Shown here piece by piece: positions 1 through 64,000 of a stretch of DNA of 64,000 nt. The notes below the pieces were generated by a model. That model searched no databases, was not told the origin of the DNA, and saw only the letters and a program-made list of their open reading frames with translations. The stretch lies in the NCBI GenBank assembly GCA_032718475.1, contig JAUCBJ010004237.1, forward strand, positions 1 to 64,000. Direction: 5' to 3'. A program made the translations under genes and the position numbers. This DNA is from Nemertoderma westbladi. Taxonomy: Eukaryota; Animalia; Xenacoelomorpha. How positions within the stretch are numbered: position 1 is the stretch's first letter; each line of letters starts with the position of its first letter.

Positions 1-2596
1 AGAGAGGACAGGTTGACGTCGTGAGAGGGCGGACGAAGCGTCGAGCCCGATCAGAAGAGGGAAGAAGAACAGTGGGGTTTAACCGGGAGGTCGACGAGAG
101 ATCTCACGAGCGGGAATACTACACTGAAAGGAGAAGAGAGAAGACAGTAGTAAAAGTATCGCCGCGAACGATAGAAGAGCGAGGACGGATAGCGAGCCGT
201 CGGTAGTCGAGATGAGAACGGAGAGTCAGTGGGGTCAGACTCCGGGAGATTGCCGTCGCCCCGGAGAGATGCGACCTGGTGAGGTGCATTACACGCCGAT
301 GGAGGGGTATGCGATATACCGGTACGAAGATGATAACAGTAGAGAGGGGGGTCGAAGAGAAACTTTCCGACGGAATATACCTACCGATCGACAGTACGGT
401 AGCCACGGGGAGGACTATTCGAGAAGAATAAACTTCGATCCCGAGCGACACATGCAGACTGTAGGACATACTGTAGGCCTTACTGCACATACCATAGGCC
501 ATACTGAGAGATGCAATGTAGGCAATAGGATAGCGCGGACAACGGGATTAAACCCGGAAGTCGCGGAATACATACCGGCGAGTAGGCCAGAAGCTGATAG
601 GCCTATACCGGTACCAGCACAGCAGTATGACTACAGCATGCAGGGACATAACATATACCCAGGGGAGGGGGGAATTATTGCGGATAGGTGTATGGGCCCC
701 AATATATTAACATCAACCCCAGTACCAAACATACCGGTGGGGGGGGGGGGGGGGGGACAGGGTGACATTCCCCCATCACAATATCAACAATATACCCCGA
801 TAGGAGCAAGAACAACGAGACACTTGGATGAAAATAGGTCGTGTGACACAGAAATATGGAGGGGGCCGCTACCCCCGATGACATACCCAAGTCAAAGAAG
901 ATCGGGAGATAGGACGGACGAACCGCACCAGACAGGAGAAACTATACAGCACCCATCGAATCTATTGGAAGCGCAGGCGATGGGGATGGCCACGTTGATC
1001 GATGCGTTGAAAACGAGGATCGAGTTACCACCCGTGGAACCATTCAAGTTCGATGGGAGTAGGCCGGAAGAATACCTACAGTTTCGGCGCATGTATAGTA
1101 ACGAAATACTAACAAAAAACTTGACGCAGGCGGAGTGCCTAAAGTATCTGCAAGTATACACGGGAGGCCCAGCATACGATATCGTGAGGCAATATCAAGG
1201 AATAGAGGGCGGCTTCACGACAGCATGGCGGGCACTGGACAGGGAATACGGGCACCCGGCCAAGATCATCAGACAGACACTGAGAGGCATAACATCAGGT
1301 GGCCTACAGGATAATCCCGTTAGCATTAAGACGTTCGCTAACAAAGTCGAAAAGGCGCTAATCGTGCTGAAGACGCTAGACGCGCCATACGAGCTCAACG
1401 CGTCCAATAACATCACCACGATAGCGCAGGCACTACCGAACTGGCTGCGCAACAAGTGGAGGAAGATCGCTTTCTCCACTCGAGACAAGAAGGGTGCGGA
1501 ACCGGGTTTAGAAGAAATGTCAAGCTTCTTAAACTACGAGGCTGAACTAATAAATGACCCAGTCTATAGCGAAGATAGCCTGGGAAAGGGACCGAAGACG
1601 GATTACCATAGACCGAAACCAGAGCACAATACATCAAACGCATTACCGAGGCTCAGGCAATCATTGCCATATGCAGCGACGCAGGGGACTGCAAGTCCAC
1701 AGCTAGCCGAAGATAAGACAACACCATGGAACGGACAGGGGAACAATAACAACACAAATAAATATAACCCCAGTACGTCCAGTAGGCCGAATCCTAACAA
1801 TAAGAATAGTAGGGACTTTGGTACAAACGCAGCTGCGATACGCAATGCGCTGTATAAGGAGGGCTACGACCCAAAGAGCAAATGCCAGCTACACGCAAAT
1901 GCGCTTCATCAAACCATGAACTGCAGGTACTGGCAAGCGCTACCCAGGGAAGATCAGGTAGAATATGCGGCGAGGAATGAGATCTGCTCGCGATGTGTGA
2001 TGAGTGGACATAGAGCTAGGCAATGCAAGGAGATGCCGGTCAAGTTCGGTCAAAGGAAAGGCCAAACGATGGCAACGAGCACAGTAGGGGCGAAGAGGAG
2101 AGGAACGGTGCTACTTGGGGGTAGTACCTGTGCGAGTGATTGGAGAAGGCAATCGATCAGTAACAACACTAATGCTGGTTGATAGTGGAGCTGCCTTCAC
2201 ATTAGTCGAGGATTGGGTGGCCGAAGAAATAGGATTGAGAACGAGGCCAAGTAGAATGGTGGTAACAACCATCTCCAGCAAAGATGAGGTCCTGGAGATG
2301 AGAACCGGACGGTGCACTATCGCAGCAATAGCACCAGGATGCGACTATGGGGCGAGCATCGACCCCATCCAAGTGATAGAGTCAATAAACATCAACGCCA
2401 GACGGCCCACCAACATTGAGGTCGAACAATATAAATTTCTGGATGATATCGACTTCTCAATCCCAGAGGTGGACGTTAGGAAGGTATCCATCATAGTAGG
2501 AATGGACTGCCCAACGGCCCACGAAAGAATGCAAACGGTCTTCGGCGAAGACAAGCAGTGTGACCCGGTGGCGATACTGACACCATTCGGGTGGAC
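1..2596 (+). mobile_element. Truncated BEL/Pao LTR retrotransposon copy (gag + protease), same family as 3281-15706
   Basis: 535-2596 aligns to ~5146-7208. Identity stops abruptly after ...CCATTCGGGTGGAC (2596). The 5' part lies outside the window. Confidence 0.93.
212..2596 (+). pseudogene. gag-pro: BEL/Pao gag (DUF1759-like capsid region, CCHC knuckles) and aspartic protease, frameshifted and truncated
   Basis: Motifs LPPVEPFKFDG, LPNWLRNKW, CQLHANALHQTMNC, CSRCVMSGHRARQC and protease LVDSGA. One extra G at ~2117-2121 shifts the frame relative to the sister copy. Confidence 0.9.
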
Positions 2597-2710
2597 TTTT
2601 TTATAAATAATTTTGTAATAAGGTGTTGTTCAGAAATGGAAAAAATTTCTGAATTTCTGAACAACAACTTATTACAAAATCATATATATAATAATAATAT
2701 AGAACAGAAA

Positions 2711-3280
2711 CTAACGCCTTCTATCCGTATATGAGTGATGGGCTGAAAGAATGCACTTAACCAAGGAGCACTTTGTGAATCCATCCCAATTACCATTGAC
2801 CTTCTCCAAAAGTGTATGGAGGCCCAACTTCTTAAAGGAAAACTTTGCCAGAGATTTGGATGTTGTTTTTCCGGCGAAAGAACACTTTTTAGCTAATTCT
2901 CTAGTCATGAGATATTCTTCCATCTGTCTCAATACAGCTTGTTTCATATTGGAACCACCGACTCTTTGCAAAGCAATAAATGTCTTTGGATCGGCGATTA
3001 ACGTGACAAGTTCATTCTTCATTTTCGCTCTAATTATTGATTCCGTAACATCCTGTTGCAGGTTACTGTGACTCTGACTATCTACACGTTGACTTAACCT
3101 CACTACTTCCTCCTTAATTTGACCTACCTTTGTGGCAATACTCATGAGCGTCAATCGATTATTTTTTGACATTAAAAACGTCGATATATTTAACTGACGA
3201 TCTGACAATCTTTTTAATTCTGGTGGTTCTTCTGGCAAGTCCTGATCAACAACTGAAATAACTTCCGAATCCTTATCAAC
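2711..3280 (-). pseudogene. C-terminal half of EnSpm-associated accessory protein (DUF4806/BEN-like), split by LTR insertion
   Basis: Motif GGSNMKQAVLRQMEEYLMTRELAKKCSFAGK..KFSFKKL. It joins 15707-16260 in frame when the LTR element and one TCAAC are removed (..VTPVD|KDSEV..). Confidence 0.75.
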
Positions 3281-3825
3281 TGTTAGCTTATTCAATCCCG
3301 CTAACACCCCATAAAAGTTAAGCCGATAAGCAATATTGGGGGCCACGAGATTGGGTAATCACCAACTCGTGTCACCCCAATAAAATGGGAAGGAGAAACA
3401 CAATGAGGGTCAGGGGCCAAACCCCTAACCCAGAGAGAACAGGTGGAGTGAACGGGAACACTCCAAAGGGCGCCAACAAGGGTATCAACCAATCAGAGGG
3501 GGGAAAGGCATCGATTAGGTAGAGTAACAAGGCCAACCCGTGCAATATAGCCAGTTGGCAGTAATCATTTCCTTCAGTTATCTCAGTATCATATTGGTGC
3601 TAGTTAGGTTAGTTAGTTTAGCTAGGGAAGGACCGGGACTTTAATTACCGTATCCCGCCTTCCGGATACGACAACATTATCCATATCTATGCTTATATCT
3701 ATATACCCGTACAACCGATTATTATATACGATGAACGACACGAACTCTTTTTACCTTTCACACACGGCGGGGACGCGTGAACTAAACAACCGGATAAACC
3801 GGGATCCTTCCTGGATCCCGTCACA
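3281..3825 (+). repeat. 5' LTR
   Basis: TGTTAGC...CCCGTCACA. It matches 15162-15706 with three substitutions seen by eye. TATA-like AATATAG at ~3544 and TCAGT Inr-like motifs at ~3574-3587. Confidence 0.97.
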
Positions 3826-3899
3826 GTAATTAAAACTCAGAGCTGCCGCCCTAGCTAGCTAAACCCAGCGACTACCAGCCACCAATCGAACCAAGCGAG

Positions 3900-5162
3900 A
3901 TGAGTCAGTCGGGAGAGACGACGCCGACGCGGACCCCGGACGAAGAATTAACGATCCGCGAGGCCGCAACCAGGCGGTACAGGCCCACAACGCCGGACCC
4001 ATCGGTAACGGGTCATCCGGCAGCTCAGGATGAGGGGGGCCGCCTGGAACCCGAGGTCGAGCCGAGAGAAGGAGAGAGCGAGACGGAGGGAGACGGAGAC
4101 GAGTCGACACGAGACGCGGGTCGACGTACTGATGTCGCCGGCCAGCCACAGGCCGAAGGCGACGAGCGGCCCACCGAAACGGCGACGGTGGGGCCGACGG
4201 TACAACGCCGGACCCGAAGAGACGGAGGAGATGTCGGTACCGATGTCGCCGGCCAGCCACAGGCCGAGGGCGACGAGCGGCCCACCGAAACGGCGACGGT
4301 GGGGCCGACGGTACAACGCCAGACCCGGAGAGACGGAAGAGAGGTCGGTGACGAGGACGTCGGGGTTTCTGATCGACTTCGACGGGCCTACAACGCGACC
4401 CGGAGACTATTAGAGGAGGCCAGAGGAGGGGCAACGATAGACAAGGTAAAACTAAAGAAAGGACTAGGTGAGTCGAATAGACACTTTTATTATCTAATGC
4501 GCTTCGGGCAAAGAGAACTGGCCAAGGAGAGAGCGAGAGGGGTTGCCGAGGAACTGTATGACTTATGGCGGCATAGGGGTATGGAACCTAGCGTAGTGTA
4601 CGTAGGGCCGTACTTAGTCGATGCCCGGGGAGTAAAATTAGTGGGTTGGGAGAGACCTGAGGAGGACGAATCCGAGGTTAACCCCGAGGATTCGGCCTCG
4701 TCGGTCGGAGGAAGTTCCGGGAGGCGGGGGAAAGTTAGTAGGACGGGGAGGCGGAGGGAATCCGTTACAACTGATAAGTCTGCTACATCCTCCGTAAAAG
4801 AAAGACGGGTGAGAGAGATAAATGCCACGTACCGTCTCGATTTAATAGAGCAAGGTCAAAGGGAAGTGGGTAGACGGTTAGAGGAGGGGAGAGTGCTGCT
4901 AGAGAGGGAAATGGCGTTGATTAAGGAAACCGGAGAGAGGGCCGAAAGGGCCGCGAGAAGCCTTAGGGAGTGTGAGGAAGTAGGGAGGAAGGAACAAGAA
5001 GAGCGCGAGGCGAGAGAGAAAAATGAGCGCAAAGAGCGTGAGGCGGAACGTAGGGAACGTGAGGCGAAAGAGGAAAACGAGTGCAAAGAGCGCGAGGAGA
5101 GAGAGAAAAACGAGCGCAGAGAGCGTGAGGCGAGACGAAGGGTGGGCGGACAACGGGATTAA
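3900..5162 (+). pseudogene. gag: BEL gag N-terminal region (E/R-rich coiled coil, 111-bp internal duplication), broken by an internal deletion
   Basis: ATG 75 nt after the LTR. A 37-aa repeat starts at 4131 and 4242. The V.PEDSASS motif is typical of BEL gag. At ~5146 the sequence jumps to the equivalent of position 535 of the left copy. Confidence 0.8.
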
Positions 5163-5436
5163 ACCCAGAAGTCGCGGAATACATACCGGCGAGTAGGCCA
5201 GAAGCTGATAGGCCTATACCGGTACCAGCACAGCAGTATGACTACAGCATGCAGGGACATAACATATACCCAGGGGAGGGGGGAATTATTGCGGATAGGT
5301 GTATGGGCCCCAATATATTAACATCAACCCCAGTACCAAACATACCGGTGGGGGGGGGGGGGGGGGGGGGGCAGGGTGACATACCCCATCACAATATCAA
5401 CAATATACCCCGATAGGAGCAAGAACAACGAGACCC

Positions 5437-8400
5437 TTGGATGAAAATAGGTCGTGTGACACAGAAATATGGAGGGGGCCGCTACCCCCGATGACATACC
5501 CAAGTCAAAGAAGATCGGGAGATAGGACGGACAAACCGCACCAGACAGGAGAAACTATACAGCACCCATCGAATCCATTGGAAGCGCAGGCGATGGGGAT
5601 GGCCACGTTGATCGATGCGTTGAAAACGAGGATCGAGTTACCACCCGTGGAACCATTCAAGTTCGATGGGAGTAGGCCGGAAGAATATCTACAGTTTCGG
5701 CGCATGTATAGTAACGAAATACTAACAAAAAACTTGACGCAGGCGGAGTGCCTAAAGTATCTGCAAGTATACACGGGAGGCCCAGCATACGATATCGTGA
5801 GGCAATATCAAGGAATAGAGGGCGGCTTCACGACAGCATGGCGGGCACTGGACAGGGAATACGGGCACCTGGCCAAGATCATCAGACAGACACTGAGAGG
5901 CATAACATCGGGTGGCCTACAGGATAATCCCGTTAGCATTAAGACGTTCGCTAACAATGTCGAAAAGGCGCTAATCGTGCTGAAGACGCTAGACGCGCCA
6001 TACGAGCTCAACGCGTCCAATGACATCACCACGATAGCGCAGGCACTACCGAACTGGCTGCGCAACAAGTGGAGGAAGATCGCTTTCTCCACTCGAGACA
6101 AGAAGGGTGCGGAACCGGGTTTAGAAGAAATGTCAAGCTTCTTAAACTACGAGGCTGAACGAATAACTGACCCAGTCTATAGCGAAGATAGCCTGGGAAA
6201 GGGACCGAAGACGGATTACCATAGACCGAAACCAGAGCACAATACATCAAACGCATTACCGAGGCTCAGGCAATCATTGCCATATGCAGCGACGCAGGGG
6301 ACTGCAAGTCCACAGCTAGCCGAAGATAAGACAACACCATGGAACGGACAGGGGAACAATAACAACACGAATAAATATAACCCCAGTACGTCCAGTAGGC
6401 CGAATCCAAACAATAAGAATAGTAGGGACTTTGGTACAAACGCAGCTGCGATACGCAATGCGCTGTATAAGGAGGGCTACGACCCAAAGAGCAAATGCCA
6501 GCTACACGCAAATGCGCTTCATCAAACCATGAACTGCAGGTACTGGCAGGCGCTACCTAGGCAAGATCAGATAGATTATGCGTTGAGCAATAAAATCTGC
6601 TCGCGATGTTTGATGAGTGGACATAGAGCAAGGGAATGCAAGGAGAAGCCGGTCAAGTTTGGTCAAAGGAGAGGCCAAACGATGGCGACGAGCACAGTAG
6701 GGGCGAAGAAGAGAGGAACGGTGTTACTTGGAGTAGTACCCGTGCGAGTGATTGGGGAAGGCAATCGATCAGTAACAACACTAATGCTGGTTGATAGTGG
6801 AGCTGCCTTCACATTAGTCGAGGAATGGGTGGCCGAAGAGATAGGATTGAAAACGAGGCCAAGCAGAATGGCGGTAACAACCATCTCTAGCAAAGATGAG
6901 ATCCTGGAGATGAGAACAGGACGGTGCGCAATTGCAGCAGTGGCACCGGGATGCGACTATGGGGCAACCATCGACCCCATCCAAGTGATAGAGTCAATTA
7001 ATATCAATGCCAGGCAGCCAACCAACATCGAGGTCGAGCAATATAAATTCCTGGACGACATTGACTTCTCAATCCCAGACGTGGACGTTAGGAAGGTATC
7101 CATCATAGTAGGAATGGATTGCCCAACGGCCCACGAAAGAATGCAAACGGTCTTCGGCGAAGACAAGCAGTGTGACCCGGTGGCGATATTAACACCATTC
7201 GGGTGGACGCTGAGTGGCCCAATCAAGACCAAGATACCATTTAGGATGTTGGAGACATCAGGATGCATGTTCGCGGGAACAATGCAGGAAATGGGTGATG
7301 AGGGAGCAGAGGAGCAGCTTAAAAGACTGCCCAGACAAGTTTTCGAGGGACTAAAAGAGACCGGGGTCGGGACCTCGGTAGAAGACAAGCAGGCTTTACA
7401 AAGCGTGGAGGAATCGATGACATGCAGTGAGGGGCGGTATACTATAGGAATGGTATGGAAACTACCGAAGATACTGCTGCCCGATAATAGAGGGATGGTA
7501 CTCACAAGACTCCGCAAGCTGAAACAAACACTAAAACGGAGCCCCGAGTAGAATGAGTACATCCACAGAACGATCAAGAAGTACGTCGAGAAAGGATGGG
7601 CCGTGGGGTTACCGGTCGACGAACCGAACACGGACAGGACATATTACCTGCCACTCCACGTGGCTTTAAACCCAAAGAAAGGTAAACTGCGGATGGTAGT
7701 TGACGCATCGGCAAAGACCAATGGAAAATGCTTAAACGACTACCTGTTAGAAGGCCCAAACATATACAACTCGGGCATAGAGGTGCTACTTAGATTTAGA
7801 AATGGGAAACACACCTTCACGTATGACATAGAAGGCATGTTCAACCAAGTCCGTGTAACGGAGGAAGATAGCGACAGTCAACGCTTCTTATGGTATAACG
7901 GCGAGGAAGAACCGTCGATAATACCGGCATATAAGATGGTAGTACAAAACATGGGAGCCAAGTCGTCTTCATTTACGACGACTATGGCAGTGAGGGATAC
8001 AGTGAAAGGGAAGGAAGATAGATACAGCACTAGGGCCGTCGATATGATTCGACACGGCTTCTACGTAGACGACGGAATGGAGCCTGGAAATACGGTTAAG
8101 GAGATACTGGACACGGGGCGCGAGGTTCGCGACATCCTAAAAGGATCCGGCTTTAACCTGACAAAATTCCAATCCAGTTCGGAAGAATTTATCAAGGCGA
8201 TAGAGGACAAGAGGCCAGAATCGACCATGGATAATCCCACAACAGCCAAAGGGCAGGACATGGCGAATAAGAGAACAGAATCTCAACAGAAGGCATTGGG
8301 AATCGTGTGGAACAGAGAGACAGACGAACTGAAGTATCAGCTGAGCCAGGAGGGCGCAGACATCCACACGAAGAGGGGCTATGTATCGTATATAGCAAGG

Positions 8401-10698
8401 ATATACGATCCCCTAGGCCTAGCATCCCCATTATTAGTCACGGGGAAACAGATACTCAAGAGAGTATACAAATTGAAGGATGAGTGGGACGTAGAGGTAC
8501 CAGAGGAAATCAAGAAACAGTGGAGTAAGTGGACAGGAGACTTGGAGAAGATGGGAACATACAACATGCCACGAGTGTATTTCCCGGATGGGAACATGAC
8601 GAATCTGGACCTACACATGTTCTCCGATGCGTCGTTGGAGGCGTACGGAGCGGCACTCTACTTAGTACAACGAGAGGGGGCTCATAAGCCCAGACTAGCC
8701 TTTAGCAAAGCAAAGTCAACGCCGCCAGATTCAGCATCAGTTCCCAAGTTAGAATTGACAGCTGCGAGACTAGGAGTTAGAGCCACAGCCTACCTAGTGG
8801 ATACTATTCCCAACATAGTGGAGACACACTACTGGACGGACTCCATGGTAGTGCTTGGTTGGCTACATAATGAAAGGACGAGATACCCAATATTCGTCGC
8901 AAATAGAGTGGACGAAATAAGGGCGACCACAGAACTGGAAAGGTGGCACTACTGCCCAACGGACGAGAACCCAGCGGACTTGTTGTCGAGGGGCGTGGTA
9001 CGCCACACTTTCTTGAAGAAGGAAGTATTGTGGCAACATGGGCCACAATTTCTGAGCGATAAGGAGGCCTGGCCGCCGATGAAAAAGGTGGACCCGGGCT
9101 CAGAAGTAGTGTCAGAGGGAGAAGAGGGAGATTCAGAGGGAGAAGAGATATACTCCCGGATGGTGAGGGAGATTAGAGACGTGCAACCAAGACGAGAACT
9201 GTGCGATAACCCGACGGATAAACTCCTCAGCTACAGTTCTAGTTGGTATAAGACCAAGAAACTAGTGGCGTACTGGAGAGCCTTCAGGAATTTCCTCGCG
9301 GGAGTTGGCAAAGACAAGATCAAGACATACATAGATCTGGAAGGAGTGGCCAAGGCAATCATCCGCTATGAACAACGGAAGAACTATGGCGACGAGGTAG
9401 AACGCGTCGGTAACCAACAGCACCTCCGACGGGACAGCGAGCTGATCACGCTGTCGCCACAACTTAATGACGACGGGATTCTAGTAATGAACTCTAGGGT
9501 GGGATACAACAATAGCATAATCGTACCACCGAAACCCATCATCATTCCAACAGGATCGCCAATAGTTCACCAGATTATCTGGGACTCCCATAAGTCGATA
9601 TTGCACGGGGGCACCAACCGAACCCTCACCGAGATAAGGAGGACCTTTTGGGTCAAACAGTTGAGGAAGAAGGTAAAAGCGGTGGTGGGGCAGTGCCAGA
9701 CCTGCCGACGAGCGAAGAAGGAGCGAGCCATACAAGAGATGGCGCCACTACCAGCGAGTAGAGTAAGACAACACGACCCGCCATTTACGCATTGCGGTGT
9801 GGACATGTTCGGGCCGATAAAGATAAAGGTGATGCGGCACACGGAGAAGCGCTACGGTATCATCTTCGTATGTAACAACACGCGGGCGGTAGGGATAGAA
9901 CTCGCCCAAGATGCAACCGCATCAGCATTCATTAATGCCTTAGAAAGGTTTAGAGACCGCAAAGGTGGGACGATCGCAGTGATATACAGCGACAACGGCA
10001 CCAACTTTGTGGGCGCAGAGAATGAGATGGCAGAAGCCTTGGACATCTTGGAAGGGGAGGAAGTCAGGGCGGCCATGAGACGACGACAAGTAAAGTGGGA
10101 GAGAAGGACGCCGTATGCACCACATACACTAGGATGCGTCGAGAGACTGGTGGGCAGTTCAAAGCGTCTAATGACGAAGCTAATGAACACCCACATGGTC
10201 ACTGAGGACGTCCTGAGAACAGTATTGGCGAAGTGTGAGGGTATCATTAATAGCAGACCGCTATATCCGGAGAATGATGACCCTGAGTCACTAGACATGC
10301 TGACGCCTAGCCATTTTCTAATGGAAAGGCCAGCGACCATCGATATGCGGGGTGTAGATCCAGACGACATACACTCCCGCCAGAGTTGGAAAGTCGCTAA
10401 AGCAATAAGCGCCGAGTATTGGAGGAGGTGGGTCGAAGAATACCTGCCCATGCTCCATAAAAGAAGCAAGTGGAGGAAGCAGAATAGGGAGTTAAGAAAG
10501 GGAGATCTCGTAATCGTTACGGATGATACTATCATCAACAACCAATGGCGGTTGGCGAGAGTTGTAGGCACTTACTCCGACGAGGACGGAAGAGTCCGAT
10601 CGGTAGAAGTGCGGATAGGTGGTAAGATAGGTGCGAAGGACAGAAAAACCTACAGGAGAGCTGTAGGGAAATGCTGTCTGTTAGAAGGGGCACCTTAG
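5437..10698 (+). pseudogene. pol: BEL/Pao gag-pol polyprotein (capsid, CCHC, protease, RT, RNase H, integrase) with one in-frame TAG at 7549-7551
   Basis: LVDSGA; YLPLHV..KLRMVVDAS; FYVDD; YDPLG; FSDAS; WTDS; NPADLLSRG; H..ILHGG..CQTC; VDMFGP; SDNGTNF; ERLV. ORFs 5437-7551 and 7603-10698 are in the same frame. Confidence 0.96.
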
Positions 10699-10860
10699 TG
10701 GAGTTAGAGAAGTGTTTAGTCGTCCAAGCTTTGGACTGAGGGGGGTGGGATTGAGGGCGAGACGCCCTTCCAACACATAAAAAAAAAATAATAAAAAAAA
10801 TAAAAATAAAATAATAGTACATAGTAGGTACGCAGTTAGTAGGCAGAAGTTAGTCAGTAA

Positions 10861-11400
10861 GAAGGTACGTAGTACCTAGAGTTAGTTAGTTAAGAGGTAC
10901 GTAGTACCTAGAGTTAGTTAGTTAAGAGGTACGTAGTACCTAGAGTTAGTTAGTTAAGAGGTACATAGTACCTAGAGTTAGTTAGTTAAGAGGTACGTAG
11001 TACCTAGAGTTAGTTAGTTAAGAGGTACGTAGTACCTAGAGTTAGTTAGTTAGTTAGGAGGTATGTAGTACCGCTAGTTAGGAGAGAGTTAGAGGTACGT
11101 AGTACCTAGAGTTAGTTAGTTAGTTAGGAGGTACGTAGTACCGCTAGTTAGGAGAGAGTTAGAAGGTACGTAGTACCGTTAGTTAGAGAAGAGTTAGAGG
11201 GTACGTAGTACCGTTAGCTAGAGAGTTAGAGGGTACGTAGTACCGTTAGTTAGAGAAGAGTTAGAGGGTATGTAGTACCGTTAGTTAGAGAGTTAGAGGG
11301 TACGTAGTACCGCTAGTTAGAGAGTTAGAGGGTACATAGTACCGTTAGTTAGAGAAGAGTTAGAGTTAGAGGGTATGTAGTACCATTAGTTAGAGAGAGA
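10861..11400 (+). repeat. Tandem array, 16 units of mostly 32-36 bp, each with hairpin core GGTAC-GTA-GTACC and TTAG/GAGA linkers
   Basis: Cores counted at 10865, 10897, 10929, 10961, 10993, 11025, 11061, 11095, 11131, 11166, 11201, 11233, 11268, 11300, 11332 and 11373. Confidence 0.95.
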
Positions 11401-11898
11401 GAGTAAGAGGTAGAAGGGTATATAAGATATAGATATTAGTTAGCAGTTAGTAGCGAGAGGGAGGCATATGAGTACAGTTGGGTAAATCGTGTGGCCACAC
11501 GACGCATACTTCTGTACTGCACAAGCCCACAGAGTAGGCCAGAATGTGGATTAGAGAATAGAATAATCCATAGGCAATAGTAAGTAGTAGGACAGTAGAA
11601 TTAAAATTAAACTAAAAATAAATAGATAGATAAAAATAAATAGAATAGGGCTGAAAGTTACAAATTATGGCAACACTAGGAAAGTTATTCTGGAACATAA
11701 TAAAAGTAACGGACAGAAATCGAAATTAGGGTGTATTTACTAGCTTCAGAATTAATTAGTAAGAATTTAGGCTAAAAGGGCGCAGTTAAGTAAGGAATAG
11801 GCCATTATCGGACTGTACAGAACATCTTAGATACATCACTCATCTGTATTGCGCCTTGGTAAGGCACCACCTTACAGGTGAGCGAGTGAGTGTTCGGA

Positions 11899-14441
11899 AT
11901 GGCGAGCAAATTGATCAGAAAGAGAAAGGCGGAGTCAGGAGGAAAGGAGATACTGGTGGATTTCACCGAGAGGCATCCGGAAGAGAAGACGAGAGGATAC
12001 TACGAGAGGTTGGAAAGGGGTCACGCGGCACGAGCGCTGCAGGATCACTTCCGGGAGATGCACGAACAGCGGCTGGTCGGGACCTACGGGACGCCGTCGC
12101 TGGACAACGCGATCTTCCAACACTTCCACTACGTGGTGAAAGGGGACGATGCGAAGTTCAGGATTCCGAAGTACCCGAGGGAATCACCGAGGAAGGACTG
12201 GAAGAGATTCATAGAGTCTGTCAACAGGGGAGGATATATGATCCTAGACGACGAGGGAACCGTGGAAGACGAGGCGGGTTCGAGACGAGGATCGGCGGGG
12301 TCGGCCAGGACCATACTCCTACATTTGGCCGCACCAAATGGGGACATCTTCTTATTCGATCTAGGAACGTATGGGAAGAAGGACGGGCCAAAATTAAACC
12401 GGTTGCCGAAAGCGGTACAAGTCTTGGTAAGAGAGAAGTCGACGACGAAAGTAGGATCGGCGATTCGCGAGGATGCGGAGAGAATCATCGGTCCGGACGC
12501 CACCAACCTCCTGGATATGCAGAAGGTCTTTATGGCTATGACGGCACCGGATGGGTTGGGGGTAGTCGAAAACACAGGCCAATGCGGGGCAGTGGCAATG
12601 GGCCAACTATTGGGGCTCGTGTGCCACAAACCGATGGACTGGGGGAAGTTCAGGGAAGAATACGGAGCAGAACTAGCGAACTCGCTAAAGTGGGGAGCGA
12701 GACCGGGAAAGCAAGAGGTATATCAATTCCGCAGAGGAGCGATAAAGGTATATCAGAAGCGATATATCCTGCAGGAAGACTGGATGATGATAAGTTTGCT
12801 TAACTTATTTATGACCGTGGTTATCGAGAGGGAACCAGCGGCATTTCTGTTATCAGGATCACCCCTAAGCTACAGGAGAGCCTTTAAAATGGCCTCCGAC
12901 TGTCTGGCAGACCACCCGGGGCTGAAGGGCGAGTCGGTGTACTACAACAGCCGACATCTGGTAGACGGGGAGACAGATACGCCGTATCAGAGATGGGAGC
13001 AGCTAGAAACGGATAGACGAGAAGCAAAGCGACTGGAAGAAGTCGCTAGATGGGAGAGGATAGAAGCAGAGGAGAGGGAAGAGGAGGCCAGGACGCAGAG
13101 TTACGTGTTCGAGGAACAGGCAGGCTTAGACGAACTTCATTGGACTTCGTCAGGGAGTTCGGGGGAGTCTCTAGGGCGAGAACTGGGATGGACGGTGGGA
13201 TCACCGAAACAGTCGACGTCGGGGTTGCAAGAGATGCCCATACCAGCGGGCGCCGAAGGCGACCAACCGCCAAGGAAGTTAAGGGAACTAGAGGGATGGA
13301 GAGCTACGGGCGAGAGCCAAGGCGGGAAGGGACATAGTGGATCCATCGGGATACCGGGGTTGGAGCCACTGCCAGAGGAGGAGGATGACGACGAGTTCGG
13401 AGAGATGCCGCCCATCGAGAGGATAGGCCACTCGGACACGGACTGGGTTGGCGGAAGGGTGGTGACGGCCAGTGGGCGAGGGCCTTCTGGAACAGATCCG
13501 GTAAACGGACCTGGGTGCACGAGGAGCCGGCGATGGATTTCGCGGGGAGCACTATCAGGTTGGGCGAGCAACCGGGGACGGCACCACGGATAGTATTCGG
13601 GGAGACGATGCCCGAGAGGGGCGGAGAGATCGACGTAGACAGGGACACCAACGTAGAGAAGTTCGCCTACCAGCGACTCCACAGACCGCGGAGATCGCTT
13701 GGGACGAAGGACGACGTGGGGCCGGAGACATTGGTACTCGGCTGCAACTACTGTGGCAGGCAGACCCACCAGGAAAGGAGCTGCTTGTACCGGTTCCAAA
13801 AGGGAACCTTTTGTCTCTACTGCCGAGAGCCGAGCCACAGGATGGGGGCGTGTCCACGGTTGCATAACCGATGTCCAAAGTGCAACTTTCGGGGACACTA
13901 CGGACGCCAGTGTGACTGGATGGACGACGAAGAGAAGTTCAGAAGATTCGAGGAGTGGGCCGACGTCGGGGCCATGACGCGCCAGCGCATGAAGGCCCAG
14001 GAGTTCAAGTGGGGTTTCTTCCTTATCAATCAGGAGGCTCACATGGAAATCATAAGGCGGAGGCTACCGTTTACCTATCAAGAGGTAGCAACAGCAGCGT
14101 CGTATGCCGGAGTGATGAACACACAAAGATATTTGGACAGGTGGACGCCACAGAACTGAGGGGAGTTTAGGGATTTCTTGGCGGAGCACGTGCCGCGAGC
14201 AATGAAGATGATCCTATGGGACGCCATCAGAGGGAGACAACAGGGCCACTCTGAGGGGCCACCGGCGAAGCGATATCAGGCACTAATAACACCAGCGCCC
14301 AAGGAGCCAACAACCGGAATCAGCAGGGAGGTGGCGGCGAAAGTCCGAAAGCAGAAAGCGGATCCCAGAGGAGCGGTGGTAACCAAGAAACGACCCAGGG
14401 AAGAGGATGCCAGGGGGAACTATCCCCAGAGGAACAGATAG
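11899..14441 (+). pseudogene. ORF3: DEDDy-type 3'-5' exonuclease (WRN/EXD/Mut-7-like) + acidic linker + three CCHC zinc knuckles; one frameshift (~13419) and one in-frame TGA (14157)
   Basis: ExoI YMILDDEG; LLHLAAPNGDIFLFDL; LPKAVQVLVREKSTTKVGSAIRED (ExoII); NLLDMQ; KWGARP...QKRYILQED (ExoIII-like). Knuckles CNYCGRQTHQERSC, CLYCREPSHRMGAC, CPKCNFRGHYGRQC. ORFs 13515-14159 and 14178-14441 share a frame. Confidence 0.82.
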
Positions 14442-15123
14442 GTTCCCAGGGCCGGGGGGAGAGAAACTGAGACTTGGACGTGGTACGCCTGGAAGGCGCC
14501 GCGTGGGACGTACGAACTATTAAGTACAAATTAAGCTGATGCAAATAATTAAATAAGTGCAATTATATGTACGTACGTAGTAATCAGTAGTTTAGCAATA
14601 AAATATACGTTCGGAGTAAGTACTATAGTCATACAACCTTTCTCAATTAGCTACTGGGACTGGGGGGATAACTGACTATGGCACTATGAATGAGACACCA
14701 GACGATTTCACACTTCTTGAGTGCGACGGCACAAGAGGGGGGGGGGGGGAGATTCGTCAGAAGGGATGAGGTAGTCGAAGCGGGGTTGAGGGACGGAGTA
14801 ATAGTGCGAAGTGCGGAGAGAGTGCGGACGCAATTCTAGTGTGGGGGGGGGGGGGAGAATAAGAGGCTGAGTGAGGGACGAGGAGGTCCGAGGGTATGAG
14901 AGAGTTAGGGTGAGAGTGGAGAAGAGATAGGGCGAAAGTGTTGGGGAAACAAAAGTCGCGTGAGAGGTGAGCGCGATCGGCCCGACATGGACGCCAGGCA
15001 TACAGGGTAGCGTTATCATACCCATAGGGAGCAGCCTGGAAAGCCGGCTCCGAGAGAAAAGAATTCCACCCCACACCCGATACTAGATCGGGATCCAGCG
15101 GGATTGTAGCGCACTTAAGGTGG

Positions 15124-15161
15124 ATGCTATCTTCTCACCGGGAAGATAGCATGGGGGGGAG
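15124..15161 (+). promoter_or_regulatory. Polypurine tract (GGGGGGGAG) preceded by a perfect 11-bp hairpin
   Basis: ATGCTATCTTC-tcaccgg-GAAGATAGCAT (15124-15152), then the G-tract abutting the 3' LTR TG at 15162. Confidence 0.85.
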
Positions 15162-15706
15162 TGTTAGCTTATTCAATCCCGCTAACACCCCATAAAAGTT
15201 AAGCCGATAAGCAATATTGGGGGCCACGAGATTGGGTAATCACCAACTCGTGTCACCCCAATAAAATGGGAAGGAGAAACACAATGAGGGTCAGGGGCCA
15301 AACCCCTAACCCAGAGAGAACAGGTGGAGTGAACGGGAACACTCCAAAGGGCGCCAACAAGGGTATCAACCAATCAGAGGGGGGAAAGGCATCGATTAGG
15401 TAGAGTAACAAGGCCAACCCGTGCAATATAGCCAGTTGGCAGTAATCATTTCATTCAGTTATCTCAGTATCATATTGGTGCTAGTTAGGTTAGTTAGTTT
15501 AGCTAGGGAAGGACCGGGACTTTAATTACCGTATCCCGCCTTCCGTATACGACAACATTATCCATATCTATGCTTATATCTATATACCCGTACAACCGAT
15601 TATTATATACGACGAACGACACGAACTCTTTTTACCTTTCACACACGGCGGGGACGCGTGAACTAAACAACCGGATAAACCGGGATCCTTCCTGGATCCC
15701 GTCACA
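15162..15706 (+). repeat. 3' LTR
   Basis: 545-bp direct repeat of 3281-3825, followed by TSD TCAAC. Confidence 0.97.
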
Positions 15707-16260
15707 TCAACAGGAGTCACGACATTGCGGCGCCTGTAAACTGTTTGGCCAGTTGGAGCAGGTAGAGAAGTGGTATTTTCAGTTTCCTCTATCGAAAAAG
15801 GACCAGGTGGTTCTGCCATTCGTGTCTCAACTACATTTGTACGGTTAGAATCTACCAGTGGTCGTTTTGAATGATGTGCTTGTTCATCTTCGGAAGAAGC
15901 CTGAGGTGGGCCCATTCGCTTGTACAATGGAAAATGGTGGCGCCTTCTTGCGGATTCCGACTTGGGGACAACCCGAGGAGTCAAATTTAATAGTTGTTCG
16001 AACCTATAGCCAAGTCTCTTCATGTCTCTGGCCTTATTCAATATCACATTAAACTCTTCATCGCCTAAGAAACCATGGGTTAGTATATTTACATCACATA
16101 ATTGTCCTTCATAATTCACCCTATAGTTACCACCTTGAAGCTTTGGCTTACCGTCGTAATCTTCTACCTCAGACGATAAATCAACAATGAATATTGAATT
16201 GTCCGCCCTGCAGTACACAATAGCATTTTTGTAGGTATCATCAACGTCATTGACATCCAT
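15707..16260 (-). pseudogene. N-terminal half of the EnSpm accessory ORF
   Basis: ATG at 16260, 16 nt past the end of the transposase. Open to the LTR junction and in frame with 2711-3280. Confidence 0.75.
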
Positions 16261-16275
16261 ATTTAATAATAATAA

Positions 16276-18213
16276 TTACTTTCTATTACAGAGTACTGAA
16301 ACATAAAACAGATCATGGTGAGGAAAACAGATAAACCAATGGAATGACTCTATTATAGTTTCTATGACTGAACCATACCTAAATAAACCCTCCCCATACC
16401 GATGACTCACACATGGAGATGAATATAGATCAGCCACATGTTCAAGTTTATTTCCTGAAACGTTAATACTCTGAATATCATAGGAAACTAATGACACTAT
16501 TATGACGCATTTACTATCATTTACATAAATACAGTTTCCCCTTTTCAATTTCACTACTTTGATTTAAGTCTTCGTTTCAGAATGGACATGTAGGATTCGA
16601 AATGGAATGCGCTCCATTTATCCAATGCTCCAAATTTCTCAACATAATCAACAATGTGGGATAAAATGTAAACATTATACGTATACATGATAGATGGTGT
16701 ATAGAGTTCAGACAACTTTGAATGAAAATTGTTAATTAGATCTCGTGCATACGAAGTATATATTACGTTAGAAGCCAAATCATTTGACACTAAGATTTGG
16801 ACAGTAACATGGAGCATCATAAGATTATCAAAATATAGCTTTGGGAGAAATTCTTTCATGAGTGGACTGGCATATAGTAAGAAGTTCCTAAATTCTGAAG
16901 CTTTAAAGTGTTTTAATTCGTCAAATCCACGTAATTTTCGATTAAATATTAAAGGCATATATCTTCCAAATGATTTGAGAATAGAATTCAGATCACATTT
17001 CCTACTTGGTCGAAGAGCACATGGCAAAGGCATAGTACGACTACAAATGAAATCGGTAGAGACCCAACTACTGATCAACTGCTTCACTACACCCAGGCAC
17101 ACATATACAGTGCATGTATTCTGGAGGTACAGATGATACAAAGCCAAATAAATTCCTTAAAGGTGATAAACTTTTCTGGTGGACTGTATCTGAAATGGAA
17201 AGATATTCGTGATCTGTTCGAGGAACAAAACCGCTTCCCGGAAAAATGTTCTTTGTATTTTCAATATTACGAGCACCATAAATTTTACAATATGTGCAAG
17301 AACCATAACCAGAATGGCCTTTATTACACAGTAGCCAGGTACAAGCAGGGACATCTGCAATAAGAAGCATTGTTATAATGTGATTCGAAAAAACATAGTC
17401 TATAAACAACTTTAAATACTCTGAAACATTGTAAGGTTTACCACTTGGTCCAACCCAAAGCGCGATTACAAATGGAGGTATATTTGATCATAAATACAAC
17501 CAAGTATTGGCCAATATGAAGCATTTGATAACTTAGTCCATGGAGTGCCATCAATGTTAATAACAATTTGCAAAGAATGATAATCACGCGAAATTCCAAA
17601 AAATCTCATATATCCCCCAGAGCAGTATGTGATGTCTTTTTTGGAAGGATATAATGTTCTATTGCTATCTAACAACAGCAAATTATGATGATGACGAAGG
17701 GTTTCGGTAGATAACGGTAAATCTGGATGACCGCTAATTTTCAAAATAGACAATAGTGATGAAAATGCCCAGTCGGAAACGGTAGCAATTAGTGTTTAGC
17801 CAGCTTAGGAGACAACAGCACAGCTTGTCATTTTTAACATACATATCATCATTGGAACTGCACATTTCAATAACACTATCAACTGATAATACATCACTTT
17901 CATCACTACTACTGTCCGAATCACAATGACTAGCTTCTGACAACTGACTAGTTGTAGTCATATCTATATCTACAACTGCTGTGCAAGCTAAAGAATTAAT
18001 CGGTATACCGGTATTGATATCGGTATCATCATTTATCAGAATATTTTGATGAAGCTGCTCTGGAGCTATAGCCAATGTGTCACCTTGACTGTTCTGGTTT
18101 TCGATTACCGCTACCGGTACTGGAATAATCGAATCGGTAGGACTATGTAAAAAAGGAATCTCATTTGCTATCTCTCTTTGTTGGCTCCGAAATAATGACG
18201 ACCTTGATGACAC
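16276..18213 (-). pseudogene. CMC-EnSpm-like DDE transposase, multiply frameshifted
   Basis: INIDG.P..K.S..SYWPILG; IADVPA..L..KGHSGY.SC.YC; RTD; EYMHC..LGV.K; FKASEFRNFLLY; YNV..LSHI...V..FG.LD.WSAF.FESYM..LKR. Confidence 0.85.
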
Positions 18214-19719
18214 ACTACTGACGTAGCTTTGGCAGTATGGTGTACTGGGAGACTGGTATCGTTAAAATAGACCTAAAATAGGCTAATCTTCTTCGGGAAT
18301 AATTAATCCGGCACAGTCTGGCGATCTGGCACAGTCGGCACAAACTAAAATCGGAAAATAAACTAAAATAATAGGCCTACGCCTACTACTACCGGCTGAC
18401 CCGTACCGGTACCGTACTGCGTACCGTACTGTCAGACTGTATTAGAGTAGGCCTCAGGCCTACAGTAGTGGGCAGTAGAAACATTTTGGCACCTGGCATG
18501 CCATGGTGGAATTGTTACAAGAAACCTAGAAGTTTCTTCCGCGCATTTGAGAAATGCGCGGCTTAACGCCGCCTAATGACGATTTTTCACCGCACAGCGG
18601 AGCGTGACAAGTCTATGCCGCCGAACCCACTTGGTGTGAATCTGAAACTGAACTGAGTAGGGCCTACCGGTACCAGTATTGAGTAGCCTACCGGTACCGT
18701 GAATGTACCGTAGCAATGCAATTTAGCAGTTCAGCAATTAAATCTGCCACCATCTGTAGGCCTACCCTACAGGTCTATGTCTATTGTCTATCTGTCTATG
18801 CCAATCTAAAACTATGCCATTTAAAAAATTTCCAATCGCTCCGCTCGCATTTACATTCGCTAGGCTATTTCATATTTAAACATTTAAAGTACCGGTACCG
18901 CAATTTATTATATACTAGAATAAACTATAATTTAAAAATCTTCTGGCATCTTCCATCTTCCACATACATTGTGGAAAATATACCGAGCCAGCGTATTTTC
19001 TTACCATAGGGAGGCCTGTATATGCTGAATTGCTGACATCATGCCTTCCACGTACTGCATACAGACGTAATAGTAAAAATACAGAAGTACGCGGCGTATC
19101 TTCCGCGTAAATTCAAGCAATTCCAGTCTGGCTGGCGTAGCCTTGCACGGAGCCGGCGCAAGGTTTTTTCACCCGGTGTGGCTTTGCACAGAGTTGGCGC
19201 AGGATTTTTTGCACCCGGGTCGCTTTCGGCGCAGGAAACAGGAAATTTAAACTTTTCAAAAGAGGGTACCGGTACCGGTAATCAGTGTTAAAAAATTGTC
19301 TAGAAAATCGTAGGTCCAGTACCGGTCACCGGTACCTAGGTGGTGTGTACCAAATTAATTTGAGCCGCTTCTACTAATGTACGGGCACGACGGTTGCCAG
19401 AACCGGGTGCCGGGTACTATGCCTACAGTTTATAGTACCGGTACTACCATAGAACCTACTAAGTTTACAGGACGATATTTTTTTTAATATATATATTATA
19501 TATAATATAAGTTTAAATTAAGTAAAAAAAGTTAGGGAATATGACTGTAGGGTGTGAGATCAAGTTGTTTTAGTATAATAATATAAATCTTTTTGGAATA
19601 GTCATAAATTGGAAGTTGTAACTCGCCGCGCACCAACCTTAAAGAATATCCTTGCGCCATCCAGACTGAGGTGTACAACTGAGGTGTACTTCATCTAGTG
19701 ATTTTCTAGGAGTTCATAA

Positions 19720-20185
19720 ATGTGACAGAGCGGCATGTGTCCCCTGTAAAGTATTATTACCTTTAAAATATGTCAGCTCAACAACTAACAAAAGCCACAG
19801 GGTTTATATAAAGAATGATTTATCTTGCAATGCTAAAAATGTTATTTATGTGGTGACTTGCCTTAAATGTAACTTATTTGGTATCGGTTCAACAGAGGAC
19901 TTAAAGCCTAGGATAGCCAACTACAAGACAAAGATAATTAATGACAAACCATCGACTGCCATCGACAGACATTTTACTACCTCGGGTCATTCGTACAATG
20001 CACACTTCAGAATTACACCATTTGATTGTCTACCGATCTCAGCAAACAAAAAACTGAACCGACAAAAACTCAGAATTAAAGAGGGAGAATGGCAGTGCCG
20101 GTTGGAAACTTTACAACCAATGGGTTTGAATGTTCTCAACAAGGCGGTGATCAATAACTTTGGACTTGATGTTTTCAATCCTTAA
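19720..20185 (+). pseudogene. Penelope GIY-YIG endonuclease domain (copy 1)
   Basis: C...C..C...SCNAKNVIYVVTCLKCNLFGIGSTEDLKPRIANYK...HF...GH...EGEWQCRLETLQPMGLN. Confidence 0.88.
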
Positions 20186-20277
20186 GAATTATAAAGATTA
20201 AAGATTCACAAATTCAACAAACTCATTAGTTGCTAGGGTAGTATTATTATTTGTAGTGCAATAATTCTAGAATATCG

Positions 20278-20320
20278 TTTATTTGAAAAAGATAGAGAGA
20301 GCTATCGAAAGCTAATAATA
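20278..20320 (+). ncRNA. Minimal type I hammerhead ribozyme motif (U3-A8 core variant)
   Basis: TTAT-TTGAAAA(A)-GATAG agagag CTATC-GAAA-GCT-A-ATAA. Palindromic helix III AGCT, located in the pLTR. Confidence 0.7.
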
Positions 20321-21002
20321 AAAAAATAAATTTTTAGTGATTGATCATATAAGTTGTCACTTTTTGAATTCTTAAAATATTATTATACTAAAACAACTTG
20401 ATCTCACACCCTACAGTCATATTCCCTAACTTTCTTTACTTAATTTAAACTTATATTAATTTTTGACTGTGGATGAATGGCGATTGTACCAAGAATTTTG
20501 TTCCTACAATTAATAAATTTAGGCTCGCAACTAATTTTGGGTCAACTTCAAAGATAATTTCTTGAAAATTGCAAGAAGCACAACGTAATACCGAAGGGTT
20601 TGAGGATTTGCTTAAACCTTAATTTACCTGGTAATTCTATTCATTTTGAACAGGTTCGCATTAAAGCTAAAAATAATATTTTTAAAGCCGAATTAAATAT
20701 TTTGGAAGTTGTTTCTCTTCATGCCGAGACGAGGCGAAGACATTTTCTTAGTCTTTTTATGAGAGCTAAATCATCTGCTATCACCTATGATAATTCGAAT
20801 TCAATCTTGTCCCGCGTTTATGATCACATGAAAAACACTTCTCGTACAGTGAGACAGCGTCTGATAAAAAAGTGGAACAGTTTAATGAATGAAACCCGCT
20901 CTGCTTCAAGCCCCAACAATGTTTTATACGATAATTTGTTATCTCATAAAAGACATAAACCTGGACCTCAGAGATCCGCACAACGTAGACTTAATTACTT
21001 AA

Positions 21003-22408
21003 CCCTATTAAACCTGGGGGGGTGGGGGGGGTCAATATGACCCCCCCCGTGGTTTTTTTATTATAATTCTGAAACAAACGCAGTTGGGAATCTGAAATTT
21101 TATGACTTTTCCTAAAAATCTATTGTCTTCCTAGTAGTGAAAACCGTTTTCAAAAATATTGGGTACTTTTCGAGTTATAGCACCATTTTTTAACCCTACT
21201 TTTGGCACTTTTTTTGAGACGTTTTTTGAAAATTACATTTCATTAAATATGAATTGTAACATCTCTATTTTTGATTTACACCGTTTTTTTGGTGTTAGAA
21301 ATTTGATGGAATTCATATAAATTGATTTAGAAATTTCGAACTTGTTTTTTTCGGTGGGTGCCAAATTTTGGTGCCAGCACCAAATTTTGAATTATGTCAA
21401 TTTTGTAATTTGATTGTTTGAAACTTGTTTTTTACGCAATTGGGGTTTTTTGGGGTTCTGGATTCGATGAAATATATACGAGTTGCACCAAGCGTATCAA
21501 ACTTGTATTTTTCGGTGCTGTGTGCAAATTTTGGTGCTAGCACGAAATTTTGAAAATTCATTCGATAGATAAAATTGCTTGTGACAATTTATTTCTTGCG
21601 TTTTAGAGGTTTATGGCTGTTCTGAATTCAATGGAATAAATAATTATCGAACTAGACATCTTAAACTTGTATTTTTCGGATGTGGGTGCAAAATGTGGTG
21701 CTAGCACCACATTTTGCACCCGCTTCCGAAAAATACAAATTTGAGATGCCTAGATCGAAAATTATATATTCCATTCAATTCAGAATAGCCATAAACCTCT
21801 AAAACGCAAGAAATAAATTGTCACAAAGAATTTTATCAATTGAATGGATTTTCAAAATTTTGTGCTAGCACCAAAATTTGCACCCACCACCGAAAAATAC
21901 AAGTTTGATACGCTTGGTGCAACTCGTATATATTTCATCGAAACCAGAACCCCAAAAAACCCCAAATGCGTAAAAAACAAGTTTCACACAATCAATTTAC
22001 AAAATTGACATATTTCAAAATTTGGTGCTGGCACCAAAAATTGTCACCCGCCGAAAAAAACAAGTTTGAAATTTCTAAATCAATTTATATGAATTCCATC
22101 CAATTTCTAACACCAAAAAACCGGTGTAAATCAATAATAGAGATGTTACAATTCATATTTAATGAAATGTAATTTTCAAAAAACGTCTCAAAAAAAGTGC
22201 TAAAAGTAGGGTTAAAAAATGGTGCTATAACTCGAAAACTACCCAATATTTTTGAAAACGGTTTTCACTACTAGGAAGACAATAGATTTTTAGTAAAAGT
22301 CATAAAATTTCAGATTCCCAACTTCCCAACTGCGTTTGTTTCAGAATTATAATAAAAAAACACCGGGGGGGGGGGGGTCATATTGACCCCCCCCCGGGTT
22401 TAATAGGG
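21003..22408. mobile_element. piggyBac-type fold-back MITE (almost entirely palindromic, ~1.4 kb)
   Basis: TTAA|CCCTATTAAACC...GGTTTAATAGGG|TTAA. Arms mirror each other to a centre at GTGCTAGCAC (~21697-21706). No transposase. Confidence 0.9.
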
Positions 22409-22731
22409 TTAAATGTAACTTATTTGGTATCGGTTCAACAGTGGACTTAAAGCCTAGGATAGCCAACTACAAGACAAAGATAATTAATGACAAACCATCG
22501 ACTGCCATCGACAAACATTTTACTACCTCGGGTCATTCGTACAATGCACACTTCAGAATTACACCATTTGATTGTCTACCGATCTCAGCAAACAAAAAAC
22601 TGAACCGACAAAAACTCAGAATTAAAGAGGGAGAATGGCAGTGCCAGTTGGAAACTTTACAACCAATGGGTTTGAATGTTCTCAACGAGGCGGTGATCAA
22701 TAACTTTGGACTTGATGTTTTCAATCCTTAA
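22409..22731 (+). pseudogene. Penelope GIY-YIG endonuclease C-terminal part (copy 2)
   Basis: Near-identical to 19863-20185. Confidence 0.88.
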
Positions 22732-22823
22732 GAATTATAAAGATTAAAGATTCACAGATTCAACAAACTCATTAGTTGCTAGGGTAGTATTATTATTTGT
22801 AGTGCAACATTTCTAGAATATCG

Positions 22824-22868
22824 TTTATTTGAAAAAGATAGAGAGAGGTATCGAAAGCTAATAATAAA
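22824..22868 (+). ncRNA. Minimal hammerhead motif, second copy (one helix II mismatch)
   Basis: Same as 20278-20320 but with GATAG..GTATC. Confidence 0.6.
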
Positions 22869-22956
22869 AAAATAAATTTTTAGTGATTGATCATATAAGT
22901 TGTCACTTTTTGAATTATTAAAATATTATTATTATATATAATATATATATATATAT

Positions 22957-23746
22957 ATATTTATAGAAACAATGTGATCCAGTCTCCTATCAAAAATGAA
23001 ACCTAACTACAAATAAACACTTTAATAACTGCAGGAATAACTATCCTATATATTAGAAAATACAGGACATTTAGTCCGCCGAAAGGGGTAAGTCTACATA
23101 CTAAATTTTATAAAAATAAAGGGTTTCAGGATTTAAACACTGTACCCGGGGAAACACAGCTCCATCATCAGCAGTGTACTGTGAGTCCCTACCCTATCTA
23201 AATACGGCACAGTACCAATTGACCAATATAATACAGGAAATGAAACCAAATACTGAAATAGAGAAATAAACAAATCAGACCGGTAGTAAATAGATGAAAC
23301 CCAAAAACTGATACCACTAAAGGCTAAATAAAATACATGAAACCAAAATAAGAATGAACCCAAATGAGAATAGTGCCCAAATAGTGAACTACTACTATAT
23401 CTAACCTGCATAACAAATAAATCCATAATGGCTGTATTGCACAGTCTAATAATAGATATGTTATATAATGGTATGAATACAGCAGTAAATAACAACCCCA
23501 AGACCATACAGACACCCCCCCCCCCAAAGCACTGATAGAATAATGATACCCAATAGAAACTCCCAGAACTAGAGTAACGGAAGCAACTAGCTTTCAATAG
23601 GCTACAAGAGGCATACTGCACAAGAAATATATAAGAAACAATATGGGTACAGTACAACATGACTGGCGAAATATATATATAGAAACAATGTGATCCAGTC
23701 TCCTATCAAAAATGAAACCTAACTACAAATAAACACTTTAATAACT
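22957..23746. repeat. ~70-bp direct repeat after (TA)n tracts, flanking A/C-rich non-coding DNA
   Basis: TATAGAAACAATGTGATCCAGTC...TTTAATAACT at ~22962-23030 and ~23678-23746. Confidence 0.8.
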
Positions 23747-23769
23747 AATATATATATATATAATTAAAT

Positions 23770-24645
23770 CAAGTAATAGGAACGAATGCTTTTTCAAACA
23801 ACCATGTTCAGCAGGATCTGGTCTCTCAAATATAGTATAGTGTAGAAAAAATATAGCATTAGCAATATAGCAATATATCAAGCAATAAAAATAAAATGTA
23901 TACGATATTTCGAGTCAGCGTGACTCTTATTCATGTATTATTCTTAAATTCAAATGAATTTTCTAGAACAAATAAATAATTGAAATACTGTATAAATACC
24001 ATAGGTAACAACATAAATATAAAGTTTTAATCTTCTTGAAGAAAACCTGTGTAGCCATGTAAATTTGCGGTTGCTTCATTAATTGTGTTTATTCCGTATG
24101 GTTCTAAGGTCTGCAGTGAGCACTGGTAGTAACCCTCCCTCTTTCTCATTTGGATTTTGAGTTCTTTTCCCTTGTATCCCTTAATACTATCTATTGGTGT
24201 TATATGAAAATCTTCCCATGAATGTCCGTTGCTTGTAAAATGTTGATCAACCTTACATGTCTGCTTGTCCCAGTTACTCTTGTTCTTACACTGATGCCTA
24301 TGGAGTTCGCAAAATAGACACCATTGCAGATCCATCTGCTATTTCCCCAGATGAATTTGGAAGATATAGGGATGACATTTTAGTTTTATATTTACATGAT
24401 ATAGATTTAAAATTAAAACGATTAGTTGAGGATTTAAATGATCAAGTAAAGCCAAGACAAATTAAATTCGTTACTGAACAGATGGGGAGAGAAGTTAATT
24501 TTTTGGACCTCAAAATTTTCATTGACGCCCATGGAACCATTCAAACTGATATTTTTTTCAAACCTATGGACGTACATCAGTAATGGATAGGACTTTGTCT
24601 CACCCACCATCTCAGATCAAGTATGTACCGTATGGTGTAGCTATG
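23770..24645. mobile_element. Second Penelope family: inverted pLTR (EN C-terminus on minus, 24027-24260) joined to an RT fragment on plus (~24290-24645)
   Basis: Minus: QHFTSNGH...REGYYQCSLQTLEPYGIN. Plus: GRYRDDILVL...IKFVTE...VNFLDLKI...TDIFFKPMD, followed by an S-H-P-P-like motif. Confidence 0.85.
23900..23938 (-). ncRNA. Minimal type I hammerhead motif (A3-U8 core variant)
   Basis: Minus strand TAC-ATGAATA(A)-GAGTCA cgc TGACTC-GAAA-TAT-C-GTA. It lies ~90 nt downstream of a GIY-YIG stop codon. Confidence 0.72.
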
Positions 24646-24650
24646 TATGT

Positions 24651-26635
24651 ATGTATAGTGATGAGCTATGTATGGTGATGAAGTGTCGAAATGACCTCTA
24701 CAAGGCGCAGAAAGAGTCCCGACTCAAACAGACTACAGCGGCCAAGAATGTAGTTAAGGCTGCATCTAGGTCCCTGAACAGGCAGTACTCTGTTAATTTA
24801 CAGGAGCTAATAAACCAACAGGTTGATACCATCAATGATGCTGACGACAGCAGGCTATCATCCCAGGCATGGAGATCGATCAACTTGCTTGCTGGTCGAA
24901 AAAGCCAACCAACCACCAAGGTTAAGGCTGAATCACCAGCCGATCACCTCAATGGTTGGAAGGCCCACTTCGAAAAGCTCCTCAATAATGACAGGGTATT
25001 GCCTGATAACTTTATAGAAGTAAAAGTTTCTGAGTCTGTACTCCCAGATATTCCCATTGGTGATATCTCCTTTGCAGAAGTGAAGGCTGCTGCAAAGAGC
25101 ATTAAGACCAATCGTGCCAGTGGAGTAGATGGTGTTCCCCCTGAGGTCTTTAAAATACGTGAGTGTTTAAAGCTCATCTATCCTATCATAGTTGACATGT
25201 ACCGAACAACAAGAGTCCCACAAGAAATGAAAACAAATAAGTTGGTGCCAGTTCCCAAGAAGGGTAACCTAACACTCAATGGTTCTTTTCGGGGAATCTC
25301 ATTGATCTCGATTGCTGCAAAGCTATACAATAGAATTCTATTAAATCGCATCAGGGATCCCATTGAGAGACTGCTCCGTGGAAATCAGAATGGGTTCTGT
25401 AAAGGTCGTGGGACCATGGAGCCTATTTTGGCACTTAGAAGGATAATTGAAGAGTTATCAAAAAAGAAAGACAGGCATCTGGCTGTTATCTTTGTTGACT
25501 TCTTCAAGGCCTTTGATTCAGTCTCTCGCTCACGTATGTTCAGCATACTTTCATTATATGGGATTCCTGATGAAATTATTGCAGCAATCAGATCAGTATA
25601 CGATGGTTCGACAACATTTGTGTCTACGTTGACGGTGACACAGAACCATTTGAAGTGTTATGGGGCATCCTCCAGGGAGACACACTTGCACCATTCTTGT
25701 TCATAATTGTTGTTGACTATGTTCTACGCATGTCCTTAGATCATCATAATGATGATGGGGTGATGATAACTCCACCTACTGGCTCCAGAAGTCGAGGAAA
25801 TCCTGCCAAGTACCTAACTGATCTAGACTTTGCTGATGACTTAGGAGTAATCTCAGAATCACTAGAGGGAGCCCAACGGTTCATTAGAACATGCTGCTTC
25901 TAGTGTTGGTCTTTTTATTAACTCCAGAAAGACCACAATTTTGACAGTAAACTTTGAAAGTCCTCAGCAAGTCTCTGATCGAATGAGCATAAGCTCAAAA
26001 GATGGTATGCTTGAGCATGTGGATGACTTCTGTTACCTGGGATCATGGATCCGGAAGTCAGGCGAGGACCTTCAAATACGTAAGGGAAAGGCATGGGCAG
26101 CCTTGAATAGGCATTCCAGGATTTGGAAGTCACCGAGAATTAATCGGACACTTAAGGTCCGATTATTTAGAGCAGCAGTAGTTCCAGTACTCCTCTATGG
26201 GAGTCCATGCTGGGCTCTAACTGCTGAGGACACCAAATCTCTGGATGGCACTTTCACATGAATGCTGCGCTGGGTTCATTGTGTCAAGTACAATGCACAC
26301 ATCTCCAACCAGACACTATATAACATTGGAGGTGTCTCATTGGTTCCCCCAAGCTTGACACTAGAACAAAATCGCCTCCGCTTTGCAGGACATTGCTTTC
26401 GCTGTGAGGACCAGCCAGTGCATAATCTTGTACTTTGGCAGCCTCATGGAGTGAATAAGCATGGTGGGCAGCCCATGACTTTCTTGAGACGCATCTTAAA
26501 GGACACTGGCCTTGAAGATGCGGATGATCTAGCAAATGTCATGGGTGATAGGGAGTTGTGGCAGTGCAATTTTGTCGATAAGCCGGCACAGCTTAAAAAT
26601 GCAGCTGCAATGCAGCATGCCGTTCCTAGTAGTGG
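24651..26635 (+). mobile_element. 5'-truncated RTE-clade non-LTR retrotransposon (RT, frameshifted)
   Basis: ASGVDGVPPE, VPKKG.L, FRGISL, QNGF, FVDFFKAFDSV, GILQGDTLAPFLF, LDFADD, FCYLGS, LLYGS.CW, RLRFAGH. 3' end CCTAGTAG. Confidence 0.9.
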
Positions 26636-27002
26636 AGGCTAGACAGGATACCAATTAGCCTTCCCCAGTTTCCAGCAGCTGATGTTCATATACTAATACC
26701 AGTCTGCAATCTGTATATAAGTTAGTTTGTGAGCCATTTAATATTGAGATAAAATTCAATGTTTGTTTTAAAACTTAATATAATAGAAAGTTTGTAAATT
26801 CCAGTAAAATATTTCATATATATAATACAGCAATATATATAGTTATGTTATTATTAATCAGTTTTTTCTATGTATATATAACATCATAATAAATAATTCA
26901 AATGTTTCTAACACTAAACTAAACGAAGTTCTATGTAGTTAAAGTAATATTTAATATAAGGATTATTATCTAACCAATCTAATCCTAATATGCTTAGGTC
27001 TA

Positions 27003-27594
27003 TTATAAAGTAAACTGAGATATTAAATGTATAAATTTTGGTAAAGTTAAACTAAAATTTGAAGGTGAGGTCATCCAGGTCATATTACCACTTGCAAATA
27101 CACAAAAGGTTATTGCTTTATCAAAACGCACTAATATATTACAAAATATTTCTGGCTCATGGAATATTTGTATATGTGTATTATTTTCTATATGGAAGCC
27201 AACCTGATATGCAAATTTTGTAAAATTAATTTTATATTTGAATACATATGTATGAGAATTTATACAGTATACCTCTAATTCCATTTTAGTTATTAATTTG
27301 ATATAGTTTAATACCTTATCAATGGCCTTATCAATATATTTACAATGGCCTAATATTGTTACTTTTCCACCAGCAAAAAATAAAACAGTATATTCATATA
27401 TTTTAAATATAAATTGAATTGGTTTCTGATGTAGAACACCTTTAGATGGTTATTAAGTTTGTTTAAATTAATTAGTTGTTTTATTTTTGGTCTACAACTT
27501 ATATTACTATTTATATTGTATAATTTGGTATAGCTGTAGGAATCATAGATTCCAATTTACTAAAAGTAGGTTCATCTAATTCAGAATCAGACAT
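27003..27594 (-). pseudogene. TATA-binding-protein-like ORF (two TBP half-repeats), two frameshifts near the 5' end
   Basis: Manual translation: MSDSELDE...NYTI / SNISCRPKIKQLINLNKL / LHQKPIQFIFKIYEYTVLFFAGGKVTILG ... INFTKF ... FHEPEIFCNILVRFDKAITFCVFASGNMTW. Compare TBP motifs ALIFSSGKMVCTG and YEPELFPGLIYRM..LLIFVSGKVV. Confidence 0.62.
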
Positions 27595-27601
27595 AATTAA
27601 A

Positions 27602-30600
27602 CTATATTAATACTGGTTGATGATATTGATGAGGAATTGGTCGAGTTACTCCTGTTTTATAATGTCCAAATGGCAAGGAAGTGTTACCATCATGCCACCA
27701 ACGTTTATCATCAAACAAATTTAATGATCTCTTTATTTCTCTGAGGATCTATAATTGGTGTAGCTTGGATCCTATTTTACGACTTTCTTCATAGAGCTGA
27801 GTGGTCTCCCTATAACTAGTTAAGTATGAATTATGAGTTAACTTTTTATTTATTACTGGTCTTGTAACTCCCTTAGCTGCTTTTTTATCCTCACCACCCT
27901 TAAAACTATATGCTTTAGGCTTTAATAGGACCCATTCGGTATATTCCATTCCCTTGTTTTCATCTTTTACCATATTAAGGTCACCTTTATTTAAAGTACA
28001 GTATAGAGGATGATTACTGTCATAGAAGTATCTAATATCTTGCGATCTTTCATCGCCTTCAAAAATTTAAGATGTGAAATTCCCTTAATAATTATAAAGA
28101 AAGAGTCTGTGTCACCACATGCTATCTGTAATGTACAGTTTAGTTCTTTTTCTAATGGTTTCAGTTTGTCATACAACAATGAATACATACTTAGTTTCGA
28201 TAATGACAGTACAGCTTCTCCAATATATATTTGTTTATTCAAAGTAATCTTTGTTTTAGATAAGGTGTGCCCACTTAGAGAGTCTGTATATATATCAAAG
28301 TGCTTATGGTTTGGCTTTGCTAAAATCTGCTCACATTGATATTTATTATTGCATAATCTAAAGTTCAAACGGTTCCTCAGGTTCTCCATTGTCTTACCAA
28401 ATAATAAATTATTTAATAGTTTATAAAAGTCTTTTTCAAATTTATTTTTGGCATTTTTACGTTTATCAATATTGAAATATATATAATCACGAAATATATG
28501 ACCTTGCTTGAATTTATATAATCTGTGAATTTTTGTAACTTTCATTCCATGACATAAATAAAACTTAAGCAGTTCTAAATGGAGACCATATGCAACCTTA
28601 TTAAACTGATTAAGCAAAAGTTTTTCTGTAGAGTGGTATTTCTTAGCCTGGGAATTTGTTTCTGTAGATGTTGAGGTTTTATTGTGTTGATTCCATAGTT
28701 TTTTTTTTTGATAATCACTCAAAAATTGTTCACATGGTTGTAATTTTTCAGGACAAAATGGTAAGTCTGCAGACATGCAAGTCATGTATGTGATCAGGAT
28801 GATCTAAGTCTAACTGCTAGGTATCCAATTTCACAAGAAGTGTCTAAACCCATTAAATCAATAGTATCAATATTAGTCATTTGTATGTAGTCAGAGCAAG
28901 GAAGCTTTTCTGCTAAACACCCAGCATAATAAATACTTAAACATTCAACATTTAATAAATGACACTCTGGTACTGAAGTCTTATAATTGTCAGTGCCAGT
29001 TATGTTTGCCTCTATATAATGTGTATTTATATATGTCATCCTACCATGTATGGCCTTCTCTATATCGTCATATATATCATGCTTGCTTAAGAGATGTAAT
29101 TTTGTGTTTGTGAACTTTAATTCTGCATCCCAAGTCATGGAGGAAGCTGTTGTTAGGAAGTGGGCTGGATCTAAACCATAGTTATTAAAACAAAGTTGGC
29201 GAAAATTTTAAAAAATGAAAAATGTCAGCTAGTAAACAAGTATGAAGGTGCAAGTATGCTATTAAATAGTCAAATAATGTATTACAACTAAACATTGACC
29301 AAGATTTCTATGCCCTATTATAATCTTCAGGTTCACAGTGACTTAACATTAATTTACTATAGAATTGTTCGATAGGTGGAAGGTGTGTCTGATCTAGTTT
29401 GTCAAGACTAGTTATAGCCTCATATGGGAAGACTCCCTTGCTCTTTAGTATATCATCTGATACTGTAGGGTATAATGTTCTATGTGTTGAACTGTATGAG
29501 GAAGACTTAGAATCAAGTTAGTTATATCATCTGTCAAGAAAGAAGCAAGTTGACCTAAAGAATGGGCCATAAAATTAAAGCTGTCTATAATTTGTATATA
29601 TATTTTATTGATGTTGGTGTTTGGTTCATTAATTTTGTATGGAATTGTACCTTTTATAGTTATTTACTTTTCAGTAGTTTGTGCAATTGTCTCTATTTTC
29701 CAGTCTGAATGTTGATTATTTGTAAATGCTTGAGTTAGTATAAGATGACTGTCGATGCCCTTAAAGTTATGAAATACAACTGCCATATGATTTATTTTTA
29801 AATTAATTTTCTATTGCATTTATGACAAGCAAAAAAAGCAAAAAAAGCATTTCAGCCCTACTTACTTAATACAATTTTATTCTTTGTGTTTTCTAGTGAC
29901 CAAGTATAAAGTTCCCTGAAATGATTTTCTAGAGATGTAAGAAAGTCATCTATACAGTTAGTTGTAGATGTTTGTTTGAAGGTAGCTAAGGATTGTTGAG
30001 GAGGGCCAACTAATTCTTTGTATGGGATAGTAAGGTAGCTGTAGCAAGCAGCAGATGGTTGCAATACATTAGTATATTTAACATGATCATTTGGTTTAAT
30101 TACACATTCGAAGTCAGCATAATGTAATTAATGGCAATGGGATTGTTCTATCAAATCTTGTAAATTTTACATTTAGCTGAGCTCCAGTTGGCATTGATGT
30201 AGCCAGCCGGTGGTTTTAATTGGTAACAACGTATTCTGTGTTCTTCAAGGGCATTGCTAGTATAGAAACCACGGAGACACCTTTCACATCTCTTGCAATG
30301 TGTATCACTTCCATCCCCTGTCATACTGTTCAACAGTCTATCTTTATTGCTTGCTTATGGCATAATAGTGCCTATAATAGTAATAGTACATAATAGTATT
30401 AGTGCCCATAATAATGCATAATAGTTGCTCACTTCTTTTTTTCTATGAATAATAAGTTCAGTAGTTCTTTTCCTTCTATCTTTTTACCTTCAGGCTGTCG
30501 TCATATTTCTACTTTATTTTCAGTGTTATACAGTAGTAAATTTATAGCTACGTTTTTGTTTTTTCTTTCAAATCTGTCAATATCATCTTTACAGTTAGTT

Positions 30601-31050
30601 GGAAATCCTACGTCACTAAAATCAAAGTAATTTTCCCATTGATTGTACAAACTCTTTCTATTATAATTAATTGGTATTTGTTTATGAAATTTGGCACAAA
30701 TACAAGCATCTCTAAAACATTCAGATTGGTTTCCACCTTCTATATTAATTATACAGTGTTTGTCTCTCTGTGTTTTAGGGATAAATGCCCCTTTTTTTTT
30801 AATTTTATTTTTTAAATGACCCTTTAAATATATGTCTCTACTATAGCTAGCTACCCTTACTTCAATATTTGATACCCCTAGTATATACCAGCCAGAACCA
30901 CGAGTAATAAAATTTGCAACCTATTCTAAAATATAAGCTAGGCTATCTCCAAACCAGTAGTTAAATTCTGATTCGCTTTTAATTATATTATCACTATTTC
31001 CTCTAGAATTAAAAATAAATATAGCCCCATCCCTATTTCCATCACCATCC
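27602..31050 (-). pseudogene. polB: Protein-primed family B DNA polymerase (Polinton/Maverick-like), heavily degraded
   Basis: GSGW N-terminal motif (~30890), C2H2 CERCLRGF..LEEHRIRC, YADFEC-like (~30110), FHNFKG.D (~29765), KGVFPYE (~29430), KLLNNLLFGKTMEN.R.R, YIG.AVL.LSK..MY, GDTDS, KPKAYS, KGV, FDDKR, LPFGHY. Confidence 0.88.
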
Positions 31051-31053
31051 TCC

Positions 31054-32733
31054 CTATCCATATCTACATACTGATAATGTCATCCTAATAAATCTGTGTG
31101 GTTCTATCGTATCTATATCATGCATGTTAATATTATTTGATATTTCAAAAATATTACATACATTGTTTTCATTTTGTTGCAGAATCCCCTCAATGTCTGG
31201 GTTGTTCCCATTTATCTCACATCTAAAGTACTTTAGACACCCATCATGACAGTTTCGCCTCTCGATAAATGTATCTTCACCTTCGTGATCATTAATGTCA
31301 AGTTGTGGCAGTGAATGTGGCGGCAAAGATGACAATGGCATCTGATGCTGATATGGTAGAGGTAGTGGCGATTGTGGTGGTGGTGGTGGAATCAGAGGTG
31401 ATGGTAGCAGAACTGGTGACTGTGACAGAGGAAGTGGAGGTGGTGGTGCTGTCCTCAGTGGAGAAGTTGGTAGAGATAGCGTAGGTAATGGTTGTGGCAT
31501 CAGCAGTGGCATTGTTGATGGGGGTAAAGTAGTAGTAGGTGACGATATCTGAGCAAGTAGTGGTGATGCTGGTGCAAGTAATGCTGGTAAAGGTGATATA
31601 GGAAGTTGAAGTTGTAAGCTTGACTTCAGCAATGGAGATGGTGATCTAGAGCTTGGTTGTAACAAAAACTGAGAAGATGAGATAGGAATGGCCACTTGAG
31701 GCTGATCTATTGAAGCTGTAGCAAACTGTACTGGTGGCCTACTGATCAGATCAAATTGTGTAGTCATTGGTGGAGGTGGTATACTATACGGGATTGGTGG
31801 TATACTGATTGGTGGCGGGATAGTGTATTGAACTGATGGTATATCCATGGTATCCAGGGTTGAAATATTACTAGGACTACTACTACTACTAGGATCGGCA
31901 TGCTGCATTGCAGCTGCATTTTTAAGAATGCTGTGCCGGCTCATCGACAAAATTGCACCGCCACAACTCCCTATCACCCATGACATTTGCTAGATCATCC
32001 GCATCTTCAAGGCCAGTGTCCTTTAAGATGCGTCTCAAGAAAGTCATGGGCTGTCCACCATGCTTATTCGCTCCATGAGGCTGCCAAAGTACAATATTAT
32101 GCACTGGCTGGTCCTCATGGCGAAAGCAATGTCCTGCAAAGCGAAGGCGATTTTGTTCCAGTGTCAAGTTTGGGGGAACCAATGAGACACCTCCAATGTT
32201 ATATAGTTCTGGTTGGAGATGTGAGCATTGTACTTGATACAATGAACCCGGCGTAGCATTCTTGTGAATGTGCCATCCAGAGATTTGGTGTCCTCAGCAG
32301 TTAGAGCCCAGCATGGACTCCCATAGAGGAGTACTGGAACTACTGCTGCTCTAAATAATCGGACCTTAAGTTTCCGATTAATTCTCGGGGACTTCCAAAT
32401 CCTGGAAAGCCTATTCAAGGCTGCCCATGCCTTTCCCTTACGTATTCGAAGGTCCTCACCTGACTTCCGGATCCATGAGGTCAGGTGGACTACTAGGTTA
32501 CTAGGACTAGTTGATGGTTTAAAATGCTTGGAAGGGGGAGAATGGTCTGGATTGGATATTATTTGTTTGTCGCAATAGTGATGTAGGTAGTTGTCTAGCA
32601 TTAACATGTTCAAACAAGTTGGGCATTGTTGTGTAGAGGATGTTTCTCGGAAATGCTGTGTGCACAAGTGGCGGGGGTAATTTTTCTTTAAAGTAGTTAT
32701 GGGGCAGAAGGCGCATTGAGATTGTCGATTCAT
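31054..32733 (-). pseudogene. Zn-finger + proline-rich ORF, probable N-terminal extension of the polB reading frame, split by an RTE insertion
   Basis: CAFC..HLCTQH and CPTC..HYC. Removing 31880-32497 and one TSD rejoins ..KPSTSPSN|ISTLDT.. in frame. Confidence 0.65.
31880..32497 (-). mobile_element. 5'-truncated RTE copy with (TAG)n tail and 12-bp TSD
   Basis: Near-identical to ~26043-26633. TSD TTACTAGGACTA at 31868-31879 and 32498-32509. Confidence 0.92.
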
Positions 32734-33310
32734 TTCTAAAAAAAATAGAAATGCACATAAAATATTATGTTGCTCGCAAGAATTTTTTTATTTCTATTAG
32801 ACAAACCTTCAATATAACTGTATGACATCATAATATATGAAATGGAGTAAGGGAAAGGCGAGAAACAAACTGACAAAGGTATGTAAATCTTTAGCTGTCA
32901 GTATATTCTTGAATGGAATTTTGTTAGAAGTGGACTCCTTCCATTCAAAGTTTCAGAGCTTTAACATTAGGCAATGCTTGCAGTATTTGGTTCGTTCTAA
33001 AAACAGATTTCATGTGTGAGCATAGTTCCCCATAATGTGTTACTTATATTACTATATTACTATTATTATTACTATTATTTATATGACACTTACTTGAATT
33101 ATTAACAAATGTTTCATTAAATTTTTGTTCAGAATAATATAGATCTCTCTTTTTCTTCAGTATTTATCTTCTTCTTCTTCTTCTAATCCCTTGAATGATT
33201 GATTTTATCAAAACGCGTAAAGATTAGTTATCAATGAAAGCTTAATGATACTATAATAATAATAATAATAATGGTATCGGATAAATACAATTATGTTCGA
33301 AATTTATTAA

Positions 33311-36300
33311 TAGAAATGTTTTTAATATTTGGAGCTCAATAAGGCAAATATATTTCGATTTATATTAAAATCATTATCAATAATAAGCACTATAGGTAGG
33401 TTGTAAGTATGTTATGAAATTGTTATAATTACTTGGTATTTCTAGCAAACTGCGATATACTAACTGTACCGTACATTATACAACATCTGTATGTGCTGAT
33501 ATGCACCAATTGTATTATTACCCATTAACCAATCAAGGCCCACCACTCTGTCACCCCTATTATTACCTCACTGTATTTCTACAGCTTACCGAGCTCAACA
33601 TTACTCATTCACTATAGTTGATCTCATTTCTGCAGTTTCCCAAATGGAAACTCCCCCTATTAACACTCTTTATTACATTGTATTCTTGACTCTTACGATA
33701 TTTTTACGTTTATATTATTAGATCTCTTATTATGTATTCATGTTCTTGTATTTCCGTATATCTTATTACCCCTTACCGCTTATAATCCTATATTATTATC
33801 TTATATATTGTCTATAATAAATACGCTCCTAATTGCCAATCAAATAAACAAATTATTCTTCATGGGATGTAACCGTGTAAACTGGGTGAAATCCATCTAT
33901 AGTTGAACATATTACAATCACATAGATCATCTTATTGTTTTATACACAAGAGCATATCAATCGCTCTTACAATCGCTCTTCTGTCTTGATTGAAGTGTCA
34001 CTAAGTATTCGCGTACCCAGCGGGTCCAAAAATGATTGGCTAGTAACTGAGCCTGGCGCCATTTACGAGTTGAGTATGTATCACTGTCATAGATGGGACC
34101 TGGTGGTAAATTGTAAGCAGGGCGCTGTAATAGAAGGTGGTTCGGAGTTAAGATTTCATCAGCTTTAGGGTCATTGGTACTAAGGCACAAGGGGCGGCTG
34201 TTTAGAATGCACTCTACTTCTGCTAATGATGTCACTGACATGTCATCTGTGACAAGAGAATTGCCAAGGACCTGAAACAGAACTTGTTTGATTGAACGGA
34301 TCAGCCATTCATATACACCACCCATATGGGGGGTGTACGGTGTTATAAATTTCCATGTAATGCCCTTTGGGCGCAGGGCAATATCGATCTGATGTTCCCA
34401 TAGTTCCAGGTTTTGCCGTAATTCTGACTCGGCACCTACGAAGTTTCTCCCATTGTCTGAAACTATTTCCTTTGGCGAACCTCTCCGTGCTTTAAAACGG
34501 AAGAACACATTGATAAAGGCATCAGCTGATGCATCAGCAGCTACATCGAGGTGTACTGCTCTGCAGTTAAGGCACGTAAAGATAAAGGCATAACGCTTTA
34601 TAGAACCTCTCCCGTATTTGACCTTTAGTGGACCAAACATATCAACGGCTGAAAACGTAAATGGCGGCTCATATGGGGTCAGTCTAGAGGACGGCAATGG
34701 CGCCATAAGCTGATTCACACGTGGAGCCTTACATTGCCGACATTTAAAGCACTTACGTATTAAAGACTTGCAGAAAGTGATAAGGCCAGGGATCCAATAG
34801 GATTCCCTTACCTTGGCAACTACTTGGTTGGGACCGGCATGTAATAAATAGATGTGCCAGTGCCATACTATGACATTTGTAAGTGGGTGTAACTTACTCA
34901 AAATTATAGGGTGTTTTGTATCGTAGGATACTGGGGCGGAGGTAATGCGGCCACCTACCCGCAATAAACCATCCTGAGTTAGGATTGGGGCTAGATTAGC
35001 TAGTGGGCTTGAGCAAGCTACTGGGGATGATTGCAGTAACATTTGAATTTCGTTAGGATAAGATTGCCTCTGTGAGAAATAAATCAGACATCGTCCAGCA
35101 TGGTGACGTTCACTTACCGAGACAAATTTACCTTTAAGATTTAAGACCGAATTTGGATTTAAAGAATACTTGCAAAGACGTAAGATCCATGCGAACAGAG
35201 TCTGTAATTTATTCCATGACGAATGTTTAGCTATAAGTGAACCTATAGCATTAAATGCTGTGTTAGAATCAATGTGGACATTAAGAATTATTTCAGAGTC
35301 AGGATTGTGGTATGGTGTCTGTTCTTCGACAACTATGTCAAACCAGAAGTCTGTCATGGTGATGTCATCGTTATAATCAATATCAGATGACACCAATATA
35401 TGAGAAGTTAGCACATCTGGGTTATTGATTAGTGTATTAGTAATAGTTTCTGGGCATATGGTTGATACTGTCGTCCATGTTTCCTCGGGCTGAACGAGAA
35501 AAGGAGGCCCATGCCACAATTTCTGTGAATTAATGAGCTTGACTGCTGTAAGCCCACGAGTAATGTCGTCTGCAGGGTTTAAATGACCAGGTACATGTTG
35601 CCATTGTGAACTGGTTGTACGATCAAGGATATACTTAGTGCGGTTGTGAACAAAACATCGAAATTGCTTGATGGTGTTGTTTATGTACCCAAGTACGACA
35701 GTAGAGTCTGTCCAAAAATAACATTTAGCGATTGGTAAGTCTAGGGATTCTAACACAGTTTCACTTACCTGCGCTGCTAAAACTGCAGCTTGGAGCTCTA
35801 ATCGAGGAACTGAATGTCCAGAGGCTGTACGAACTAACTTACCTTTGCTGAAAACGAAAGATGAATTTATTTCATTATCACTTACAGATTGGATGTACAA
35901 TACTGTACCGTAGGCCACTTTAGAAGCGTCTGAGAAAATATGTAGCTGGTAGTTGATTGGAACCGAATGGACGGGGATGTACATCCTAGGGATTTCCAGT
36001 TCGCTAAGCATAGGAAGTTGATCTCGCCACTTCATCCATTGACGTGCTGTATCTGGTGGGAGTGGGGTATCCCAGTCTAATTCCATTGACCACATTTTTG
36101 CTATAACTAATCGACCTGCTATGATTAATTGGCAAGATAAAGTTAATGGGATCGTACAATGAGCTAGTCAAAGAGACGCATCCCCGTTTAGTTAATGGTG
36201 TGTTTTTAAGCACATAGGAGAATATGAAGTTATCTGAATTTGTGTCCCAGGAAACTCCAAGGGCACAGGTTATAGGAAGATTATCAAAATCTAAGTTAAT

Positions 36301-38652
36301 GAAGGATTTTGCCTTTTCTGAATCGGGAAAGGCATCTAGGAATTGTCTAGAATTGGAGGCAAATTTTGTAAGGTGAAAGCCACCTAATTTGAGGCAATCT
36401 ACCATCCCAGAAGCGATGTGAATAGCTTCAGAGACAGATGCTGCACTTTTGAGGCCATCATCCACATACATGTGGCGATTAATGGCATCAATCACCTCCG
36501 GGTTAAAATGACTGGCATTATCAATAGCAGTTCGTTTGACTGATCCTGATGCCACAAAGGAAGAATCGCAAGCACCAAATATATGTACTAACATTTGGTA
36601 AGTCTCCACTGTGGTAGAGCCATCGGGCTGCCACAAAAAGCGAAGACTATCGGCATCGCCTGGTGTGACTCTCACCTGGTGGTACATTTCCTTTATGTCG
36701 CAGGTGAAAGCCACAGGATATTGTCTAAAACGCAAAAGAATTCCAATAAGGCTACTGGTGAGATTAGGACCTTCTAACAGTTGACTATTGAGGGACATCC
36801 CTCGGTATAAGGCAGCAGCATCATTTACGATCCTTGTCTCACCAGGCTTGTTGGGATTCTCAACAAAATGATGGGCGAGGTAATATGTCTGTGGCCCTGG
36901 TGTTATCTCACATGGTAGGAGTTTGCGAGCATAACCCTTCAAGACATAATCGTCTATTTTTTGTTGATAAAGGGCATGGATATATATGTGGCTTACGATG
37001 TAGCTGACGGATTAAATATGCGAAACTAGATTTTGCCATATTATAATTATTAATTAATAATGGAGGTGAGTCCCTCCAGAGCATTCCTACCTGATAGTGA
37101 CCATCCACTAGACGTATTGACTTAGAAAACATTTCTAATGCTTTTAAGTCATCCATGGATGGTGATAGAAACTCATCGATCAGGGGTGAGGGTTTTGGGT
37201 CTGAAGGTGAACTTTCAGCAAAACTCTGAAATTTCATCCATTGAGTGACCTGTTTAGAGATGTCGCGGTCTGTGCAAGGGTCACTGACTGTGATGTGATT
37301 AAACTGTGTTACTGTACTATTGGGTTCAACTGCTTTACAGCTCACAGGACCGATTATGCACCATCCAAATGGTGTCCTAATTGCAGAGGGATTAGGGTTC
37401 CCAGCCTTTGGGAATACATGTACATCCCTAGCTAGGGCCTCAGGATGGTTACCACCAACCAGAATTGTGATTGATGGGATATCAAGATTAGGGCAGCATG
37501 TCACATATGGCAATATGTGATCTAAGTGCTGGAGCGTTTTAGGACACAGTTGTGTTACATCATATGAGTAATCCCTTTTGAAATCGGGGGCTACAAATAC
37601 TTGAGGCATGTTGATGACAAAATTGGGTTTAATTTCTGGCTGTCCTTTGATAGGTGAGATACTACATGATATTTCCCCTAAAGAAACAGACATATTTGAT
37701 TGGAAGACAGTACTAACATTAAGAGAAGTAGTTTCGGGAATGATACCAAGAGTATCAGTTACATTTTTGTCAACAAATGTCGCAGTAGACCAATCAGTGC
37801 ATCAGAGCAGTGCATATGTAGTGAGTGATTTATTGGCAATGCATATGGTTACTGGGACTACTGATAACCATACGGGTTGTACTTTGGCAATTGATAAGTG
37901 TACAGACATGGAATTGTACGATGGAACTGAAACATTATTACAGTTACATTATTGGCTGCCCCCATTCACAGCCGTTTATCCTATACAGATAAACAGCTGT
38001 ATTATTCCCTTCACTCCTGTTCAGCTACATTAGGTAGGTATCTCCACTGCGCTACAACCCCTTATTACCCATTAACCAATCAAGGCCCACCACTCTGTCA
38101 CCCCTATTATTACCTCACTGTATTTCTACAGCTTACCGAGCTCAACATTACTCATTCACTATAGTTGATCTCATTCCGCAGTTTCCCAAACGGAAACTCC
38201 CCCTATTAACACTCTTCATTACATTGTATTCTTGACTCTTACGATATTTTTACGTTTATATTATTAGATCTCTTATTATGTATTCATGTTCTTGTATTTC
38301 TGTATATCTTATTACCCCTTACCGCTTATAATCCTATATTATTATCTTATATATTGTATATAATAAATACGCTCCTAATTGCCAATCAAATAAACAAATT
38401 ATTCTTCTTTATACAGTAATAATGTAATGGACAATTGTATGTGTAATATTCAGTCAGTGCATATCAGCACATACAGATGTTGTATAATCTACGGTACAGT
38501 TAGTATATCGCAGTTTGCTAGAAATACCAAGTAATTATAACAATTTCATAACATACTTACAACCTACCTATAGTGCTTATTATTGACAATGATTTTAATA
38601 TAAATCGAAATATATTTGCCTTATTGAGCTCCAAATATTAAAAACATTTCTA
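33311..38652. repeat. Composite A-B-[BEL fragment]-B-A' structure
   Basis: A (33311-33506) is inverted at 38457-38652. B (33515-33861) is repeated directly at 38062-38407. Confidence 0.85.
33978..37980 (-). pseudogene. pol: Second BEL/Pao family pol fragment (PR-RT-RH-IN), frameshifted and truncated at both ends
   Basis: YYLAHH.V, RIVNDAAA, HMYVDD, FSDAS, WTDS, NPADDITRG, HAGP..CFKC, VDMFGP, SDNGRNF, LNSRPL. The sequence breaks at LQSRQK. Confidence 0.93.
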
Positions 38653-39189
38653 ATAATAATAATAAAAATAAAAATATTAGGCTAAAAACTGAAAACTTTT
38701 TACCTGTAACTCGACAGAGTCAAATATGTAAAGTGATGATCTGATTTGTGTGTTGCTCTTATGTGTTTTAGTGGAATTTTGAAGGAATTTTCTGGAGTGC
38801 CAATTGGGTTGTATCGGGAATAGGTTTGAATCAGATGAAATAATAATCATGGAACAATAAAAAAATTACATGATGTCACTAGGGGGACCAAGTCTGACCA
38901 TGTAGTTGACCAGCATTCATTCATGGGTTGTTTAAATGCGACCAATAAATTTAAAGGTTATGAGACTATGAAAAAATCAGACAGTAGACAAGTAATTTTT
39001 GACAGAATGTTGAAAAAGTTTAAGATTGTTAATGTCTGGAGAAAAGCCCATTGCTCTATATTATTGTGTTCCTTATTAAAATAATTAATCGAGTTTATCT
39101 GTCTAGACCTGCCTCGATCAATGAAAAATACGTGATTACCCTTGGTGCCATTGTGACACATCATTCATGATTATACTAAGAGTATACTA

Positions 39190-39930
39190 AGAGTATACTA
39201 GAACCGGAAATGTCTGATATGCCGCGGTTGAAAGGGGCAATTAGGATTTCATGACAACTCCACGTGAAACTTGAACTGAATCAACATCCAGTCCCTTTAC
39301 CGTTATGGTTTACTAAATCATCCGCTTGTAAGTTATCAAATCTGACTCAAATAGATAACTTGGCAGTTTACATACACAACGTGAGGATGATTGGTAGACT
39401 GATACAACAACAATTAAGGAATTACTCCAGTTGAAGTACTACAACAAAATTGGGAGACCACATTACTCAAACAAGGTTATTCGATTTGCACTAATGATAC
39501 TATGTAATAATAGGTATACTTCAGCCCAAGCATGTAGATTATTGTAGAAAGAGATCCCATCCCATTGCCATCGTTCTCTCTTCTAAATCAACTCCAATGC
39601 GGTGGGGTGGATTCAATGGAGGCGCTAACAGCCCAGATTAAGAAGAATGCAATTGATAAGAATGTTATTCTGCTTATAGATGGGATGAAACTTGAAAAGG
39701 CTGCTAGATACAGCCAATGAGATTTTGTTGGGATGAGTGATGACAGGTATTTATATACGGAAATAATTTGTTTTATGGTGGTGAGTGTCATAAAGGGAGC
39801 TATGTATATTTTAAGAACAGTCCCAGTCGTTTCACTTAAATAAATCCAACTGGCAAACAAATGAAATTGTGTCTGATTCGAATGATTTGTATTCTGTAGA
39901 ATTGATAATTAGAGCCATTATTATGGACAA
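39190..39930 (+). pseudogene. Degenerate P-element/THAP9-like transposase fragment
   Basis: Manual translation ~39560-39930: PLPS.SLL...GGVDSMEAL...VILLIDGMKLEK...DFVG...IICFMVVS...RAIIMDN. Confidence 0.55.
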
Positions 39931-40136
39931 CAAACTGTATAAATATGTCTAAATGAATCTGAGTCCACCTAATACATCTATACATATTGGGTAATCAATT
40001 TGGTGGACAGTAGTCACAAAGCTAGACAATCTATAAAGTAGTTACTTCATATAGAACATAGCGCAAACAAAGATTAAACAAGAACTAAGTGAGATTATTC
40101 CAACTTGACAATTTTTGATCTTCAAACAAATAGCTA

Positions 40137-40226
40137 ATGGACAATCCGAATCCAAACTATAGTGGTAAAAATTACGATGCCGTGAAGGACGGAAGATTAA
40201 AGGCTAAAGGAAAACAGGTTCCTCAT
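40137..40226 (+). pseudogene. Endogenous viral element, partiti-like capsid, 5' part
   Basis: ATG GAC AAT...GTT CCT CAT reads in frame across the hAT TSD into 45715 (KQVPH|GPPKP). Confidence 0.6.
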
Positions 40227-41099
40227 TAGGGTAGATCGAAAAACACTTTTTCGAAATTTTGATTTTCTGTATGAAAACTATTTGAGAAATTTATCAAAAC
40301 GATGTAAACGCAAAACGAAAAATAATTTCGTGCCCATTTGACCCCAGCACATCTAAAGTGAAAAGTTAAATTTTTTAATTTTTTTTTAAATTTTTAAAAT
40401 TTTTGCAAAATTTTAAGTTATTTTTTTATTTATTTACTGATAGTTCAAAATGTTAATAGAATCTTAAATACTAACAGAAAAAAAGAAATTTGGTAATATT
40501 ATATATTTTAACCCCAGCACATAGGTCTTGTAGTCAGGTATTATTTTGACGCAAATAGATTATTACTAAAATTCTCTTGGCTAGAAGATTCGATTTTATA
40601 ACCAATGCGTTTTATGTTGTTTAAATTCAACACAGCAACAATTTAGTTCCATAAAATTTAAATTATAATTGGCACATTTCAACTCATTCAAATTAAAAAT
40701 GTCACAATTTGACAGAATTTAAAAAATTTAAAAAATATAAATTCATTTCAATTATGAACCATAAGCTTTCAACTGCATCGCTCTATGACATAGAGTGGAA
40801 ACTTCTAAGTCCATTCCCAAGTAATTAATAACAAATTTATGAGTACAAAGAAACATGTATGTGAAGCATTTAATAATTACAAGGCTACACACTACACAAA
40901 TTACAACCACGTTGTAAGGCATCACTAAACATGTGGCTCGCCCCAATATGTCTATACTACAGTATTTAAGTTTACAGAGATGTTGACCTCTGCCTAAAAA
41001 TTATATCAGTTTTTACTTTCAGTTTAGTACGTTTTATGGTTTACTTTTTTTAGGAAATTTACAACTTAACACATATAAACTTTATACAGTATACGTATT

Positions 41100-44000
41100 A
41101 TCAGCTGCTTTTAGCAAGTTTTAAAGTATTTTTTACTTGTAAATTTTGGCATTTCACGTCGAGAAGCTAGTAGGGTTCGAATGTACCCATCTCTGCATTG
41201 TTTGCAAACTACATGTTTAGATGCAATAGAGACACATTGCACCAACTCTGGGAGTGGCAAGGGAATCTCCATGTAATGGGACCCTCTTGTAATAGTTCAT
41301 AAAGTTTAGGTAATGCTATCTTGCAGATCAGTGGTGGTTGCAATAGGTCACTGTTACTCTACTAGATCGTCCATTGTATTTTCTTGGAAGGTCAATTTTA
41401 GGTTTTTGAAAACTCTCAGCTTACTTATTTCAGCTAGATTATTGACTCGCACTTTACGTATTAAATCGTATGCTTATATTCTAGTGACCAATACATCACT
41501 TGACATCATATTAAGGATAACATTCTCAACATGTGCATAATAGACACCTTCTTGGAGAACTGGGAAGATAACCATCTTTTCATTTTTTTTTCATATTAAA
41601 CCAAACTGGCACATAAATGTGAATGACAAAGAAGGAGAGACGTTGGAGAGCATTAGAAGGTTCGCTTACAGTGACATAATGACGCAATATTCTTGAAGAC
41701 GTTGTGAGCCATCTGGAATGATTGACAGGACCAGGTTTCATATTAACTAACTTTTCGCCAATTTCTCCACTCATTACAGCTTTACACATATCTAGAAGGT
41801 ACTTCTGGTCGTTTGAAAGTTCGCCACAAATTGGATAAGGAATTGCGGATTGGGGATTGGAACAAATGGAACAGGTTTTACCGAGTGGCATTCTTGTATC
41901 TTTTTACCAATTGCGCCGGAAAATTAGTTGACACCAGTTGTAGGTCCATCTAGTTTACACATTAAATGGCGGAAAGGGAGTTCATTTAGATGGAGCAAAC
42001 ATATTGCACGTTGTATATATATATATTAAAATCCGGGATGGCCCCGGTGCTATAATAATATCCATTCAAAATTGGCATTATAAATTAAAATTTACATTAA
42101 CATTTCTTTTAGTACTGATAGTCGTGCAAAAGTGTTTAAGTTATATTTATTTAAAATATCAATACAATAAATAGATAAAAACTCCTCTTTGTGAGACATA
42201 AGATCATTACATGTTTTCTTAACTTTGTTGCCACATTGTTTGGTAGAATAACTTGACACAGCTAGGGACAATAAGTTAGGTAACTCGTATTCCCATGACG
42301 AAATTTTATAAGAAGAGAACATGTCTATGGTAGACCCAATACAATGATCACAGAGGATATTCGTGAAGAGCCATGTTATCTTAGAATTTCCGGTATTGAA
42401 TATCCGATGGATGAAATTGAATTGTTGTAGCCTTAGTAGCACCTCTATATTCAAGTCAAACAACTTATATAACATATAGTTTGATATCTTGTTGTCTAAA
42501 TGTAGAATCGAGCGCATAGCCTTTCTTATCTGTTTCGCAATAACATCAATGTTATTAGAAGATAGACTTGCTGCTCCATAGATAATACTTGGGATACAAA
42601 TCACATTCCATATCAGTTTGGTTATTTTTAAGGGGACATCGGTAATTGAAAACCCATTCCGGGTCATTTGAGCTGCATTACCCCAAATCTTCCCATTTAG
42701 AAAAGAAAACATTGATGCTTGATCGCAAGGAATAGGCAATCCCATATACTTGCATACTAGCGTTGATGTAATTGTCTCCCCATTGAAAACTATATTGTCG
42801 TCTAATATGGCCTTCCCCTTGGTATCTAGCGAAATAAAATGACACTTTGTTATATTTAGCTGCAAGTCGTGTTCTTGAAAATAGTTCGATGATATGTTCA
42901 GCAGATTTATGAGGTCTATTTTCATGTTCGAAATTAATATTATGTCATCAGCATAATTTACTACTGCAAATGAATGTTGCCCTATATGAACACCCAAGCC
43001 GCTTTGTTCCATCTCATCAATAAGGTCTTTCAAGTAGAAATTGAATAAAAGAGGAGATAGGATTCCCCCTTGACGTACACCTTTCTGAATAGGGATTGAA
43101 GTTTTAATTCTATGACCGTCAGCTGTTATAAATGCTTTGGATTGGGAGTAGAAAGAATCTAAAGCATCGATAATATTGGGATTTAACTCAGTCTTTCTTC
43201 TGTTTAAATTACTTAATAATTTATAAATAAATAATTATTAATAAAAATTATTATTTATTACATAGGAAAAAAGTAGAACTTTTTTTCACTATTCTCGGGG
43301 CATTTTATTTGCTGAGCGCCAGCGAAAAAATAAAAAATAAAATGTTCTACAGTACGTTTTTTTCCCATGTATTACGTAATTTTATTCTTAAATTGGTATT
43401 TTTTTTATGCTTAATTCTTTAATAAAACATACAGTGGTATAGTGTTACAAAATAAAATGAACAGTAGTAAAATCAATGCCATCCTATTCGAGCGAAAAGG
43501 TAACAATTTAAGAATAAAATATATTATTAATTATTGAATTTTAGATTAATGACTGCATTTTTTTAAATTTTTAATAATAAAAAAGTTTTCAAATAAAATA
43601 AAAACAAATAATAGAACCGGGATGCAAAAAATCTGCCCATGTGGGTAGTCTACCATATAACCTGCTACTCTACTGTAATATAGGGTAGACTTACCAACTT
43701 CTAGCTTCTTTAGAGAAATTTCTCTGGATTCAAAATACTCGAGAATAGATGATGTTATACACATAGACTTTCCGGAGTCTGGAGTAATGTGACCTATATA
43801 ATTGGACCCAGGTTCATCCAAAAGAACAATGTGTTCTTCTTTTATGAATCGACCCCTAGTTGCTAGTGTTACATCTCGCCTACCATCAAAATAAATTCCA
43901 GCTGGTTCTGTAATCTTTGATTCATTTTGTATATGTTCCCTAAACTTCTTCCGCTGGCGTCTTATTTTGTTCCGGTCCACAACTGGTGAAACTATACCCT

Positions 44001-44779
44001 CAACGCTGGTGTCCTGCAATGTGGCAGAACATATGGCAGCAGCAGCAGTGTCACTTAGTTGAATCTATCAGACAGTTTTGCAATGGGGGGATATTGAGCT
44101 CGGTTTTGCCGATTGATTGAAGGACGAACTGATGGCCGTGGTTTATATGTTGTATCACGTCGATCATCATCAACAATACTCTCTGGGGAGTCACCAAAGT
44201 CTAAGGAATGTAAAACTTCAGTTATGGAAGCAGATTCCTCAAATTGTCGTTTTTGAGACAAACGAAGTCGCTGTGTTTTGGCAGCGTCCAATTTTGCTGA
44301 AATTATCATCTTCCTATGACTCCTTTGATCCTGGAGAAAAGCTCTTTCACATTCAGGAACTTTCCTCTCTATTGGACAATCACAGCCAGCATCACTAGAA
44401 CATTTACAGAGAGCTATATCAAATAATAACGAAAGTTTGTTTTCATAAGTTTGGAACTGAGAAACAATTTTCTCATTTAATCGTCGATTAGTTGGGATTT
44501 TCTTTAGTTTTTTACTTATATTGAAAAATCCTTGATTCGGGTACCTAGTTGTGTTACAGATGAAACAGCTGGTATTCCTAATTTATTCCAGATTCCTATT
44601 ACAGTATTGGCACAACTTCTTGCTTCTTCATCAGTATTTGACATGCCTGTCTGCTTCTGCTCACGGAGAAAAAGTAGGTGCTTCATGCATTCTAAGGCCG
44701 TGGGAAGTTCGTTAGCTGTATCCAGATCTAATTTTTGGGAAGTTCCAAAAAACTCATAATTCCCCTTAGAGCGTAACAT
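41100..44779 (-). pseudogene. hATm transposase, fragmented, with probable intron donor at ~43693
   Basis: GIYFDGRRD..KEEHIVLLDEPGSNYIGH; CLLHLNELPFRHL..LDGPTTG; LSNDQKYL..PGPVNHSRWLT. Confidence 0.85.
42014..43200 (-). mobile_element. 5'-truncated non-LTR retrotransposon RT fragment nested in the hAT
   Basis: GVRQGGILSPLLFNFY, NYADDIILIS, KYMG, PSIIYG. Ends in a (TA)n tail at ~42014-42026. Confidence 0.85.
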
Positions 44780-45714
44780 TATCTAAAACTATAGGCTACG
44801 ACTCCTGCCAAGCTGACAGGAATACAGATCTATTATTACCTAAAGGCTTAAAAAGTAGGCCTTTAATGGACGTCTAGCTAGTAGAATAGAGCTAGGCCCT
44901 ACTGTATACATGAAACAGGTACTAATAATACTTCCAGCTGATATGAGATGCACTAAGCTTAGGGCCTATAGTAGCCCTTCACTATGCTAAGCATAAGCCA
45001 TACAATATACAGTACTGCATAACTTTACCGGTACTGATGTGGTAGGTAAGCCTACCGAAATTGGTTTCAGTATTAGACTAGCTAAATCGAGTTAAAGTTA
45101 GTTCAGTACTAAGAAGTTCAAGAATACGGACCAAGAACATTATGGTTCAGATTAAAATTTAAAACTCCCTCCAAAATATCCGATTAAAGAATAAAGATGT
45201 TTGTTATCAATTTCATGTAATTGAGTTTGAATTTAATGAAACAAAATGTGAGATTTTTAATATGAACGAGTTGAAATGTAACCCACTGAAAATTTATTTA
45301 AATTTTGTTTATGGTGTTTGTAAAAAACTAATCTTCTAGGAGAATTTTAGTAATAATCTACATTTGCATTAAAATGATACACCTGACTACAAGACCTATG
45401 TGCTGGGGTTATAATATATAATATTACCAAATTTCTTTTTTAGAAATGTTTTGTTTCGGTATTTAAGATTCTATTAACATTTTGAACTATCAGAAAATAA
45501 AAAAAAAATAACTTAAATTTTTCAAAAATTTTCAAAATTTAAAAAAAAATAAAAAAATTTAAATTTTCACTTTAGATGTGCTGGGGTCAAATGGGCACGA
45601 AATTATTTTTCGTTTTCCGTTTACATCGTTTTGATAAATTTCTCAAATAGTTTTCATACAGAAAATCACAATTTCGAAAAAAAGTGTTTTTCGATCTACT
45701 ACCCTATTCCTCAT

Positions 45715-46750
45715 GGACCTCCTAAGCCACTAAATAAACCAATAGCTAACCCAACATTACACCATCTCTTGCCACAAATGTCTTTGTACCTGATAATGTT
45801 ACTCTGAATGAAGAGAACAATTTTAAGCTATTCCACGTGAGCTGCGCAGGATACTTCGACATAGTGGACCAAACTTATGGTCAAATAGTTATCGACAATA
45901 GAGATTTTGCTCGATCTGTTTGTCCTGAATTATTTCGATATTACGCAACAGGGGTGTTATGGCTTCGTATTATCGAAAATAAATCTAAGCTCGGAACACC
46001 ACACTAACTGACGCTGAACACGAAATTAAATATTTAAACGCGAATCAGGTCCTTAATGTTACAGAGCCATTACACCTTTATCTATGCGAGATAGGCCTAA
46101 CAACAACCTCAAATGGCGAGAGGTTCTATCCAACTTTTCCCGAACTACCGACAATTCCAGTTGGAAATCAGGGTGGATACTTTGGACAAATTACCATTGC
46201 ATCACACACAGTCTATGAGGAAATACCATGTTTAGGCATCGTCGTGGAGGCATGCAGACACACTACAGTCGAAGCAGATATTGTCTACCATTCTGTGCTA
46301 AACACACAGCAAAATGTAGTAAATCGTAACCTGCTAGGCTATGGCCCGTTGAGTCAACGCAGATCAGGGGTTTTATCTCTCCTGACAGCTTTGGATATCA
46401 CCATCGATCGGTTCCCCGAAGATGTTCCTAATACTGCATTTAACCTTAGTGTAATGCGTGAATTATAAGATCATCTGTTGCAGGTCCAAACATTCAAGAT
46501 ATCCCCAATTTAATTCGCTACATTAACTTGTATTGGAGGAATATCTCAAACGCTGATCTGCCATACCAGAAACGTCAATCCACCACCAACTCTGGCAAAA
46601 CATTCCGACATATATATATTGTTACTGTCCAGAGACACTCAGACAACAGTAGGTGTAGCTATGACGTTCCTATTCCAATATAGGAGACCAGGAACCAATG
46701 CCATGATACCAACATGGGCATGTCTTACTCCTACACACGAACACCCTTAC
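45715..46750 (+). pseudogene. Endogenous viral element, partiti-like dsRNA virus capsid protein, main part (frameshifts and stops)
   Basis: Manual translation: ELFRYYATGVLWLRII..K..LTDAE..LNVTEPLHLYLCEIG...FPELP..GGYFG..HTVYEEIPCLG...NLLGY...ITIDRFPEDVPNTAFN...QTFKI. No introns. Confidence 0.68.
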
Positions 46751-46789
46751 CCTGTATGTAAACGCCACTAAGTTAAAACCTGGTGGTTT

Positions 46790-46990
46790 TCCCTCAATAT
46801 CCGGAACAGTAGTTTTGTGTCATATGACACAAAACACACTGGTTAGGATCCTGCACCAACTCAGATCCCGTCACAGTCAAAACCATCGACATGAGTTAGT
46901 AAACCTACGAGTTAACCAGGACAGGAAAACTATGATGCCAATGACACGCAAACAGCACCAACGAGATGAGCAAACCAGGAGAGACTCCCC
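46790..46990 (+). mobile_element. Probable BEL-type LTR 3' end plus start of internal region (relic)
   Basis: GATCCCGTCACA|GT at 46864-46877 is identical to the LTR/internal junction at 3814-3827. 24-bp perfect palindrome at 46812-46835. Confidence 0.45.
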
Positions 46991-47039
46991 AGAGTTCTGA
47001 GAAGGGAGGGAGTTAGCCGTATACTCCCAGTGACAGCGT

Positions 47040-47290
47040 TCGTACTAGTGACAGCGATGTCAATTATGAAAAGGATGGTTCAATCAGTGGTGACAGCAAG
47101 GAGGATGATGTTATTGATATCAACAAATGTAGAAAATGTCTCATACAATTCTGGCCCTCTGATATCAAAAAATTGTTGGATGTGATTCATGTGACAGGTG
47201 GTATCATAAATCCTGCACTGCTGCGTTTGCGTGGGTCGATACAGAAGCAAACATTGACAATATTGTCTTCAACTTTATATATTATCATGA
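47040..47290 (+). pseudogene. Acidic tract + PHD finger fragment (typical of transposase C-termini)
   Basis: CRKC...GCDSCDRWYHKSC in frameshifted manual translation. Confidence 0.55.
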
Positions 47291-47759
47291 GTTCAATTAA
47301 CAATTTGGTCAATTGAATTGCAGAGGAAACATACTCACCCGCATAGGGCCTTTTTTAATTGAATGACTTGAATCGCATTTTAATTGATATTAATAGGGTG
47401 TTGGATAGTTTCAAATTTGAAAAAAACTTACTGGAATCGCTTTGTGTTTAGAGTTGAAATCAGTAGGCCTAGGCCAGCACTTCTAACCTATGTAATATGT
47501 TGGTACTGTATATCCAATTCATGCAATATTTGTAGATATTTACTTATTTTGCGGCTTTAATACTGTTAATATACTGTTATCTTCATTGCAATATGTAGGA
47601 ATTAAGCTGTTATTGTTCAGTTTTTTTGGGCTGTTTTTTTTAAAACCTTGTCTGTGGGCCAATGTTGTAATGAGCTACTACTGTAGTACATTATCCATGA
47701 TGGTTATTTGGTAGTTAGTATCACATTGAACGGCAAACGTGTTACGTTTCGAGCCTTCA

Positions 47760-47920
47760 GTAGAACTTTGATCCCTGGGTTGTGGTGAACATCTGTTTTG
47801 ATGGCGAGTTCGGTATCGATGAAGGTGGTCCTCGTCATGAATTTCTAAGATCAATGATGCACGCCATTAAAAAACTGCCTATATTCTATGGAGAAGATAA
47901 TTCTATGATGCTTGCACATT
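47760..47920 (+). pseudogene. HECT-domain (G2E3-like) N-terminal motif fragment
   Basis: VNICFDGEFGIDEGGPRHEFLRSMM..I..LPIFYG resembles the consensus V.F.GE.G.D.GGP.REF. Confidence 0.55.
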
Positions 47921-48555
47921 AGCTAACACGTGCAAACGTGTTGAGTAACATGTGTGAACGTATTAGTGTTATATACGTGTTATATATAAAAAATATTTCT
48001 TCACAAATGACAAATGTCCCTTTAGGGGCTCCGTACCTACCTACTGCTACTGCACTGAATACAAATACTTCCGTACCTACCTACCGCTGCTGCACTGAAT
48101 ACAAATACTTCATGTGATTTGCGTGATTTTATGATAAAAATTGAAACATTAGATGATGTCTGAATAAATTGTCTGTGTTGTAAATAGTAAAATACATTTT
48201 GTCATTGCTTCGCATTTGTGTAAATAGAGCCAAAAATTAATTTTTCAAAAATTAACTTTATTCAATGTCAAAATATAGGTCGAATTTTTGACACTTTGGG
48301 TTAATTTTGTTCTAAAATTATTTTTACAGATGCTAATAGATGAGTTTGAATATTATGTTCCTAAAAAAATTAACAAATTTTCATATGAATTGGTGGTGGA
48401 GCACCCCTTTTTAAGCTGGTTTATTTGAATTCATATGATGAATTCCTGTTATGCAGATACGCAATCTCCTGGAGAGGATGATTACGTGCAATTAAAAGAT
48501 AAAACAAATGAAGGACTGTCAGCCACAGGTATGAAAAATAGTAGGTAATTAGGCC

Positions 48556-48598
48556 TAGCAGACGTTTCGAAAGCCAATGGCTATCTTTATCAATGCTA
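48556..48598 (-). ncRNA. Minimal type I hammerhead ribozyme motif
   Basis: Reverse complement of 50874-50916. Confidence 0.82.
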
Positions 48599-49180
48599 AA
48601 TTTTAAAAAAGTATTAATTATTGGGCACTGGACAGCAAAGTTACCGGTATATAGGCCTAGCAGTATATACTATACAGTATACAAAAAATAGAACGCACAT
48701 ATACAGTAAAACTCAAATCTATTAACGGAAAAACATACAGTATAATGAAACTATAGTATAAACATGTATAAACTACCACTACAGACTACACACTACTGTA
48801 CGTACAACGCACATACACACACATTACACAATATAAAATAAGTGTACAAACAGAAAGCACATATTATACATTACAATAGAAATGTATAAATGGATAAAAC
48901 AAATATAGTAAAATATAAATGAATAAACAACTACAGCGTACATACAACAACTACAACTCACATATACACAGAATAATAATAAAGTATAAACCCTAAACGG
49001 TAGGCCTACACATATACAAAGCACATACCGTATAATATAAATGAATACACAGTACACAACTACAACGCACATATACAGTAAAATAATAAAGTATAAAGAT
49101 TTATACAGAACACATATACAAAGCACATACCTTATAATATAAATGAATACACAGTACACAACTACAACGTATATATACAC

Positions 49181-50250
49181 GTTCGTGGGGCCTTCGCGCA
49201 GCACGAGGCCCAGTTATGAGATACAAATTAAAATTGAGCGACTGTATCACAAAATCAGGTTTTGAGAAATTTACCCACACCACCAATCAATCCAAGAAAG
49301 GGGGACATGACAGTACGTGTTCACCCCTTTTAATCTCTCCAGCCCCCACCCTTCCCAACCACCAATACATAACCGCGACATCTACCACCCACGGAAGGGT
49401 AGAACGAACTTATTTCCAATCGCACGTTCAATATGCAAAGCCAGGTGGTGTATAGGAATATAATCAACGCCGTACTCGTCTTAATTATTATAAGCGTCGT
49501 TGCGCTCGTCCTGTTTTGTATTTAAATATATTTCCTAAACGCAGACTGGCAATCTTTATAACTATGGATACGTGCAATATGCGAAACCAGGAATGGTTTA
49601 TAGGAATATAATCAATGCAGAACGCAGTACTAAATGCAGTCGATGCAGTAATGATATTCAAATAATTAATTTAATACCAGTACCCTCTGTTAATGCCTCA
49701 GTGTAAAAACTTAGACAATTCAACTACAAAGAAATCCCATCAAAAAATAATAAGCCCAATATTTATGAGGAAAAAACAAGTATGGATATAAATAAGTCTT
49801 CTGCAGTGGTAAAATGTTATTGACTGACATTTATTAAACGAGATCTGTCTAACACGGCAATAACACAATAATAGACTGAATAGTAGGGAATAGTAGGGAC
49901 TATAATAGAATGGAGTATGTGGATTACATCTGTATAATTTTTAAGTATAATTATTTAAATCTTATACTGTAAAACAATTAATTTCCTTTAAAAGGCAGGT
50001 TGAAAATGGTGTTTTCACCCTAATCAACTTAATTAACTAATTAACTGCTATTATCTTAGCTTCTCGAAGGCCACACGGAAATTCTACTTGGAAAATTTCT
50101 AAACAACATGTGTACCAAGTTTGGATAGATTTCATCAAAGATTGGCCGAGTTATTAACGTTTAAAATTGAACGCGACAGAACGACAGAACGACAGGTTGA
50201 TTAATGGTACCACTACGCTAAGGCTCACTCACTTTGTGGCTCGCCCCACA
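49181..50250 (+). mobile_element. Probable non-autonomous Helentron/DINE-1-like element nested in the left arm
   Basis: Inverted pair CGTGGGGCCTTCG (49184) / CGAAGGCCACACG (~50064), TGTACCAAGTTT motif, and (GACAGAAC)n microsatellite near the 3' end. Confidence 0.45.
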
Positions 50251-50873
50251 GTATAATATAAATGAATACACAGTACACAACAACTGCAACGTATATATAC
50301 AGTATAATAATAAGGTATAAACACTAAACATTACACATATACGGTATGTGCTTTGTATATGTGTTCTGTATAAATCTTTATACTTTATTATTTTACTGTA
50401 TATGTGCGTTGTAGTTGTGTACTTTGTATTCATTTATATTATACGGTATGTGCTTTGTATATGTGTAGGCCTACCGTTTAGGGTTTATACTTTATTATTA
50501 TTCTGTATATGTGAATTGTAGTTGTTGTATGTACGCTGTAGTTGTTTATTCATTTATATTTTACTATATTTGTTTTATCCATTTATACATTTCTATTGTA
50601 ATGTATAATATGTGCTTTCTGTTTGTACACTTATTTTATATTGTGTAATGTGTGTGTATGTGCGTTGTACGTACAGTAGTGTGTAGTCTGTAGTGGTAGT
50701 TTATACATGTTTATACTATAGTTTCATTATACTATATGTTTTTCCGTTAATAGATTTGAGTTTTACTGTATATGTGCGTTCTATTTTTTGTATACTGTAT
50801 AGTATATACTGCTAGGCCTATATACCGGTGACTTTGCTGTCCAGTGCCCAATAATTAATACTTTTTTAAAATT

Positions 50874-50916
50874 TAGCATTGATAAAGATAGCCATTGGCT
50901 TTCGAAACGTCTGCTA
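50874..50916 (+). ncRNA. Minimal type I hammerhead ribozyme motif (U3-A8)
   Basis: TAGCA-TTGATAA(A)-GATAGCCA t TGGCTTTC-GAAA-CGT-C-TGCTA: 5-bp helix I, palindromic helix III ACGT, GUC cleavage triplet. Confidence 0.85.
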
Positions 50917-51059
50917 GGCCTAATTACCTACTATTTTTCATACCTGTGGCTGACAGTCCTTCATTTGTTTTATCTTTTAATATTTACTCGCCACATTCCC
51001 CACCATGATTTTTAATTCATTACGTGCAATATTTTGCGTATTTGTTTAAAATTAATACC

Positions 51060-52024
51060 AGGGGGGGTACACCATTTTGGTCCAAAATATGTCGAAATTT
51101 TTTTTATGGTCTATTATAATGCACCATTGAATGGTGTTTCCAAATCTGAAAACCGCTATTTAATAGCTCTTTTAGTTTTCAAGTTATGTAAATTTCCATT
51201 TAGGGAATCCTATTGAAATTACTATTACTATGTATAATGAAAGGTCGATTATCTCCAAATATTTTTTTCATGAAATTGTCAACTTCAAAACCGTACTACT
51301 TCTACAATTTTTGAGCAATTAGTCTGAAGGATCGGCATGCTGCATTGCAGCTGCATTTTTATGAATGCTGTGCCGGTTTGTCAACAAAATTAGTCTCATT
51401 AACTCTGATTAACAATTAGTCTGAAACTTCCTGTGGGTGTCTAGATAGCCACCCTGCATAAAAGTATCAGACAACTTTTCGAAAGTTTTTGTTAATAAAA
51501 TTTAATACTATTTATAAAAAACCTAAAAATTAGCATAAATTTGCAGCGCCAGCTATTCTAACAATTTCTAACATTTAGTGTGAAACTTCCTGTGGGTGTC
51601 TAGATAGTCACCCTGCATAAAAGTATCAGACAACTTTTCGAAATTTTTTGTTAATAAAATTTAATACTATTTATAAAAAACCTAAAAATTAGCATAAATT
51701 TGCAGCGCCACCTAGCGGTGCGGAATTATTTTTACAAAATTTCGCCTGATAGTTATGTTGCCCCATCTTTGATCTATCATATAAATAACTTTCATGTGAT
51801 ACGGTTCAAAACTGTAAAAGCCTTAGGGTTTTAAGCGCAACCAAGTTTTTTTTTATTGTTAACTAGTATTAACTAATATTAAATAGCGAAATTTTTTTTT
51901 TCTGACCTGTCCTGTAGAATAGCACCTTAGGCACCTATATGCCATATTTTAGCCCAAACCAAACAATTTTGAAACGCTGAGAGTGATAATTCGAAGAGTT
52001 GTCCGAAAATGGTGTACCCCCCCT
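51060..52024. mobile_element. Kolobok-type non-autonomous element with internal ~160-bp duplication and RTE 3'-end fragment (51329-51392)
   Basis: TIR AGGGGGGGTACACCATTTT / AAAATGGTGTACCCCCCCT. TTAA is present on the right side only. Confidence 0.65.
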
Positions 52025-52706
52025 TAAATGTTTAATATTATATCGTAAATACCCGTTGTTAAGGTATGTTAGTTATTATTAATTCGTCCCTATTAAAACA
52101 TAAGGCCCTAACTCAAAAAATCATGTTTTGAGAAAATCGACTTTTTTTACTATAAATTCATGGATCCTTGTAAGCCGCTGAAAATTCGATTTTTAGGCAA
52201 AAGGAATACAAGGAATTTGATTTTGCTATTAAAATCTGTCCGAAATGGACATTTGGAATGGAAATTTTAAAAAATATTAGTTAGGGCGTTTTGAAAAAAC
52301 CAACTTTGGCAGATGTGTGTCAATTCAAAACGCCCTAACATTTCGCTGCACTGTATATATGTATTAAAGAGTGGAAAATACAGCGCGTTTTTGGTATATT
52401 GAAAAAATTTCCTCATGTCGTGTGTCTGTGTGTGTTTGGAACTGTCAATCACACTGCAGGAAATGTCTTGTAGCAGCCTTTATGTCTTGCCATTATTGAA
52501 AATTTTCGATTTCAATGCAACGTCACTCAAGTATTGATTTAACATCGATATGAATAAAAAAAAAACAAAGTATAAAGTAGAGTAGAGTACCGAGGAAAGA
52601 ACAAGAAAGAAACCGTTGATATTCATTAGTCCAAACTCGGATCTCCGCTATAACAATCTACTGTACTCCAGTCTATGAGAGATAAATGTTTCAGTTAGTC
52701 ACCGTT

Positions 52707-53249
52707 TCATTCCTCATCTATGACCTCCTCCTCGTCGGTTTCATCTAGAGAGTCGCGAACCTCATCACCTGGTCTGAGAGCCAAGTATTCCCGATGAAAG
52801 ATTTTAGGAATAACGCCATTCTTCACTAACTTCATTAAGTCATTATATTTGGCTCTGGATATGCAAGGCTTAAACTGAAAGGCTCGCTTTGGTAGATCTA
52901 GCAAATTAGACCGACGACCAAAACCACGTATAAACTTGACTTTCACCGGCTGGGAATTCGACGTATACTGTATGTCCATTGTATCGCTGCCCCGAAGAAA
53001 TAACACCCTTCGCATTTTCGACCACCTGACTCTTTCATTTGCTTCATCCACCATCATTAAAGGAAGAATGTCATCTGCAGCTTCCATCCACTTCAGAACG
53101 TTCTTAGTTTCCAACACCTGAACCTCGTAAGGAACAGTAGCTTCATCTTGTCTAGAACCTAAGATAATCCCTGCCCACATGGATGGTGCCCAAACCATCA
53201 TGTTGGGAACAGATCTCTCAATGGTGCTGTGGATCGAATCGACTGGCAT
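52707..53249 (-). pseudogene. C-terminal fragment of a Chapaev/CMC-like transposase
   Basis: MPVDSIHSTIER..WAPSMW..II..SR..PYEV..ISRAKYNDL..L..IP..FH..Y..L. The 5' part is missing. Confidence 0.65.
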
Positions 53250-54599
53250 ATACAGTAGTAAAAAAGGGGGAGTAAGTAGTCAACCACCAGTGTAAACGAA
53301 CTAGAAAACGTCAATCTAAGGAAAACTTCAAAGTAAAAACTCATAGGAAAACTCATAGAGAGCTTTCCACTACAGTGGCCACCTGGGAAAGCAATATCCA
53401 TTAATAGTAGTTACTGCTAGTGCATATATCCAGGACCTTATTCATCGCACACTTGCCATTTTTAGACGCAAGGTCACTGCGGTACCTCTTGGCAGATTTT
53501 ATATTCCAACCATACCGTTTCATATCATTAGGTTTTGCTTGTTCCATACTTTTGGTCTCTGTACATACATACCACTGGAGTAGTTTGTAACTCTGGCCTA
53601 GTTCTGAAAGCCACTGAGATGTAAACTAAACAAGTACACACGCCTTTACTCTCATCTGCACCTACTCTACCGTTAAATAATCACAAATATGTATTTTTAC
53701 AAAATTTATTTTTGCAAAAGGTCTTCTAACCCAGGCGTTCTATAATTGCTAATTATAAAATCGGGGTTAATACCGGTTCTCATAACTAAATCGCCAACAA
53801 TCATGGTATCTCTTGTATCATTGTATGTACCAATTGTAGCCTCAATGAAGTCAAACTTATGTAAAGGATCTCCATTATGACTGGCAGCACCTTGCGGAGG
53901 TATATAAGCTGCTCATAATATTAAATTCTTTCGAAATGATGAAAGTCTGGATCCGACAATGCGGAGCTCACCTCACCTCACAAGGACATGTAACTGGATG
54001 AAATAAGGCTTTTAGGTATCGGTTTTGAGTGTGGGTTTTGGGCATGTCTTTTGAGCATGGGTTTTAAGAATGAATTTTGGGCATGGGTTTGGACATTACT
54101 CAAGCGAAAATAAGGTTGATTACGGCATTACTAGATATAGGCTTATCAAGTTAGACTCCTTCACTGCAATCGCTACAATTTGCAAAAGTCCTCATCAAAC
54201 TGTGATTTGTATACTAGAATAATTAATAATATAATTATTCAGCCAGTCAAGCAGTCTTTCCTTCGAGACCTTCTCAATGATATTAGATTTAGAACAATGA
54301 TGAACTTGGAGAATACTAACCCAGACTTCATTGTTTATATGCCTGATTAACTGGCCAAGACTTCATTCATTGTTAATGTGCCTTCTAACTTCCATAGTGT
54401 TGGTTCATCACATCATGCCATACCAGAACATAACAGTGTTGTGAGACCATGAAGGTGAGATAGGTGATATGTGTGTATGGTCAAAGTCAAAATAAATGTT
54501 ACATAAGCGAAACTTTTGAGTGAAATTTTAAAATTGACAAAATATAGGAACATTATTACCATTCGAAAGCTCTTGGCGAGCTGAATTCGAATCTGGCAA

Positions 54600-56200
54600 T
54601 GAAACATAAAAATAACATAACAGTAAGTCCATGTTGTCCAAAAACTGATTTATGTGATTCACATCTACAGTTTTTATGGTATTACATGAAACACAGTACT
54701 CACAGACTACATTTTAATGTAGACCATGAACCATTATTTTTACAGAGTTTGTAGGTGGTTGCTCATGGTATTCATTAAATGTATATTTTTGTGAAGGATT
54801 TGTGTAGACCATGAACTAAATTGCTTCAAAACTGTAGCAGTATATATTAGATTAAAAATAAATTATTCAATTAATTCATTTCGGAGCTCATTCTGAAGCA
54901 TTATATTTATTAGGTAAATACTAATTCATTTTAAACACATTCATTAATGAATTATTATTTCCTAAGTTATTTTCAGTTGGTTAGTTATTTAGTTTCTCAT
55001 TCTAGTTATTAGGGCCTACTCTACTACCGGTACTTAAATAGTTGTTTATTCATTCAGTTCAAAACCTAAAAATTTGTTATCGAAGACAGGCTGCTTCATA
55101 GCTGCTGGGGGCGTTAGCCCAGATGTTGAATCAATTCAATCAATCAAATACTAAATATAGAAATATTAATTATTAACATATTATTAGGCCTTTACAAGAC
55201 GGTAAAACTTATTATAAAATCGACCATTAATGCAGAAATGGCAGTAGCAGGATGATAGCTCGCGATATTGGAAAGCACACGGGTTCGCCTTTATATAATG
55301 TAGTTTCAACGTCCCTGCCACAGGTGTTGGGCACTTATATAATGGTGAAAGTGACGCTAATTCAGTATCAATTTGGTTCTTTGATATGTACAAGATAATA
55401 CAACTAGTCAGTTCTTTGCTGTCCTTACAGTAGTTGAAAACATTTTCAGCACTATTCAATTCATGACACGTACGTACATGTACAATTAAGTAAGAATTCA
55501 CTACTACAATACGTTAAGTAGAATACAAAAGTTTCACTTTCAATTTGCCTCTCCATAGTTAGCCTACATACATTTTGTAGACCATGAATCAGATAAATGA
55601 CTACCATGATCCATTGCTTCTGAGAGGTGTTCACGGTATTCAGTTTCATGGTCTACAATGTTTGTCTCATGATTACATACTTTGTCTCGCAGGGCCAATA
55701 CAATACATTGGCTACATACAATTGTTATTAAAAACCAATATATTCTCAATCAGCTGTTTTCAGAAATATGGTATTTAAATTTGATTCATGGTCTACAATG
55801 TTTATATAAAATTCGTGAATCACTGTGTTTAGAGCGACGGGAAATGAATAATATGATATGTGGAGGTGCAAGGTGATAAATTTAAATAACCACAGATATT
55901 TGGGGTTTCAGAAGAAATATAACTTTCAGGGCTTTGTTATGGGAATTTGAATTATCCCTCTTCCAATTTTCCAACAAAAATTACGAAAAATGGTCACTTT
56001 TGGTAAACAACATTCACCCATGCAACACACCACCGACGTTTTATTTATTTGGGCGGATATTATGTTTAGAAGAAAGCTTGGCATCTCAGCTTTCTAAGTA
56101 ACATGTACTTGACACCTCAGGCAGCTCCAATCCATAGTGACAGTGCGTGGAATACGAGATGGTATAAAAGTTTCGCTCACGGTCTACAGCTTAGATCTAC
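54600..56200 (-). mobile_element. DNA transposon relic (Sola-like C-terminus at 55184-55501) with dispersed TGTAGACCATG repeats
   Basis: PVAGTLKLHYI...RELSSCYCHFC. The motif or its reverse complement occurs at ~54718, 54804, 55577, 55648, 55788 and 56181. Confidence 0.45.
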
Positions 56201-57084
56201 ATAAGAGCACCCAAAGGGGGTGAATACAGGTATAGTTATGCGTAGAAGATGATGGATTTTAAATGTTGGTTTCTAATGTATTACCCCATAAGCTGATTGC
56301 TCTCCCAGTGCTTCCTAAGGGTATATCTACAATAAGGTTACTCACTCTGCTATGTTAGGGGGTGGATCAGGAGAATGAATTTTAGTTACACAAAGCAGTG
56401 TGTTTTGTCCTATTGCAGTCGATACTCACTGTGGATTGCAAAATGTTTTATAGTTGACCTACACTATAATACAGTAGTTGCATGTATTTAAGGAGCCTGC
56501 TCTGGCCTACCGCCTTACATACCGCCTTACATATTCACATAGAATTCACTGGGAAGAGATATTCCGCTTGACGACGGGGTAATACCTATAGAAGGAAACT
56601 AAATTTGTTATTTGGCTCTATTCGTTGTTATTTATCTGGTTGTGCATCATGGGCATTTTTTATAAATATTCGGTAATCGCATCTTATATCTTGTAAACGT
56701 GCTTGATAATGAAATTATTTGCTTCATATTATATTTTTGTTGGTAGCTAAGTTGCATTTTTTATTATGTGGGGCGAGCCACAAAGTCAGCTAGCCTCACG
56801 CCTTGCAGTTTAGACAATTTTAGTTTACTTACTGCTGACTGACATAGTTCTTTGTAATAGTCTTGGCTAGGATTTTTCCCCCGGGCTCCTTCCAGCCAGC
56901 TTGCTGGCTTTCTAGTTTAGATTATTTGAATTATTCTGCTCAGAGTTTAAATTAGAATTATTATTATTTTGCGTATTTGAATTTAAATTATTATTTAGAT
57001 TATTTTGAATATTTGAATTAGAATCATTATTCTGTATATTTAAATTAATATTATTAGTTGGATTATTTATATTTAAATTAGGAG

Positions 57085-57425
57085 AAAGGAGACGAGTACT
57101 GTATTAACTATACTTCTAAATAACAAGGTTTAGTGCATTATATCCCACTTTGACAGACTGTTGTAGATTGTTGAATTTATGAATGGTTGAAAAAGAATAG
57201 TAAAAATTCTAATAATCAATGATCATATTGTGATCCTTAGTGGAATGTTGTAAACTTTATAATTTGTAACCAGATGTTCAGGAAGATCACAGTGATGCGT
57301 GTAAAGGAGACGAGTACTGCATTAACTATACTTCTAAATAACAAGGTTTAGTACATCATATCCCACTTAGACAGACTGTTGTAGATCGTTGAATGTATGA
57401 ATGGTTGAAAAAGAATAGTAAAAAT
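57085..57425. repeat. ~120-bp direct duplication
   Basis: AAAGGAGACGAGTACTG...GAATAGTAAAAA at ~57085-57206 and ~57303-57424. Confidence 0.85.
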
Positions 57426-58410
57426 AAAAACAACTTGTTACATCACTATAATCAAAAATAACAATTAAAAATACATCAATTCAATAATTATGAGCACAAC
57501 TAAAATTTAATAAAGCTCAAAATATGTATCATGCCATCACAGGATACCACACTTTAGTGTAACCAATACATGTGTACATTTAAAATATAGGCACTCAATC
57601 AATACTGATGATATACAGAACAACACTACAATTGAAATTCTATAATATAATTAACAACAGTTAAAGACTGAAGACCTAGTTGTAAAAAAAAAGTCAAATG
57701 GACCAGGATAAAAGGTACCTGGATAAAATACATCCAGTCTATTGGTACACACAAGATTTTTAGTACCTTTTACCCGGGTAGGATTTATCTGGGTACATAC
57801 CGTTGAAATATAGGCATTCGTACTTGATACAGTATGTGATACAGAACAACACAAAAAATTAAATTATAAAATATAATTAACAACACGAATGACAAATATA
57901 ATTGTTATGCATAGTTTCCTGAACGGGTAGACATTGTACACAGTTTCAAATTTAATATAATCTGATAATTACGCCATCCCCAAAAAATGTACAGTCTACA
58001 CCATAGATTAGTCAATCCACCCACATGTAATTGTATAGTTAGATATTAAGTCGCAATTACATACTTATGGTTGAAAACACAAACTTAGTAATTTTCGATT
58101 TCTGAAAACGTAATAATTGTCATATTTTGCATACACACATTAGTTAAATTTGTAAACGCAAATACGTGAAATTTAATTTAGAGGCTTTGGCCAGTATTGT
58201 GCGGTTTAAGTTTTTAGAGTCATATTTAAATATTATATTTGCATTGGTGAGCATATAGGCCTAGTATAAATATAATAATGCCTTCTGAATATAAACTGTT
58301 TCCGAAAGTAAATATGTTCTGAAATTAGACAGAAATGTCAGGCACTTTATGTTTTCAACCTTTTGTTTATTTATGTTTAACCTCATGAAGTTTAGTTGAC
58401 TATAAATTTG

Positions 58411-59554
58411 TCACTCAGATTTCTTGCCTCCTAATAACAAGGATGCCTCCTCCATCTTTTCGCGGACATTGATCAGACGCTTACCTCGGAGTTCGCTGTT
58501 AAAAAATGACTGCATTATTATGTTCTCTACTTCGGACCACTTCGCTTTCTTTGAGATTGTCAACATGCCACCTGAGTCATGCTGTGCCATAATAAGATTG
58601 ATATTGTCTTTGGTTGATATACCCTCCCCCTCCATGGTGTAAGAGCTGCCCTCATTTCTCAAATACCGACAGTTCTGCTGTTGATGGCATTTGGCTAGCA
58701 GCAAGGGATTGAACTTTGTGAAGCCTTGCTTTAAAGACGGGTTTTTGAACACTCATCAGATTACTTACACCAGCACGAGCCTTAATAATGTTTGCAAGTA
58801 TAGTAAATGGAAGTGCCTTGGCATTTTCAATACAGAACTTATAGAAAATATCAAGTTTTTGTAAGTACACTCTCAATGACGTAATTTGTCTAGTCTTTTT
58901 CCCTCTTACAGATTACATCTTAAGACTCTCGTAGGACTTTAGTATATTATATTTCTCAAACATCATTTGGGCTGTGAGCCGTTTAGAAACAGCAGCACTC
59001 ATCAAACTAAAAAACTTCTTTATATATAATAACGTGAATGATTGGGCCCTCTCATCTCTCACTATGGGTAGCGCACTACTAAGATACAGTTTAAACTCAG
59101 TCTTTAAGGGGAAAGATTTTTGGTTACAGTCATAGTTCTTTTCTGGTAGTTTTGGTAGAATAAATTGGTGTGGATCATTAAGTAATTTTTCCCTTTCAGG
59201 GTTTTTTTCTCTAATCCCATTCACATCTGTGTAATGCGACATTGAATGTGTATTCGGAAGATGGTAGGCATAACGCTTTATGACGTTTTTCACAAATAGA
59301 ATAACAAGAATGCTTTCGCCTTTGTTTTCCCCTAGTAAGACGCGCCCCAATGCAGATAAGTATTGTACTTGTTTTTCGTCCTTAATGTTATGTATTGTAC
59401 AAACAAGCCTTGGGAGGTTAATTACTACCTTAAAGCACATCTTGCATTTTGAATGCATTCTTGTTTTCCCACGGTTAGGCCTACTTATATTGCTACTAGT
59501 AGGCATATCCATAGTCAAAGAATTCTGATGATCAACCAGCACCTTTATTTTCAC
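58411..59554 (-). pseudogene. Fragmented intronless ORF of probable transposon origin (degenerate C2H2 finger + helical domain)
   Basis: Three collinear ORFs. CKMCFKVVINLPRLVCTIH. No catalytic motif recognised. Confidence 0.35.
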
Positions 59555-60059
59555 CCTCTTTCATTTTTGTACTGGTGGGATATAATCTGAGTCGGATACA
59601 TCCTTCTTTCTTTGTTTTTTAGTTATAGGAGGGATATGAGATCACTCCGTTTCATGTTTTGTTCGGTACCTTTTTGTTTATTTTCTTTTTGCTTATTCTT
59701 TTCTTATTGTTCTTTCTTTGTTTTTTTGTAGTAGGGGGGATATCAGATCGTTCAGTATCGGGGCTGAGGCAGACCAGGAGACAGGCAGAACATGAGGGTT
59801 GTGGTTGTGAAGGGCACATAGAAGCGCACAAGTGACCTCCTCATTCAGTATATATGCAAGGTTTCGAGTTCTCCTTCATCTCCTTCAATACCAGTACTAT
59901 CACTGTCAGAAAATAAGTCACCAGAAGACCATTCATCATCACCATGAACATCCATTACAGATTCCTGGACAGGAATCTTCAGATCGCGATAGGGGTTCAG
60001 GGTATTGGATCCAAGAAAACTATGGTAATTCGAACCCAGCAAAGTCATAGCATAATAAG

Positions 60060-61620
60060 TCGCTGATAAATTGCTACTAATTTTGCCGGCTAATACCCTG
60101 CTAATTTCGCCGGATAAAAGCCGGCTTTTTGGTTCCAATGTGGATTTCAGAGAGAAATATCCGTCGTTTAGTAGACTATTTATTAGCCTTCGATTAGTAT
60201 TTTACGAAACATATTTGAAGGATAATTCGAAGACAAAAATGCTTCGTTTAGTAGACTATTTGCCTGTGATTAGAAGTTTATGAAGCATTTTTCGAAGGAT
60301 GATTTCGAAGATAAAAATGCTTCGTTTAGTAGACTATTAGCCTTCAATTAGAAGTTTATGAAGCATTTTCGAAGGATAATTTCATACATTATTTGAAGCA
60401 TTTTCGATGCATAAAAAAGACTTTTTTCGAAGAAAAAAAATGCTACTGCTACAAACAAGTCCAAATCACTGGACCTGCCTGTGGATGCTTTCGTGGAGAG
60501 GGATAGGGGGGGGGGGGGGGGGGGGGTATTGGCCTACCTACCTTATCCTACCCTACACCATAAAAAATTAAATAAAAGATTTAAAAATAATTATTAATTA
60601 AGAATATATTTTATACAGTATAGAGCAGTAGAGTAAATAGTTTCTGTATCATTATAGTATAAAAGGATATATTTTTTAAAACTTTCAGTTTCGGATATAG
60701 TACACCTTTAATACAGAAAAAATATGTGCTTTGTTTGTCCCCAGGATTTCCCTGAAAGACATAGTCAGATAGTCTCGTTTTTACAGGTGTCTGACATTCT
60801 GACAGTGACATAGGGCAGTATGGACCTCGCCTTTACCTCTAGCTCTGCCATACACTCAGACCTGCAGATTCTGGAAACATGGATTACCGCACCTTTAAGG
60901 ACAGACACAGCATCACGCAGTAATTAATGGATTTATTTCATAAAACAATATGAATGGCACTGGACATAATATAGATCAATTTTCTTTGCACCAGATGATA
61001 TTATTATATAATCGACAATTCGAAAAAACTGATAACTTTGTACTAATTCACTGCTAAATATGGTCCCCAGATAAACAAATATTCGGATTATTAGTAGGCA
61101 TAACTATATAATTATTATTTTACTCTCAGTATTTGCCGGATAAAACATAACATACAGTAACTATGCATAACTAAACAAAACTAAGCTAAATGATCCAACC
61201 TTTGAAAAGTCTACAAATTTATCCTTCGTTTAGAAGGTAATTTATCCTTCGAATAGAAGGTAATTTATCCTTCGAATAGTAGCATAAATTATCATTCTAA
61301 ACGAAGGATAAAAACTATAAATTCATCCACCCTTCGAAAAGTCTACAAATTTAGCCTTCGTATAGAAGGATAATTTATCCTTTGAATAGCAGCATAAATT
61401 ATCCCTCTAAACGAAGAATAAAAATTATCAATTCTTCCACCCTTCGAAAAGTCTACAAATTTATCCTTGGTTTAGAAGGATAATTTATCCGGCGAATAGT
61501 AGGCATATTTACCCTTCTATTTGCCGGCTAAAAACTAGCTAAATCTTCAGAATCTTCGAATAGTCTTCAAATGTATCCTTCATTTAGAAGGATAATTTAT
61601 CCTACGAATTGTAGACTGAA
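60060..61620. repeat. Clusters of short degenerate TTCGAA/GAAGGATAA repeats, including ~110-130-bp tandem units at 61200-61620
   Basis: Recurring CCTTCG.ATAGAAGG.TAATTTAT and AAAAGTCTACAAATTT. They resemble subterminal repeat arrays of a DNA transposon. Confidence 0.7.
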
Positions 61621-62859
61621 TTTTAAACTGTGTGTGATATTTTCCCCTTAATGGAAAACTGTATAACTGCAGAGTAGTGGTTAGCGTCCTCGCAAACAGA
61701 ACCTATAGTGCAGTAGGTCACTGCAGCATCTATCATATTAAAATGGAAGGTTTTAATTTCAGACATTTCACACAATTGCATAATTCTGCACTGGTTAGCG
61801 TCCTCCCCAAACACGAAAACTATGGTGTAGTAGTACTCTGCCAAGTGCCAAGTATCAGCAAAAAAGCATTCATAAACAACAAAATTGTAGGTTTCCTCAG
61901 ACATTTCATCCCCAAATAGCGGCAGACTGTAGATTGGTCATTGTCTCCCCAAATACACAACCTACGGTGTAGTATACTCTGCTTGGTATCAGGAAAAAAA
62001 AACATAAACATATTGTGTAAAGGACCTAAGTATCAGCTAAAAATCATTATTAATAACTAAATAGGATAAGATTTTCACTTTAAGACATTTCGCCTCCTAG
62101 TGGCAGACTGAAGAACCGGAAACTGGTCGGCGTCCTCCCAACAAGCAACACACCTATGGTCAGGTAGAATTTCTTCTTCAAATTGTCAGTTAGAACAGAG
62201 TGGTTACGATGATGCAACTGCTGTTATAATTTCCTGCTTGCTGACCAGTAATTTGGTCGATAACAAAACAAATACAGAATAACGCCATTTTACCTCAAAT
62301 ACGCATTCATGCAAATCAAGTAAATGTGTAAAAAACCAGCCTCGAGATAGCCTTTATGTTCACGGGCTCAGGATGGTCTGCATCATATAGATGCAGTGAT
62401 GCACGAACATGATAGTGTCAAGATCCAACTTGTAGGATGACGGACTGACGACCTGCTAGGCCTACCTCGCTAGCACCCATCCATCCGGTACACTGCAAAA
62501 ATGAATAATTGAATCATTTTGTGTTTATGATTATAAACATGTGAACTGAAAAAGCTAATCTAAGATTTACTGCTTGTTCTTACCAATATTAGTCAAGAAC
62601 CAATCAAGGTAGTTCCACTCTTCTGCTCTCCTGCTGGGTCCTATTTATTGAGATTACTACTTAACCAACCCAGCCTGCCTGCAGGCCACCCCAAGATATG
62701 ATTGGTCTGCCAGTAGCTAGCTACCTTGCTAACACTTTACTCTCAGCTTTGCCAGGCCTGTGTACTGCCAAAAGGAATATTCGAAACACTTAGTGATATT
62801 GACACACAACATATTGCGGCAACCACAAAATAAGCATTCACACAAGAAAACGTGTAAAA

Positions 62860-63006
62860 TTAGTCTCCAGGATAGCGATAGTTTACGTGCTCGGAACAAG
62901 AGCTTCCCATCGATGTATCATTTGTTCAGATTGGTGCTCGTGTGTCGGAGCGTATAGCTTGGACAGACTCACAGACAGACAATGCATATTTATATATATA
63001 GATTAT
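62860..63006 (+). mobile_element. 3' end of a probable non-autonomous Helitron-like repeat
   Basis: GACAGAC(TC)ACAGACAGAC...ATTTATATATATAGAT end pattern. Confidence 0.35.
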
Positions 63007-63154
63007 TATAGGTCTATAAGGTCAGAAGGTAGCAAACTAACACACTTTTATTTTTCTGTTGTTCAACATAACGCACATAAACAGCATAATGCCTCGAAAA
63101 TATGTTTGGAAGCCAGGTTCGCAACCATACTTGACAGGGTAGGCTCAAAGCACC

Positions 63155-64000
63155 ATGGAAAAGGCCTTAAATGCAGTAATTGACCATGGCAATTCCATCA
63201 ACAAAGCTTTGAAGGAAAACGGTGTTCCTTATGGAACATTGTACAGAAGAGTCAATTTGGGTCCTACATTAAAAAACCATGGTGGACAAACATTTCTAAC
63301 CATGGAAGAAGATAAGAAAATTGTTAATGTCATTTACACTGTTACAGAGTGGAAATGCTCACTTAAGGGTATAGATATCATTCTTCTCATTAAAGAATAT
63401 ATCGATTCTACTACACCTGGGGCTGGAGGTTCTAGGTTTAAAGACAATCGACCGGGTCGAGATTGGTTAGAAAACTTTAAAACTCGGCATTTAACATCCA
63501 GGATGGCTCAAAATGTCAAACTGGAAGGTGTCCCTGAGACACACATCTTCAATTATGATAATAATAATAATCATTTATAGAGCGCCTTTCTGGGCATTAT
63601 TTCAAGGCGCATAAGACCAATGTAATGGACGATCCAGGGTCGAGGAGTGCCATATGTTCTCGGGGGCTGAGGTGTGTTGAACAAAAATCTGCCCACACGA
63701 AATCATCAACAAGCATCATGTTTTGTGGTTCAGCTTCAGGGAAATATCAGCCTTCTATGGTGGTATACAAGGCTGAAAATCCAAACCAGCTTTGGGGTCA
63801 TGTATCAGAGACCAACATGAAATCTGGTTTCAGGGCCTGTGGGCTGTACCCATTTAGTCCAACAGAAGTAATTAAGAAATTACCTAGGGACGAGCCTGGT
63901 GCTGATGAGCAACGTTCAGTGTTGAATTCTGCCACAATTAGTGTTTTAAGAACTTCTCTCTATGGTTCAAATACACCAGTCCATGTCAAGTATAAAAGAG
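63155..64000 (+). pseudogene. pogo/Tigger-like transposase (HTH_psq, CENP-B HTH, DDE_1), with insertion and deletions
   Basis: GVPYGTLYRR; FKDNRPGRDWLENFKTRH; IFNYD, then a ~54-bp insert, then (E)TNVMDDPG...IMFCGSASG...MVVYKAEN. Confidence 0.85.

Follow-up and report, generated by a model that had tools for sequence, protein, structure and literature searches.

A young BEL/Pao retrotransposon of the xenacoelomorph Nemertoderma westbladi carries, between pol and the 3' LTR, a third gene whose product has three zinc knuckles and, very probably, a remote DEDDy exonuclease domain of the WRN/EXD2 type. The element lies in the 64,000-nucleotide stretch that we analyzed (contig JAUCBJ010004237.1 of assembly GCA_032718475.1, positions 1 to 64,000), here called the window. 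Known third genes of BEL/Pao elements are envelope-like. DEDDy third genes of LTR elements have already been published; new here are the BEL/Pao host, the WRN/EXD-like domain, the triple knuckles, and a changed catalytic ligand. Feature coordinates are collected in the table.

Table. Features of the BEL/Pao element and its third gene, in window positions
Feature	Position	Strand	Remarks
5-bp target-site duplication, TCAAC	left 3276..3280, right 15707-15711	+	
5' LTR	3281..3825	+	545 bp, TG..CA
Primer-binding position lacking a TGG start	3826..3834	+	exact reverse complement of LTR 3640-3648; weak, post hoc
gag and protease region	3855..7551	+	one canonical CCHC, at 6598
RT, RNase H (Peptidase_A17), integrase, DUF5641	7552..10698	+	Pfam
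Tandem array	10848..11365	+	period 32, ~15 copies; between pol and third gene
Candidate internal promoter, TATAWAWR match	11419..11426	+	only plus-strand match in element
Candidate splice acceptor	11870..11877	+	donor-like on 3' side too; 21 nt before ATG
Third gene, ~850 codons	11899..14441	+	breaks in this copy: ~13473 (frame), 14157-14159 (stop)
Predicted DEDDy-type exonuclease domain	12199..12890	+	D117, E119, D192, Y289, E293 plus adjacent D294
Acidic, Gly/Pro/Ser-rich linker	12891..13700	+	contains frame break
Three tandem CX2CX4HX4C zinc knuckles	13743..13913	+	
Basic C-terminal tail past stop	14160..14441	+	
Polypurine tract	15151..15161	+	adjoins 3' LTR
3' LTR	15162..15706	+	545 bp

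The host element spans 3281-15706. Its LTRs, which run from TG to CA, show 3 differences over 545 bp (99.45% alike), and both are flanked by TCAAC. Pfam matches above the cut-off in pol are DUF1759 (E-value 4e-10), Peptidase_A17 (1e-40), Integrase_H2C2, and DUF5641 (8e-24); RVT_1 and rve score below the cut-off in the element. The order is gag–PR–RT–RH–IN, with Pao-specific Pfam families present. From the likeness of the LTRs, the target duplication, and the Pfam set, we conclude that this is a young BEL/Pao insertion, in agreement with the classification first given to it. Specifically, the element shares with BEL/Pao elements (Semotivirus), as outlined in PMC3601003, the LTRs, the 5-bp duplication, a DUF1759 Gag, protease, RT, A17 RNase H, integrase, and DUF5641. 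It departs from them in its nuclease–knuckle third gene, in the absence of a TGG-type primer-binding site directly 3' of the 5' LTR, and in having a single canonical Gag knuckle.

Several smaller observations concern the same element. The gag gene is split into two frames near a run of G at ~5350, with a stop at 7549-7551. Within gag 6481-6750, the canonical CCHC is preceded by a C-H-H-C variant and a third finger is absent; the finger set is identical in a partial upstream copy. This partial relative occupies 1-2596: positions 535-2596 are 96% alike to 5146-7208, different sequence in the same gag frame precedes 535, and the likeness ends abruptly at ~2600. The unit of the 32-nt array has a GTACGTAGTAC core.

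The third gene begins with the ATG at 11899. Frame A is open up to 13593, and frame B is open from 13389 to the stop codon, beyond which the same frame runs on to the end of the gene. The frames are open as the initial annotation had described them for an ORF of ~850 codons in the env position with an in-frame stop at 14157. All of the motifs quoted there, ILDDEG, LLHLA..IFLFDL, KVGSAIRED, WGARP, and YILQED, are found, and its three knuckles are confirmed, starting at 13743, 13812, and 13872; a six-frame scan of the window yields only six CX2CX4HX4C matches, and these are three of them. The predicted nuclease domain is intact in the present copy, both breaks lying farther 3', and its candidate catalytic residues have their codons at 12247 (D117), 12253 (E119), 12472 (D192), 12763 (Y289), and 12775 (E293). 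A membrane-like segment is absent from all three ORF pieces, whose top 19-residue mean hydropathies are 1.35, 0.36, and 0.43, and the gene is therefore env-like in location only. The env position assigned earlier stands as a place between pol and the 3' LTR; the protein has no env-type hydrophobic segment, and an env function is rejected, no segment exceeding a 19-residue mean of 1.35. Basic clusters at either end, RKRK (11899-11946) and KKRPR (14390-14410), resemble nuclear localization signals.

The exonuclease assignment of the N-terminal part (N-part) rests on profile comparisons. References were PF01612 matches from 61 bacterial genomes, of which 38 stretches were taken, together with the 120 that were listed out of 148 longer proteins, retrieved with a 12-sequence alignment. 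Filtering for redundancy and removal of four polymerase or HRDC rows reduced 117 domains plus 17 loci to 66 WRN/EXD-like domains, and a lower-ranked, partly eukaryotic subset of these formed a 29-domain profile. A first profile, from 17 bacterial EXD-like proteins, placed the N-part above 500 of 500 shuffles, yet at only 3.6 bits. The 66-domain profile gave 14.9 bits (pairwise E 6e-7; best of the shuffles, 5.5), and the 29-domain profile gave 17.7 bits (pairwise E 8e-8; best of 500 shuffles, 4.0), with none other of 278 window stretches exceeding 3.5 bits. Similarly, hhalign scored the N-part at 39.2 (probability 73%), whereas none of 150 shuffles scored above 21.7 and the reversed sequence reached 13.0. 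Scores above shuffles in both the profile and the hhalign comparisons bear out the WRN/EXD-like homology that had been proposed from motifs. Profiles of two other groups were less discriminating: the N-part was equaled by 142 of 500 shuffles with a 13-sequence bacterial RNase D profile, which is shallower than the EXD profile and lacks Rrp6, and by 125 of 500 with an eight-sequence Pol I profile. Pfam gave no HRDC match.

The firm alignment covers residues 135-215 only. Once the hhalign threshold is relaxed, ExoI (D117, E119), the W motif, and ExoIII (Y289, E293) fall in register. MAFFT returns the same D117, D192, Y289, and E293, but assigns the Glu of ExoI to E123 instead of E119. In the aligned model described below, the ExoI D-x-E of D117 and E119 lies on the first strand. 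At ExoII, D192 is matched by D in 40 of 44 references and by E in the remaining four. At ExoIII, the canonical Y-x3-D is altered. Y289 is kept, E293 stands where 44 of 44 references have D, and D294 follows; this replacement agrees with the earlier description of ExoIII as non-canonical. A W..RP/Q..Y region had also been put forward as ExoIII. That assignment is rejected: WGARP is the conserved W motif, and YILQED takes the ExoIII register, about a dozen residues farther along than in the references. Identity between the N-part and the 44 references is 15-23%.

Direct searches returned little. The N-part has no match in Pfam, NCBIfam, or PHROGs, none among PDB sequences, and none among 1.84 billion representatives, a collection thin in animal repeats. 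In other collections, likewise thin in animal repeats, matches number none of 6610 candidates in a word-index search with the N-part, none of 125 longer proteins for the knuckle part, none by tblastn against phages and plasmids, none in viral contigs, where four queries produced 3, 2, 34, and 51 pattern matches, none of 99 and of 56 for metagenome contigs, and none of 188 candidates in prokaryote genomes. Given that thinness, these blanks do not amount to absence. In the ESM Atlas, 24 of 30 matches belong to the set whose best member is a WRN-like exonuclease cluster. This cluster, 38% of whose members carry PF01612, ranks fourth with a score of 0.93 and 179 shared features, after three unnamed clusters at 0.94-0.95. 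For the knuckle part, all Atlas matches fall below 0.9 (zf-CCHC, DUF8363, HEXBP-like) and serve as a lead only.

Structure prediction adds a consistency check. AlphaFold run on the lone sequence gave a pLDDT of 32. A model made with the 44-reference alignment reached pLDDT 70 and pTM 0.68, with the expected strand–helix order. A fold search with this aligned model put DnaQ folds at the top (Z up to 12.6, rmsd 3.3, 161 aligned), and WRN, RNase D, Nibbler, TbRND, Exd1, and Egalitarian all came within ~1 Z unit. Because DEDDy proteins made up the alignment behind the model, these fold matches are circular, and the model shows only that the N-part appears compatible with a DnaQ fold.

Among known proteins, the N-part resembles members of the PF01612 clan, including WRN, EXD2, Mut-7/Nibbler, Exd1, and Egalitarian, in its ExoI D-x-E, its L-L-A..LF strands, its KVG..I..D ExoII, the W motif, and the ExoIII Tyr. 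Unlike them, it falls below Pfam detection, has an insert before ExoIII, has Glu in place of the last Asp, and is carried by a mobile element. The closest layout is that of the trypanosome protein TbRND (PMC7797062; PDB 7C42 series), in which a DEDDy domain is likewise followed by tandem zinc fingers; the PDB names its chain a CCHC-type protein. TbRND, as that report presents it, is a cellular protein of the RNase D group with four fingers and a linker of fewer than 30 residues, whereas the present protein has three knuckles ~280 residues from a domain that fits WRN/EXD-like profiles better than the small RNase D profile.

The closest precedent among mobile elements comes from bdelloid rotifers, where DEDDy ORF3s were reported in Juno and Vesta and in Athena/Terminon (Rodriguez, Kenefick, Arkhipova 2017, PMC5408684) and are restated in two reviews (PMC6431247, PMC5718144). 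The initial annotation had mentioned such precedents from rotifers and nematodes. The rotifer ones are real; for nematodes, the literature surveyed contains none. Like the gene described here, the rotifer ORF3s in the sections of PMC5408684 used here are DEDDy genes downstream of pol, in the env position and without membrane segments. In both cases one acidic ligand is Glu: the rotifer motif is DEED, its activity not demonstrated in that account, and here the change affects the last ligand. The rotifer hosts are gypsy-like elements in a clade of their own with a dUTPase, whereas the present host is a BEL/Pao element. Going by description, the knuckles also set the two apart, since those sections mention a Cys-His-Cys motif in two families and no triple CCHC. 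The different superfamily, the different-looking exonuclease subgroup, and the knuckles together point to repeated, independent capture of this enzyme type. Open-access literature, which leaves aside Repbase, Dfam, and supplements, yielded no DEDDy or other exonuclease third gene in BEL/Pao. One candidate precedent, PMC6681497, was discarded, as the match in the text available concerns DedD; together with PMC3601003 and PMC6648332, it serves as general background.

The third gene is common to many related copies, present in thousands of contig pieces. Four of seven sequencing runs were surveyed for copies, and three DNA runs from two samples were used. The fourth, which carries another organism label and is RNA by our guess, gave 10 low-depth pieces less than 95% alike and was left out. 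The three DNA runs gave 4204, 7255, and 4447 contig pieces on 11450-14750, ranging from <90% to >99% alike, with depth in 30 of 30 bins; these pieces are short and do not imply the full-element context of each copy, and summed depth is not copy number. A length difference at ~13473 occurs in 49-60% of summed contig depth. The frame break thus belongs at ~13473, and its earlier placement at ~13419 is rejected. Similarly, 76-83% of summed depth differs inside the stop codon at 14157-14159. Much or most depth, as assessed in short pieces, lacks the two breaks of this copy.

Differences among copies carry a coding signature. Substitutions were counted among the 40 listed of 526, with 10 outside the ORF dropped, and among the 40 listed of 45 in a second set. 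Third codon positions account for 41 of 64 distinct ORF sites among the differences listed (binomial p 5e-7). Broken down by part, again among the differences listed, the share is 7/8 in the nuclease part, 16/23 from 13960 to the stop, and 9/15 past the stop (14160..14441); the linker in frame A shows no bias (4/10). The E of YILQED, by eye and among the differences listed, is hit only by a silent one. Length differences, 12 of 47 being listed, are sparse in the ORF: only 2 of the 12 lie inside it, although the ORF makes up 77% of the stretch, and one of these two keeps the frame. Counted as clusters, 2 of 8 listed are in the ORF (p 0.003). These site counts, which are not dN/dS and have no pol or non-coding control, point to purifying selection on the third gene. 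About one-fifth of summed depth shows no difference at the place of the stop codon. Truncated copies may thus have spread, which would fit action in trans or a dispensable tail. Separately, a joined form that skips 13909-14466, the end of the third gene, occurs in all three DNA runs at a depth of ~400 and represents a deleted sub-family.

How might the gene be expressed? Presumably it has its own mRNA, either spliced or made from an internal promoter. The initial annotation favored a spliced, env-like subgenomic mRNA and named CCTTACAG at 11870-11877 as candidate acceptor; the site is where it was said to be, 21 nt upstream of the ATG. With 11 pyrimidines of 20, it is tied fourth among the 196 AG sites of the spacer and is one of two in the top eight with a YAG and a branch-like motif. 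Its CAG is followed by GTGAG, so it also reads as a splice donor. The rival is an internal promoter at the TATAWAWR match. The pattern of a TATA plus an initiator at 20-30 nt is not matched by the 11419 site, and for this motif, as for the donor-like GTAAGT at 11580, ~0.8 occurrences are expected from spacer composition. We note that TATA 11419, GTAAGT 11580, and CAG 11877 could form an internal promoter and a leader intron, and that 11419-11877 contains three short upstream ORFs. Depth is lower over 11561-11782 than on either side, which would fit a leader intron, with the limit that contig depth cannot rank parts of the stretch.

Concerning function, our best guess, offered tentatively and by analogy, is that the product works in trans, binding or trimming RNA ends and so weakening small-RNA silencing. 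The notion is that the third gene would supply a soluble exonuclease domain of the WRN/EXD2 type, and that the three zinc knuckles attached to it would grip single-stranded RNA. The protein would then bind or slowly trim RNA 3' ends, acting in trans. Such end binding or trimming would blunt host small-RNA silencing of the element, and the Asp-to-Glu change in ExoIII would weaken catalysis. RNA as the substrate, action in trans, weakened catalysis, and small RNAs as the target are all points that we infer. Specifically, it is the analogy with TbRND that suggests an RNA-end binder or slow trimmer. In the trypanosome enzyme, the tandem zinc knuckles provide the RNA binding needed for guide-RNA trimming, and the fingers are reported to bind single-stranded RNA and to raise small-RNA trimming (PMC7797062). 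Arenavirus ExoN offers the example of a viral exonuclease turned against the innate signaling of its host (PMC7968707). Counter-defense against small RNAs is the role that would best suit a protein encoded separately, and probably working in trans, in so abundant a family. Against it, Rodriguez et al. found that in the rotifer elements DEDDy ORF3 is not clearly linked to copy number (PMC5408684). Should the protein indeed act on small RNAs, the retrotransposon would encode its own counter-defense enzyme.

Close behind, and in our estimate still rather unlikely, comes a non-catalytic RNA adaptor, in which the fold and the knuckles would bind element RNA for export, germ-line transport, or packaging. 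Its parallels would be Egalitarian and Exd1, which bind RNA through DEDDy folds. Egalitarian is described as binding localization signals, including that of the I factor retrotransposon, with none of its five catalytic residues needed for signal binding (bioRxiv 10.1101/2025.08.03.668247). The replacement of the ExoIII Asp by Glu is what such an adaptor might show, and, since the Gag of the element has only one canonical CCHC, the extra knuckles of the third gene could help. Against this, three acidic ligands and the Tyr are retained, the fourth site is still acidic, and an Asp stands next to it. Moreover, the fold search ranks Exd1 and Egalitarian level with active enzymes, and nothing singles them out.

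Less probable again is a replication accessory that would trim the 3' end of RNA or cDNA. It might, for example, shorten a piece of the element's RNA as far as the duplex at the primer-binding position and so let reverse transcription begin. There is no TGG site, and the 9 nt complementary to LTR 3640-3648 have a self-priming geometry, in which the would-be primer ends at the first base following the LTR. Tf1-like and some copia elements are known to self-prime (PMC4600332, PMC6317226), and 3'-end processing of element RNA was suggested by Rodriguez et al. (PMC5408684). Complementarity of this length arose in 35 of 5000 LTR shuffles at that offset and in 84 of 5000 over five offsets. Against this role, the match is post hoc, AU-rich, and only 9 bp long; in the predicted RNA fold, 3640-3659 pairs elsewhere within the LTR; and a separately expressed protein would need packaging. 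If the nuclease does make the primer, it would provide a new way of starting reverse transcription. In a bolder version, which we consider a long shot, this would be a BEL/Pao lineage that has abandoned the tRNA primer: a piece of its LTR RNA would pair with the positions directly 3' of the 5' LTR, and the knuckle-guided exonuclease would trim that RNA into a primer. Were that true, self-priming would for the first time involve an enzyme, and a nuclease third gene would for the first time have an assigned role, those of rotifers having been described without demonstrated function. An 8-bp hairpin is present at 3800-3820.

Least probable of all is that the gene was captured recently from the host and is carried with no advantage to the element: the present copy is broken twice, part of the depth may share the breaks, and variation in rotifer env and GDSL ORF3s within genomes looked neutral in the account of PMC5408684, but the third-position and frame-keeping bias among copies speaks against neutral cargo, as does the blank result of three large searches for a close cellular relative, which points to a gene that has long resided in the element.

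The rest of the window holds further repeats. A second, smaller BEL/Pao-like element lies on the minus strand at 33515-38407, bounded by ~347-bp repeats that are 98% alike and enclosed by inverted repeats at 33304-33515 and 38448-38659. It has no room for a third gene, and the RT of the main element is 40% identical to its RT. A palindrome at 21082-22323, with 621-nt arms that are 95% complementary and no spacer, stands between direct repeats at ~19863 and ~22409. The nearby ORF 19670-20182 is, we presume, GIY-YIG-like. By eye, the long ORFs outside the main element mostly resemble other mobile elements.

Follow-up and report, generated by a model that had tools for sequence, protein, structure and literature searches.

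A dead Polinton-type polB fragment with an altered TBP gene behind polB in Nemertoderma westbladi, and a possible late-gene role for TBP in its intact relatives

The polB pseudogene and its surroundings

We analyzed the first 64,000 nucleotides of contig JAUCBJ010004237.1 from Nemertoderma westbladi (assembly GCA_032718475.1), which we refer to as the window. On the reverse strand, the window contains the pseudogene core of a protein-primed PolB of the Polinton type (27602..31000), and a divergent, intronless TBP gene (27003..27594) lies directly downstream. We found 602 homologs of the polymerase, the best of which are 44–45% identical. In tblastn with six queries, the homology extends from about 31000 to 27605 in 6–8 segments per query, with 4–7 frame changes (7 for five of the six queries) and 4–7 in-frame stop codons. 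The gaps between segments indicate that about 30 residues of the EndoVII/HNH module, which the relatives carry, are missing, so that most of the module is lost from this polB. This loss is absent from the first-pass annotation of the region.

Farther upstream on the same strand, two stretches probably belong to the N-terminal extension of the polymerase. The Pro/Ser-rich stretch at 31054..31879 is likely part of this extension, and a homolog (P0008) has a Pro/Ser-rich N-terminus as well. An ATG and two Cys/His clusters at 32498..32733 are likely the zinc-finger N-terminus of polB. The polB genes of three long related loci (L040, L052, and L074) start with C2H2 fingers; no Pfam zinc-finger family matched the 32498..32733 piece. 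The first-pass annotation had described a Zn-finger/Pro-rich extension, which agrees with our assignment, but it missed the LINE piece that splits the zinc-finger-like stretch from the Pro-rich stretch (31880..32497, also on the reverse strand). This secondary insertion of about 610 bp, which we take to be the 3' piece of an RTE-type LINE, is 95% identical over 603 nt to a LINE at 26035–26633. It is bracketed by two copies of a 12-nt word (31868–31879 and 32498–32509). A match to DUF6451 within it is below Pfam's cut-off.

We used tblastn to compare 1056 ORFs from 106 related polB loci to the window. At E ≤ 1e-3, only the polB region and TBP were matched. Thus, the 64 kb gave no match to a capsid, a protease, an ATPase, or a Polinton integrase, in agreement with the first-pass annotation. 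When positions 14000–64000 were scanned for inverted repeats, the sole long inverted pair around the element consisted of the two LINE pieces described above; old termini may have decayed. Another inverted pair (33304–33515 and 38448–38659) was rejected as Polinton termini because there is a BEL/Pao LTR element between its arms and both arms are on the upstream side of polB. The polB–TBP copy is closely flanked by younger LINE and LTR insertions. Since our searches of the window turned up neither termini nor capsid, ATPase, or Polinton integrase genes, this copy is a dead genomic fragment of the Polinton lineage and not an intact Polinton. Given the heavy decay and the younger LINE and LTR insertions, the loss of other genes is expected.

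A divergent member of the TBP family

The polB stop codon is at 27604–27602, and the ATG of the TBP gene follows 7 nt beyond it on the same strand, at 27594, as had been noted previously. The gene spans 592 nt and is spread over three frames: the frame shifts once near 27515 and again near 27450. The 148-amino-acid piece at 27006–27449 matches PF00352 with 26.5 bits (E = 5.8e-6), as compared to Pfam's cut-off of 22.9 bits. The piece upstream of 27449 scores just 2.0 bits on its own, which is below significance. When it was joined in front, with an X at the break, the score rose by 8.1 bits and the match reached back to profile position 9; none of 200 shuffled controls did as well. All 30 Atlas matches of the window's TBP were TBP.

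Structure prediction gave a TBP saddle, as the first-pass annotation had anticipated (AlphaFold2 pLDDT of 78.9). With this model as the query, all 24 Foldseek matches in the PDB with E ≤ 1e-3 were TBP chains or TBP complexes. Structural comparison gave a Z score of 10.3 over 140 residues (rmsd 4.0), while the best non-TBP structure reached 6.6. Residues 1–148 cover positions 89–239 of yeast TBP. By its Pfam match and its model, this protein is a member of the TBP family (PF00352) with the two-repeat saddle fold, which fits the earlier description of an intronless ORF with two TBP-like half-repeats, far from canonical host TBP. Some large DNA viruses encode TBP homologs, as the first-pass annotation noted, and a search of BFVD did match TBP-like proteins of such viruses.

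Searches with the sequence of the TBP piece found little. In the PDB, there were no matches at E ≤ 10, including to solved cellular TBPs. A single-sequence search returned eight candidates, none with E ≤ 1, and a search against 1.84 billion representatives had no matches at E ≤ 1e-3. We attribute these empty single-sequence searches to divergence and decay; they do not prove novelty. Locus scans of viral contigs returned no locus with either the polB piece alone or the TBP alignment as the query, and PF00352 matched none of six whole records.

To place the protein within the family, we examined diagnostic residues. At the column aligned with the first-repeat phenylalanine of archaeal TBP (2z8u), the window's TBP and 61/64 family rows have proline. 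The other three Phe columns have phenylalanine in the window's TBP and in all 64 rows. As three of the canonical four DNA-intercalating phenylalanines are kept, its sequence classes it as a divergent TBP and not a canonical one. The E-x-E-x-F motif of the second stirrup is present and aligns with the same motif in solved TBPs; the two glutamates are found in 62/64 and 64/64 family rows. So the acidic second-stirrup residues are kept, and these are the putative contact with TFIIB, a role that we take from PMC12529657. In the second repeat, the window's TBP differs from the family at two columns where all other rows agree. It scored 23.1 and 20.4 bits against the TBPs of the polB loci L052 and L074. 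By sequence, it is closest to TBPs from Polinton/adintovirus contigs and belongs to this virus-borne family, so that it is virus-type rather than host-type.

TBP genes and promoter boxes in related loci

The polB–TBP junction is bridged by three diverged contigs from sequencing runs of N. westbladi, so polB stays beside TBP in other copies, which the first-pass annotation had proposed to check. Among the 106 related polB loci, five contain TBP, always downstream on the polB strand. These intact TBPs have about 170–205 amino acids and lie 0.9–5.5 kb from polB; none of the five abuts it. The first downstream ORF of another locus (L047) had E = 0.03 with the TBP piece and was rejected by Pfam and the family profile. 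L040, L052, and L074 encode an rve-chromo integrase and also have ATPase, protease, or PLA2 matches. Capsid genes in the relatives were not confirmed by Pfam. We saw no RNA polymerase gene in the related polB loci, whereas large DNA viruses have an RNA polymerase of their own. The presence of this TBP family downstream of the same type of polB in Polinton/adintovirus contigs agrees with the earlier suggestion of an element that carries its own transcription factor.

A polB phylogeny had also been suggested. In our tree, which is midpoint-rooted and based on one 270-amino-acid piece without named reference PolBs, a single branch (SH-aLRT 99) has the window and the five TBP-bearing loci on one side and every one of the 21 long rows without TBP on the other. 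The TBP side also includes 16 short loci with no visible TBP, which are too short to inform. All three long loci on this side carry the integrase and an ATPase-like gene. The window's row is long (0.82) and is in no starred set.

Some of these loci have distinctive motifs before their genes. We found TTAAGC before 7/13 genes of L074 and CATAAAC before 6/13 genes of L052, as compared to 0 and 1, respectively, of 267 genes from 25 TBP-less loci, with the motifs chosen post hoc, the background taken from whole loci rather than from intergenic DNA, and the genes within an element not independent. The boxes in L052 and L074 precede integrase, ATPase, and PLA2 genes. In L040, the remaining long locus with a TBP, no box stands out clearly. 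TATAA precedes 73/233 genes in TBP-less loci (29.9 expected) and 4/37 genes in TBP loci (2.6 expected); the contrast has p = 0.010 (Fisher). In a blind hexamer scan of each locus, 6 of the 25 TBP-less loci reached p < 1e-4 (five with pure A/T words and one with a word that contains C), so the result for L052 (p = 4e-5) is unexceptional. The result for L074 (p = 7e-8) is equalled solely by an A/T word in L019. All of the evidence for boxes comes from the relatives, and the window copy has no structural genes to carry one.

Near the TBP gene itself, TATAAA occurs at 27656..27661 (reverse strand), in the 3' end of polB and 67 nt 5' of the TBP ATG. It is a weak candidate for an internal promoter, as it is one of five in the ~1.9 kb examined, which is AT-rich, so it may be there by chance. 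We rejected two other motifs as cognate boxes: ATAAAC at 27708, which is within conserved polB coding sequence, and TAAGC at 26996, which is just past the TBP stop codon.

A proposed late-gene switch by a private TBP

We propose, with a probability of roughly 60%, that the window contains a dead fragment of a Polinton-type polB element with an altered TBP behind polB, and that in intact relatives this TBP switches on the late genes via a non-standard box. Expression of the TBP would be early, either on the polB transcript or driven by a promoter within the 3' end of polB; we consider this timing, together with the mechanism that follows, somewhat better than an even bet. With its altered first repeat, the TBP would settle on a variant promoter box, while its acidic stirrup would contact the host's TFIIB. 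The box-bound TBP could then draw host RNA polymerase II to the packaging, integrase, and particle genes, which would be turned on late. Polintons encode capsid and packaging genes, and we are fairly sure that the parent was a Polinton or adintovirus whose integrase and packaging genes were lost from the window copy. The first-pass annotation was right that this is a relic, but the parent is most likely of the Polinton/adintovirus type rather than some linear element of unknown kind.

A different role for TBP is unlikely, though it is the alternative that we take most seriously. TBP might act as a decoy for host TFIIB or other partners of TBP, or it might bind termini or the origin and aid protein-primed replication. 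The invariant acidic stirrup and the altered first repeat are compatible with this, as is the absence of a clear box in L040, and a replication role would fit the tight coupling of a TBP ATG just 7 nt past polB. Also, the DNA target of a divergent TBP can shift wholly: Giardia TBP binds single-stranded DNA (PMC12209930). On the other hand, L052 and L074 have element-specific boxes before their integrase, ATPase, and PLA2 genes, TATAA is scarce in the TBP-bearing loci, and three Phe columns are invariant.

It is improbable that the fragment derives from a linear element or plasmid that lacked a capsid and had little beyond polB and TBP. This would account for the lack of integrase, ATPase, protease, or capsid matches in 64 kb, for an abutment of polB and TBP that is unlike all five relatives, and for the long polB branch. 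However, the integrase and an ATPase-like gene are present in all three long loci that share the window's side of the polB tree, and the heavy decay and younger insertions lead us to expect gene loss. Much less probable still, and largely refuted, is a decayed retrocopy of a host TBP or TRF gene that lies beside the polB relic by chance. The TBP gene is intronless, broken, and in a repeat-rich region, but it has no match to solved cellular TBPs at E ≤ 10, it has the proline of the viral family, it scores best against TBPs from polB loci, and the junction is kept in diverged copies.

Returning to the late-gene switch, we speculate, at slightly less than even odds, that one large Polinton-type branch runs its early-to-late switch by a single small TBP, with a co-evolved box in each sub-lineage. 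The relic would then represent a deep sub-lineage with TBP and the replication gene in one transcription unit. If our proposal is correct, then one protein, a TBP that the element encodes itself and that reads a private box, would account for how Polintons time their expression and how a resident element switches to making particles.

Like Polintons, Mavericks, and adintoviruses (PMC8502044; PMC8097293), the element has a protein-primed PolB, is intronless, and persists as a decayed genomic copy, as is common for them. The window's relatives share rve integrase, ATPase-like, protease-like, and PLA2 genes with these elements, whereas in the window copy polB and TBP are all that is left, and the search for termini found none. 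The list of eight core genes for vertebrate Mavericks (PMC8502044; PMC8097293) does not include TBP, which is consistent with the first-pass statement about the core Polinton set. In the relatives, PF02945 is present and PF03175 is weak or absent, which is reminiscent of descriptions of beta adintovirus PolB and pPolB2 (PMC8502044; bioRxiv 10.1101/2023.08.22.554363).

Our literature search for TBP in Polinton-like viruses found, in the accessible parts of the sources, only a label in the Fig. 5 legend of PMC8502044. There the abbreviation TBP appears for a MELD virus, which has an adintovirus-like PolB (see also bioRxiv 10.1101/697771). This midsize virus, with a PolB of the kind seen here, would thus have a TBP-like gene. 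The label belongs to the section on non-animal datasets, and the gene is not analyzed in the text, which names neither its lineage nor a promoter. What is new here is the gene order, with TBP directly abutting polB, and the deep-branching lineage; the value of the dead copy is in this order and in the added breadth, from a deep branch and a further host.

Cellular TBPs (PF00352) and the TBPs of large DNA viruses share the two-repeat saddle with the window's TBP, which differs by its low identity to them (15–22% in structural alignments) and by the change from phenylalanine to proline in the first repeat. A functional analogy, if our inference holds, would be the viral TBP of beta- and gammaherpesviruses: KSHV ORF24 reads TATTWAA late promoters (PMC12529657), and both would combine a viral TBP, a variant box, late genes, and host RNA polymerase II. 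ORF24 acts together with five further viral factors, carries additional domains at both its N- and C-termini, has four phenylalanines, and lacks the acidic TFIIB residues (PMC12529657). In contrast, members of the window's TBP family are single, stand-alone proteins, about 180 amino acids long, that have three phenylalanines and keep the acidic stirrup, and the window's TBP does not have the multidomain form, with a polymerase-binding N-terminal domain, of the herpesvirus proteins (ORF24/BcRF1/UL87). If the proposal is correct, these elements offer natural TBP–DNA pairs with changed specificity in which, unlike in ORF24, the TFIIB surface is kept.

A decayed polB followed by a TBP gene

The polB pseudogene ends with a stop codon at 27604-27602 (minus strand), and the ATG of the TBP gene lies downstream at 27594 on the same strand, just as the first-pass annotation had described. 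In alignments of six intact homologs, polB homology extends from ~31000 to 27605 in 6–8 segments per homolog, with 4–7 frame changes and 4–7 stops. A search with the longest uninterrupted polB piece (27994-28803) yielded 602 homologs at E ≤ 1e-3 (top identity 44–45%), many of which contain PF03175 and PF02945. This copy lacks some 30 residues of the EndoVII/HNH module. Upstream of the polB core, where a Zn-finger/Pro-rich extension had been noted, are one stretch rich in Pro/Ser and another with Cys/His, the latter starting at an ATG at 32733. Because the polB proteins of three relatives begin with C2H2 fingers, both stretches are best read as a putative N-terminal extension of polB. This extension is interrupted by a LINE piece (presumably RTE) that went unmentioned in the first-pass annotation; it is 95% identical over 603 nt to a copy at 26035-26633 and is bracketed by two copies of a 12-nt word.

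When we compared 1,056 ORFs (≥100 aa) from 106 related loci to the window, the only matches at E ≤ 1e-3 were to the polB region and TBP, with none for integrase, ATPase, capsid, or other element genes. We found no element termini in 14000-64000 either. Because of these results, which bear out the reported absence of visible integrase, capsid, ATPase, and protease genes, we consider polB-TBP to be a dead fragment and not an intact Polinton.

The window's repeat content is eukaryotic (BEL/Pao LTR elements, LINEs, and GIY-YIG-type pieces) and suggests an animal host. A broken LINE with an RVT_1 match (24591-26642, plus strand), a member of the high-copy family to which the insertion in polB also belongs, ends ~360 nt beyond the TBP stop and obscures the sequence that followed TBP. 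Upstream of polB, at 33304-38659, two 212-nt inverted arms (97%) flank a BEL/Pao LTR element whose LTRs (33515-33861 and 38062-38407) are 98% alike; it probably entered a small palindromic DNA element at its center, and we take that palindromic element to be a MITE. In another BEL/Pao element (128-10698, plus strand), two copies of the gag-protease region (128-2606 and 5380-7551) flank an insert that looks unrelated. A BEL/Pao pol gene directly precedes two overlapping plus-strand ORFs: a 567-aa ORF without a Pfam match (11890-13593), which by eye resembles a 3'-5' exonuclease, and an ORF with Cys/His knuckles (13389-14159). A near-perfect 1.24-kb palindrome (21041-22372; 621-nt arms, 95%; internal 163–164-nt repeats) is inserted among GIY-YIG-like pieces, and a 159-aa open frame (45989-46468, plus strand) has no match in Pfam, PDB, or the Atlas. 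Penelope-type sequence is probably present in the window as well.

TBP as part of the polB element

The TBP gene is spread over three frames. A 148-aa piece scores 26.5 bits against Pfam's TBP family (cut-off 22.9), and all 30 of its Atlas matches were TBP clusters, with recognition under the tool's threshold. An AlphaFold2 model of this piece, made with 64 relatives (mean pLDDT 78.9, pTM 0.55), matched only TBP entries in PDB (24/24 Foldseek matches at E ≤ 1e-3). With VIA-align, it aligned to yeast TBP 89-239 with Z = 10.3 (rmsd 4.0 over 140 residues), versus 6.6 for the top unrelated fold. The TBP-like half-repeats that had been recognized by eye are predicted to adopt the TBP fold. The broken piece upstream (with X at the break) scored +8.1 bits on the family profile, exceeding 200/200 shuffles. 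Solved cellular TBPs gave no sequence match to the window's TBP piece at E ≤ 10.

The related polB loci that we fetched comprise 26 viral loci and the best 80 of 493 confirmed metagenome loci, from a scan of 22 of 64 parts. TBP was found in five of the 106 (L033, L035, L040, L052, and L074; Pfam 46–56 bits), of which L033 and L035 are near-identical. In all five, TBP is downstream of polB on the same strand, 0.9–5.5 kb away. The three long TBP loci have rve-chromo integrase and ATPase-like genes, and also protease-like or PLA2 genes; Pfam did not confirm their capsid-sized ORFs. A profile search found 75 further TBP-family proteins. The window's piece scores highest with L052 (23.1 bits) and L074 (20.4 bits). 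In L033 (4818-5739), L035 (1872-2826), L074 (7499-8399), and L040 (8792-9743), the ORF that precedes TBP has its end inside the TBP frame; this ORF is homologous among L033, L035, and L074, with TTAAGC 40–43 nt upstream of its start.

Three contigs from sequencing runs of the same species bridge the polB-TBP junction and differ from the window. One is from X1, possibly the source sample (record 2, 27411-28158; 97 other letters, 8 gaps), and two are from X3, a second study (record 18, 27337-27995; 84 other letters, 5 gaps; and record 17, 27217-27683; 38 other letters, 22 gaps). Because another X1 contig is identical to the window along part of the TBP gene, we interpret the diverged contigs as other copies, whether from separate insertion or duplication. 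TBP lies beside polB in all three, one of two points at which the first-pass annotation had thought its reading could fail. Judging from these sequences, TBP belongs to the polB element.

We built a polB tree (quick search, no bootstrap, midpoint root) from the unbroken 270-aa piece, 20 protein matches, and 50 of the 106 loci; we excluded loci whose coverage was short or whose score was weak, among them 5 of the 26 long TBP-less loci. A single branch (SH-aLRT 99) separates the window and all five TBP loci from every long TBP-less row (21, of which 20 are distinct). TBP-less here describes the stretch that was fetched; TBP was also absent from six complete records. Sixteen further loci fall on the TBP side, with lengths of 1.5–8.4 kb, and are uninformative for TBP presence. 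KilA-N genes are found in two polB loci on that side (L052:11675-12640 and L037:4909-5661). The window's row sits on a long branch (0.82) without a close sister. We infer that the window holds a dead, deep-branching copy of a TBP-bearing Polinton-type branch, with TBP abutting polB. The original idea of a polB element relic with its own TBP holds, given the predicted TBP fold, the linkage in relatives, and the bridging copies.

A TBP label appears in the Fig. 5 legend of PMC8502044 and in the legend text for Fig. 5 of the preprint (10.1101/697771); one supplement text of PMC8502044 had no TBP matches. Term searches found neither TBP nor TATA in the main text of PMC11161782 or 10.64898/2026.10.13.758929, or in the HNH passages of 10.1101/2023.08.22.554363 and the core-gene passages of PMC8097293 (subscription literature was outside our scope).

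Candidate promoters and the surfaces of TBP

TATAA lies 15–70 nt upstream of 73 of the 233 genes in 25 long TBP-less loci (29.9 expected), versus 4 of the 37 genes in four TBP loci (2.6 expected; L033, nearly identical to L035, was not counted; Fisher p = 0.010). L074 has TTAAGC within 100 nt of 7/13 starts, and L052 has CATAAAC upstream of 6/13 starts, including those of integrase, ATPase-like, and PLA2 genes. Both words were selected post hoc, after inspection; among 267 genes of the TBP-less comparison, they occur 0 times and once, respectively. L040 has no clear box. A blind per-locus scan (p < 1e-4) was positive for 2/3 TBP loci but also for 6/25 TBP-less loci, five of which had pure A/T words.

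In intact relatives, the element's own TBP would act on a variant box to switch on late genes. The candidate boxes and the TBP sequence make this model likely, but not more than that, because no clear box is seen in L040, the motifs are post hoc, and the blind scan was also positive for TBP-less loci. Large DNA viruses encode their own RNA polymerase. In the window copy, TBP might have been expressed from a transcript shared with polB or from a promoter inside the 3' end of polB, which contains TATAAA 67 nt upstream of the TBP ATG (a weak indication in AT-rich DNA).

In cellular TBP, four Phe intercalate, and acidic stirrup residues touch TFIIB (PMC12529657). All 64 rows of the element family keep Phe in three columns and also keep the second stirrup Glu, while 61/64 rows, and the window as well, have Pro at the position of archaeal TBP's first-repeat Phe. 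Therefore, relative to cellular TBP, the family's TBP is predicted to have a changed DNA-reading half and to keep its TFIIB surface.
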